Notes: a model not told the origin generated them from the sequence alone. A stretch of 64,000 nt of DNA from Podarcis filfolensis (GCA_964270895.1 OZ185438.1), one strand, 5' to 3'. Positions 1-64,000 are shown, counted from the stretch's first letter. A program made the numbers and translations.

Positions 1-771
1 AGGAAAGGGAGGGGGGTCACGCTCGCCGCCGCGGACGCTGTTTGGGTGGCGGGGCCGGCGCCGCTGCGTTGAGTCGGAGTCTGCGCCGCCGCCGCTGCTG
101 CTGCTGCTGGCCGAACCCTGCTAGAGCCGCCATATTGCCCGGGACACAGACACACCGTCTCCGCCGCGCCTGTGCCTCGCGTCGCCGCTGCTCTCCGTCC
201 CCTCCTCTTCCGCAGCCGGGCTCTCCTCCGTTGCCTCGCCGAAGAGAGGAGCCCCGTCTCGTCGCCCCCTCCCCGCTCCTCCTGCTCCCCTGCCCTCCTC
301 CGAGGCACTAGGCGCATATCGGCTCCTCCGTACTGGGAGCGACGGAGCCCCGCAGGCCCAGCCCAGCCGGAGCTTCCTGGCCAAGGCAGAGCGCAGCGGG
401 CTCGGGCCTTGCCTCTGGGCGCCCAGCACTGCGGCCGTCGCCGGGAAGCGGCGGCCCCACCGAACAGCTGGTGACGCAAAACTAAAAGGGAAGGGAAAGG
501 AGACTCGGCCCAGTTCGCGGCGTGTCGGGCGGCTCCCTGGGAGCAGTAGTAACGGCAGCGACTCGACTCCTGCCCGGCATGAGACACAGCCCCGCTGGTT
601 GCTGCGGCTGCAGCCGCCTGGGATGAGAAACTCTTCAGCCACACCCGCTGCAGCCTCCTCCTCCTCCTCTCATCGCCAGCAGAGCCAGCGGCGGCGGCGG
701 CGCCCGGGAGCGGAGCGGGCCTCGGCACTAGCGCGAGGAGCAGCAGCGGAAACAGGGGACGCTGTGTGGGG
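1..771 (+). other. USP9X: Putative non-coding exon 1 (5' UTR; start undefined)
   Basis: Best donor in the island is GGG|GTGAGC at 771/772. USP9X orthologues have a non-coding first exon and ATG in exon 2. Confidence 0.6.
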
Positions 772-1300
772 GTGAGCGAGCTGGGGAAGGCGCTGGGGCT
801 GCCATGGCCGGCGGCGGCGGCAGGGTGGGGGGCTAGGAGGAAGGGGGGCCACGCTGTGGGGAAAACAAGGGGGCTGAACCTGCGGGGTGGGGGCGCCTCG
901 CCGTGTGTGTCAGCGTGTCTTGGGGGGTTGGGAAATGCCTGCCCGTGCGTGTGTCGGTGTGTTTTGGAGTGAGAAGGGAAAATGGCTGACGACTCCTCAT
1001 TCTCTCTGCCCGGCCTGTCCTGGGCCTTGCGGGAGAATGGGGCGCGCACGCCCGGTATCCGCAGTCCCTGGGAGGGGGAAACACGGCCCCGCAGAGCTGG
1101 CCGGCTTCTCGCCTGACCCCCTTTCTCAAGTAGCCGGGGGAACGGGGCGAAGGAGGGGGGCGGAGGGAAGGGGCTCCCGGCACAGCTTCGCCCGGCGTTT
1201 AGTTCCTTTTGAGTCTCGTTTCACTTCACGCCAAACGCCATTACTGAGGTGGAGTGATTGGAATCGTGTAGGCCTGGGCTACGCCAGGAAATAAGGCCCT
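1..1300 (+). promoter_or_regulatory. USP9X: CpG island / TATA-less promoter and 5' end of USP9X
   Basis: Very GC- and CpG-rich up to ~1300, then abruptly AT-rich. GC box GGCGGGGC at 48-55, YY1-type CCGCCATATT at 127-136, CRE-like TGACGCAA at 472-479. TSS cannot be fixed from sequence. Confidence 0.85.
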
Positions 1301-1974
1301 GCTCAAGCTCTTTCTTTCTAAATCCGGTCTCAAACCGCCAGGCCCAGCGCATTCGCATTCCTTGTAAACATTATTGTCATGGGCGCAGGTGGGCTGTGTC
1401 ATGGCTGCACTCCTGGTTTCCAGTAAGGCCGTCGTGTTGCCGGATAAGCCCTCAGAATTCAACACCCTTTCTCCGTTAGCTTCCAGAAGATTATATTCTG
1501 GTTCTTTGTGTAGTCCTGGTGGTTTAAAACCCCTTACATTTTAGTTATTGTGCAAAATATGCGTTATAATTCAAATTATCTTGTTTGTCTTTTTTTTAAA
1601 AGACCTTTTTTTCCAAACTCGGGAATATATCTCCTAGATATGTTGTATGAATAATCGACATAGTTCCTTTTTGAACACAGGCTTGCTTTGTGAAATGCTT
1701 AAGCATTTTTAGGCTGCAATTTTACCTTGATATAATTAGCATCTGGGCTCCCATTGATTTTAATGGAGAGGTGTGCAGTCACAGCAAATTTACTTGATGA
1801 ATTTAGTTTTAATGTTATTGGGGTAGTTATTTTCAGACCATGTACAAAATGTGTCCTAATGTACATAGAAAAGGGACTGGAGAGTTACAAATCTATATAC
1901 AATTGTGACTTAAGCCCATTGAATTCAGTGGGACTTCTGAATAAGCATGCAGAGGATTGGGTGACATATGCAGT

Positions 1975-2023
1975 AAAGAATCCAAGGGGTCATGAAGAGT
2001 CGGACATGACTAAACAACAACAA
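1975..2023 (+). mobile_element. RTE/Bov-B-type LINE (or Bov-B-tailed SINE) 3' tail fragment
   Basis: GGGGTCATGAAGAGTCGGACATGACTAAACAACAACAA resembles the Bov-B 3' end with a (CAA)n tail. Confidence 0.65.
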
Positions 2024-5000
2024 AGGATTTTCAAGACACCTCAAACTTTACTCACACAACAGTCCTATGCATGCTTCCTTAGAAGCAAGCCTTACTGAGT
2101 TCAGTGGCACCTACTCCCAGGTAACTGCTTAGGATTGCAGTCTTAAAAGACATGAAGTAGTGTGCTATTCTTTCAGCATCCTAATTTTGCACCGTATATT
2201 TAACATACGCTATTGATACAAATAATATTTGAATGGACTTCAACACAGACTTAAAAGTGGGTGTGTGGTTCAATACAGTTGTCACTATCTACTGTGTGAA
2301 GACATGGCCCCAATATCATTTAAGTTCATCAGGTTTTTGTGCTGCAAGTTATGCTTGCAAATGTCTTCTAATTATGTTCTATTTAGCTTTTATCATTTAT
2401 AGCTAAGAAGAAATGTTTGGAAAAATGGGTTTTAAGAGTTCTGGACTTAGAGTTTTAATAATATGTACATCACTTCAGGAAATTGTGGATAAAACTTAGA
2501 AAATGCAGATTTTATTTGGTTGATTTGCACAAAAGGCACAGGGTGGTTTACAAGAAAGGAGATAGATAAAAAACACAAAAATCCATAAACATTACACAGT
2601 CCTTTAAAAAAATAAGGAATCACTGAATATCAATTACTAATAGCAGCAATCAGCTTTAATAATTTCTGAAGTTATTTATGAAATGCTTTCTCATTCTGCT
2701 CTTTGAAATCTCCTAAAGTGGTTAAGAACATTATTTTGAAAATTAGGTTCAACTAGGTATTACAATATGAAAAAATATTTTCCATCACATCAGGAGCTGA
2801 AGGTGACATATAACTGAAATTTATGAATTGTTTTGAACAAAATTATATTACTATAATGTGGAATAAGTTGCAAGATAATTTTTTCATGTGTTGATTGAAA
2901 AAATTACGCACACTTACTCTAAACATTTTTACTTGGAAGCCAATGCCATTGATTTTGAATTGAGACTTTCTTCCAACTTAAAGTGTTACAAATACTTCTT
3001 TGGATGTATATCCATTTAAAATCAATTGATGTTTCTTCCAAATAATGTTTTGGCTGTACTATAAAAGCATACTTAAAAGATTGCAATAAGTTCCTTCATC
3101 TTTTAAACTTACTTGGTTCCCCCCTCCTATGCTTTTCATAAATAGGTTTTAAGGCAGAAACATACAAATATCTTCTGTGTTACTCTTTGTCTTTGCTTCA
3201 CTTGCAGCCTGTTCAATGTCTCTCTGAATTTACCCTTCTAATAATGTTTTCCTATTACAGAAGGCCAGCATCTTAGAGGACCAGTCATGGGAAAACAAAT
3301 AAATTCTTTGCTTGTTAGAACATAATCATAAACATTATGATATATTCACATTACAATGTCACCTTTATCTGCTTTGAGTACTTCATTGTGAAATGAAAAG
3401 ATGGGATACATTTCCTTGGGGAAATAAGAGGATCCTATATTATCATGACTCATAGTTGTTTCAAAATGCTGGAATTGTTACAAGATCAATATTATAAATG
3501 CTAGTATCTGGAGTAAGAAATAGCTATCTGTGACAATAGTCAAGAATATGCATTCTTTTGTGGGATGGTAGCAGGTTTCATAACAGTTTCTGAAGAGTAA
3601 CAGGTCGTTTATTGACTAGGTAGGACAAAAGTCATTTAAGACATCTGGTAACACTTTAGTGAAAAGGTTTTCTAAAGTGACATTTTAAAAGTTATTATTG
3701 AAATGGCAGTTTCAAGTATCATGTCTTGAATATTCTCTTATATTGACTTTCAAAGATAGTTGAAAACCTTGGTATTTTTGTTGTAAACCTAGTATATACA
3801 ACTTTTACAGGGAATACTTGCAGTTTTGTTCTCATTTGTATTTTTATGTCTTTAGAACTCTTGTTTGTCAAGCTGGTAAATTGTCATGTTTCAGCAGGAA
3901 GTATGTGTCTATGAAATTTCAGTGTATTTTAAAATTTTCTTCTTTTTATTAAGAAAAGCATATCTGAGAGAGAACTTGCATAAAAGTTTAACTATTCAAA
4001 TATTTTGTCTTTTATTATTTTCAATGTATGCTCAGCTTGGATGCTTACAGTTCCAAGTCCAGTTGAGGTCAGTGGGACTCTGCTTGCCTAATTAACACGT
4101 GGATCCAAAATATACTTGGAAGCAAGTCCTTAAATTTAATGACGCTTACTTTCAAGTATATGAATTTAATACTGCAGTTTAAGCAGGATGTCAGTATGTC
4201 CATTAGATAGGTCTTGGGGCAAGAGAACAGAAAATAACATGGTTCCCCCGCCAAGTAGGTTGGGTTGCTTTGTCATGAGATTGGGATAAAAAAGTGTCTC
4301 CTTAGAAATAGGGTCACTTACCATTTTGTAAAAATGCTGAAAATTGTGAAGTGTAGAAGTTAAAACTACAATAATACTGCTACCATAGTCCAACACTTGG
4401 GTCCCCATGTCAAGTTCTTTACGTCCTGTGGCTTATGCTGCTTTTTCTGGTTTTTTTTTAAACCAACCCAGTTCTATAGCTTTTCTGCAAAGGGTTGTTG
4501 ATTCACAAGTATTCGTGTTGATGCAAACTGATTGCTGTCCTGTGCCCTTCTGCAGTCTATTTGTCTTTTGTTGAGTATGCAGTCTGCTTGTAGTTCTTTA
4601 ACTACTTTTACATTGTGATTTGTAGTTATAGGAGTGTCAGTAAATGGTATCATATTGTTATTTTGTGTGCCTATGTTTTATTGGAGCTGTTACATTTATG
4701 GGCCTTGGCAGTTGGTGTTAATATTTATTTCCATTACAGCTGTGATTGTGTCTTTATACCCTGAAAGAGGGGGAAATTAAGGTTTTCGTGCACATATGGT
4801 AATGCTAATTACCCTTACTTTCATGATCTTCTGCCATCACCCCACTCTGCAGCCTTTCTGCAGGGCCTTTCATGACTGAATTACAGTGGTGTCATTACAC
4901 AAGAAGTTACTACACCTGTGCAGTGGACACTTTTCTGCACTGGTAACAAGACTTCTGCCAATTCAGAAATGATATGTATGAATTTATTTTCCTTAACTTA

Positions 5001-7897
5001 AAACATTTTTGTATGTGCATACATTCTGTAGCAGTTCATCTAAAATCCAAAATACATTAATTTCTTGGAAAGAACTTGTGCAAGAACTGTGCATTTTAAA
5101 TACCAGCTATTTCCCTTAAAATCTTGGTTGTGATGAAATTTCTCCCCAATTTTTTCTTTTGCAATATTACATGCTTTTGTTTGGATGTCTAGCCTATCGT
5201 TTCCTGCAGAGATAGCAGGCAAGTTACCTGGTGCAAACAATGCTGAGATTTATTTCCCCTTTGTGGGGGCCTGATGAAAAGGTCTTGTTACATTTGCTGC
5301 TCTGGCTGAATGGGTAACAGTGCAGGCCTTTTTACAATTCCTTGTAGCATCACTTGCCTTCTTGAGTGATAGTAAATTGATGAAGTAAAGTACTAAGTGC
5401 TCCATTCTTTGGATGAATTAATGTATTGAGAATGTCTTGTGTGTGGATGTTCTTGCCTCAACATAAAAAATGACGCTACTATAACTTAAACGTACTTTCT
5501 AAGCCTACAAATGCATGTTTCTGTGGTTCCAGTTCTTGCCTGGTCCTGAGTTCTAGATATTTGATAAAACTTCATGAAATATTAACAAACTAATCCTATC
5601 CACTTGTGGGTTTAACTTGGTCGCTGCAACAAGTACTTTAAATATTTTGCTAGCTAGATTCTCAGAAGTCCTTGTAAATATGTCCTATCCACTGTACTGT
5701 AGATGGTATACTGGCAGCCCCCCATTCAATATGTGTGTGACAGTGTATACGGCTATACGCTCACCTGCCGAACCTGGAAGTGACCCGGAAACTTCAAAAA
5801 AATGCCACTAAAAGGCTCGAATGAGTGTTTGCAGGCTTTTAAAATAGGTTTCAATTATACACAATTTCACTGATATGTGCAGTGCCTTGGAATGTTACTG
5901 CCATGTAAATGGGAGTTTGCCTGTATCTAAAGTCAGACTGCTTGTGGGATGATCAAACAGTATACTGCTCTGACTCTTCTCCCTTCCCTTAGTGCTCTGC
6001 CAAAGTGTAGAGGACTTGGGACAGGGAAAGGTTTGGTGGTTAGTGCAAATAATGGCTGGGTCCTAATCCAGAGTTTGTGAACTGTTACCATACAGGCCTC
6101 TGGAATTACTTTTCCTTTTGTAAAGGAATATCTGATGCGTCAGAAGTCATTCAACACTGGTTTGGGCCAATAGCTGCAGCTCTGCAAATGATTTGCTTGG
6201 AAAATAGCGCTGCTGAGGCCAAAAGTAAAGTATAAAAGAGTTGTAGACTGCTTTGATTGGCAAGCACAGCTTTCCATTTTGTGCTTGGAAAGTCACTGCT
6301 GGCTCAGAACTAGTAGCTCACATACTACTTGTTGCTTGGGTTGTGTTGTTTCTGAAACAAGTTAACTATTGGTTGAACTTAGAACTGCAATCTAACATTT
6401 TATATTTTTCAGTATGGAACTTATTGCCCCACTCTAATCAATCAACCAATTATCCTTTTATCAAGGGGCTTGCAGTGACATGGAGGAAAGAGGGAACAGA
6501 GATGGATAAGCAAGGGTAAAAAACATGTGAATTATTCAGTTACAGATATCACCCCCACTTAGACGGGGGTTTATGTTGCAGGCCCCCATGCTCATAACAG
6601 AAAATGGGGACCACCCTCTAAACACCCTTTAAATGCCCTCTTTGCTGCTCTCTCTTCAATCCATATCAAAAATACTGTATCTAAAAATATCCACAACTAG
6701 AATTGAAGCTTGGGGGCCGGCTGGAGGCCGGAGGACTTGCAGAAAAGTGGCTGCTGCTACTGCGCACACCAGCTGTTAGACTGAGAGGCTGAGCATCCTA
6801 AGCAAAGCCTCACTGTGCCTATAGTCTTTTTGGGGCTTCCTCGTTTTACATCCTCTTTGGGATCTGGGGAGGGTCTCTTCTCCAGCTCTCTCTTGCCATT
6901 TACAGGTTTATTTATTTCCTGGTGCTTTGTGTATACATGGTAGTGTGTGAGTCGATCACGTGTAAATGGGGCGATTCCTGTATGTGTACTTTGGCTTCAT
7001 TATAATAGGGACTAGGTTGGTTGTCTTTGTTACCTATGGTTTCTAGCTATTGGGTATGAAGCTACTACAAGTGTACATGGCATTCAGTATATGGTTTCTT
7101 GTATGACTCATGATGGAAATGAACAGTGCCAGATATATGTTCAAAGCAGTTCAAGAAAGTGTACCAGAAACATTACAAGAAGCAGGCTTAGTGTTCATGG
7201 CTAAGAATCATTGGTTGTAAACCAGAATGGGAAAGTGAGGAGGGTGGCAGTTGTCTGGCTTGAGGGCTAATCAGATTCTAGAAAGAGAATGACCAACAGG
7301 TCATCTGAAACAGCAGTACTGTGTTTAATAGATGTTGTAGGCAGAAGAGTAAGTTCTGCCAGGAGGGCAGTTGCATGCAATGAAATAGACATATGGCTCT
7401 TCCATTTTGGAAGTTTGCGATTATGTTGGTTAATTATCGATCCCTAATATTTACCTGTTTGAGGTAAATACTATAAGTTGAGCTTGTGCCACAATTCAGT
7501 AACCCGAAGGTAAGCATGAAGTCAAGCATTAAAGGTACAGTCAACAACCATTTCTCGTGGGGGTTCCGTTCCCAGCCCTTATGTGCCTCAGCAGAGTGTG
7601 TATAAGCGCGTCCTACCCCACCCTTTTAGTGACTTGTAGGGTAGGATGTCATGCATCTTTTGGACATGCGCTAATCAATCAGTGCCAGTACAGAAGAAAC
7701 TGAGGCAATGTCTAGTAATGAGGGAGTCAGCTATACTTGACTTGATCTTAACCAATAGGGAAGAGTTGGTTAATGAAAAGTGACCTTGTAATGTAGAATT
7801 TCATGAAATTATTTAAAGCCAAAAGTGAGCATCCTCGGGTATCTTTGGATTATAGGAAAACGAATTTCAATAAGTTCAAGAAAATGCTAGGTAGGTT

Positions 7898-8242
7898 CAG
7901 TGTTCGAAATTCCCCAGTTGCGTTTCACTACTAGTGCTGGTCCAGTTGTGACTACTTGGAGATTTCTGGGTGCCAGGTTGGTGACCACAGTTTAAAAACC
8001 TCTGCCTTAGTCTATAGTTAATTCTTTTTCCACGGTGTGTTTCTCCTTATTGCATACTAGGACAAGTAAGAGCAAGCTACAGTCAGGTAGTATAGTTGAG
8101 ATCATAGAATGGTAGCATTGGAAGGGACCCCAAGGGTCATCTAGTCAAACCCCCGACAAATAGACATTCTGTTGTGGCAACCATAGCCTAGGTTTAAGGT
8201 GCCATTTGGTGCCTAGCTTATATATCTGAGTTTCTAACACTG
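7898..8242. mobile_element. hAT MITE, family A copy 1
   Basis: TIR CAGTGTTCGAAA..TTTCTAACACTG; 8-bp TSD ggtaggtt/ggtaggat; splits the CR1 reading frame. Confidence 0.8.
8100..8155 (-). mobile_element. CR1 3'-terminal fragment nested in the hAT MITE
   Basis: ATCATAGAATGGTAGCATTGGAAGGGACCCCAAGGGTCATCTAGTCAAACCCC is the reverse complement of the CR1 3' UTR end (..GGACTAGATGACC..TTCCAA..ATTCTATGAT). Confidence 0.75.
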
Positions 8243-10413
8243 GGTAGGATTCCATGGCTGGATATGCCAATGGGGAAAGCAGACTAATGTGGGTGAGAAT
8301 TCCTGAAGATGGGGTCACTAACGGCACAATTGCAAACAATTCCGGGGGGGGGGGGAGAAGAGAAATGAGAGAGATGTTAAGAAACTAGTGTAGCTGGAAG
8401 AAAGGGTTAGGAAGGAGCTGAAGATAAAAGGGTACAAAGAAGTGGAAGGACAGGTAAGCAAGGGTGAGTACAAATAAGTGGCCCAAAGTTGTAGGGGTGG
8501 TGTCAAGAAAACTAAAACTTGAAATAAGCTGGTGCTTTTGGGGAATGCTAAAAGAACAAAAACAACTTTTAAAGGTATATTCAAAGGAAGAGGAGAGAAA
8601 TTATAGAACAACAGCTCAGTAAGGATGATGAATGGGTGACAAGGAAAATGTGAATCTGCTGAACTCCCCCCCCCTCCAGTCTTCTTCCAAAAGGGGAAAT
8701 GTGAGCAACTTGTTTTGAGTGGGGTGTTTGAGGGCTCTGGAGCAATAGTAAACATCTCAGAAGACGGGGGGCGGTGGAGGATCAAAATGACCTTTATAGC
8801 ATGAAAAACTGGGCCAAACCTAAGAAAAATGAAATTCAACAGAAACAAATGTAAAGTTATGAATGTAGGCCAACTCCCCCCTCCCCCCCTGTGATTCACA
8901 GGTATAGCAATAAAGTGTTTTATGGGTTAGCAATTGGGCATGCGAAAATGTAGTTGGTTTCTGACTGAAATTTAGTCAGTATCATGATGCAGCTGCAAGA
9001 AAGGTTGATGTAGTTTGGGGCATTTATAGAATCATAGTCAACAGAAAGTTTCCATGTCAACAGAAATACTAGTTTCCATTTTATTCTGCACTAGTCAGCC
9101 TTCATCTGGTACATTGTGAGCAACCCTGGGTGCCTTAATTTAAGAATGATCTAGGAAAATTGAAATGGGTTCAAAAGAGAGCAATGAAAGATAGTGGTAT
9201 GGAAAACAGTCCTTATAAGAAAGGTTTAAGGAAGTGGATATTTTCAGCCTGGAGGAGAGAATATTGAGAAGAGGAAATGATAGTATGCTTTAACTTTCTG
9301 AAGGCTGTCTGATAAAACAGAGTGAATATGTACAGTACTTGTTTTCTGGTGCCCCAGAAGGCAGGAGTCTAACTAATGGGCATAAATCCCAGAAGAGTTG
9401 ATACTGATTGAGTACTGGGAGAGATTACATGGTAGTTCAACAGCAATGCCCCTAAGTCCATACCACAATGTTCATAAATGCTTATTGTGGGAAGGCTAAT
9501 CTCAAGTTTGGGGATAGCAGAGTATCCACACTACTTCTGCTGCTCCAAAGTTTAGAGAAAGAACATCCGCTTCCTTTTCTCCTTGAGAGAGGGAGGGCTT
9601 ATGTTGTAAGTTTTATTTTAAAAACTTCTTTTACAATATTTGTATACGTTTCAACCAAAATGGTTCTAAAAGTTCACAATAATATCTAGGCTTATTTGCG
9701 TTGAAGATTGCCATCACAATGATGTTTGTGGTACAGTGTTGGAGAATATACTTTATGAAATTCAGCAGGATAAAATTCAAAAGCCCTTACGTTTGTTCTC
9801 AATATTCAGGAAGAAATTGGGGCAGTAATTTGTGTGCTGATAGGCATCTTTGCCAGAGAACCAGGTGGCTTGGGTATTTGTAGAAAAATACTCTGAGTGA
9901 CTTCTCCTTCTATGCTGAGATGGGTGCTGTTGGTTCAAAGGCAGTAGGGAAGTTTCTCACATTTGCTAACTGGAAGAGTGGTGGAGACTAGAGAAAATGA
10001 GTTTGAGAGGTGTCACATGTGGTCCTAACTTTGGAAAATAAGTGTTTGTCCAGTTTCAGTCAAATTCTTGGTAGCTTACAATAGAACCATTGATAATATG
10101 GTCACAAATATAATAAAAGCAATACTTTCAGCCATCCTTAACATTTCTGGCGACACAACCCCAGAGTCTTTAATTGTTAGGCCAATAAAAATCTTAAATA
10201 TAATAAATTACCTGTTCTTTTTAAAAAAACAAATGGTTGGGGAGCTCCAAATGTGTCCGGGTCACCATGAATAATGTGCTGAACTTGTTAACTAGGAGCT
10301 TGCCCCTGACATCTTGTAAGGTGGAGAGGGAGTTAACTTGCTAATGATCTATGGTAGTAATAAACATTGCACATGAACAGATTAATAACTTTATGAGAAT
10401 TCACACATTCAGC

Positions 10414-10805
10414 CAGTGTTAGAAACAGAGATATGAAAGCTAGGGGCTAAACGGCACCTTAAGCATAGGTTATGGGCGCAACAATGGAATGTCTAGGTGT
10501 GATTCTTTATAACAAGAATACAAAGCTGAAAATGAATGAACTGCAGCTAAAATATTATGTTCATTTTTCACATGGTCTAGTCCTTCCCCTGCCCACCCCC
10601 CTAATATTCTTAAGAGGGTTTCTTCTCCAGTCTTCAGAGAGTAGCTGGAGGTGGGGAGGCAGAAAAAGGTCTTCTTTTCCTTCCACTATGCAGTTTTAAT
10701 CTGGAATCTTAGCCGTAGTACTATGCCCAGAGCTCAGAAACTGTTCTCACTAATGAAATTCCCTGTCGCAAAATGCGCCTAGAACAATGGGAGTTTTGAA
10801 CATTG
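10414..10805. mobile_element. hAT MITE, family A copy 2
   Basis: TIR CAGTGTTAGAAAC..GTTTTGAACATTG; perfect 8-bp TSD cattcagc (10406-10413, 10806-10813). Confidence 0.85.
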
Positions 10806-11158
10806 CATTCAGCATGTGTTTTATTTATGTTTGCGTTCAAATAAAATCTTTTGTTTGCATGGCAATGGAAAACTTCAAATAATCTACAGCTTTTGTTAAT
10901 GTGTAGTGTTAATGTGGTAACTTGTACTTCCTAACAGTGTAATTTTTGCAGTGTTAAAGGTTTTTATGAATTAATGAACAAATCTGTGATATTAAAGGAA
11001 GCCAAATTTTTATAGAGTTATTTGCCTTTCAAATTTTTGTATTTCTGTCCTTTCTGCTTTATGGTAGGGCAGAGGTAGCTAATGTACCTGGACCCTTTTG
11101 TTTTACTAAGCTACTCTGATACATAACCAAAATGCACTGAGGGAGTTATAGCCTGCAG

Positions 11159-11436
11159 CTGCGTTTGAAACTCCCATTGCTCTAGATGCGTTTTGTGACA
11201 AGGAATTTCATTTGTGCTATGATTTCATGTTAAAACTGCAGAGGGGTGGGCAGGGGAAGCATGGCTTTGTTTTTTGCAGTCTTCAGATGAGGACTAAATC
11301 ATGTGAAAAATGAATATAATATTTTATCTTCATTTCATTCATTAAAAGTGCACCTAAACATTCTGTTGTTGCGCCCATAACCTAAGTTTAAGGTGCCATT
11401 TAGCTCTTAGCTTTCATATCTCAGTTGCTAACACTG
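11159..11436. mobile_element. hAT MITE, family A copy 3 (opposite orientation to copy 2)
   Basis: TSD gcctgcag/gcctgcat; 11351-11438 is 78/88 identical to the reverse complement of 10412-10499. Confidence 0.85.
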
Positions 11437-12372
11437 GCCTGCATTAGTGTGGAGCAGCAAGACTTGTGTCCTAATATTCAGAAGTCTTCAGAATGGTCCA
11501 GAAAACACAGTGCAAAGTACCCTGAGTTGTGACCCGCACAGGGATATGGTGAATTGATACCTCTCAGTGTTCAGTAAGTAGCTAGACAAGAATTGAAGGA
11601 TTATTTCCATTATATGTAATGTGTCATTTCTTCTATGAAAGAGTAAACTTTCTACATCTTGGCAAAATATTAACTCACAGTAAGTAGAAATAGTGGTTTT
11701 AAAGTAACTTGCTAACAGTGATGCAAAAGCCATGCAACATGTCAGAATACAATGAATGATCTATTCTTAGTGACTCCGATTTGTCTTCTTGCTGTAGAAA
11801 TTTCCATAACATGGAAGCTGTGTTACCAGTTTTTAGGCTTTAAGATTAATATTTAATTGTATTTACTTTTAGTGTGCAAACACTAAAATACTGCAATATG
11901 TTACCATTAGAAATGCCTGAAATTCAGCCTCAAGCTTTGGAAAATTAAAATCACATATTCCATTACATTCTGCTATCTTTCTTGAAATTTTCAATAAAGT
12001 AGCTCTCAGGGCACTTTCCTTGAATGATTGTTTGCTCAAACAATTGGTTGATTACTAAATGTTAATGTAAAGGGTGCAAAAGAGTTAGATTAAATTTAAA
12101 TATTTAAAAGAGTTAAATTAGGTTTTAATATTGCACATCTGGAGATTTTCCTTGTGAATGCCTTCTGTATTCATTGGCATTGTGTCAACTTTAACGATAC
12201 AGACAACAGTTTGATTTTTCAGAAACTGTATAATTTGTACTTTCATAAATTTTTGTTTTGATATAAAGTTTTGATAGAAAATGAATATATTCTGTTTGAT
12301 AGCCCAGACATGTTCGTATTGTTCGTATTGTTTTGGAATCAGCTGTGTGGCTGACATTAGCTCCCTCTACAC

Positions 12373-12508
12373 CAGTGGTGGCCAAACTTGGCCCTCCAGC
12401 TGTTTTGGGACTACTATTCCCATCATCCCTAACCACTGGTCCTGTTAGCTAGGGGTGATGGGAGTTGTAGTCCAAAAACAACTGGAGGGCCAAGTTTGGC
12501 CACTATTG
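12373..12508. mobile_element. Short palindromic hAT MITE (136 bp, family B)
   Basis: CAGTGGTGGCCAAACTTGGCCCTCCAG..CTGGAGGGCCAAGTTTGGCCACTATTG; TSD ctctacac/ctctatac. Confidence 0.85.
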
Positions 12509-12599
12509 CTCTATACTGTTACTACTAGCCATATATTGTCTAAGTAATTGTCTTGAAAGCTCACTGGGTAAGATTCAACAAATGGCTAAGGAGATCCAT

Positions 12600-12823
12600 A
12601 CACCCTCTCACTATATATAAGGGTCTGGTGACTTCTGTTTCAGACCCTATATATAAGGGTCTGGTGACTTCCGTTTCAGAAGTGTGCATGGACATGAAAG
12701 CTCATACCAATAACTAACTTAGTTGGTCTCTAAGGTGCTACTGGAAGGATTTTTAAAATGTTTTTTAATTGTTTTTTATTTTGTTTTGACTATGGCAAAC
12801 CAACATGGCTGCCTACCTGTAAC
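12600..12823 (+). mobile_element. Penelope-like element terminal fragment
   Basis: GAAAGCTCATACCAATAACTAACTTAGTTGGTCTCTAAGGTGCTACTGG resembles reptile Penelope ends as recalled; flanked by direct repeat gagatccat (12591-12599, 12824-12832). Confidence 0.6.
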
Positions 12824-13708
12824 GAGATCCATGCAAGTATTTCTGCTTGCCTGATAGAATGATTACCCTCCTCCTTCCTGCACAGTTCTCCCAAGAGGGT
12901 TATTCCAGAGCAGATTTGGGAGCTGGGAAAAGGGGGAAGCCACATTGCTTTAGCAAGAGTCCTTGCACTGGGTTCTACTAGTGGAATGAAGTAGTCGAAA
13001 CTGGGCCTGTGTAAATAAAAGAGATTGCATAACTAAATCACTTCTTTGTATAACCCATTTCCTAAGACTGGCACAGGAAGCACTCTAAAAGTATTATTTT
13101 TAAATCCTAAATGCAAGATGATTGAGTTGGAACTTGCAAACAGAGTTTGTTTATGAGATCAGAACGCAATAATTATTCTGTGTTTTTAAGTGACTCGTAA
13201 TAATGTGCATGTGCTCAAAATCATGTAACGCAGGTTAGTGGCAGCAGTAGGGGAAGTTGTTGTTCCCTGTTCTTCCCACCACAGTGCTCACTTCCTTTCC
13301 TTTATGGAAGAAGGGAAGTGGTTGTCATAGTGATAAAGAGGAAACCCATTGGAATTATCTCTTTTTACAGACTAGCAGATTTACAAGATTATAAGCTTTT
13401 CTGAGAAGTCCCCCAAACCATTTTAGTTTGAACAGGCCTGTCACAAAGGTCTGCACAAACCCTGCTGTCTCTTAAAATTGCTTTAGACCAAAGATCTCAT
13501 TTCTCCCAAGAGATCTCCCACCCTTCATTTGAATTCACAAGTGAGGGGCACAGATGCTAAATCAGTTGTCGCATTCCTCCAGTTTACACCTTTTAACATT
13601 AACAGTGTTCTAGTGTTAACCTGGTGTATGTTTGTTGTAGCAGGCACCAGGATCCTTTACAATTGAATGGTGTTTCCATGTAGAGGTAGAAATCTGTTTT
13701 ATTCTTTT

Positions 13709-14133
13709 AAATAAATAAAACTTTATTGTTACTACACCACCTGTGTGCAGTGAAATTAAACGAGCCCCCCTCTTCCCCCCACATACACTCAATCTTGTTT
13801 GCGCTCTGTGTGCTTGTCGGAAGTCAGTTGCACCACTATTTTTTTCCATTCAGCAGCCCAACAGCCCACTGATAAAAACTGTTCTTTAACCTGTTGGTGC
13901 GGCTGACTATACTTCTGTACCTCCTGCCCGAAGGCAGGAGATTACAAAGGTGCTGGCCCGGGTGTGAGTTGTCCCTAAGAATTTTCCTTGCTCTCCTGAG
14001 GCTGCGGTCTTCTGCGATGTCATCTAGCGAACTCCAGGGACAGCCCATGATATCATGTGCTGCATTCACCACACTCTGTAGGGATTTCCTGTCTGTGGCT
14101 GTCAAACTGGTGTACCACACTGTAATACAGTGT
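13709..14133 (-). mobile_element. 5'-truncated Rex1/Babar non-LTR retrotransposon (RT C-terminus plus 3' UTR)
   Basis: Minus-strand HCITVWYTSLTATDRKSLQSVVNAAHDIMG..RRARKILRDNSHPGQHLCNLLPSGRRYRSIVSRTNRLKNSFYQWAVGLLN has the Rex1 C-terminal signature; followed by AATAAAG and a TTTA-type tail. Confidence 0.85.
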
Positions 14134-14544
14134 TTTAGTTCATTATATCTTACTGGAAAAAATAGCAAAAAGAAAAAAGAAAGGTCTCACGTCACTGTGT
14201 CTTGGATCTGCTTGTGGATGTTTTTGAAAAATGAGAATGCATTTTTAAATAAAACAGAGGTGGCTGGAGGAGGAAAAAACAGCCAGTGATGCACTCTGTC
14301 ACTGCACTGCTCTCCTGGAAGCAGTTGCAGCTCACAGTAGGCAAGAAGGCAAGCTGCAAACTGTTTTAACACAGATTAGTTACACCATGAAACTTTCTAC
14401 TCATTCTATTTTTGTATAGTTATGGTGATTGAAAGAAGGTGAAGTGGTAGATTTTCCAATTCTTGAACTTCTTGAAATTCGTTCTATAGTAATTGTGGAT
14501 GATTGAGTTCAGAACTATAGACTACTTGGATTAATGCATATGTA

Positions 14545-14784
14545 CAGTGGTACCTCTGGATGCGAACAGGATCCGTTCCGGAGCCCCGTTCGCATTCTGA
14601 AGCGAACGCAACCCGCGTCTGCGCGGGTCACGATTCGCCGCTTCCGCACATGCGTGTGATGTCATTTTGAGCATCTCTGCGAGCGGCGAAACCTGGAAGT
14701 AACGCACTCCATTACTTCCGGGTCGCCGCGGAGTGCAACCCGAAAATATTCATCCCGAAGCTACTTCAACTCGAGGTATGACTG
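14545..14784. mobile_element. Tc1/mariner (pogo/Tigger-like) MITE
   Basis: TA|CAGTGGTACCTC..GAGGTATGACTG|TA; 240 bp; CpG-rich. Confidence 0.9.
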
Positions 14785-15575
14785 TAGTATCAGGCTTTAA
14801 CTGATTTACAAAGTGTTTGTAGGCTTGGCTGAATCCAAATTTTAGTGGGCCTTTTCGTATGTCGGTTTCCCTGCTGTGAGTGTACCTGACTGCAGAACCG
14901 GGTAGCTAAGCACTGCCATTTAAAAATTTTCCAACATGCTCTGGAGGTGCATGATAACTCAGAACATTGTGGGAAATGGCAAAATGTAGCTGCTCAGTGG
15001 AGGCCTAGCAGCTGCTCAAGGATACAAGGTGTTGAGCTGGGCCTGATTGCCTGGAATATTTGTTACATATAGCTTTAGTGGTTAGAACGGTGACTCTTAA
15101 TTCATGATTATTTTTTTAATGGAACATTCTTGTGAGACAGCTGAATTAATATTTTATGCCAGTTGAGTAGATGTGCGTTTAGTTGTAACCCATAGCATAC
15201 TTAAACTACTAGACTGTGTTGTTTAAAAGTAATTCCTTTCACCCTTTAAATAAAACTATTCTCTATTTAGATGTGGCTTCACAGATTGTGCATACCAATT
15301 CCAGGCATTAAAAGACTACCAGAAATAATGGAGTTGCCAGTAAGCAAGTGAACATGATGCTTCAACCAGTGGATAAATAAATACTTTTCAAAAAAGAAAA
15401 TTCAATATTTATTTGATTTAAATTGTAGTTAAAAGCCAGTTTTTAGGTTAATTTACCAAATTCATCTTGATGCAGCATTAATGCTATTCCTCCTTGTCTG
15501 AAATGTGTATATTCTATTTAGTATTCTAATTTGATTGGTTTTCATGGTTATCACTTACCAATGTGTTACATGCTA

Positions 15576-15777
15576 CAGTGGTACCTCTGGTTACAAACTT
15601 AATTCGTTCTGGAGGTCCGTTATTAACCTGAGGTCCCACTTTTAGCTAATGGGGCCTCCTGCCGCCGCCGCCGTGTGATTTCTGTTCTCATCCTGACGTA
15701 AAGTTCTTAACCCAAGGTACTACTTCTGGGTTAGCAGAGTCTGTAACCCGAGGTGTTTGTAACCTGAGGTGCCACTG
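15576..15777. mobile_element. Tc1/mariner MITE (same family as 23374-23572)
   Basis: TA|CAGTGGTACCTCTGGTTAC..GTAACCTGAGGTGCCACTG|TA; 202 bp. Confidence 0.9.
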
Positions 15778-15847
15778 TATATCTAATTGCCATATGCCAC
15801 CTTAAAAATGAGAATGCCAGAACAGGGCAGTCTTGAAGCATCTGTAG

Positions 15848-15980
15848 CAAGAATGAGGAACTTGTGGCCCTTCAGATGTTTTTGTAGACGCCCAACTCAT
15901 CCACTCCAGCAAGCATGGCCAGTAATCAGAAATGTTAGTAGTTGTCCAGTATTTGGAAGGCAACAGGTTAGCTACTCCTA
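15848..15980. mobile_element. Degraded short hAT MITE (family B-like)
   Basis: GAGGAACTTGTGGCCCTTCAGATGTT..ATTTGGAAGGCAACAGGTTAGCTACTCC; boundaries approximate. Confidence 0.45.
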
Positions 15981-16511
15981 GTCTAGAAAATGCTCAGGTT
16001 CTGAGAGAGAGGAGTTGCCGTCACTGAAGAGATACTGAGATCAACTCTTTGCACCCTTTTAACAATCTAACTTCTAGTCAGAATACCTGTGGTAAATTTA
16101 AGGGAATTCTAAGCATGATTGAATGTAAGCTATTACCGTACTGCCAAAATGCTGGGAATAAGTTTTTATGTAGGTGATTTTCTGTATCATTTGAGATAGA
16201 TTTATTTCAAAAAGGGTGAGGGTGAATTAAGGATTAACTCATAACCACAACTGGTCCAGCACTGACCATGGCATAGTTTTTTCAAATGTACTCTTGTAGC
16301 AGAATGCCCTTTTTGCTGCATAAACTGCTATTGTTGGAATTGTATTTTCTTCATGCCTGAAGAAGACTTGCTATTCTGAGGGAAGAGATAAGCAACTGGT
16401 CAGATAAGTCTGGCAGTATAAGAAAATAACTGGGTCACAGTAACTACTTTATTGCTTAAACTCTATTACCCTCATAGTTTGGCTCTCAAAGGCTTACTAA
16501 ATGGCTTAGGC

Positions 16512-16697
16512 CAGTGGTTTCTAATTAGCTAAGTACTGAGGACCCCCTGTTTTTCAAAAGCCAAGCCATGGACCCCCTACATTTTAAAATGTTGATATTA
16601 TCTCTGGTATTTTTTGTTATGTGAATGGTGCAATAGCTCCCCTGAGTGGGTTGCATGGACTCCCTGGGGTCCACAGACTCCCAATTGGGAACCACTG
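16512..16697. mobile_element. hAT (Charlie/MER5-like) MITE 130 bp upstream of exon 2
   Basis: TIR CAGTGGTTTCTAA..TTGGGAACCACTG; TSD gcttaggc/acttaggc. Confidence 0.8.
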
Positions 16698-16826
16698 ACT
16701 TAGGCCATTTGTAATTCTGAGTTAGATTTATGTGTGGAGCAGGAAGTTCTTTAAATGGGGCTGTTTGTATTTGCATGTTCAAAAAAGTTTAAAACAAAAT
16801 TAAATGTTTGAATGTATCTCTTTCAG

Positions 16827-16984
16827 GTTATGCAATGGTCTCTGCAAGATGGCTTGTTCTTGAGTTGGAGCTTTTTAAAACAGACATATGCTGGTACTTC
16901 AACTTTATTAAGCGGACTATAAGTTTTTCTCTCTCAACAACTACATAAGCAGACAAAATTGCAAAAATCTGCCCTGTTTCGAGT
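16827..16984 (+). other. USP9X: Exon 2, 5' UTR part
   Basis: Acceptor tctctttcag|G at 16826/16827. The ACAACTACATAAGCAGACAAAATTGCAAA..CGAGT-ATG leader resembles the mammalian USP9X leader as recalled. Confidence 0.85.
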
Positions 16985-17080
16985 ATGACAGCCACGACCC
17001 GTGGCTCTCCGGTAGGAGGGAACGACAGCCAGGGCCAGGCTCCTGATGGACAGTCCCAGCCTCCTCTCCAGCAGAATCAG
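16985..17080 (+). CDS. USP9X: USP9X exon 2 (coding part)
   Basis: [14 protein letters not shown]; CAG|gtatgg; 96 nt. Confidence 0.97.
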
Positions 17081-20000
17081 GTATGGTGGATATTCATATT
17101 AGTAATCAAAATTTAGATATTTTTGAGCAAAAGTTCCAATTGATAACACTAATTAACCTTAATCTTGCAACAATACACTTCAGTTCTACTTTCCACATTA
17201 AATAAATTCCAGTAAAGTTGGTCTGGGCACTTCCTGTTTACAAACCCCTTGCATGGTGAGAGTCTCTTTGAATATTTGTCTTAAAAATTTAAATACTCTA
17301 AATCAAGATTCCACATATTTTGGCTGGCCTTGTTAATTAAAGATTTTTTTGGTCCTGATCTTGTGTAGTACCCTCTGTAATACAGCATGAGGTTGGGTAC
17401 AGTCACCCCATAGCTCTGAGCTTGGAGGTACATAGGGAGTTAATGTGATCTTTTCTGCAAAAACAAGCCCATTCCATCTTCTTCAGCTTGGAAAGGGGAG
17501 TGGGGATTCCCTACTCTTGTTCTAGGTCTCTGAGTCCCTCAGAAGCTCAGGTATGATTACTGTTCCCAGGTCTGAATCCAGTTTAGAGGGGAAGAAATGG
17601 CTGGGATTGGTTATTTGTACAGTTGCCTTCTGAGATGCACTAAGAGGAAGTGTCAGCACCTGGCTGCACTGGGGTGTGCCAGGTTGCCACTGCACTTTGA
17701 AGCATAAAACAACCCCCAAGCTTTCTTTCCAATCTTAGGGCTGTGGAGAAGGCAAGGATCATCCTCACAGTAATGCTAGACTTCTGAGGTCTCTGAACTG
17801 CTATTCCACTGCATAAAAAAACTCCTGTTTTTCTTGCCAAATGAGTGAAATGTCACATTCTATAGTAGAATAAAATTACAATTGCTAAGGGAATCATTGT
17901 TGAAGTGAATTGTAATAGTTATTAAGCTTTATTTACATAGACGAGGTTTCCATGGCTGCTTTTGGAAGCACTAGGTTTTGTATAGTTAACTTCACTTATA
18001 GCAGGTGGACTGCTGATGTTTACAGTAGCTTTGTAAATTCACAAAAGCTGCCTGCCACCCACACAACTATTTGTAGCAAATAAGCATAGTAAATGAAAGA
18101 GAATACACAAACTCTTCTATGCCTGTTTGCACACAAGTGTTTACATGTGTTCTTAAGTTGTTACAAGTAAGCAGATAAGTGACAGCTTGTATGTATTAAT
18201 TGCATATACTAGAGGTTTTTTCTTAAATTGCTGCTTTTATTAAACAAATTGTTGTTTGGGTGTATACTCTGTTCATCCGGCTCAGGAAAATATAGTTGTT
18301 TGAAACCATTCTGAAAAGATCCAGTGATTAGATTGGGATTTCTCAGAAATTGCTGCAAAAAAATGGTTTTGCTTGTTGCACTTGAGATTTTATTTTTTGC
18401 ACACATGGTGAACAAAACTGGTTTTATTTGAGGCCTGTTCTGATGATAGTGTTACATGCTCACACATGCTTCCTTTATGCACAGTGATAACAGGAGTGTG
18501 AGTAGTTCAGAGCTCTTGTATTCTTGCTGCATGAACATAATCTCATCAATGTCTTGGAGATCTTGCACCAACTCACATCCTCCAGTTGAAGTAATCTCTC
18601 TCCCCCCCCCCACAACTTTCTTTTGATCATTGTATCCCAAGAGTGTTGCTCCAAACTTGCTTTTGCTGTTCTTTCATTGTTCTCAGCATATTGGCACTCA
18701 GTACAAGATGTAAGATGTTTCTCATCCAAGCAAGATAGATTTGTGGATGTTCATCAAGGAGACGTTGCTACCAAATGTAGTGCAGTACTGAAAGATAGAG
18801 GTGCAGTTCTAATGAGCCCTGTCAGTGCAAGAACTTCAGTTTGCACAATGGGTCTGTCCCCTCTCCCCTTACCCATGTGCCTCCCTGCACCCCCGAAATT
18901 AACTCTGGGAGGGTCAGGAGAAGTGCCAGAGCAGCACAGGGAAAGGGGATAGGTATCATTCTGCCTAGTAAGCTGAAATGCTTAGATAGATGGAACAATT
19001 GGAAAAGCTTAATGTTGAATTCCACGGTTGGTGTTTGCACAATGTTGTGAATGTGTTGTCTCCAATGAGGAGAAGATTGTCAAAGTGTTGCTGGCTGATG
19101 GGCTTTTTCTCCTTTTGTAAGAGCAGCCTACAGCTCAGTAGAGAACTTTAGAACATACTTGGCTCACATTAAAATATTGTAAATATTGCCAAGGAAACAG
19201 GCAACTGGAATAGATTTTCACTGGTGCTGTTCTCAGTAGCAAATAGAGCATGGGTAGTCAGCATTCTTCTCTCCAGATGTTTTGGGCTTCCATTGACCAT
19301 GCTAGCTGGGCTGACAAAAGCTGTAGTCCAAAACCTCTGGAGGGCACTGTGTTTGCTATCCCTGAGAATAGAACTTGATGGAAAGTGGCTTTTTTCTTCA
19401 TCATGCTTGGAATGTAAAGTGCTTGCCCTACAGGAGGACTCAGAGGGCACCTGATTGAGACTTGAGTTTTATAGGTTTCAGGCTGCTGTGGGTGTTGCTT
19501 GTGTTATTTGTGCATTACATTGCACAGAGGTGTTGAACTCAATACATTTGCAGTAGTGCATGATAGACCAGTGTGATCTCACCAGTGCTGCCTGCACAGG
19601 CCCAAACATGCTGCTGTCCTGCCCTGTCAAATAGCAGTGATGCTGGTGTCAGGACGTTGTGTCTGCAGCTCTACCCCACCACACATGGCAGCTACTGAGT
19701 TAGAATTATGACCTAGAAGCAGGAGGACCATATCAAAGCTTCTGTTTTGATTTTGGAGGGGGTTGTAGTTTAGAAAAGCTATTAAATTTAGTACATAGGG
19801 GAAAGGAAATTTGCAGAATTGTATGTTGAAAACTAAAAACACAAACATAGTACAAATATTATTAAAATGAAAGTGCGAAATAACTGTCCTGTGCAGCATA
19901 AAGATGGTGAAGAGATACATTTACCCTTGAAAGGTTAGGAGGAAATAGGCCTACTCTTTGAATGTTATTAGAAGGAGACATTAAACTGTGTAATGACTCC

Positions 20001-23000
20001 ATAATTTTAAAAATTATTGCAAGAATATCAGTATTTGAGTGGTTTACTTAAGCATGTATTTTCTAATTCAGACTTCTTCCCCTGATTCTTCAAATGAGAA
20101 TTCCCCAGCTACACCCCCTGATGAACAGGGTCAAGGTGATGCTCCACCACAGCTTGAAGATGAGGAGCCTGCATTTCCACACACTGACCTGGCCAAGTTG
20201 GATGACATGATTAACAGGTATTTATATATATTTTTCAGGCAGTGTGTTAATTTGTGGCTCAAAATATTTCATCTTTTCCAGACGAAAAACATTGAAGGGG
20301 AAAGTTAGATTTCATGTCAAACTGAATTTTATATTCTAATGTTTTCTTAGACCTCGATGGGTTGTTCCTGTATTGCCTAAAGGGGAGTTAGAAGTTCTTC
20401 TAGAAGCTGCTATTGAGCTTAGTAAAAAAGGTAAGTTGAAAAATTAAACTTTTAAGAACAATGGATATAGCACCTCAATGACTTACAGTGATATCCCTTA
20501 TTTAGAATTGCTAGCTTTACTAACTACTTGACTGTGTATACAGGGAGATAAAGAAATAAATAGATTCAAGCCAGGAAATGGGAAAGAGCTGGAGAGTCCT
20601 TATGGCTTGCAAGGGACCCTTCCTGGTGCCTGAAGAGGACTTCATTGGGGACAGAGGAATCCCCAAAGAGACTGGAGGCGCAGCAAAGCTTTTTTTAGGC
20701 TGCTAGGGTTAGCAGCTGATGTGTGCAGTAGTACAGCAGCCACTGCTTTTCTGTGCATCCTCCAGCTGGCCCTAGAACTCCAACTCTAGTTGAAGAGAGA
20801 ATTGTGGGAAGAGAGAGCTGGAGAGCAGGAAAAAACGGGCATTTAGAGGCTTTTTAGAGGGTTCTCTGTACTTACGCGATTTTCGCTTCTGTGCACAGGG
20901 GCCTGGAACACAAACCCCGTGCAACTGGGGGAACACCCATAGTGTTCAGTTAAATGAATAAACAGGTCAATTTCAAAGTATGTTTTCTTTTGGTTTGGTG
21001 GAGAACTTTCATTTGTATATCTAAATAGCATTTCAGTAGTTGAAGAATTCTTGTAAGATAGTGGCTGAGAGTGAGCTATGACTTGGAAAGTCCATGGGTT
21101 GAAATTTAAACTCAGTAGGCAGTATTGGGCAAGCGGCTTCCTCTTGTTTACATTTGGGAAGATGATGATACTGACCCATCTTATAGGAATTGTACAGATT
21201 ATAAAAAGATAATTGGATTTTTACAGTTTTTAGTGTAAATCATTTGTGTTACTACAGATGGAAGATTTGATGCATTTCTAAAGAATTAGCACAGGAGAAA
21301 GTGTTCAACTTATAGAATCAATGTTGGGAGTCAGTTTCAGGTCTAAATTGCCTTCAGATCCATTGCAAGTTGGAGAAGGGCAGGCTGACTGGGGGCTGAC
21401 TGGTAGAGGGAGTTGCACAGAAGCAAGGTTGAGAGGAAATAAATAATAAGGATCTTAAAAATGATAACCCTACTTCTTTTAGCTATTGCAATATTCTTGA
21501 TAGGGACTTCCTAGCTTCTGGGCATTTAATGTCTGCAGTGTAGTGTTTCCTGCAACCTTGAAGGCTAGGAACATGCATAGAAAAATAATCAACAGTAGTT
21601 AAACCGTTGCACGGATATAGTGTCTATGCAGTGTTGTTAAGAAAATTTAACTCACGTTTTATGCAGTTTAGTTAAAGTATAATAAGTATTAAATGTATTA
21701 AACAGCTTTCTTTTGAAGCATTTTCCGAATGTTTTACTGTTGGTAATTTAGTAGTCAGTGTATGACACCAAGTAACTTAATTCTTTGATTATCTCTTTTT
21801 ACACAGGCCTTGATGTTAAAAGTGAAGCATGTCAGCGATTTTTTCGAGATGGGTTAACAATCTCTTTCACAAAAATCCTTACAGATGAGGCAGTGAGTGG
21901 CTGGAAATTTGAGATTCATGTAAGTTTGTTTTAGCTACCCATTCATGTATCCATTATGGCAACAGCTTCAGTATGGTAAAAACTGGTTAATTACCTGTGA
22001 CACTTGTCAAAACTTGCATTACTTTTACTATATAATTCCTGTAGCTTAAATTTGTACGGTTTGAAATAAATAATTTCATGCAACAAGGGTTTATAGAATT
22101 TTCTTTACTCTGATAAGGAATTTCACTATCACGCAAGTTTATATAAAGTATTTTTTTCTTAATAGAGATGTATCATTAACAACACTCACCGCCTAGTTGA
22201 ACTCTGTGTGGCAAAGCTGGCCCAAGATTGGTTTCCTCTTCTTGAACTTCTTGCAATGGCCTTAAATCCTCATTGCAAATTCCATCTTTACAATGGTACA
22301 CGTCCCTCTGAAACTGTTCCTGCTGGAGTTCAGCTGGCTGAAGATGAACTTTATGCTCGTCCTCCAGACCCGCGGTCACCAAAGGTATGTTGATTTGAAA
22401 TTTTGAATTCTCACTTAAGACATTTCTGGACAGTTGTTTTCTGGGGTATTGGTTTGCCTCTTTGGTTTTTGCAAAGTTGGAAAAGTTAGAACCAGGTGAA
22501 GCAGAAACTGTACTCTCCCTGTTTCCTAGTGCATTCTTAATCAAGTCATAAAAGCAGTAGACACATAAACACGTGCTATAGCCTGCATTGTGCTTAGCAG
22601 TGGCGTAGCGTGGGGGGTGCGGGGGGGCCGGCCGCACCGGGCGCAACATCTGGGGGGGGGGCGCTTGCACTCGCAGCTCTCTGCCCCCTGCTAAAATCCA
22701 CGGGTTAGGGGGTGCAAATTACTTGCCTTGCCCTGGGTGCTGACAACCCACGCTACGCCACTGGTGCTTAGGCACAAATCAGAACTAGATATCATCTTAA
22801 ATATTCATCTTAAAATGAATTCTCTTCACTATTTTCTGTCAGACTTCACCATGGTTATTTATTAGATCTGCTGTGAAACCTTGGCTAATGCTAAACATGC
22901 TTCTGTCTTAACCAGGATTTGTAAACTAAGTATCATTAGCCTTAATGTACAGTCGTACCTTGGAAGTCGAATGGAATCCATTCCGAAAGTCCGTTTGACT

Positions 23001-24152
23001 TCCAAAATGTTCGAAAACCAAAGCGCGGCTTCTGATTGACTGCAGGAAACTCCTGCAGCCAATCAGAAGCTGTGGAAGCCCCATCGGACGTTCGGCTTCC
23101 AATAATAGTTTGCAAACTGGAACAGTCACCTCTGGGTTTGCGGCGTTTGCGAGACAAAATGTTCAACAACTAAGTTGTTTGAAAACCAAGGTACAACTGT
23201 AGTTGCAAATGTATCAAATCGCAGCCAAAAAAGTTGGAGTTAAAATTTGTGAAGTTGCTAACTTTGTTGTAGTGTATAAATTGGTATGTTAGTTTCAAGG
23301 CTAACTCTCTTGGAGCCTCAAAGTGTTGGGAAGTCTCAGTTCACATGACTGGAACTTCAAAAGGAGGTCAATACAGTGGTACCTCGGGTTACATACGCTT
23401 CAGGTTACAGACTCCGCTAACCCAGAAATATTACCTCGGGTTAAGAACCTTGCTTCAGGATGAGAACAGAAAGGAGGCCCCATTAGCTAGAGTGGTGCTT
23501 CAGGTTAAGAACAATTTCAGGCTAAGAACGGACCTCCGGAACGAATTAAGTACGTAACCAGAGGTGCCACTGTATAGCTTTTGGCTGAGGCCTGTTATGA
23601 TGATCTCCATATGCTAAAACTGTCCCACACACCCCATTAATCTGTATTCGCTTCTGGTTTCTAACCTAAAAGGAAATCTTGTATTAATTTCTGTCAGAAG
23701 ATAACAGATTACTGTGCATAAAAGCTCTCTTGTTCAGAAATACATGTCTTTTATAATAGTATAATACTGAATTGCTGGTATTATCACAACTTGCAAAATA
23801 TTTTGAAATTATTAACAGTACACGAGAGGATAATCATGGTTAAAGGAGTATATTTACTTCTAATTGTGACCAAAAGTAGGACTTGTTCTTTGCAATGTAA
23901 ATATGTGTTGGTAGAATGACATGTAAAGCAGGAAAAATTGTTTTGCAGGGTTGGCTAGTAGATCTCATCAACAAGTTTGGCACATTGAATGGGTTTCAGA
24001 TCTTACACGATCGTTTTATGAGCGGATCAGCATTGAATGTTCAGATTATAGCAGCTCTCATCAAGTAAGACCTTTTTCTATGTATCAACTGAATAACAGT
24101 ATCCCTTGAGTTAGTTTCTCTCTCTCATCATTGGCTTTACCACAGGAGCGCT

Positions 24153-24191
<39 letters not shown>

Positions 24192-27100
24192 ATTGATGAA
24201 AATCTGATGCCCCATCTTGTGCAAGCAAATGAGCATTAAGTCTGAATAATAGATTCAGAAGTCTTCTGGTTTCTTCAATAGTGCATGAGGATGGATGTGC
24301 CGCAGTTTTTATTATTTTTGCGAAGTATATATACCCTCTAGTGTGAATTATTGTTAGCAGTTCTGAGCTTTTTTGAAAGGGAAGAAGAGGATGAAAACAG
24401 TATACTACTTTCTTTGCAAATGCTAACCTAGGCACATTCTGTTTAGCCTGATTGCAAAAAGAGCCAATTTGTTCAAAAATACATATTTTGTCATTTAGGG
24501 TTTGCAGTCTTGGAGCAAAGATTTATAAAACTACCTTAATTACCATACAGATTAGCTTTGAACCTTACACACTTTCAGAAGACCTTAATTTTTCTTCTTT
24601 GCTTTGATCTAGCAAGCTCAGCTTTTGGGCAAGTAACCTTAATTAGGAACCATAATGTATGGGAAATTACGGCAATGAGACTGATGAAAGCCAAGGTTTG
24701 TTGTGAGGTTTCAGAGTTTCCCCAGTAGCAGTTTGCTGTTGGAATAGAATGCTGGAACTTTGGTGAGCTATGTCTGTTCCTGGTGGAGGACCACCACCAC
24801 TCCATTTGAACTTTCTACACCCTTTATTGTTTCTTGTGTGGAAAATTTGGCACATCTGGATTGTAATGAGTTGGGGCAAGAGGATATTACATATATAGTA
24901 GGGAGTTGCGTCTGTGTATTTTGCAGAATTGTATGTATAAGGACCGTAGGAACCTTACCCCCAGTGCTCTTGGAAGAGAGATACACACAAACTCAGCCAG
25001 AGCCATTTTGCTAGCAGTTCAGCTCTTTGTAGAGAACATTTATCTTGAATAGTATGGAAGTGGTCAAGATCTGGGATAAAATTAATGATGTTGAGACACA
25101 GCAAGATCTTTTTTCAGTTATTGACGTCCACTGTTTACACTCACCCTTGGAACAATGTCATGAGATTTCATTCTGGCAGGGGCTTCTGGGGCAGAATTGG
25201 AGTCCAAGTGGGGAGAGGGGCACTAATTTTCCCACAGTACCCTCTGTCAGTTTGACACTTTGTTACCATAAAGCAGGCTTCCTCAAACTCAGCCCTCCAG
25301 ATGTTTTGAGACTACAGTTCCCATCATCCCTGACCACTGGTCCTGCTAGCTAGGGATCATGGGAGCTGTAGACCAAAAACATCTGGAGGGCCGAGTTTGA
25401 GGCAGCCTGCCATAAAGCATTGCTTCAGTGGGTAGAGGGGACATGGTGGCCACCAGGAGGAGCTCCAGTGTTAGTGGTGGTTTGGGGGTATTCAATTCAC
25501 ATATTGCCCCTCAAAAATACCTGGAAACCACAACATTCATCATCTGCTAATGGGATGGCAAAATGTGGGGAGGGATAATATTTTGGCTGGTAATCATTAA
25601 CTTGCTGGTTTGTAAATACTGGTTCTCCTTAATACTACTTTAAGCCTTTTTTACTGTTTTTTCTCTCTCCAGACCATTTGGACAGTGCTATGAGTTTCTA
25701 ACACTGCATACAGTGAAGAAATACTTCCTTCCAATTATAGAAATGGTTCCACAGTTTTTAGAAAACTTAACTGATGATGAACTGAAAAAAGAAGCCAAGA
25801 ATGAAGCCAAAAATGATGCTTTGTCAATGATAATCAAATCTCTAAAGAACTTAGCCTCAAGAGTTCCAGGGCAAGAGGAAACTGTAAAAAACCTAGAAAT
25901 ATTTAGATTAAAAATGATACTTAGGTAAGGCCTTTTATTTTATGACTACAGAGTTTTCTATGTTTGGTATCCGATTCTGCTTCTCTTATACATACATTTC
26001 TCCACAGGTTGTTGCAAATTTCATCGTTTAATGGAAAAATGAATGCACTAAATGAAGTTAACAAGGTGATATCTAGTGTGTCATATTACACTCATCGACA
26101 TGGCAATCCCGAAGAGGAGGAATGGCTTACAGCAGAGAGAATGGCAGTAAGTTCTTTGAATTATATCATTGTATCCGTTCAAAGCATTTGTCTGCCTTTC
26201 TTTCCAGGAGATGTTTTCCTTAACTTTGATTTTGATTTTATTATTTTACCTTGTTTTGTTGTCTATGGACACAAAGTAGCTTATGAGATTAAAAACAATA
26301 AGACATTAAAATGTATGTAACAAACAATCAAAATAAAAACATACACTATTTGATAAAACCAGACTCAAAACAACCCACTAAAAAGCTCAGTATATGGTAA
26401 AAATTCAAGAACCAAAGACTTTGTGCAACAAAACCATTTCCAGCAAGGTGTATAAACCAAGGGTGGGGAACCTGCGGCCCTTCAAATATAGGTGGACTTC
26501 AACTTTCCTCAGCCAGCATGGGAAATGGTCAAGGATTATGGGACCTGTTATCCAACAGCACCGGGAACACCACAAGTGTGAAAAAGTGAAGGATTCCACA
26601 TCCTTAGGGCAACTACTGAAAAAGCCATGTCATAAATAGCTCAGTGGAGTTAAGGCTTTTCTCAGCATGCCCTGTGTACTTTCTACTCTATGCTCAAATT
26701 TAGTGGGCTTGATGGTGGAAGTTTTAATTTTAATACTGCAACATTATGAGTTTGGGGTAGGGAATTTGTGGCCTTCCAGATGTTCTTGGACTCCAACGTC
26801 CCATCAGCCCCCAGCCAGTATGACCAATGATCAGGAGTGGTTGAGAGTTGTAGTCCTACAACATCATGTTATAGTGGCTGGAAATGGTTAGGACAAGGTG
26901 CAGAAATGGAAGGGAGGCACTGGGAAAATGAGAAAATGAACAGATATTATGAGTTGTACTATCAGCACTTCTGGAAGTTGCTCTGTTTGCCTGTTGTTTA
27001 ACTCAGATAGGTAACCAGGTGTACTCTAACTCCCATCAACTGCAGCCAGCATGGCCAATGGCCAGGGGTTGATGGGAATTGTAATTCAACATCTGGAGGG

Positions 27101-30100
27101 CCATAGATTAGCCACCCCTGGTGTAACAAGCCTCTCCCTTTTGACACTTCTGTGAAATGGCTTTTGATGTTTCTGCCAAATAGCTGGTTCTTGGCATTAC
27201 TTTTGGTATCTGCTTACATGCCTATATAGTATATTGTGCCTGAATAGTGTAAAATGTGGAATTGCAAGTAGATAACATCGCTTATGAATAAGATAAAACT
27301 CTGGTGGTCAGAGTTGGACCCACTGTTCCATATTGTTACAAAAAGAAGTTTGACTTTCATTTTTTGGGCGTGTTTATAATGTGCTGCTTGCTGTCATCTG
27401 AAATTTTCTTTACCTTCTTAAATTTAGGAGTGGATTCAACAGAATAATATCTTATCGATTGTGTTAAGGGATAGTCTACATCAACCTCAGTATGTAGAAA
27501 AATTAGAGAAAATTCTTCGTTTTGTCATCAAAGAAAAGGCCCTCACCTTGCAAGACCTTGACAACATTTGGGCTGCACAGGTAGGGGCTAAACAACTGTC
27601 ACCTTGAGTGAGAGCAATTTATTTTGAACTACTTATCATGCATGAGTTGGAGTTGCTTATATTTTGTGATACAGATGTTAAAGTATAATTCGTCAGTCTG
27701 TCTGCAAATACCATAGTTTATTATGTTATGTTCTTCTGTGGTGGACACCAACTTTTGGTTAGTTCACATATGCTGTGCTACCAAAAGAAGGAAGCTAAAT
27801 GTGGCACAGGAAGCCTGATTAATTATTGGTGTGCTCTTTTTTCTTGGGTCATCAAATTTAAGAAGTTAATCATTGTAGGTTTTGCCTTTTGATCAACCCC
27901 TGTTTCCATTCCCTATGGCATAAACACATATAACTGAAACAATTGCATATTCTTTGATTTATCCTGCCTTTCCTGTCTCTGTTTTGTGTATGGTAAGCTC
28001 CTTGGAGCAGGAATTTATCATCTTGTTGCTCTGTGACGTGCCATGCACACTGAGAATGCCATATAAATATTATTATTATTAAGTTAAATGGGTCTAGTAG
28101 ATTGAGCTGACATTCTAAATTGTAAATTAAAAAACCCAATTTTTATTAGCTTAAATGTTCAAAAGCAAATGTGCGTTAGAAATATGAAGGAGTATCAACT
28201 ATAGGCTGTACCTTTCTTTGGGAAATGTAATGATTACCTGTAAACTGATCATCTAGCCTCTTTATATAGAGTATCGATTTTGTAAAGCCAAAAGGGTTTT
28301 AAAGAATAGGAATTCAAAAAGTCAAGAGAGCAAGAGATAAGTGCAGTTTAAAGTCTGAGGTATTATATAAGCTATCTTTTCCAACCTGCCATAGAAAAAT
28401 GAGAACAGGATGAGAACAGTGCTAGTTTTACAAGAATTGTTCTAAGGTCACTGTAAGTGCGGGTCAATTCCACTTTGTAGGATAACATGTGGGGAAATGG
28501 CTGTAATAGAAATCCAAGTCTCAGAAAAATAAAGACAATCCTGTCTTTTGTGGAGATAGCAGTAAATGGTGTTAACTCTTTCTTATCAAGGCAGGAAAAC
28601 ATGAAGCCATTGTGAAGAATGTACATGACCTCCTTGCGAAACTGGCCTGGGATTTCTCTCCTGAACAACTTGACCACCTATTTGATTGTTTCAAGGTAAG
28701 CATACATATTAATCTGCTGTTATTAATTGGGGCAAGGGACAGCCTCAGGGTCAATAGTGGGAGTTCCTGGTAATGAAGGAACTTTACTTTTCCTTCACTG
28801 CTTTACTATCACTGAACTTGGGGATAGGCTAAGCTCCTCCAGAGGCCTGAGTTTTTTGTACTTCACCGAATTGGGAGGAGCAAATGTTATGTTTCGTCAT
28901 GTGGAAAAGCAGCCTCTCAGTGCTTAGTGTGCATGTTTTAGTGGGTGGAAGATGAATTTGCAAAGGATGAAGGGGGTCAAGAAACCATATTTTCTGTCCA
29001 GTCCTCTGGGATGTTTTGGCTTATAGTAAAATTGAGGGCTGGTGGGAGAATGCAACAAAGGAAGTCTTTGTTTGAGCAGCAGTTTCGCCATCAACCACCA
29101 GGTGGTGCCGAAGTCCTATAACGACAGCAGATTTATGTGCACACAGATATCCCCTTCACACTCATGACCAATGCTTCTTTTTCACCCTCTCATAATAATC
29201 CAGGGCCATCCAGTGAAGCTAATATTGGAAGATTCTAGATGGGCAAAATTATTTCACTTAAGGCATAAACAACAGGATTCACTCCTAGAAGGTGTAGAGA
29301 TGACCACCAATTTGGATGATTTTAAAAGAGGAGTAGGCAAATTCATGGAGGATGAGGCCATCAATAGCGAATGGATGTGTATGGCATCCATTGTTGCAGA
29401 CAGTACGCTTTTGAATACCTGTTGCTGGTATTCACAAGTGCAGATTGTGGTCATCTACTGTGTGTGAACTTCCCATAGTCTGTTTGGCCACTTAGAAGTT
29501 GATGCTGCTGTCAATGGGACTTTGGCCTGATTCAGTAGGGCAATTCTTAACAATCTTGGGTAACAAAGTAAATTTTGCTTGGCTTCTGCTCTTCTGCTGA
29601 AGCAGAGCCATGGATTTATTTTGAATGGGAGAAGAAGAGGCCTTTCTGTCTGACTTCCTATTATTTCCTATTACTGTGAAATGCAGTCACTGAACAATTA
29701 ATATTATTACTGATTACAAATCCATTCAAGTGAAGTATTTGAAAATTATCTAAAAATAGCTTAGTTCTTCCATTTTTTGGTAAGCTACTCAGTGCTGACA
29801 TCCTAATTGGTGTTACTGGAAAGAACAGTAGAATTACTATCATATCTTAATTTGCATTATGACAATATAACTTAATTTTAACACTTTTAGTATTTCAATT
29901 CACATACCTTTGATTTTCAGGCCACATTAAAATATTCTGGTGGTGTCCCTTTATTTTCTAGGCAAGTTGGACAAATGCAAGCAAAAAGCAGCGTGAAAAG
30001 CTACTTGAGTTAATTCGTCGTCTTGCAGAAGATGATAAAGATGGTGTGATGGCGCACAAAGTACTGAACCTTCTATGGAATTTAGCACATAGTGATGATG

Positions 30101-33100
30101 TTCCAGTTGATATCATGGACCAGGCTCTCAGTGCCCACATTAAAATCTTAGATTATAGTTGTTCTCAGGTAAATATATTCTGTTTGGTAGTCATTGTCTT
30201 TGGGTTGGCTGACATTATGCTTGTGTGTTCCTACCTTTCTCTCTCCTTAACAGCAACTAGTTTGCTCTTAAATATGAAATGGTGACCTTGCTGTTGAATT
30301 CTTTCAGACTAGGATTGCATCCCTGGTTTAGAGGGGTTATGAAAATCATAGTTTGGCAGTTCAGATGTAACAAGAAATTGTTTTTGGTGATGGAACTTAC
30401 TGAAATTAGAGCATGTGATGAAGGGTACTTGTGAACACAAGGTTAATTCATGTATGTCTAATAATCCATAGTCCCATTGGTATTAACACTGGGATTTGAT
30501 ACTATAGTGGCATTAAGACTGTTGTATTATTTTCACAAAAATAAAGGAAGAGAGTAGATATAAAAAAGCTCGTTTCAGATGCTACTCGTAACCATAGCTT
30601 AGAGGATTATGAGCAAGCTATGGGCTGGCATATGTTCTCCCTCCCTTTGAGCTTCACTTTGTCTTCCTCCCTTTTGATTAGTGTTAACAAGAGCTTGCCA
30701 TGGTGTCCATATTACCGTATTTTTCGCTCTATAACACGCACCAGACCATAACACGCACGTAGTTTGTAGAGGAGGAAAACAAGAAAAAAAATATTCGAAA
30801 CGAAATAGTGGATATATGATTTTTGTGGTTCATGCTGTGGCCACAGACATGTGATCTGACGGTGAGTTTGGAGTAGCCCAATGCAAAAATCCTGAGGATC
30901 CATGTGGATCCATGCTTTGTAACCACAGAGGAGGAAAGGAAGGGGAACCATGGATCCTCTGCTCACGACTGCAGCAGATCCCCCCGCCACCCGCAGGCAT
31001 TCGCTCCATAACACGCACAGACATTTCCCCTTACTTTCTAGGAGGAAAAAAGTGAGTGTTATGGTGCAAAAAATACGGTATTTATGTATTGAATTTGTAC
31101 CCAGCCCTACTCTCAAAAGGATACCAGGGCAGCAGACACCAAAGGGATAAAAACAAATGATATTAGATGTTGCAGGGGAGGGTTGGCCATTGTCCTATTG
31201 TGCTGTGTATGTGATGGAGACCCATATTGGGCTGAAGGTGCCCTCCTTTGCTTCTACCTGTGCTGTTTTGAGTTTGTTGGTTAACTTCTCTAGTAGGCTG
31301 TTTTCTAACCTAATGATTCAGTTTCAAGGTATTTAAAACAGGGAGCCAGAAATGGATAAACCACTTTAAAATTACTTAATTGTTGCAAGCTAAAATAAAA
31401 ATATTTGTTTTTTAAGGATCGAGATACACAAAAAATACAATGGATAGATCGTTTTATAGAAGAGCTTCGCACAAATGATAAATGGGTCATTCCTGCATTG
31501 AAACAAATTAGGGAAATTTGTAGTTTGTTTGGTGAAGCACCACAAAACTTGAGGTGAGACATTTTAAATAAACTTTTCATTTCTTTAATGTGTTGGGCTA
31601 GAAAAGGGTACACAGTTCACATAATCCCACTAGTATTGCTGAAATATAATGGGAAATATTAATACATAATGGATGCAATTCCATTTGAGATGGTTGCTGA
31701 TGACCCAGATGGGTGGGTTGGGTAACTTTTCTAATCACGTGACGGAGGCAGGAGAGCAAAGAACTCTGGGAGGCAAGCGCAGTCTCCTCAATTTTCTCTC
31801 TCCTGCCTGACGATCAGATTATTTCACCCTGGTTCTCACTGGTTATTCCTTTCAGTTAAATTGGCTTAAGGCATTCATAAAGCCTATAGAAGCCAGAAAA
31901 TTGGGAGTAACTCACTGCATTGTCTGAAGATGGAACTTGTTTCACACTGAATGCTGAAGACAAGAACTCATGTCTTTGCTGTTACCTGGGGGTGAGGGCA
32001 CTCTTGCCCAATCACAATTATACTAAAACACTGGATTTTTTTCAGAGTTTTCTGTGGGAAGCTCTTGTCTTGGGGTAGGGGGAAATAAAGACTTAAAGGG
32101 CAATCAGAAGCTTGGCAGTCTGCATGAGTATGTCAATGCTATGGTTGAGAGAAGTTGAGATACAGAATTTTAATGCATTCATTGAAAATAAAAGAGACAG
32201 AACTGGGGAGAACTAATTGGTCTGCTCAAGTCCCCAAACCCCTCTCATATCTAAGGGGATTAGGAGATTTGGGAGGGAGTGTGCATAGTTTTGCAATATG
32301 GTAGCCATTTGGAATGGATTGTTTGAAACTCTCAGTAACAGGACTTGTAACACTTTGATGTGTGTTTAAACTGCAGTCAAACTCAGCGAAGCCCCCATGT
32401 GTTTTATCGCCATGACTTAATCAATCAACTTCAGCACAATCATGCTCTAGTAACTTTAGTAGCAGAAAATCTTTCAGCGTATATGGAAAGCATGAGACAG
32501 TATGCTAAAGGTGAGTTAAATTTAATTAGAACTACATTATGAGATATATTGCTATTTATTTCCTCCTTATATGCTGAAGGAAGGGGGGAAGTCCCCTTCC
32601 GCCTAGATTCTACTTCAGGTATTTTTCCAGACCCAACTGTACATATTTAAGCAAATAATTCATTGATGGAGGTGGGGAGGGGCAGAATAATTTTATTGGC
32701 AAAGCTGCCAATTTTGTGTACATTTGTGTATTTTTACAATAGCTATAAAATGTGCTGTGATTGAAATTTATATCTCCCACATTTTGCTTAACTACTTCTG
32801 GAAAAGTTAATTTCAACATTTGCTGCAAATATGGTATCTAATATTGGGTAGTTTCTGATAATTTTCCAAAGTAATTTTGTTGTTGGAATGTAAACTTTGC
32901 ATATACCTTTCAAATAGAAAAGTCATCACTAATATTAAATACTCTCTTAATAGATAAGACTGGATAAGAAACTTAAAAATGTATGCAATCCTAAGCACTT
33001 TCTTGGACATAATGGGATGTCCTTTAGAGAAAAATTGAAAAGGTTTTGCTGTTGAGTTAAAAAAAATGTATTATAATATTTTGTATTAAATTTTCAGAGC

Positions 33101-36100
33101 ATGGAGAATACGATCCACAAACTGTAAGACCTGGGAGTAGATACAGTCATGTGCAAGAAGTCCAAGAACGTCTGAACTTCCTACGGTTGGTTTTAGTGAT
33201 ACTTGCTTTACATTGGGTGTAAAAGTAGCAATCTATGCTGTTTAAAAAGCAAAAAATGAATGCCCCCTTTTGCTGTTGAGAACAGCTGATCTACAAAATG
33301 ATATTTGTCTTGTGGCTGAATCTATTTCTAGACAAGGTCGCAGTAAGGCACATGGCTAGAAACAAGTTCCTCTTGCATGCTCTTTAGTTCCAGGTCTACC
33401 AGCTAGAATGCACAGTCCCTTTATTTGTCTCATTCCCATGTACCAGACAAAGACTCACTGGCTGCTTTCATTTATCCACATACCAGCTCTCTATTGCTCC
33501 TAGTGCAAGCACCGATGATCTTTATTCTAACTAGTTGAGTTACTGCTTAATTGCTCTGCTGCCCCCAGAAGAATAGGGGCAGAGAGTGTACTGATACACT
33601 TTTTACTCTGATACAGCTGATGCAGACATTTCCCTTGTTTCATCAAAACATGTTTGAAGGAGTGGGTTTTCTGATGGTAGGACGGCAATGATATGTGATA
33701 ACACTAGAAACCTTTCCATATACAAGGGGTTAGAAAGAGGCATGCAGTACCTCGGTCAAGGAAAAGAGATGACTCATGTGCAAGTCCTAATGTTCTTATG
33801 GTCTGAAAATATAGAGAATGAATATTTCTAGCCAAGTGGCCATTCCACAGACAAGGTTCCTCACTTAAGTGTCCTCTGACATCCCTATAATTACTGCTTA
33901 CATACACAGACCACACCACTTGGCTAAAAGAAAAAAGCCTTGAATATTAGGTGAGATAAGCCCAGAATAATCTACTAAGATCAGAGCACACGTATTCTTA
34001 ACTATGATGGTGGATGTTTTATTTAACACTCCTGAAGAAGATACAGTTGTAATCAAAAGCATAACAAAGCATCTCCCCCCTAAATATTTGCAGTAGATAA
34101 CACCATGAAAGGAATGGTAAACGTTCTGATTATGGCTGATACTACTAATGTTCCTTCTAGGTGTGAAACGTATCAGTTGGGACTAAGGGGGGGGGGGAAG
34201 ATACCTTTATTTATCCATGTGTGACCACCGGATAGAAGAATTGTTCTTTAGACACAGTAGTTAGGCTCTGTGTGAAATTCACACAATTTTCTCTATGCAA
34301 TTTGTACACAATTTTCTCTATTGCTCTATTCTGCTTTGGATAGTTATTGAAGCATTTTCCTGCTTATAGTACTGAGACAGATGCATCTACGGGAAATCAA
34401 TAGTTGGGATTTTTTTGTAGGACTGAAGCATATTCAATGAAATTGAAGCTGCCAGCTAGTCCAAAAAAGTACATAATACCTATTTATCTGGGCTGCTTGA
34501 CATGATACCAAGGCAATCTGTTTGCTTAACTCAAATTTTCTTTTATAGCTGGGATTCTAACATCTTTTACCTGCTTACGCATGTCAGTATGTGACTGACA
34601 TTTGTGTACAGAGTAGTTGTGTGAAATGTCAAGTTTATAATATGCATATTATTTAATCCAGATAGATTGTTCTCTTTTCTGTGATTGAGGAATATTCCAG
34701 AATGTATGAATACATTGGAGAACAGTTGAAAACAGCATCAGCTACAGTGGTGCCTCGCAAGACGAAAAGAATCCGTTCCGCGAGTCTCTTCGTCTTGCGG
34801 TTTTTTCGTCTTGCGAAGCAAGCCAATTAGCGGATTAGCGCTATTAGCGGGCTTAGCGGATCAGCTGATAAGCGGCTTAGCGGATCAGCTGATAAGCGAT
34901 TTAGCGGCTTGGGAAAAGGGGGGGGAGGAAAAAAACCCCGCAGGAACTTGCAAGACATTTTCGTCTTGCGAAGCAAGCCCATAGGAAATTCGTTTTGCGA
35001 AGCACCTCCAAAACGGAAAACTCTTTCGTCTAGCGGGTTTTCCGTCTTGCGAGGCATTCATCTTGCGGGGCACCACTGTACTGAGTTTCAAGTGTTAGTT
35101 CATAGAATTAGAGCGACATTTCTAATTTTAATGACTTCTTGTTTCTCTCTGTTTCATGCTAGATTTTTACTGAAGGATGGTCAACTATGGCTCTGTGCTC
35201 CTCAGGCAAAACAAATATGGAAGTGTTTAGCTGAAAATGCAGTCTACCTGTGTGATCGTGAAGCCTGTTTTAAATGGTATTCTAAACTCATGGGAGATGA
35301 ACCGGATTTAGACCCTGACATAAATAAAGACTTCTTTGAAAACAATGTTCTTCAGTTGGACCCTTCACTCTTAACAGAAAATGGAATGAAATGTTTTGAA
35401 CGTTTCTTCAAAGCTGTGAACTGTCGAGAAGGGAAGCTAGTTGCAAAGAGACGAGCCTATATGATGGATGACTTGGAGTTAATAGGATTAGATTACCTTT
35501 GGAGGGTAAGTGTAAAAGTACATCTAACTTATTCAAGTTGTAGTTTATAGTAATTTGACAAAAAAGTTGGTTTGTATGGTTAGGCCAATAAAATTAAAGT
35601 TCTGCAGCTGTTATTACATGTGAGTTCTACTGTGTACTTCAGCTACGCATTGCCTATTTTGATACGCTGTGATTTGTACAAAGTGCAAAATCAGCACGTG
35701 GCTTGGTGAAAAACTCATTTGATGTTGAATATTTGAAGTTTGCCACAGATATTTATTCTTTCTAGTGCTGCTGCAGAAGTCTGCTATGTCCATGCAGCTG
35801 CACAATGCTTCCTGAAGACATCATTATATATGTGGAGTATCAGGTTGCAACTGTGGCTTTGGCAGTTCGTTGCTGTCACACTGTAAAAGGAGTGCTCTCT
35901 CTGTAGGAATGGCAATCAGTGTCAGGAAAGCTGCCAATTATGTAGTTTGCTCTCATTTTTCCCCTCTGTTCAATTAGTCCAGTTGTCTCACTACCCAAAC
36001 TGGCAGAAGTAGTCTTGGGTGTAGGGTTGGAAAATTCCCAGACTTGGTGATTTCAAAATCCATGCTTACCTGGGACATTATGGCTGCCATGGCAACCAAG

Positions 36101-39100
36101 GGGCTGCCTCAGTACAGAATTGACCTGACAAATAACAGGACATAGCCTTGATCTTTTATTTACAAAAGGATGACTGGTAGATGGATTGGTGTTGGAGGGC
36201 GGGGCAGGGGGTATGTTTGCATTACCCAGTTATAGAGCAATCATTTGACTTTAACCTGCAGGAGTGGAGTACTTAATCAGCAGGTTTGCCCCTGGAAAAA
36301 TGACAATGCTGCAAGGCACTTGCAGGGTATGGTTGCTCATATTTGTGCAGAACTTGGTATCACTGTTAATATAGTTCCAGAGGAGGTGTCCAGAAAACAT
36401 TGATGATACCCAGCTCAATTTCTCTGTAACATCCAGCTCAATTTCTCTGTAAAATTGTAATTGGAAGAAGCCTTACAAGCCCTGGACTGGTGCCTGCGCT
36501 TGGTGGTGCCTTTATGGCTCTGAATCCTGGCGATACAGAGGTGCTGTGAATGAGCAATTTCCTAGCCTGGATAATTGGTCAATTGCCTGCTTTGGATGGG
36601 TTGTATCCTCCTGAAGGAGCAGGTTCTTAGTGTGGGGGTGCTGCTGGACCCATCTCGGTCACTAGAAGTCTAGGTGACCTCGGGAGCTAGGAGTGCAGTA
36701 CACCAGCTTCAGTTGGAAAGATAGCTGCATCTGTTTCTGGATCATTGCAGCCCAACCACTGTCATCCATACGTTGGTAACCTCCAGATTGGATTACTGCA
36801 GTGCATTCTATTTGGGGCTGGCCCTTGAGTAACTGCAGCTATGCAGCAGTTGGACTGTGGTGGAATATCATTATATGACACCACTGCTGAAAGAATTGCA
36901 CAGGCTGCTAGTAAGCTACCAGACTAGGTTCCAGGTGCTGGTATTGGTGTACAAAGCCCATATACAATATGGACCAGGGTATCTAAAAAATCACCTCATA
37001 TCCTACATACCCATTCTGCAGGAGAGAGCATCCTGCCAGGGGGTCTGTTCCACACAATGTAAAAATTGGGCCACCTACACTTTGGAAACCTTCACATTGC
37101 ATATCAGACAGGCACATTCTCCATTATCATTTCAGCAGCTTCCAAATACATTCCTTTTTTTCTACAAACCTTCTAAAATCTTTGTCCCAGTTGGTATTTA
37201 TTTTGTATTTGAATTGATTTTATGTAGGTGCTACTGTTTTAAGTTTGTTATTTATAGTTGTCATTCAAATTTGTTTTGTTTTTATATATGTTCTATTGTA
37301 AATCACAATTGCTGGTCAAGTAAACCTCTAAATGTTCAGAGCTGGCACTGCTCAATCTTTTAATGGGAGGCAACACTAATTTACAGTTAAAACCCCCGAT
37401 AAGTTATTTTTTACTATTGGCCAGGCTTGTAATGAGATACTGGAAGAACTTGGAAGGTATTTCTTTGACAGACTGGTACAATAGTGTATGGTAAATAGCA
37501 TCTGGGGGAAAATAGACTAATAAAATAAAATTGGCACAAGGTTTGAACCATAAAATTATTTTGTAACTGATCGGTACAGCTTTGTTATATATGTGGCTAA
37601 AACTGAAAACATCAGACTCCCTTCACATTATAAAACTTTTTGATTAGCATAAATTGTATATTGCTTTCTATATAAATGGTTGTCTGGGATAGGGCTTATT
37701 ATGTTCTTTGGATGTTATTTCTGATGTATTGCTTTAACTTCATCTCATGGGCTAGGGTGGGAAAATTTATTTTATGTGTGTACGATGTTGTCATATGTTA
37801 GACGAATCTAATGACTTTTTAAAAAATTGTAAATCACTTTGGGATGCCTCATGGAAAATAGTTCATAAATGAAATAATATTACTGTGTGTTGTATCAAAG
37901 CCAAGAATGGGTCATAAGACCATTTGCAGTAGATTTTATATACATATTTTTGTCAAGATTGCACTTAGAGATTTTATTCTCATAGGCCATAATGCTTAAG
38001 TTAAAGTGGTATATGCTTTATATTTCTGCCTTAGGTTGTAATTCAAGGAAGTGATGACATTGCCAGTCGAGCAATAGATCTACTAAAGGAAATCTATACC
38101 AATCTTGGTCCGAGATTGCAAGTAAATCAGGTAAAATTATGGAAAAAACTGTTGTTGTTTTTTAAAAATAGGTAGCATTTACCATTTTCATCCTTCCTTA
38201 GTATGCTTTGCTTGAGGACTATTTTACAAAAGTAAATCTTTAGAACATACATTTCTTCTTTAGCTGGCTCTTCATTCAAATAGGAATTCATACTAACAAA
38301 TGGCTTTTAAGTTGTTAATTGCCACGTTTTTTCATCATTCCCAAAATTCTGTTGACACACTGAAGCCTGTTAAAAATATTAGTGTTGCTGGAATCTTCTG
38401 CTCAGGAGTGTCATCCATGCAAATTACAGATGCAGGATTAGTTTGTCTCTCTTGTCACCTTTTATGTTGTTTTGTTGAGATATAGCTATCTCTTGGCCTT
38501 TCCATAGGTAGTAATCCATGAAGACTTCATTCAGTCCTGCTTTGATCGTTTGAAAGCATCCTATGATACTTTGTGTGTTTTGGATGGAGATAAAGACAGT
38601 ATTAATTGTGCAAGGCAAGAAGCGATAAGAATGGTGCGAGTGTTGACCGTTTTAAGGGAATATATAAATGAATGTGACAGTGATTACCATGAAGAGCGAA
38701 CAATTCTACCAATGTCAAGGTTTGTGGAAATTTCAAAACTCTGGTGAATTAGGATGCAATATTAAGTAATTTTCCAAGTAATTGTGGTGTTAGGATTCTG
38801 CTATGCATCTCATATTGTGCAAAAACTTTTAAATAACATAGTCTGTGTAATCTGTTAGTAGAATATATTAGTACACAGTATATTTGTAGAATCATAAATC
38901 TTGTATTTCTGATTTCTTTGCCACATACATAAAGGCAAAAGATAATCCATTCATTTTTTGTATGCAGGCCATTATACAGATTACATGCTGTAGATAACCT
39001 TTTCAGATTTATTCCCCTTTAGTCTAGCAAACAAGTAGAAGAATTGTTAAAAAGTAAGCAAAATTTTTTGAATTCCAGTTTTATTGGAGTGTTGTAATCC

Positions 39101-42100
39101 TTTGAAAATAAAATAAAACTTCACAAGTAAAGTCAACTATGTCAGCAAAATACCATGATTGGAACAATTATTAGGTATTGTTCTAATGTGACATTTTGGC
39201 TGGCCTATTAAAGGCATTGCTCCAATATAAATTTAGTCCTGTAATTCTCCCTGGCAGTAGTAAACGCTTTTAAAGATTTTTGATTGTTTTAATTGGTATT
39301 ATCTTTATCTTTATCTTTTTTTCTCAGAGCTTTCCGTGGTAAACACATCTCTCTGGTAGTTCGTTTTCCAAATCAAGGGCGGCAAGTGGAAGACTTGGAT
39401 GTTTGGTCCCATACAAATGACACGATTGGTTCAGTTAGACGTTGCATTCTCAATCGTATTAAAGCCAACAGTGCACATACAAAAGTAGAATTATTTATTG
39501 GAGGCGAGCTAGTAGATCCGGCAGATGATAGAAAATTAATTGGACAATTAAATCTCAAAGATAAAACAGTAAGTACTGTAAATATCATATATTGATCAGC
39601 TTACTTATTTTTGAAAGTTCTCTGTTGAAAGGTAAATGAATGCATAAATATAATTTGAAATAATGGCATGCTTTGTGAGTAGCTATGGTATTAACAGTTT
39701 AATATATTTAGTCAAGTTTGCTATTAGAAAGATAACCGTTTTAACAATTTTGTACAATCTCTCCATTTTATCACTTTCTATTACTCCCCACCCCCCAGCT
39801 AATTACAGCCAAGCTTACACAGATAAGTTCCAATATGCCTTCAAGCCCTGATAGCTCATCTGATTCCTCGACTGGTTCTCCAGGCAACCATGGCAATCAC
39901 TATAGTGATGGTCCAAACCCAGAAGTTGAAAGTTGCTTGCCTGGAGTTGTAAGTAAAGAACAGACACACACTCAAAATTATAGACTGAAATTTATTATCT
40001 GATATTAGGAGCTGGTATCTCATGGCAGGTTTTTACTTTTATTTTAGATCATGTCACTGCATCCTAGATATATCTCATTTCTTTGGCAAGTTGCAGACCT
40101 AGGCTGTAGCCTAAATATGCCACCTCTTAGAGATGGTGCACGGATCCTTATGAAATTGATGCCACCAGGTAAAATTTATTTTCAGTGTATTTTCTATTTA
40201 TAGAAAGTGAAATGTAGAGCATCTTAGAAGCTACCTGTACAAAACAATCAAACTGCATGTTTAACTATCCAAGTTCAAAATCAGTGTGGGGATTCATCTG
40301 TGTGAGTGTTTAAAAGCAGTAGTCAGAGCAATAGTGCACACACTGTTGCCATTTCCACTCCAGAAAGTTCAAAGCGAGTATCAAGCTGCTTTTCCTCAAA
40401 CTGGTTTTGGGGTTCTTTGAAAGAGGTGGTCATGGAAAATTTCTAGTGCATGCCATCTCTCCAGTTTGCAGCATTTGTCTTGGGACTGAAGCAAAATGTG
40501 ATTTTCAAAGAAAAAAAGACAAAAATTCTCCATGTTCTTCAGTGCTATCTATTCCTTTGCAGTTTCAATGTATTACACTTTCCAAACGTGCTTCAGAAAT
40601 CTATATTGTATTCTCTGTGGGAAGAAACATCTTTAAATTGTGCTTTTATTCCAGATAACACTACTGTAGAAAAACTAAGAGCTATTTGTTTAGACCATGC
40701 AAAACTTGGAGACAGCAGCCTTAGTCCATCCCTTGATTCTCTTTTCTTCGGCCCTTCTGCATCACAAGTGCTATATCTTACAGAGGTTTGTAATATCTCA
40801 TTTTTAATATTTTGATACTTGAAATTTTCCTTATAGTATTATTTTTACACTGAATTCAGGGATCACACCCAAATTGCAGAGTACAGTGCTACCTCTAGTT
40901 GCAGACACGATCTGTTCAGGGGTGCCATTTGCACCCCGAAAAGTCTGCAACTAGAGCGGCACTTCTGCGCAGAGTGCGATAGAGCATTTCTGCGTATGCA
41001 CATGCGGTGAAACCTGGATGTATACACTTCCGGGTTTGCCGCGTTCTCAAGCCGAAAAGACACAACATGAACCTAACGCAACACGAGGTATGACTGTACT
41101 GCAAGGCCTTCCCATAGGACTGGATTGTGGGGAAGGTTGCTCATGGAGAAAAGAGCTTCATCACAAAATGTAAAGGAAGCAAATATGCAAAAACCATCCT
41201 CTCATCTTGCATTTCAGTATACTTAGTTTAAAAGTTTGCCGAATTATTTTTCCTGTTTTCTTTCTCCCACTTCTTTCCCCCTTGCAGGTAGTTTATGCCT
41301 TGTTAATGCCTGCCAATTTACCTCTGGGAGAAGATGCCACTGACTTCCAGTACAACTTCTTAAAAAGTGGTGGCTTACCTCTTGTGCTGAGTATGCTGAC
41401 CAGAAATAACTTCCTGCCAAATGCAGATATGGAAACAAGAAGGGGTGCCTACCTAAATGCTCTAAAAATAGCAAAACTATTGCTAACTGCAATTGGCTAT
41501 GGCCATGTGAGAGCTGTGGCGGAAGCCTGTCAGCCAGTTGTAGAGGGCACAAGCCCAATGTCACAGGTAATGTTAACTTTGTTCTTAAAGCAAAATCGTA
41601 AATGCTTTATTGCGATCTGATAACCAGTAAATATTTAAAGTCTGATATTGACTAGTATTGCTTAATTTGTAAATGGCTGTAGAAATACATTTTTTCTCAA
41701 CCATGTTAAATTTTTACAGTTGAAGATAGTATATTCTTTCTTTAAAATATTGAAAATAAATTGTTCCAGATCAACCAAGCAACTCATGATCAAGCAGTGG
41801 TGTTGCAAACTGCTCTACAGAACATTCCCAACCCAACCTCAGAGTGCATGCTAAGAAATGTAGCAATACGCCTTGCACAGCAAATATCTGATGAGGTTAG
41901 TATAATTTTCACTAAGTCCTCAGTTCCTGATTTAGGCTTAAGGCAGTGACTTGGGGAGTGGGAGAGGAGAATCTGTACTTTCCTCAGCAGTTGCTTATAT
42001 ATCCTTAATGGAAGCCTGTCTCTAGTGTGCAACCTGACAAAATAGAAGGAGCTTCCTTGGTGGCATATGGTCACACCTTAACGCTTCCTGGTTCTGTAGT

Positions 42101-45100
42101 TGCTGATTTGTATCCCTGTGCCAGGATACTGTCCCTTTCGAGAGGAGCACATGCTTTGCATTCAGAAATTCACAGCTCAGTGCCGTTTTAAAAATACATG
42201 GTAGTAGGTGATGAGAGAGACTTTGGCTAGAGACCCTGGAGAACCACTTCCCAAGTTGACAGTACAGGGCCAGATGGACTTGGTATGAGCTTCAGCCTCC
42301 AGTGCAAGAATACAGACTCATGGATTCAGATTTGTGGGAAATGTATTAAGTGTTTGCTTTTTTTACTCTTGCTCTCTATGCTTCTTTCTCCCTGTCTGAA
42401 GTAAAAACATTTGGAACAGTTATATTTGATGCTATCTTTCTATTTTTAGGCTTCAAAATATATCCCTGATATTTGTGTTATTAGAGCAGTGCAGAAAATA
42501 GTTTGGGCTTCAGGATGTGGATCAGTACAGCTGGTATTCAGTTCAAATGAGGATATTAGTAAAATTTATGAGAAGGTAAGAAATCCTAAGCAACCTTTTC
42601 TCTCAAACTGATCTTTGATAAGGGCTATCCTAGGAAATTCAGACTTCAAGTGGCCTGTTTAGAAATTGTAAGCATTTTTATATGATTTTAAATAATTTTC
42701 ATCTAATAGATTTCCGAGTTAAATTGTTGGTAGTTACTTTGCTGGCACTTTTGTTGAGAGAATGCCTTTATAGCTTTTAATAAAACACTTCAGTGTTACC
42801 TCATTGAAGCATAACTTCGTAGCAGTCTCAGTGCCTTTTTACAGTCCCATGTGGATGGAGAATTCTTGGGTTGGGGCAACTGGTTAAAACGATTTAAACA
42901 GTTCTAATTTTGGCTCCCCTGTTTTGTTTTTTTCGGGTTGGTGTTGGTAAAACGTTTAGTTGGGGTTGGCGGTTATTTTAATTTGGGTCTTCTTCTTCTT
43001 CTTCTTCTTCTTCTTCCTTTTCATTTCTATTGATCTATTGGTTTGTTTGTTGCTTTTATAGGATTTTTTTGTTTGTTTTTTGATGTTTTGTTACATTTTT
43101 ATATATGTTGTAAGCTGCCCAGAGTGGCTGGGGAAACCCAGCCAGATGGGCGGGATATAAATTTAAAAAATATTTTTTATTTATTACTATATTCCCCCTG
43201 CCTTTTCACTAATGCCTTTCCCCTTTCACATAATTTCAGCATTGTGTCAGAATTCATGTTTGTATGTGTGGCTGTAAATAAGATATCAGACCACATTATT
43301 ATAATTAATCCCTGTTTCAGTTGTAGGCCTTACTCAGGCTGTAGGTTGTAGTAAGTAGATGTTTGTTCTCAGTATTGGTTTGTATCTGAAGGGAACAGTT
43401 AAGAAAATCATTAGTTACTCTTCCATACCTGTTTAAAGCCACTTATTTCTGATTAATTTTACAGACAAATGCAGGCAATGAACCAGATGCAGAAGATGAA
43501 CAAGTTTGCTGTGAAGCACTCGAAGTGATGACCCTTTGTTTTGCCTTGATTCCAACAGCGCTGGATGCACTTAGCAAAGAAAAAGCTTGGCAGACATTTA
43601 TCATTGACTTGTTGTTGCACTGTCACAGCAAGTAAGTGGTTTTTTTCATCTCACAGTTGCTGACTCCAGGTGGCAGCAGGTGACTGTAGATGCCCAATTC
43701 AAAGTACACTTGCTGGGCTGTGATTTCATTTGTATATCTCTAGATCATAATGGCTATCACTATAACTGTGGTATGGTGAAGAGGCAAAAGCCCTTCTGTA
43801 CAAGCAAATGTGATTGCACAGAGCTTTCACTGATAGGACTGGTTAGGTCAATCCCACCTAATGGATCCAGATTTTCAGCTAGAAGCCAAAGGAGAGCAGC
43901 AACAATTATGATGTCATAAAGTCTCAACATTTCAGATGAAGTGTGCCCACAACTGGCTATGTCTTATCTCTTAAAGAACGATTCTCAAATATCTATATTT
44001 ATCATTCCCCCAAATGTTACAGATGTGATGGACATCCTTGATTCTAAACTATCAGAACCAATTTGTGGGCTATCACAGATTCCACATTTAACATTCATCA
44101 GAAAGGACAGGTGATCTCCTACCCTTTATGGATCTGGTGTTCAGGCTCTTGTTTTTGTTTTCTGTCAACTAAATAACTTATAAGTGCCATTGCATTTGGT
44201 CCTTTTTGGTTCAAGTGCCTTCACAAAACACAGCTTCCCTTGTCACCCTTCTACAGCTGCAAGTCTGCATGCCCACTGCTACTTGGAAGACCCGCATCTC
44301 CAGTGGTCTCTTTGGAATCTGACAGCACCTTCATAATGTACATTTCAAATTACATTCCTCTTCCCTGAATCCTAGGAACTGGGAAAGCAGTGACACTCCT
44401 GATGAACATGCAGGGAAACTGTCCAGCAAATCTCAAATAAGATTTGTCTTGTTTACAAAGTATCTGTATTAATTTGATTTTTTTCTGGTTAATTTTTTTC
44501 CAGAACTGTTCGTCAGATGGCACAGGAACAGTTCTTCCTAATGGCTACCAGATGTTGTATGGGACAGAGACCTCTGCTTTTCTTTATAACTCTGTTGTTC
44601 ACTGTTTTAGGGGTAAGGCATTTAAAACTCCACATTGTTACTTACACTGATGTCTATAAGAATTTCCTGCAATAGATTTTTATAGATACTTTCCAATAGC
44701 TCAGTGCAGTTAACAGATAATACTTGAAATACAGAAATTAAGATAGTATTATATATTTCATTTGCTTTTCCTTCTGAGCCCCACATTCAGTGTTATGAGC
44801 CTTGAGCATTTTATCACTGATACCAGTATCATGATTAATTCTACAATCAACTGGAGCTGTTCCTAGCTTTGAAACCAGGTTCACAAATCGGTATACACAT
44901 GAAAACATTCAAGGTGGTTTGAATTGGACCCCTTTGAGTTGCAGCCAATTGATGTAGAAAGAAGGTTGCTTTTGCAGTAGGTCATTTTTCCCCTCTTGGG
45001 GGTTGGTGGACCTTCATGAAAGGTCTGGAGTGCGTTGGTGGGGCACAGTGAGAGGCGGAATTGCTGAAACTTGGGTTGAGGCAGCTGACATTAATCTTGC

Positions 45101-48100
45101 TTTTGGATGCAACCCATTGGTTTTGTTAATTTCTTTAAATCTCCAATTACATTTATAATCTACATTTTTGGACTGTTTGACAGATGGCTAACCTGTGATA
45201 CTACAGGTATTGTTGGACTGCAACTCCCATCAGCTCCCACATGGTCATTAGTTAGGGAGAGCATAGGTAAACTATGATGGCCACCAACTTGGATGGTTTT
45301 AAAAGGGGATTTGACAGATTCCTGCTATCAGAGCAGTATGCACTCAGGTCATGTTTGGGGACTTTGCATAGGCCATCTGGTTGCATAGGCCAACTGTGAG
45401 AACAGGATTCTGAACTACATCGGGGGTGGGGAAGATTAACCCACAGGTTAATCTTAGTCTTCCAGGCGGTCCATTTGGCCCACCGGATTTCCCCCCCGCA
45501 AATCATGGCCACCCACTCATCAGCTGTCATCACTAGCAATGTCAGCAGATAGGTGAAAGAGCAGGATTCAATATTGCATTGGTTGTGCGATCCTGGTCCC
45601 AGCAGACAAGAGGATCACACCGCCTAGACATTAGGATTTAATCTCCACATCAGCTAATGAGCAAAGAGTAGAGATGGGAGCTAGATCCATGCAATATAAG
45701 GTATTTAAAAGGGAGAGGTGGGGGGGGGGAGAGAGATCTGCAAAGGTTTTTGCAAGTCTCCTCCCCAATGTCAAGTAAAGGCAGTGTGCTGGAGAAGTCT
45801 CCATGTTGTCTTTGCTTGCAAGACCCACCTCTCCCTTACATGTCAAGTGATGGAGAAGGGCTAAAGAGGTCGCCACTCTTGCTTTAAGAAACATTCTGTG
45901 TTGCTGTTAATGTAAATTACCTTTTTGAATTTACTCATGACCTCTTTCTCTTACAGAGTACTGCACGAGAACGTGCTAAGCATTCAGGGGACTACTTTAC
46001 TCTATTAAGACATCTTCTTAATTATGCATACAATAGTAATATTAATGTGCCCAATGCTGAAGTTCTGCTTAATAATGAAATAGACTGGCTTAAAAGGATT
46101 AGGGTAAGTTTTGTTGTTAGTTTTATTAATTTTACTGATCGTTTTATCTGTTAACAGTTATGTTTTATCTGCCATGTTTATAAGACAGAAGGTGGGAGCA
46201 TATTTGTAATGAGTTGTAGCAGTATGTATTTTCATTTTAAAGTGAGTTCCCAGAACTCGTGACACAGCGTTTTTTCTTTCCTTTTTCTTTTCTTTTGTTA
46301 GGATGAAGTGAAAAGAACAGGAGAAACAGGTGTAGAAGAGACTATCTTAGAAGGTCACCTTGGAGTAACAAAGGAATTATTGGCATTTCAAACTCCTGAA
46401 AAAAAGTACCATATTGGATGTGAAAAAGGAGGTGCTAATCTCATTAAAGTAAGTAATTGCTATATGGAAAAAACTAAAATCATAATGAAGTAGCTTGGTA
46501 AGTAGGACCTTGTAAACAAACATATAGATTTAATTAAATTTGAATAATTTTTAGGAGAGCAGGAAATGGTTTTTATAGAAATGTACGAATTCAGTCCATC
46601 ATAAAATTGCTGCTGATAATCTTGTGAGAAACCCACTTTTTAACAAATCAAAGACAAAAGTGAATGATGGATTATACTGTGAGATAAAGCTGGAATTCAT
46701 AACTTCTCAGTTTAATGTGAAGAAGGACTTCATTGATGACTTGTCCCTTCGTTGATGACTTGTCCCAGGGCAGGCAGAGTTGCATGATTTAGCATTACCG
46801 TACAGTAATAGATTGGCTCAATTCAGTGTGCTATCCATTGTGGTTTTTTTTAAACATTTCCTATGAATTTTGATCATGCTGGAGCATGGCTAAAGGATTG
46901 GAAGGGCTAGGATTGGGTGTATGTAAATTATAGAGGGCAAGTGGGCTGTTTCTTAGACTCAGGAAAATGGTGCTAGGTTTCCTTTTTGCCTTGGAATCCT
47001 TGTTCAGGCTTCCGTTCCTTCTAGTAGTTGACCCCCAAAGGTTTAAAGTCATGAGACATTTTGAATCTTTTTGAGTTGTGGAATAATCTATTGAATTGTA
47101 TTGTCTTGCTATTGTTTGAAGTTATGAGATGTATTTCTCATTGTGTATTTTAATTGTTTATGTGTTGACCAGTTTGCTGTTTTGAATTAAAAACAGTATA
47201 TAAATGGCAATAAAATTATGGATAACTTGATTTTTTTTCACTTTCCCTTTTTTGTTTTTCAGGAGTTAATAGATGATTTCATCTTTCCAGCCTCGAATGT
47301 TTACTTACAGTACATGAGGAATGGAGAATTGCCCGCTGAGCAGGCCATACCAGTCTGTAGTTCCCCAGCTACTATTAATGCTGGATTTGAGTTGCTAGTA
47401 GCACTTGCAGTGGGCTGTGTCCGAAATCTCAAACAAATAGTAGATACTTTGACTGAAATGTATTATATAGGCACTGCAATAACTAGTAAGTATTTTTCAT
47501 AGATTTTATGCTCTATTTAATATGAAGCTTATATTGATTTAAATATTTGTCATGTTTTAGACATGATTGGAAATCAAATAATTGCATATACTTTTTGCTT
47601 TTCCAAAATGGTATTTTGTTTGATATCGAATGATGTAGACCCATTTGAAATCAGTGACAAGTAACAAGCCCATTAATGTCATTGAGTATTCTAATTGACA
47701 TTGGATATAATCATTTGTCTTTTCCTTGAAGTAATTGCCAGATATATTAATTATAATTCCTAAGATGAAATGCATAGAGAATAGTATCTGTGGTTGGGAT
47801 GCATGCTTTGCATATTGAAGCAGTTCCTGTATAGACATAGGCATTTGTAGTAGGATTTTCCATTTCAATAAATTTACTGACATCTGAGGCTGCTTCAGAG
47901 GCACCCAACGGTCTAAGGTTGTTGTGGGGAGTTTTTTTGGGGGGGGAGGGGGGCAGGGAAAATACATGGAAGGAGGTGTTCCCATTGGTGCAAAGACCCA
48001 CCATAGATCTTTGAATCTTGTCCCATTTGTTTACAGGCTTAGTATAAGCAAGCTAATAAATTGATTTACAAATCTCTCAAGAATGCTAGTGATCTCTAAA

Positions 48101-51100
48101 TAGTATAATTATTTAAAGCAGGAGTAGGCAGTGTAGTGTCCAAAACACTTGGTGGGCACCATGTTGACTATCCCTGATTTAAGGGGTACTCAATTTTAAG
48201 CTGCTTTTTATTGTAGGCTTCATTTTGATTAAATGCAAATATCAAATCTGAGATTTTGTGTGCCAAGGACTGGAATAAGAAAATATACTTAGTAAGTCTC
48301 ATTGATCACTGGAACAGGCTTTGAAATGAACTTATTCAGTACTAGGGTATTAAGCTAATGGCTGTTCAGAAGTGTATAGTTTTATTTAGAAGCTGAGCTA
48401 ATTTTCTAATACAATTGATTTCTCCTAGCTTGTGAAGCACTAACAGAATGGGAGTATCTTCCACCTGTTGGACCACGACCACCAAAGGGATTTGTAGGGC
48501 TAAAAAATGCAGGTGCCACTTGCTACATGAATTCTGTCATTCAGCAGCTGTACATGATTCCTGCCATCAGGAATGGAATCCTTGCAATTGAAGGCACAGG
48601 AAGTGATGTAGATGATGATATGTCTGGAGATGAGAAGCAAGACAACGAGGTAACACTATATTGTTTTTGACAAATTTTAATGTAGTTTAAGACTTCCCCT
48701 CCTCCCATAGCCCTATACTGTATATCTAGTTGTAATGGGAGATATTCAACTTTACACATACTCAGAATTGATAAAATGACTTGAAGAGAAATAAAAAGGA
48801 ATTTATGGCCACTGGGGGCGGGGGGAGACCATAAAGTGATACTATTTGTGGAAACCGGAGAACAATTCCAAACTGGTGCAACACAATAGAATGCCCACTA
48901 TCAAAGCAATTGATATTGCTATAAATAAGCAATCAAAAGTTGGTAGTCCCATGCTGCTTTTTATTGTTTAATTAAACACAAAGATCTCAACCCATTGGGT
49001 GACACCCAAGTAAGGTCATACTCAGAGTAGTTCAACTGATTTCTGGGACAATTCTTTAATAATGTTAGTGGTACATTTTATTTAGCTTTTTTATTAATCT
49101 GCAATTTTCTTTTACATTGACAGCTGTAGAAAGTGTAATTTCAGTAAAATGCAGCAGTTTTTGAAGAATTGATCTGCTAGTTTTCTTAAGCAAAAATAGT
49201 CTTACAACACCTTAAAGACTAGCATATTGATTACGGCAGAAGCTTTTTGTTAGACTTTAAAGTGCCATAACAAGAACTCTTGGGTGGTTGTTATTAATTA
49301 AAGTAACATTTCCCCCTTTTCGGTATATGAGATTTCGTAATAAGGGTCAATTATAATGGGTAATGGGATAAAGGTATAATGACAATAAATCATCTTGATT
49401 GTATTTACTCTGAAAAAAGAGTAAAAAACAAACAAACTGTGAGGGCTGCTTCCCACGAGTCTTGTTTTTGTACATGAGTATAGATGTCCACATACATAGG
49501 TGGAAGTAAGTGGGTGCAAGATGGCTTTCTAGTCCTTTGAAAAGCCTCTCACAAGGGTAGGAGGAGCTTCCTATGCATGGCACAGTCATGGTGTTTTGGA
49601 CTTACTGAAAAAAGTAATTGGAAAAGACTGATGTCTGTTTCCATATCTGTAAAAATCGCAAGCGGAACAATCCTGTTGCTTAATATGAGAATCTTTAGGT
49701 TGCCCACCTGGACTTTGGAACTGAACTGCTTTAGTTGACGTTAGAACCTTCATAGGGTTTCATATGTACTTGCATTTAATCTGAGCTGCTACTATTATTT
49801 CTCTAGCAGACATTACTAGGTTCTGTTCATAAGGCATATTAATTTCTATTTATTTTTTCATGCTTACCATTTATATTACATTACTTTTTTAATGTTAAAA
49901 GAGCAATGTTGACCCACGGGATGAAGTATTTGGCTATCCACATCAGTATGAAGATAAACCAAGCTTAAGTAAAACAGAAGACAGAAAAGAATACAACATA
50001 GGCGTATTAAGACATCTCCAGGTCATCTTTGGTCACTTAGCAGCTTCTAGGTTACAGTACTATGTACCCAGAGGGTTTTGGAAGCAATTCAGGTAAATAG
50101 GAAATTAACTTATGTTGAACTGTGTTTATGTGAAGTCTTATGATAGAAACAGTATATGTTTAATGAAATGCAGTGGAATTTAATATATACTCCTTAAGTG
50201 ACACTGTGATGTGTATCTTTTTAATCATGCAGAAAGCAAGGTCAGGAAACCCCAAAATCACTGCATAGATGAAAATATTGGGCTAGTTCAGACATGGGCT
50301 GAGTGGAAGGGCCATAGCTGAGGGGTAAGAGCACCTGCTTTGTATGCAGGCCCCAGGTTTGATCCCTGGCATCTCCAGGTACAGCTGGGAGAGACCTTAG
50401 CCGGAAACCCTGGAAAGCAGCTGCCAGTCAGTGTAGACAAGTATGTTAGATGGACCAGTGGACTGACTCAGTATAAGGCAGCTTCCTGTGTTCCTATGTG
50501 TAGGGTGTAAATATGGCAGGAGCAAGCATTTACCCTCCTCTACAATAGGCAAAAGTCTTCAGTGTGAAATGGAACTTAGGCTTATACATTTCTATATGAG
50601 CAAGCCCCACTCATGAGAGTGGTCTACTGGTGGAGGAGGTGGCTGGAGTACTTGAGTAAGTTCCCAAGTTTCAGGCCCAGTAATGGTTCCAGGGCCTTAA
50701 GGCTCATATCTCTACCACGCTGAACATTTAGCCTTTTTATATCTGAACTAGAGCCGGGTCATTTCCCCCCAGTTTCAGAGTTCATCCAGTTTTGAGAATA
50801 CATTTCACATCGCTCCTCCCTCACCTCAGTAAGGGGAAGGCAGTGCAAAGTGATTTGTCTATCGGTGTTCAATTTGTGGTTCCCCAAATGGGCACCGCCA
50901 GTCTGCTATCTCTGTATGCTGAGTGCCACCCCGAGTAAGCCAGAGTACTAGGTTACGTATTTTAAGAGCTGTGCAGCACTTATGAGGATTGCTAGCTAAT
51001 TGTAATCTCAGCTTATATGAAGATAAATTTATATAATAGTGATGTAAACTACTTTAATTTTTTTATGCTACTTGATTTTGCTGTTAGAAATTCTGTGTGC

Positions 51101-54100
51101 TTTTATAATGAGAATCTTTTCCATCCTAGACTCTGGGGTGAGCCTGTAAATCTACGTGAACAGCATGACGCTTTAGAATTTTTTAACTCCTTGGTGGATA
51201 GCCTAGATGAAGCTTTAAAAGCCTTGGGTCACCCAGCAATGTTAAGTAAAGTTTTGGGAGGCTCCTTTGCTGATCAGAAGATCTGTCAAGGCTGCCCACA
51301 TAGGTAAGTGTTTCTTCTCTATCATCTCATTTTCATAAAATCAAAGTAATAATGGGCACCCACTAAAAATATGCTACAAGTCTCCCATTTATGGAAAAGT
51401 ACAGAGACCATTTAGGAGTGGTTCATATTAGCAAGTTACTCTAAATACAGCTGATGCAACGTTCTGAGCCATGTTGAGGAAAGTTATCAACCAAAGTTTC
51501 CAAAAAAAATTTCAGAGTCAGCTCTATGATAGCAAGACACACATTTTCTGACGTAATTAAGACGGCAATCACCAGATATTACATATCAGTTACATATCAG
51601 AGTATAGCCTGGTTCGTGCTGACATCCCCAGAGAAGCCTAGGCAACTCTATGGCTATAGCTGCTGACACTCAAGGCAACATGCTTTTGTGAGCCCACACT
51701 TAACGTTTGTAATTTGTCATTTGGTTTGACAAGTTGGACTTGCAACAAAATGATGCATTATGGCGCACTCCTCTTCTGGTGCCAGCCAGATATGCCTTTT
51801 TCATGTCCGTCTTCATTCCGCACCCACCCACCCCAAGATGCTCATAGTTTGTGATCTTATTAGACCTTATTAATTTGCCCCCCCCGCCCCTTAAAGAGTT
51901 TTGTCCTAAAGACATTTTTAGAGCCTGTAATATCTCCCTATTGTACATGGATTGTGCTGTTTTGGTTACAAAAGGCAACTGGAGAATGAATTTGTAATAT
52001 GGTCAAAATAAATACGGTACTATATCTAGAGTGAAATTTCAAAATGCTTTTTTGAAAGCTGATGCTGTGTAAATGTTAAATAATAGTGAAGCACCCTAAA
52101 TGTTCCTTAAGTGTATTCAAAATACTAGACTTTATGATATTTTACATTTTCAGATTAAGATGTACAGTAATCCCTACCAAAGTTTAAGTCCAGATTCTGA
52201 GACTGACTTGCCTCTTGGCTTGCTCACACATCACAGTTGTGGGTACTGATAGGAAGGTCTTGGTGCTGGTCATCATGCACTCGTGTCTATTGCTATTTTT
52301 CAGGACTGATAAAGTTGTGCTGAGACAGCTGAGAAAAAATGTCATAAGCATATTTATAACCTCTATGGAACAGATTTCTTGAGCGTTTTGTACACTTAAA
52401 ATACACATTTTTGGTACTGTTTTCAAAACATTGCTTCAGGATGAAAACATTTTCTTGAATTCATACTATTACTATGTCAGCATAACTTAACCTAATCTGC
52501 CAACAATTAATAGGTACGAATGTGAAGAATCTTTTACAACGCTGAATGTAGATATAAGAAATCACCAAAACCTGCTTGACTCCTTGGAACAGTACGTCAA
52601 GGGAGACTTACTGGAAGGTGCAAATGCATATCATTGTGAAAAATGCAACAAGAAGGTAACTGAAATACAGCATTTTTCTTTCTCCTTTTTCTCTTTTAAT
52701 AATAAAAAAAATACCTTTGAAAATTCATATGAACGTGCCAACTATTTAATTTTGGAAGACCTAATGCAATAACTGTAAGTCTCAGTTCTCCTACACAATG
52801 AAGCCATCTAAAATGTTTCAGGCATGGCCAAAGTTGGTCATGTTAGCTAGGGATAATGGGAATTGTAGTCCCAAAACAGCTGGAGGACCAAGTTTGGTGA
52901 TGCCTGAAACATTTTAGATGGCTTCATGGTGTAGGAGAACACATATTTCATAACCACAATTCAGGAAGGACTGTTAAAGCTGCAAACCAGTCTTTTCGAT
53001 ATTATATCAAATTTGTCTGTGATGTGCAATGCATAATGTATTGATAGTTACTTGGTATATTATAGCACTTTGACAAAGAATTGTGGCAGTATTTTTCACT
53101 TGCATTTGTAGTTGGCATTGATAATTTGCGCAGATAGAATACATTAACATGTGAATCTTTTATTCCTTAGGTTGATACAGTTAAACGCTTGCTAATTAAA
53201 AAGTTGCCCCCAGTTCTTGCCATCCAACTAAAACGATTTGACTATGACTGGGAAAGAGAATGTGCAATCAAGTTCAACGACTATTTTGAATTTCCACGAG
53301 AGTTGGACATGGAACCTTATACAGTGGCAGGAGTAGCTAAACTAGAAGGGGATGATGTAAATCCTGAAAATCAGCTGATACAGAATGAACAGTCTGAAAA
53401 TGAGCATTCTGGAAGTACTAAATACAGACTTGTTGGTGTATTGGTGCACAGTGGTCAAGCCAGTGGTGGACATTACTACTCTTACATAATTCAGAGAAAT
53501 GGTGGAGATGGTGAGAAAAACAGATGGTATAAATTTGATGATGGTGACGTAACAGAATGCAAAATGGATGATGATGAAGAAATGAAAAATCAGTGTTTTG
53601 GTGGAGAGTACATGGGAGAAGTATTTGACCATATGATGAAGCGCATGTCTTACAGACGTCAGAAGAGGTGGTGGAATGCTTACATTCTCTTTTATGAACG
53701 TATGGACACAGTAGACAGAGACAATGAACTAATAAAATATATTTCAGAACTTACAATGACCACTAAACCCCATCAAATTAAAATGCCATCGGCCATTGAG
53801 CGAAGTGTACGGAAGCAAAATGTCCAGTTCATGCATAACCGAATGCAGTACAGCCTAGAATATTTCCAGTTCATAAAGAAATTACTGACTTGTAACAGTG
53901 TCTATCTAAATCCTCCTCCAGGTTAGTGTTTGGATATTTATAATAAATTTTGACAAGAGGTAGTAAAAGTATATAGCTTTTAACATTTCTCATATTGTTG
54001 TGTATCATTTTAAACATTACAAATTTGGATAAGAGACTATTGTTCCTCAGGCATTTTCTAATATGTAAGAGCGATAGAAAAGACAAGGTTGCTGTTTCCT

Positions 54101-57100
54101 TGGTGTTAAGCATTATTTACATTTGCTAAAAAAACGTATTTGGCCGATAAATGCAACAAAAAAGATACTGGTGTCTAACTGAAGTGCTGTGGTCTGTAAG
54201 TCCAACTGTTTTATAGATCACAAGAAAAAAATGTTTAGCAATGCTGACTGACAACTTAAATTTGAGTACTGAATTCTCTTAAATATCTTTCCTGGTTTTT
54301 TTTTTAAATAAAATTTAAATACCACTTACTATAACAAGTTACAAAAGTTTTTTTTGTTTTTACTATAACAAGAAATCTCTGAGAGGTTTACATAAAATAT
54401 AATAAATCATTTAAGGTTTATATTGAGAGTCAGGTTGACAAACAACTTGGAATAATCTGTTGTATCACTTTCAAATAAATGTCTTAACATTTTGTGTTCT
54501 GTTTTTCTTTAGGACAGGATCATCTATTGCCTGAAGCAGAAGAAATAACCATGATTGGTGTTCAGCTTGCTGCTAGGTTTCTCTTTACCACAGGATTTCA
54601 CACAAAGAAAATTGTCCGTGGTCCTGCCAGTGACTGGTATATTTGCCTTTAAGAAGAATTTGACTGTCATAAGTTTTATTGTACTGATTATATGATACAA
54701 TTTAATCATTCAAAATGTGAAATAACAGTGCATTGAAACTGAGCCTCAAAACCACTGTTTCTAGTAGTTTTTAATTTTGTTAAAACTTGGGTTAATAAGG
54801 AATCCTGGTTCATATTAATCATGGTTAACAAAGCTCCTACTACTAACATGCAGTGCTGGATTTGAAGTGTCCACCTTTATACACAAGTCTGTTTTCTGGG
54901 TATGTGATGCTGTTAATTTATTTTTTTTCCAGGTATGATGCTCTGTGCATTCTCCTTCGTCATAGCAAGAATGTACGTTTTTGGTTTGCGCACAATGTCC
55001 TTTTCAATGTTTCAAATCGCTTCTCCGAATACCTTTTGGAATGCCCTAGTGCTGAAGTGAGGGGAGCATTTGCAAAACTTATAGTATTTATTGCACATTT
55101 TTCATTGCAAGATGGACCATGTCCTTCACCTTTTGCTTCACCTGGACCTTCTAGTCAGGTATGCTTTTTCTACAATCAGAATACAATAGTAGAGAGCTGT
55201 TAAATTCTATATAGTCTAAATGTAAATTGATATAATAGAATTTTTTTTATAAGGGTGACTTAATTAATCTCCATTTAGCACAGGGTGGGGAACTGTTGGC
55301 CCACAAAGGCTTTTTATGTGACCTGCCAACCCCCAACACATTTTGTGGCCACAGAAGTGTTGCTGCTTGGGCGAGGAAGCACCATTGCTCACTGCTTCTC
55401 CTCCTGGCTTCCTCCACCACTTCTGCAAAATTTAATTGCTCCTTGCTTTGAGGCACTACATGTCACTTTTATTGTAATTCCCAAGTAAACTGTCACTCCA
55501 AGAGTATTCGGTGATAATCACCAGTACGCTGCTATCTTTAGATACCCAAGCGCTCGAGAAGCAGCCGTTCCATTGGGAACTGTAAGAGAAGCCAGCTGTA
55601 CCTTGCAGCAAGGGGCAGGGTGAGAGAAGCCAGACCCTTGGAAGTTTGGCGGTGAGGGAGTTGCAACCCTTGGGCTCAAAACAATTTCCCACCCCTGGTT
55701 TCAGAATTATTTATTTATTTGGTCTTTCTGCTATGTTCTTGACTACCTTCCTGAAGGTTACTGTTTGAATTGGTCTCATATTTAGCACCCCTGGCTCTCC
55801 CAGTTTAATCTGCTAAGTAATGTGTGATACATTCCTCTGTTATTCAGTATAGGATAAAACATTTTAATCACAGAAATTTGATACAGTGAATAGTTCAGGA
55901 ATTGAATTTGATATCATTAGTTCTGATAATTAAACAATAAAAGTTGCATTTCATTCTGGTTCGAGAATTTATGTTCAGCTGGTCTTTTAACAGGCTGCAG
56001 TGAAGCAGCTTTACATGTTGAATAATAATAATAATGTCATCAACCTTTGTGTTGTTTTATAGGCCTATGACAATTTAAGTTTGAGCGACCATTTGCTGAG
56101 AGCAGTACTGAATCTTCTTCGAAGGGAAGTGTCTGAGCACGGGCGCCATTTGCAGCAATATTTCAACTTGTTTGTGATGTATGCCAACTTAGGTAATGTG
56201 ATGTTTCACCCTAAAGGCTTTGTCCATGTTGTTCTGTCAGTGCACTTACTTAATAGTCTTGACTCTTGCCCATTGAATGCTTAATGATGCGGCACAAATT
56301 GTTATTAATAGCTTAAATCAGTGGTTTTCAGCCTGTGCTCTGGGGATCCCTTAATGCAGGACAGTCTTCTCTGGAAGACAGTTTACCCACCACTACCAAT
56401 TTTTCCATAATCCCACAGCTGCAAGGGAAAAGAGTGTTGGCTGGTTTTTCCCCAGAGCTATTCCTCAGCAGACAATTGATGTGTTCTTAATATTGTTGAA
56501 TCAGAAAGGTTTTGAGTGATTCTGGCTGGATTGTTGAAGGCATGGAGTATTGTATTCACAGTAAATGCCCATTTATGGATTTCCCAATGTGAACAGTTAT
56601 CTGAATATTTTTTGTTTATATGATTCAGTTCAGTAGCTTAAATGTAGCTAAGTATGTTTTCATTATTCTTCCTCTTTTTCCAACTTCCCTTTAGGTGTAG
56701 CAGAAAAAACACAGCTTTTAAAACTAAATGTACCTGCCACATTTATGCTTGTGGCACTGGATGAAGGCCCAGGTCCTCCAATCAAATACCAGTATGCTGA
56801 ACTAGGCAAACTATATACTGTGGTGTCCCAGTTAATCCGCTGTTGCAATGTGTCATCACGTATGCAGTCTTCTATCAATGGTACTGTTAACTCTGGAGCA
56901 TTTAAACAGAATATATTTGTGATTAAATGTGTGTGGCAGTTTATTATTCATCATAGCATCTCACCAATCTTTTGTCTGTTATGCTGGCCTGTGTTTACTT
57001 AAAGATTTGGAAAAGTTTCAAATCATTAAAATACAGTAAGCTCACAACTTACACATGTTTAAGTTGTGCTCGTTCAGCTTTCCATGCTTGGCATTGTTTA

Positions 57101-58524
57101 AAGAAAAGAAATTAGAAAGGAGACATCCAGGAGAAAAGACTTTGGCAATCCCACCTGCCATTGTACCCAGTGTGTTTTGACTATACTTGATTTTTAGTTT
57201 AGGCATGATCCCTGGAATGTAACCTTCCATGTAAGTTGAGGATTTTCTATATTACCAGAACTGTATGTGCAAAGGTTGGTTCTCTTAAATGTGTCTAGAT
57301 GTGACACAACTATTCCATATTTTGGTAGTGCAAGTTAAGCCTATTCCAAGGGAAGTCTTAGAAAAACCTTGTTTAATTGTACAGGCTTTGATTTTTCACT
57401 AAGGAATACTACCAAACCCCATGTTTTACAAAACCAGCCGCAATGCTTTACAGTGATCATAACTGTTACATCAGAAGTTTAATCTGTATCTGTCAGACTC
57501 GGCCTAGGTGAATACTTATAGAATAGCAATTTTCATAATCGAACAAGAGACATTTCATATATGTATGTAATGTACTTCACATGTTCTGTGAAGTAATTAA
57601 AAAGATGACATTAAATAGTACCTTGTTGGTTTCTGTAGTTCAAATAAAAAATAATATAACAACATTTCTTTTTAGGTAATCCTCCACTTAGCAACCCTTA
57701 TGGTGATACTAATTTATCACAGCCTATAATGGCACTTCAGCAGAATGTGGCAGACATCTTGTTTGTGAGAACTAGTTATGTGAAAAAAATAATTGAAGAC
57801 TGCAGTAACTCAGAAGAGACCATCAAACTACTTCGCTTCTGCTGTTGGGAGAATCCTCAGTTTTCATCTACAGTCCTTAGTGAACTACTTTGGCAGGTAA
57901 AAAATGATTAAAATGTCAGGAAAGGTGTGTTTTATTCAAGAGGTTGATGTGCAGAGATTATTGTCCCTTGATTTTCATCCTGTTAGTCTTTAGAGTTGCA
58001 ACAAGTAGTGGTTACTTTAAAAAAAGTCACCACCAGAGAAAATGAATGCTCTTTCAATGATAAAGCCTAATTTAACAGAAATATTTCCTTGGCTTGCGGC
58101 GTTGAAATGAAAGCTCATTCATAATATAATACTGTACCCCTCCAGTTCTTCATAGCATGAATTCTCCTGTACTACACACTTAAATAATCATTAATTGCAT
58201 GTTAATATTTTCCTCAAATTCCACTTTTTAAAGGTTGCATATTCATACACATATGAACTTCGACCGTACTTGGATCTCCTTCTGCAAATCTTGCTAATTG
58301 AGGACTCTTGGCAGACTCACAGGTTAGCACTTGGGTTTCTTGGGTTTTTGGGGTCTACATTTTTTGCATTAATAATGTGGTGCTTCTGTGTGAAAGTCTT
58401 TGTAATTGCTTCATGGAGACATAGCAGATTTTAGTTGCCTACTGGAAACAATAAAGTACCTTAAGCTGTATCCAAAGTGACTGTTACCAGAGCATATGGG
58501 GACTGCCAAATGCTCATGCACTCA

Positions 58525-58572
<48 letters not shown>

Positions 58573-61500
58573 GGATATGATATATATGATAAATTAGCTA
58601 GCAAGGTTTTTGTGCAATTGTTACTTTAAATTAAATTATACAGATGAGTTTAGTTGTTAAAACTGTTAAGCTGTTAATTCCTTGGTTCAGCTATCTTCTC
58701 TGAGAATGCTTTAGGTGGTTCTGGATAAAGCATTATTCTCTTCTCTGCTTCCCATCTGTTACATGGGGGTGATAATACTGGTCTACCTTCTTCTTCTTTG
58801 GCAATCACTTGTAGCCGAGTACGGTTGTCTTCCGTGAACAGGGTCTTAACAGTGAGTCCATAAGTGACTGGGGGAGCCAATTCTGGATCCGCACATCCTT
58901 CCACAGTGGGGACATAGGTTTCTGGGTGGATGTTGATCATGGCGGCATACTTTACCAGGGAGAAGACAAGAAGGACTACTGAGATGAGGGGGAACTGTTT
59001 TGAGTACTTGGGAAAACTGCTATATAAACACTGAGCCTTATTAAATTGGTTGAGTGTTCTATTTTGTGTGAATCAATCTGCTATAAAAATCATTCAGGCT
59101 AGAGCTCAAAAGGATTTTTAATTTTATTTCTGCAGGGAAGTGGAGGGAGTTTATGGTAGAGAAACAGCAGCTGGGTTCAGGAAAGCTTAGGCAGAAATGG
59201 AGACCTGAGGTCACTTTGCATGGGCCCTAAAAAAAAAATCTGGTACAGGCCATAATGGTGATTACCAAGTGAGAAAATGAACACATTCTGCATATTTAGA
59301 TGTCACTCTTTTAGAAGAGGGTGTGAAGAAATAAATAAAAAATATCACTGACAGTCCTTCACAACTACTGGTACTCTGTAATGATATGGCAAGATCCTAG
59401 AAGAGAGACATTCCATCTTGTTATGAGTAGAGGGGGCATGTCTCTCCTAAGATTGTGTCTTACACCCACAGTTTTGCAAGTACAGACACTGATTATCTGG
59501 ATCTGCTGGGTCTAAGCTTGTTCAACATTTTAATGCTAGCCCTTTAGGATGCTGACATTTACATGCATGTTTATAGTCTGTGTGAAATTCTGACTTTTTG
59601 GTGCGTTTGGGATTCTCTTAGGATTCACAATGCACTTAAAGGAATTCCAGATGACCGGGATGGGCTATTTGATACCATTCAACGCTCTAAGAATCATTAT
59701 CAGAAAAGGGCTTACCAGTGTATAAAGTGTATGGTAGCTCTTTTCAGCAACTGTCCAGTAGCCTACCAGATTTTACAGGTAATTACTTTTATCTCAAGAA
59801 AAAATTACTTTCTCTGTTTTTCCAATGCTACGAAGAGAGGGACAGGACTGAACCAAGTTTAGTTATAACAGAACTCTTTCTGTAGAGTCACTAAGATAAA
59901 GCCATGGTCTTATATATTTTATCCAAATAAATTGGGGGGAAAACCACCAGGAGCAAATGTCTATTCCCTCATAGAAATAAAATTAGAATAGAATTGTAGG
60001 ATTGGAAGGGAGGTATCTCAACGAAAGCATCCATGTCAAAATAGAACTGTAGGGACCTTACTGGAGTATTTTTTGTTTGCTTTGGTTTTTTGTTTTACAA
60101 AAATCAAGAGTAATGAATGGGAAACTATACACCCCGTTTAAAAAGCTGCATTGGACTGAGGTGTGTTTAGAAGTAATTTTAAAATACTGAATGGCCTTTT
60201 TTCATCTTTTCAGAGCAATGGAGATTTGAAGAGAAAGTGGACCTGGGCAGTAGAGTGGCTTGGAGATGAGCTTGAACGTAGGCCATACACTGGCAATCCA
60301 CAGTATACATATAACAATTGGTCTCCTCCGGTCCAGAGTAATGAAACATCAAATGGCTACTTCCTAGAGAGATCACACAGTGCAAGAATGACCCTTGCAA
60401 AAGCTTGTGAGCTATGCCCAGAGGAGGTAAGGAGTGAATTTACAACTAATGTTGCTTTGGCATTCTTTGGAAGACAAACAACTTGTTTCATAAAATTCCT
60501 GATAGAAATATATGTTAGTTACATAGTTGAAGTGCTAGCTGGCACTATAAGATTTATGAGTTGTTTCTTGCTTAGTGAGACTTCGGAACTCATAAGTAGG
60601 CAGGAGTTAAGTCCTCCACTGTACCAAGTGCCTCCAGTTATCACTGTGAGAGGCAAGGGAGATTGAGCACTCCTCTGGCCACAGCCTCCAAACCTGTAAT
60701 TCTTAATATAGCAGCATCTACTTCTGATAGCTGTTACATAGTATAGGATTTAGAGAGGTGCCTGCAGAAGGGGTTGGCAGAAGCTGAATTTCTTTCTTGT
60801 TCCTTCTCAAAAAGAGCTGCTTCCAAGTGTCCGGGTATCCTGATTCATTTGGGGCGGGAGAATCTGCCCAGATTTTTATTTTGGAGTTCCTCCCTTAGGC
60901 TCCATGTCATAGCCAACCATATATCAGGGTTGCCCAAACCCTTAGGAGAGGCTGGGATAGTGGGCAGTGATGTGATGGAAGCGGCAGGGTAGTCAGCTTC
61001 CGCCCACACATTCTGCAGGAATTTCTCTGGGTCCAATCAATTGCCAGAAGAAAATGAGGGCAAGGAATTTAAATGTGAAAAGTAGTTTTATTTTTTGTTT
61101 TAATGGGCAATTTTCATTTTTAGGAACCAGATGACCCAGATGCCCCTGATGAGCATGAGTCCTCTCCACCAGAAGATGCTCCATTGTATCCCCATTCGCC
61201 TGGTTCCCAGTATCAACAGGTAAGCAGAGAATTATCTGTAAAACATGTCAATTCATTTTGGTATCCTTTGAACTTTTTACTTCAGCTTTTAAAAAACATA
61301 TTGCCAGTTTTATTCCTTTTAGGACAAGGATAACTGTTTGACAAGAACATCATAGAATGTGATTCAGGTAGACGGGCTCTTCCAGCAAAGTGTAATGTGC
61401 AGACAGGTTTTTTGTTCTTTAGTATCTTGTGAATGCCCTCACACACAACCATCATATGGGAACAATTATCTAACTTTTTTCTCTGTGAGCCAGCAAGCCA

Positions 61501-62715
61501 ACTTGAATCAGCTCATAGGTGCATCCAGAGAAAAACTAAATTCCCCCAATATGACATGTCCATTGATGCTTTGAAGACCACTTTAAAAAACAACCTATGC
61601 ATTGTAAAATGTCTAAAATGTCACCCAAGTTTTGCACACAGTGATCTGCTAATAGAAGTTTCTGAACCAGCATTGAAGTCTGATTCTGCCCTGCTATAGT
61701 TCATGTATAACACCATGTGACCTTAAGTTGCATGTATGTACATCTCTTAAAAGTTAAATGCCTTTGTAAATGTAGTGCTAACTCCAGAAAGCTAAAATTG
61801 TAATTATCTTGCATTACCTTCATAAGTCATACATAACCAGTATTTGTTCCATTTCCTTTCCTAAATAATTAATTCTATATCCTTAATCTGTTAATTTCCT
61901 TTCCTGCTCATTTTCCTTCATCTTGCTTTCTTTATCGATGTGTTCAGCAGAGCAGTTGGTAAGTGATATAGACCCAGTCTCCTCAAAGTTGAAACACGTT
62001 TAACCACCAGCTCCCTTATTTGTTAGTGTGTGGTGTCTTCACTTTCTCACAAGAGCTGGCTTTTTTCACCTCCTAACATGCACAATGGCTATATTTTAAG
62101 TCCAATTTTAGGTTCGTAGTTGACCCAGCTTCACATTACACAAAGGTACACGAATGTTTTACATCTGCCAGTTTAGATGTGTTAACAGTTAAAACAAACA
62201 TATTTGATGATGATCACCTCAAGTCATTTTATTAAGTTTGACACAAGAAATATACTGTCCCTTTGGAAGAAAGGCCATTCACAATTATCACTTCCTGCTT
62301 CTGTGTACTAATTAAAACTTTCCTCCCCACCATTCCATTTCTGAAGATTTGTTATGAGGACCTTCACATAAAGCTTCAGCTTTTGCATGAAGTTGGAATT
62401 AATTAACTGTAACCTTTCAATTTCAGTGCAAATTTATCTGTTCTATTTTTAGTTGGCGGTAAGTGTGAGTAGCTCTCTAGTTGTAATTTAAAAATATAAA
62501 TTATTGCTTGCCCAGTTCCCTGAGCTACTTTTTTGGGGAAATATAGAAGTTATTCTTAACATGTGTTTTGTCTCTTCCAGAATAACCATGTGCATGGACA
62601 ACCATATACAGGCCCAGCAGCACATCATATGAACAACCCTCAGCGAACTGGCCAACGAGCACAAGAAAATTATGAAGGCAGTGAAGAGGTGTCACCGCCT
62701 CAGACGAAAGAATAG
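16985..62715 (+). CDS. USP9X: USP9X/FAF-X deubiquitinase, spliced CDS of 44 coding exons (7659 nt, 2552 aa)
   Basis: N-terminus [23 protein letters not shown], Cys box [20 protein letters not shown], Zn-ribbon CQGC/CEKC, His box [19 protein letters not shown] and C-terminus [16 protein letters not shown] all match USP9X as recalled. All introns are GT-AG, phases are compatible, and exon lengths sum to 7659 nt. Confidence 0.98.
19247..19364. mobile_element. Degraded short hAT MITE (family B-like)
   Basis: CTCCAGATGTTTTGGGCT..TGTAGTCCAAAACCTCTGGAGGGC palindromic core; boundaries approximate. Confidence 0.5.
20072..20217 (+). CDS. USP9X: USP9X exon 3
   Basis: [14 protein letters not shown](R); 146 nt; ag|..|gt. 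Confidence 0.97.
20351..20430 (+). CDS. USP9X: USP9X exon 4
   Basis: [26 protein letters not shown]; 80 nt. Confidence 0.97.
21807..21919 (+). CDS. USP9X: USP9X exon 5
   Basis: [21 protein letters not shown]; 113 nt. Confidence 0.97.
22166..22384 (+). CDS. USP9X: USP9X exon 6
   Basis: [21 protein letters not shown]; 219 nt. Confidence 0.97.
22598..22763. mobile_element. Young GC-rich hAT MITE (166 bp)
   Basis: Perfect 17-bp TIR CAGTGGCGTAGCGTGGG/CCCACGCTACGCCACTG; perfect 8-bp TSD gtgcttag. Confidence 0.92.
22950..23199. mobile_element. Tc1/mariner MITE
   Basis: TA|CAGTCGTACCTTGG..CCAAGGTACAACTG|TA; 250 bp. Confidence 0.88.
23374..23572. mobile_element. Tc1/mariner MITE (inverted relative to 15576-15777)
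   Basis: TA|CAGTGGTACCTCGGGTTAC..GTAACCAGAGGTGCCACTG|TA; 199 bp. Confidence 0.9.
23949..24064 (+). CDS. USP9X: USP9X exon 7
   Basis: [17 protein letters not shown](K); 116 nt. Confidence 0.97.
24154..24188. repeat. (GT)n microsatellite, ~17 units
   Basis: Pure GT run ~90 nt downstream of the exon 7 donor. Confidence 0.98.
25274..25409. mobile_element. Short palindromic hAT MITE (136 bp, family B)
   Basis: CAGGCTTCCTCAAACTC..GAGTTTGAGGCAGCCTG; perfect TSD ccataaag. Confidence 0.9.
25673..25924 (+). CDS. USP9X: USP9X exon 8
   Basis: [13 protein letters not shown](R); 252 nt. Confidence 0.97.
26008..26146 (+). CDS. USP9X: USP9X exon 9
   Basis: [17 protein letters not shown]; 139 nt, after an 83-nt intron. 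Confidence 0.97.
26458..27120. mobile_element. Three degraded family B-like hAT MITE remnants (~26458-26580, ~26752-26870, ~27000-27120)
   Basis: Each carries parts of the GGGGAAC..GGCCCT..CAGATGTT..GGACT..CAACTCCCATCA..GGCCAATG..ACATCTGGAGGGCC..CCACCCCTG motif set; boundaries approximate. Confidence 0.5.
27428..27580 (+). CDS. USP9X: USP9X exon 10
   Basis: [15 protein letters not shown]; 153 nt. Confidence 0.97.
28591..28695 (+). CDS. USP9X: USP9X exon 11
   Basis: [15 protein letters not shown]; 105 nt. Confidence 0.97.
29195..29560 (+). mobile_element. CR1 LINE 3' end remnant
   Basis: GATGACCACCAATTTGGATGATTTTAAAAGAGGAGTAGGCAAATTCATGGAGGAT..GGCCTGATTCAGTAGG matches reptile CR1 RT end/3' UTR as recalled. 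Confidence 0.7.
29962..30168 (+). CDS. USP9X: USP9X exon 12
   Basis: [16 protein letters not shown]; 207 nt. Confidence 0.97.
30715..31078. mobile_element. Tc1/mariner Tc2 (Kanga/MER104-type) non-autonomous element
   Basis: TA|CCGTATTTTTCGCTCTATAACACGCAC..GAGTGTTATGGTGCAAAAAATACGG|TA; 364 bp; internal CATAACACGCAC repeats. Confidence 0.8.
31417..31553 (+). CDS. USP9X: USP9X exon 13
   Basis: [14 protein letters not shown](S); 137 nt. Confidence 0.97.
32377..32510 (+). CDS. USP9X: USP9X exon 14
   Basis: QTQRSPH..RQYAK(E); 134 nt. Confidence 0.97.
33098..33185 (+). CDS. USP9X: USP9X exon 15
   Basis: HGEYDPQ..LNFL(R); 88 nt; donor CG|gttggt. Confidence 0.95.
34745..35078. mobile_element. Young Tc1/mariner MITE with internal tandem array
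   Basis: TA|CAGTGGTGCCTCGCAAGACGAA..TTCATCTTGCGGGGCACCACTG|TA (20/22 TIR); 334 bp; ends 84 nt before exon 16. Confidence 0.9.
35163..35505 (+). CDS. USP9X: USP9X exon 16
   Basis: [14 protein letters not shown]; 343 nt. Confidence 0.97.
36380..37320 (+). mobile_element. Degenerate L2-clade LINE, RT 3' half
   Basis: GATGATACCCAGCTC (DDTQL) at 36402-36416; CCAGATTGGATTACTGCAGTGCATTCTA (RLDYC..), [16 protein letters not shown] and ACCAGACTAGGTTCCAGGTGCTGGT segments; AT-rich tail. Confidence 0.75.
38035..38130 (+). CDS. USP9X: USP9X exon 17
   Basis: [14 protein letters not shown]; 96 nt. Confidence 0.97.
38508..38719 (+). CDS. USP9X: USP9X exon 18
   Basis: [12 protein letters not shown](R); 212 nt. 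Confidence 0.97.
39328..39568 (+). CDS. USP9X: USP9X exon 19 (ubiquitin-like domain region)
   Basis: [18 protein letters not shown]; 241 nt. Confidence 0.97.
39799..39948 (+). CDS. USP9X: USP9X exon 20
   Basis: [13 protein letters not shown]; 150 nt. Confidence 0.97.
40048..40168 (+). CDS. USP9X: USP9X exon 21
   Basis: [12 protein letters not shown](D); 121 nt. Confidence 0.97.
40655..40785 (+). CDS. USP9X: USP9X exon 22
   Basis: NTTVEK..LYLTE; 131 nt. Confidence 0.97.
40884..41096. mobile_element. Tc1/mariner MITE related to 14545-14784
   Basis: TA|CAGTGCTACCTC..GAGGTATGACTG|TA; 213 bp. Confidence 0.88.
41288..41566 (+). CDS. USP9X: USP9X exon 23
   Basis: [13 protein letters not shown]; 279 nt. 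Confidence 0.97.
41770..41895 (+). CDS. USP9X: USP9X exon 24
   Basis: [13 protein letters not shown]; 126 nt. Confidence 0.97.
42130..42290 (+). mobile_element. Degraded tRNA-derived SINE (Squam3-like)
   Basis: AGAGCACATGCTTTGCATTCAGAA..GAGACCCTGGAGAACCACTTCCCAAGTTGACAGTAC..AGATGGAC resembles 50309-50498. Confidence 0.5.
42450..42575 (+). CDS. USP9X: USP9X exon 25
   Basis: ASKYIPD..KIYEK; 126 nt. Confidence 0.97.
42988..43016. repeat. (TCT)n microsatellite, ~9-10 units
   Basis: Pure TCT run. Confidence 0.95.
43030..43190 (+). mobile_element. LINE 3' terminus (L2-type squamate tail)
   Basis: TGTAAGCTGCCCAGAGTGGCTGGGGAAACCCAGCCAGATGGGCGGGATATAAAT followed by an AT tail; recalled as a common lacertid LINE 3' end. 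Confidence 0.6.
43465..43631 (+). CDS. USP9X: USP9X exon 26
   Basis: TNAGNEP..LHCHS(K); 167 nt. Confidence 0.97.
44504..44612 (+). CDS. USP9X: USP9X exon 27
   Basis: [18 protein letters not shown]; 109 nt; not visible in the ORF track. Confidence 0.96.
45262..45420 (+). mobile_element. CR1 3' remnant
   Basis: GATGGCCACCAACTTGGATGGTTTTAAAAGGGGATTTGACAGATTC..GGCCAACTGTGAGAACAGGAT. Confidence 0.6.
45957..46103 (+). CDS. USP9X: USP9X exon 28
   Basis: [13 protein letters not shown]; 147 nt. Confidence 0.97.
46302..46448 (+). CDS. USP9X: USP9X exon 29
   Basis: DEVKRTG..ANLIK; 147 nt. Confidence 0.97.
47263..47485 (+). CDS. USP9X: USP9X exon 30
   Basis: ELIDDF..TAIT(T); 223 nt. Confidence 0.97.
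48429..48649 (+). CDS. USP9X: USP9X exon 31 (Cys box; catalytic Cys codon 48521-48523)
   Basis: [23 protein letters not shown]; 221 nt. Confidence 0.98.
49902..50092 (+). CDS. USP9X: USP9X exon 32
   Basis: [12 protein letters not shown](R); 191 nt. Confidence 0.97.
50309..50498 (+). mobile_element. tRNA-derived SINE, Squam3-like
   Basis: A-box GGGCCATAGCTGAGGGGTAAGAGCAC, B-box GGTTTGATCCC, body GGAAACCCTGGAAAGCAGCTGCCAGTCAGTGTAGACAA..GATGGACCA..GTATAAGGCAGCTTCCT. Confidence 0.8.
51130..51303 (+). CDS. USP9X: USP9X exon 33
   Basis: [21 protein letters not shown](R); 174 nt. Confidence 0.97.
52514..52655 (+). CDS. USP9X: USP9X exon 34
   Basis: [14 protein letters not shown]; 142 nt. Confidence 0.97.
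52819..52906. mobile_element. Internally deleted family B hAT MITE (88 bp) inside a longer palindrome
   Basis: CAGGCATGGCCAAAGTTGG..CCAAGTTTGGTGATGCCTG; flanked by aaatgttt/aaacattt. Confidence 0.8.
53171..53921 (+). CDS. USP9X: USP9X exon 35 (His box; catalytic His codon 53471-53473)
   Basis: [29 protein letters not shown](G); 751 nt. Confidence 0.98.
54513..54636 (+). CDS. USP9X: USP9X exon 36
   Basis: QDHLLPE..PASD(W); 124 nt. Confidence 0.97.
54933..55158 (+). CDS. USP9X: USP9X exon 37
   Basis: YDALC..GPSSQ; 226 nt. Confidence 0.97.
55281..55697. mobile_element. hAT-like non-autonomous element (~417 bp)
   Basis: Ends CAGGGTGGGGAAC..AATTTCCCACCCCTG; TSD not recognisable. Confidence 0.55.
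56063..56192 (+). CDS. USP9X: USP9X exon 38
   Basis: AYDNLSL..YANL(G); 130 nt. Confidence 0.97.
56695..56880 (+). CDS. USP9X: USP9X exon 39
   Basis: VAEKTQ..QSSIN(G); 186 nt. Confidence 0.97.
57676..57896 (+). CDS. USP9X: USP9X exon 40
   Basis: NPPLSNP..ELLWQ; 221 nt. Confidence 0.97.
58234..58322 (+). CDS. USP9X: USP9X exon 41
   Basis: VAYSYTY..WQTH(R); 89 nt. Confidence 0.97.
58525..58572. repeat. Compound microsatellite (CT)8(AT)8(AG)8
   Basis: Counted directly; self-reverse-complementary. Confidence 0.97.
59622..59778 (+). CDS. USP9X: USP9X exon 42
   Basis: IHNALKG..YQILQ; 157 nt. Confidence 0.97.
60214..60426 (+). CDS. USP9X: USP9X exon 43
   Basis: [13 protein letters not shown]; 213 nt; GAG|gtaagg. 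Confidence 0.97.
61124..61219 (+). CDS. USP9X: USP9X exon 44
   Basis: [13 protein letters not shown]; 96 nt. Confidence 0.97.
62581..62715 (+). CDS. USP9X: USP9X exon 45 (coding part, stop TAG 62713-62715)
   Basis: [16 protein letters not shown]; 135 nt. Confidence 0.97.
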
Positions 62716-64000
62716 TGGAAATGCACATAATTAACTTGCCCCATCAAGACTGTGCACCCAGGCCTTACAGTCCAACTTTTCTCTGTGTCTGGNNNNNNNN
62801 NNNNNNNNNNNNNNNNNNNNNNNNNNNNNNNNNNNNNNNNNNNNNNNNNNNNNNNNNNNNNNNNNNNNNNNNNNNNNNNNNNNNNNNNNNNNNNNNNNNN
62901 NNNNNNNNNNNNNNNNNNNNNNNNNNNNNNNNNNNNNNNNNNNNNNNNNNNNNNNNNNNNNNNNNNNNNNNNNNNNNNNNATTCTTAAGCAAGAAACATT
63001 TTTTTGTCTTGATGAGACTCACAGATCTACAACAATTAATTTCTTGATATATCCGCTGCGCTCTACAACCAGTGTTGCCTGCCTAATGGCAGTTGGATCA
63101 ACTTCTTTCCCCAAAAAAGTAAGCCTCTCCATGTCAACCAGAAAAATAGTTTCATGTTAATTCTTTGCCACTGGAGTCAATTTTACTATGAGCAACGTAA
63201 TGACTGGTAACCTTTTAATTATTTGGTTGATGTGGAAAATTGGTGATGTAACATTGTTTCTAGGTCTTTTTTCATTGCCTTTTTCATTCTGGTATTAGGT
63301 TAATCACTTTGAAGCTATAGTTAAGCTGTAACATTTAGCATGGCTTCACACCAGGTTAGTGTAGCCAGTGAGGAAAGAAAAATTACAGTTGTCCCAGAGT
63401 GACAACTGTGTTGTTCAGAGCCTATTCTTCTGCCACCTAGAATATAAAACAGGGAGGGGAGGGTTGGGCAATGTGACAAACAGGTGGTTTTCAGTTGCAC
63501 ATATGTTCCTCACATCTGATGTTTGACAGTTTTGTCTCTGGGTGGGATAAAAGAACACTTAGTTTTCAGTAATAGGAAATTAAAAGATTTAAAACAAATA
63601 TGCAAATTTTTGCTATGCCAGGATGCCTGGAGCATAATAGACTGTATTTGGTGTGCTTGTTTTGTTTCTTTGGTAGAGCTTATTTGATAAACTTCTAACA
63701 CTTTCCTTTCTACTGCATTGCAGTGAAGTGGAAGTCAACAAAATCACACAATACTTGTGAGTGCCACTGCACCAAGTTAACTTGCTGGTTTTCTGCTCGT
63801 TCACAATTCTACTTGAAAACAAGAATTGAATCTTAGCTCTTTGTCCATGATAAGAGAAATCGAAACCTTAGAAGCAGAGTTTGATTATTAAAAAAACAAA
63901 CAAACTACTGGTTAGTCAAATACAAAACTGAGGTATCTCTATTCCAGAGTAAACATTTGTTTAAGGACTTCAAGGAAGACATCAGTAAATACTGTATTTA
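62716..64000 (+). other. USP9X: USP9X 3' UTR (continues past window end)
   Basis: AT-rich sequence with no recognisable repeats after the stop. No AATAAA seen; ATTAAA variants at 63579-63584 and ~63887-63892. Confidence 0.85.
62793..62980. other. Assembly gap (188 N)
   Basis: Run of N in the sequence. Confidence 1.

Follow-up and report, generated by a model that had tools for sequence, protein, structure and literature searches.

The last intron of USP9X in the 64-kb stretch of DNA analysed here (hereafter the window) contains a compact acceptor-exon-donor unit that is, judged by its conservation, almost certainly functional, and we consider it on balance probable that this unit (61944-61964) is a USP9X microexon maintained by selection and used alternatively. 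The unit lies in an otherwise unalignable intron, keeps a 21-nt core invariant across four lineages, and in its 11-nt or 8-nt form would create a stop codon on the last exon junction.

Anatomy of the candidate microexon

The gene was identified as USP9X from exon 43, which is identical (70/70) to PDB 7yxx_A (FAF-X), with the UCH domains encoded further upstream; DDX3X was noted ~39 kb downstream. Exon 44 ends at 61219 (..CAACAG followed by GTAAGC) in phase 0, and intron 44 is 1361 nt long. On re-reading, the positions that the earlier note had given for the AG-free tract, the tandem AGs, GTAAGT and the TGC and TGCATG motifs were all correct, as were the phase 0 of the intron and the initial A of exon 45. 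The AG dinucleotides of the unit lie at 61946-47, 61949-50, 61951-52 and 61954-55, and the donor GTAAGT at 61959-64; TGC motifs are found at 61905 and 61924, and TGCATG at 61729 and 62384. A tandem acceptor motif, CAGCAG (61945-61950), is invariant in the four lineages compared and forms a candidate NAGNAG, and the exon between it and the donor would measure 8 or 11 nt, within the 3-27 nt range of microexons. The pyrimidine tract adjoining the AG is broken up by purines (GATGTGTTCAG). The features are collected in Table 1.

Table 1. Features of the USP9X 3' end in the window (positions counted from the first nucleotide of the window).
Feature	Position	Strand	Remarks
USP9X penultimate coding exon (exon 44)	61124-61219	+	96 nt; phase 0 at both ends; terminal ..GSQYQQ
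AG-exclusion zone, pyrimidine-rich tract before first acceptor	61841-61945	+	105 nt; zero AG; 75% pyrimidine
Conserved intronic island	61843-62086	+	~240 nt around the candidate; blastn extents
Putative distal branch point, AATCTG(Y)TAAT	61885-61895	+	~52 nt before the AG; near-invariant in the alignment; predicted
TCCTGC block with distal UGC (-41)	61902-61907	+	invariant; fourth-longest run of the four-lineage alignment
TTGCTTTC block with proximal UGC (-22)	61923-61930	+	invariant; third-longest run of the four-lineage alignment
Invariant 21-nt core TCAGCAGAGCAGTTGGTAAGT	61944-61964	+	tandem CAG-CAG acceptors, microexon and GTAAGT donor; longest invariant run of the four-lineage alignment
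Candidate microexon, 11-nt form (8-nt form 61951-61958)	61948-61958	+	(Q)SS, then TG completed by base 1 of exon 45 (A)
Downstream conserved block	62034-62077	+	candidate intronic enhancer or silencer, from the alignment
Last coding exon (exon 45)	62581-62715	+	44-aa tail plus stop; first base A; read from the window sequence

Read in frame from exon 44, the 11-nt form gives QSS and the 8-nt form SS, each followed by a TG that the first base of exon 45 completes to TGA, so that the 44-aa tail would be removed, as the earlier note had proposed. The choice between the NAGNAG partners would have no effect on this outcome, because SS-stop terminates either form. The 6-nt and 3-nt forms, which would start after the downstream AGs (61951-52 or 61954-55), read QL and L, again in agreement with that note. 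A genuine microexon that mainly used these downstream AGs would thus add one or two residues without truncation; four AGs within 10 nt, all of them invariant, and the in-frame outcome, which is the rule for neural microexons, fit such use. We nevertheless regard it as highly improbable, since the scanning behaviour established for the second splicing step favours the first AG after an AG-free zone, so that after 105 AG-free nucleotides use of the first AG and of its NAGNAG partner at +3 would be expected, and a 3-nt or 6-nt exon would place the acceptor within the U1 footprint of the donor. Recursive splicing was considered for this site and rejected, as TTG intervenes between the last AG (61954-55) and the GT, and at only 1361 nt the intron is short for such a mechanism.

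Conservation and rarity of the splice unit

Within the window, the AG-free run at 61841-61945 ranks second on the plus strand, which contains 4318 AGs and whose longest such run is 117 nt. When a qualifying AG was defined as one lying 3-30 nt before a GTAAGT and preceded by at least 40 AG-free bases with at least 70% pyrimidine, the candidate was the sole case among the 26 plus-strand GTAAGT motifs of the 64-kb window (minus strand, 0/15), where a rough estimate puts the chance expectation at ~0.05 per window. The combination is locally unusual, yet it is expected many times per genome, and the motif alone is no proof; the candidate is more than chance because it is conserved, not because of its motif. 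Splice-site matrices self-trained on 20-21 real sites of the gene were set aside because they were too sparse and the real sites were scored in-sample, and the comparisons of AG exclusion and pyrimidine content were kept. A second look-alike is present in the same intron (AG, TTGGCG and GTAAGT, 62451-62464) and lies outside every alignable segment. An origin by repeat or duplication was rejected: the window holds neither a repeat family nor a further copy, and the two look-alikes in the intron are unrelated (score 20; shuffled mean 20.4). When six intron ORFs were looked up exactly in the sequence collection, none was matched.

Conservation was assessed by comparing the window with the orthologous 3' end of USP9X in three other lineages, reptile-type and distantly related to this lizard (L006, L040/41 and L007, of which L006 and L040 are the closer pair), and its depth is expressed as sequence divergence, which at four-fold sites amounts to 30-37% between the window and the three lineages. 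The peptide of exon 44 is the same in all of them, with a nucleotide identity of 89-92% for these exons. Across ~6 kb, no non-exonic DNA other than the island around the candidate can be aligned to the other lineages, and the remaining alignable pieces are coding exons; the blastn extents of the island are 61891-62086 (L006), 61843-61972 (L040) and 61867-62077 (L007), at 70-75% identity. Between L006 and L040, the island is 90-96% identical vs 79% for the whole intron. Taking 0.52, the fraction of four-fold sites in exons 43-44 that are invariant, the chance of a 21-nt invariant run anywhere in the intron is ~0.002 (0.52^21 x 1355 start positions). The AG-free zone measures 113, 123 and 114 nt in the orthologues, while the real acceptors of USP9X (n = 20) have a median of 34.5 nt and a maximum of 77 nt. 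Exon 45 starts with AAT in all four lineages, and the junction stop is therefore kept in every orthologue.

The upstream part of the island follows the same pattern. Upstream of the core, conservation is next highest in the blocks that carry the two UGC motifs, the proximal motif lying at -22/-23 in all four lineages, and the putative branch point reads CTAAT, a match to CUAAY, at -60/-65 in L006, L040 and L007, whereas the window has TTAAT. The downstream block holds an invariant TTCACTTTC (62038-46) and an invariant CTAAC (62073-77). The conservation of the AG-free tract and GTAAGT, set beforehand as the test of the candidate, was thus found in the orthologous introns of three lineages, together with the acceptor-microexon-donor arrangement, the long AG-exclusion zone and the two UGC motifs. 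The RBFOX role that had been proposed on the strength of TGCATG is not supported by the comparison: both TGCATG copies lie outside the island, and RBFOX-enhanced exons have a conserved (U)GCAUG at most a few hundred nucleotides downstream, whereas GCATG is absent within 400 nt downstream of the unit in all four lineages. The overall interpretation of the earlier note accordingly stands for the conserved splice unit, the UGC motifs and the stop logic, and is not supported for the RBFOX motifs.

These data bear directly on the notion that the candidate is a functionless pseudo-exon, like many intronic AG..GT pairs. The genome-wide abundance of the motif and the second look-alike in the same intron are what such an origin would predict, but invariance of the candidate in four lineages whose introns are otherwise unalignable, with the look-alike outside the alignable segments, brings it close to refuted and leaves it barely credible in our view; the four-fold divergence and the unalignable introns also argue against the lineages being very close relatives. 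A conserved non-coding element with no part in the splicing of this unit (a structured RNA, an enhancer of transcription or DNA bound by a protein), in which the AG..GTAAGT appearance is accidental, would account for an island of ~240 nt, far bigger than a microexon. This we judge improbable, given that the longest invariant run matches acceptor, exon and donor exactly and that the AG-free property is retained where the sequence diverges. An Rfam scan of the intron gave nothing near the candidate and only six sub-threshold chance matches elsewhere (E 0.14-0.53), the RNAalifold consensus fold was weak with no compensatory pairs, and the search for repeat families and second window copies, given above, was likewise empty.

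The main rival is a decoy or regulatory pseudo-exon, in which the conserved splice-site pair would recruit U2AF/U2 and U1 but rarely or never be ligated, and would thereby set the removal of the last intron (detained or retained) and tune USP9X output. Conserved splice signals and flanks fit this equally well, and exons of 8-11 nt are intrinsically difficult to define. Described decoys, however, generally have the size of ordinary exons, those of OGT acting with a defined silencer; the intron measures a short 1.36 kb, and the combination of UGC, long AG exclusion and a CU-rich tract is specific to included microexons; we regard a decoy as unlikely, if the most serious competitor. Expressed sequence is represented by one spliced contig from a relative (L010), which carries only the ordinary 44-45 junction, the skipped form, and which a decoy would explain; it came from a metagenome scan with exon 43 that otherwise returned the L006 contig again and short contigs. 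Counted against the microexon reading are the broken frame, the purines in the pyrimidine tract, the TTAAT of the window and this skipped form. Judged by the alignment, the element is under strong constraint whichever of these readings holds.

The island was absent from three fish with a complete intron 44 (L008, L009 and L042), one of these introns being ~95 nt long. Teleost contigs L001-L005, found via exon-43 ORFs, were set aside, their sequence stopping just past exon 44, and so was cotton-rat contig L043, which holds a divergent paralogue without an exon 44 in reach and is therefore uninformative for mammals.

Proposed mechanism and significance for the USP9X C-terminus

For the regulated microexon, we infer mRNA inclusion, tissue, factors and protein consequence as follows. 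A distal branch point (~61893) and the ~105-nt AG-free, CU- and UGC-rich tract would feed the tandem CAG-CAG acceptor, and the strong GTAAGT donor directly behind it would define an 11-nt or 8-nt exon. Most cells would skip this exon and make the ordinary 44-45 junction, and inclusion would take place where microexon activators are present, through SRRM3/4-type factors acting on the conserved UGCs, through lost PTBP repression of the CU-rich tract, or both. The frame would then run QQ-(Q)SS-TGA, and the protein would end 2-3 residues past exon 44, without the conserved 44-aa C-terminal tail. Because the stop falls on the final junction, the mRNA with the microexon should escape NMD, a point of the earlier note that follows from the established 50-nt rule. 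In its fullest form, a sauropsid-wide (possibly amniote-wide) switch-like microexon would remove the vertebrate-conserved tail in neurons or another specific cell type and give a stable deubiquitinase that lacks the tail and differs in partner binding or localisation, a tentative proposal to which we give rather little weight as a whole.

USP9X is a dosage-sensitive deubiquitinase required for neuronal migration and axon growth, and a truncating USP9X mutation of X-linked intellectual disability (XLID) presumably lies near the 44/45 junction. Two missense mutations and one truncating mutation found in XLID cluster in the C-terminal region of USP9X, none of the three mutants corrects the axon-growth and migration defects seen in Usp9x-null neurons, and the C-terminus binds DCX and SMURF1, all of which concerns the wider C-terminal region and not specifically the 44-aa tail (PMC4427618). 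In our literature search, no paper was found that links USP9X to a microexon, a C-terminal splice isoform, SRRM4, or a decoy or poison exon, and splice isoforms are not described in that review of USP9X. If the microexon reading is true, the tail-less form could represent a natural equivalent of the XLID mutation that truncates the C-terminus, a conserved, NMD-immune microexon would give the gene a built-in route to a functionally different enzyme, and a single 21-nt element would offer a direct handle on tail function; if the unit acts as a decoy, it would count as an unusually small case of splice-site-based control of a last intron.

Comparison with known systems

Decoys regulating intron detention have been described for OGT, and the USP9X candidate would resemble the OGT intron 4 decoys (PMC12017769, PMC7261177) in that it is exon-like, highly conserved and located within an intron of an X-linked regulator sensitive to dosage; in size, as noted above, its 8-11 nt stand in contrast to them. 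Like other NAGNAG tandem acceptors, it has an invariant CAGCAG, whose 11-nt and 8-nt forms would differ by one Gln. Stop-introducing neuronal microexons are also known, such as the 20-nt Bak1 microexon, and these trigger NMD or block translation. The candidate shares with them its very short length and a predicted change of reading frame that switches off part or all of the protein, and differs in that its stop falls on the last junction, which is expected to yield a stable transcript for an enzyme that lacks the tail.

Most known neural microexons are frame-preserving, a property that is typical but not obligatory; the 11-nt and 8-nt forms in USP9X shift to the junction TGA and end the ORF, unlike typical eMIC microexons, which insert a few residues. 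The candidate also differs from vertebrate eMIC microexons in not being found in the three fish introns examined. In architecture, the closest likeness is nevertheless to the neural microexons dependent on SRRM3/SRRM4 (eMIC), which are marked by a long AG-exclusion zone, a UGC near the 3' splice site, a CU-rich tract and a CUAAY branch point (PMC8797185). As far as sequence features can indicate, the candidate would match this class in its length (at most 27 nt), AG-exclusion zone (105-123 nt), upstream UGCs (-22 and -41), CU-rich tract, strong donor and conserved flanks, and in a distal CUAAY-type branch point (CTAAT) in three of the four lineages, the window alone having TTAAT.

The gene and the candidate splice unit

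By its sequence, the gene in the window is the USP9X orthologue: exon 43 is identical at 70 of 70 positions to residues 2426-2495 of PDB 7yxx_A ('Probable ubiquitin carboxyl-terminal hydrolase FAF-X'), and exons with a UCH domain lie upstream of it. The GC-rich start of the window (1-2000; 59% GC versus ~39% elsewhere) is presumably the CpG-island promoter of USP9X, and since coding matches to a USP9X protein start near 16985, the window seems to contain the entire gene. An N run (62794-62980) lies within the 3′ UTR, just past the stop codon. The earlier note had proposed a microexon of 8 or 11 nt in intron 44, the last intron, and its sequence statements were all correct on rereading the window: the AG-free tract (105 nt, 75% pyrimidine), the tandem AGs, the donor and the TGC and TGCATG motifs were found where it had placed them, and both forms give (Q)SS followed by a stop formed across the junction with the last exon (TG/A). 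This tract ranks second in length among the AG-free runs on the + strand of the window; at 20 real USP9X acceptors the AG-free zone reaches 77 nt at most (median 34.5 nt). Among the 26 GTAAGT sites of the + strand, the candidate alone has an AG at most 30 nt before it together with a long pyrimidine-rich AG-free zone, and no such acceptor pairing occurs at the 15 sites of the - strand. Were the acceptor used without the donor (61959-61966), the frame would read QSSW and then meet TAA within GGTAAG, so that every use of the candidate acceptor would truncate the tail, i.e., the last 44 residues of the protein. Such an acceptor/donor combination is nevertheless expected to arise by chance many times per genome, and intron 44 itself holds a weaker look-alike (TTGGCG), with an AG-free zone of just 24 nt and a 6-nt form that would keep the frame; the motif alone thus decides nothing. 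This second unit lies outside all segments alignable to other lineages and is probably a chance decoy.

Coordinates of exons, splice signals and related features (positions in the window unless a contig is named)
Feature	Coordinates	Strand	Remarks
Exon 43	60214-60426		
Exon 44	61124-61219	+	phase 0; ends ..GSQYQQ, then GTAAGC donor
TGCATG motifs	61729; 62384		
AG-free tract	61841-61945	+	
TGC motifs	61905; 61924		
Tandem AGs	61946-47; 61949-50; 61951-52; 61954-55	+	
Candidate microexon	61951-61958 or 61948-61958	+	8-nt or 11-nt form
Candidate donor	61959-64	+	GTAAGT
Microexon look-alike	62451-62464	+	tttttAG, TTGGCG, GTAAGT; GTGAGT directly after, to 62470
Last coding exon	from 62581	+	first base A; 44 residues
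Extra fish exon	L008 2121-2231; L009 ~2075-2185		also in proteins P0203, P0205

Conservation of the intronic island

Peptide searches with exon 43, together with a word search using the open frame of this exon, led to ORFs on genomic contigs of many vertebrates, and the contigs encoding them were retrieved; the teleost ones among the first ended too early to use. The whole USP9X 3′ end was covered by four contigs from three further lineages, namely L006 (JGI), L007 and the pair L040/L041 (two Logan samples, 99% alike). The exon 44 peptide is the same in the window and in all of them. At four-fold degenerate sites of exons 43-44, the divergence is 30-37% between the window and the three lineages, 24-26% between L007 and L006/L040, and 14% between L006 and L040. 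Of the 1361 nt of the window's intron 44, only 61843-62086 can be aligned to the three lineages (13-16% of the intron, 70-75% identity), and when window positions 50000-62574 were compared with these loci, which reach back to ~56,700, the other alignable pieces were all coding exons. Within this island, the longest invariant run of the four-lineage alignment is TCAGCAGAGCAGTTGGTAAGT (61944-61964), whose extent matches the unit of tandem acceptor, microexon and donor exactly; the runs that follow are TTCACTTTC (62038-46), TTGCTTTC (61923-30) and TCCTGC (61902-07), the latter two each holding one of the UGC motifs. Taking as a conservative neutral rate the share of four-fold sites invariant across the four lineages (52%), the probability of a 21-nt invariant run anywhere in intron 44 is ~0.002. 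L006 and L040 share 90-96% identity in the island versus 79% over the whole intron. The AG-free zone measures 113, 123 and 114 nt in the orthologues, in the three lineages a branch-point-like CTAAT precedes the AG by 60-65 nt (TTAAT in the window), and the last exon begins with AAT in all four, so the junction TGA is conserved as well. The support that the earlier note had sought in conservation is therefore clearly there, with acceptor, microexon and donor invariant in four lineages, and the alignment indicates strong purifying selection on the candidate element, resolved to single bases across both splice sites. Its proposal of a downstream RBFOX signal fared differently: no GCATG occurs within 400 nt downstream of the candidate in any of the four lineages, which leaves the RBFOX reading unsupported.

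An invariant CTAAC matching the branch-point consensus (62073-62077) lies ~115 nt past the candidate donor and ~500 nt before the acceptor of the last exon. Upstream of the island, L006 and L040 show a second short peak (alignment columns ~300-375 of the L006 intron 44; 88-96% identity), which does not align to the window.

Fish loci, other origins and sequencing runs

The island is absent from three complete fish introns 44, those of L008 (Aldrovandia, 1.4 kb), L042 (454 nt) and L009 (~95 nt). Between its counterparts of exons 43 and 44, ray-finned fish USP9X carries an additional coding exon of 37 aa (CHLTKH..QQHT); intron 43 shows no trace of it in the window, L006, L007 or L040. Other origins of the element were considered as well. 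No repeat family or internal duplication was detected; no Rfam family was matched, and the consensus fold is weak, with no compensatory pairs; a recursive splice site was dismissed since AG and GT are not adjacent and intron 44 is short. In a short hairpin predicted by RNAalifold (61933-61963), the donor GTAAG pairs with a conserved CTTAC-type stretch from the acceptor region; the hairpin would sequester both splice sites, and its changes are one-sided only. A survey of sequencing runs matched DNA of the source species, DNA of a close relative with ~55% of the words, and bulk and single-cell RNA of that relative. Fourteen small libraries (X1-X14; 75-150 million letters, five organism labels) each contained 28-47% of the words of 61100-62790, which would fit sequence capture targeting this conserved region, or close relatives.

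Interpretation of the candidate

A regulated microexon is the most likely reading of these sequence features, and we hold it to be somewhat more probable than not; the earlier interpretation was borne out as to conservation and not as to RBFOX. We infer the tissue specificity of the microexon, the factors that would act on it and what it would do to the protein. A cDNA-like contig from a metagenome collection (L010, MAVL01000213.1, 916-1341) carries spliced USP9X exons 43-44-45 of the L006-type lineage, with exon 44 joined straight to the last exon; as only this ordinary junction is present, skipping is the default form there. Inclusion would end the protein at ..QYQQ(Q)SS, with loss of the conserved 44-aa tail, and since the stop would lie on the last exon junction, the 50-nt rule implies that NMD should spare the mRNA. 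The truncating USP9X mutation of XLID (Homan 2014) reportedly lies near the 44/45 junction. Three XLID mutations in USP9X, two of them missense and one truncating, lie clustered in the C-terminal region, which binds DCX and SMURF1, and the mutants leave the defects in axon growth and migration of Usp9x-null neurons unrescued (PMC4427618).

The main rival holds that the candidate is a decoy exon regulating removal of the last intron, of the kind described for OGT (PMC12017769, PMC7261177); we regard it as rather unlikely. In the literature searched, no paper connects USP9X with SRRM4 or a microexon, or with decoy or poison exons, and the USP9X review PMC4427618 does not mention splice isoforms. 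The candidate resembles eMIC/SRRM4-dependent microexons, which are reported to combine an extended AG-exclusion zone and a CU-rich tract with UGC close to the 3′ splice site and a branch point of the CUAAY type (PMC8797185), and it shares this architecture.
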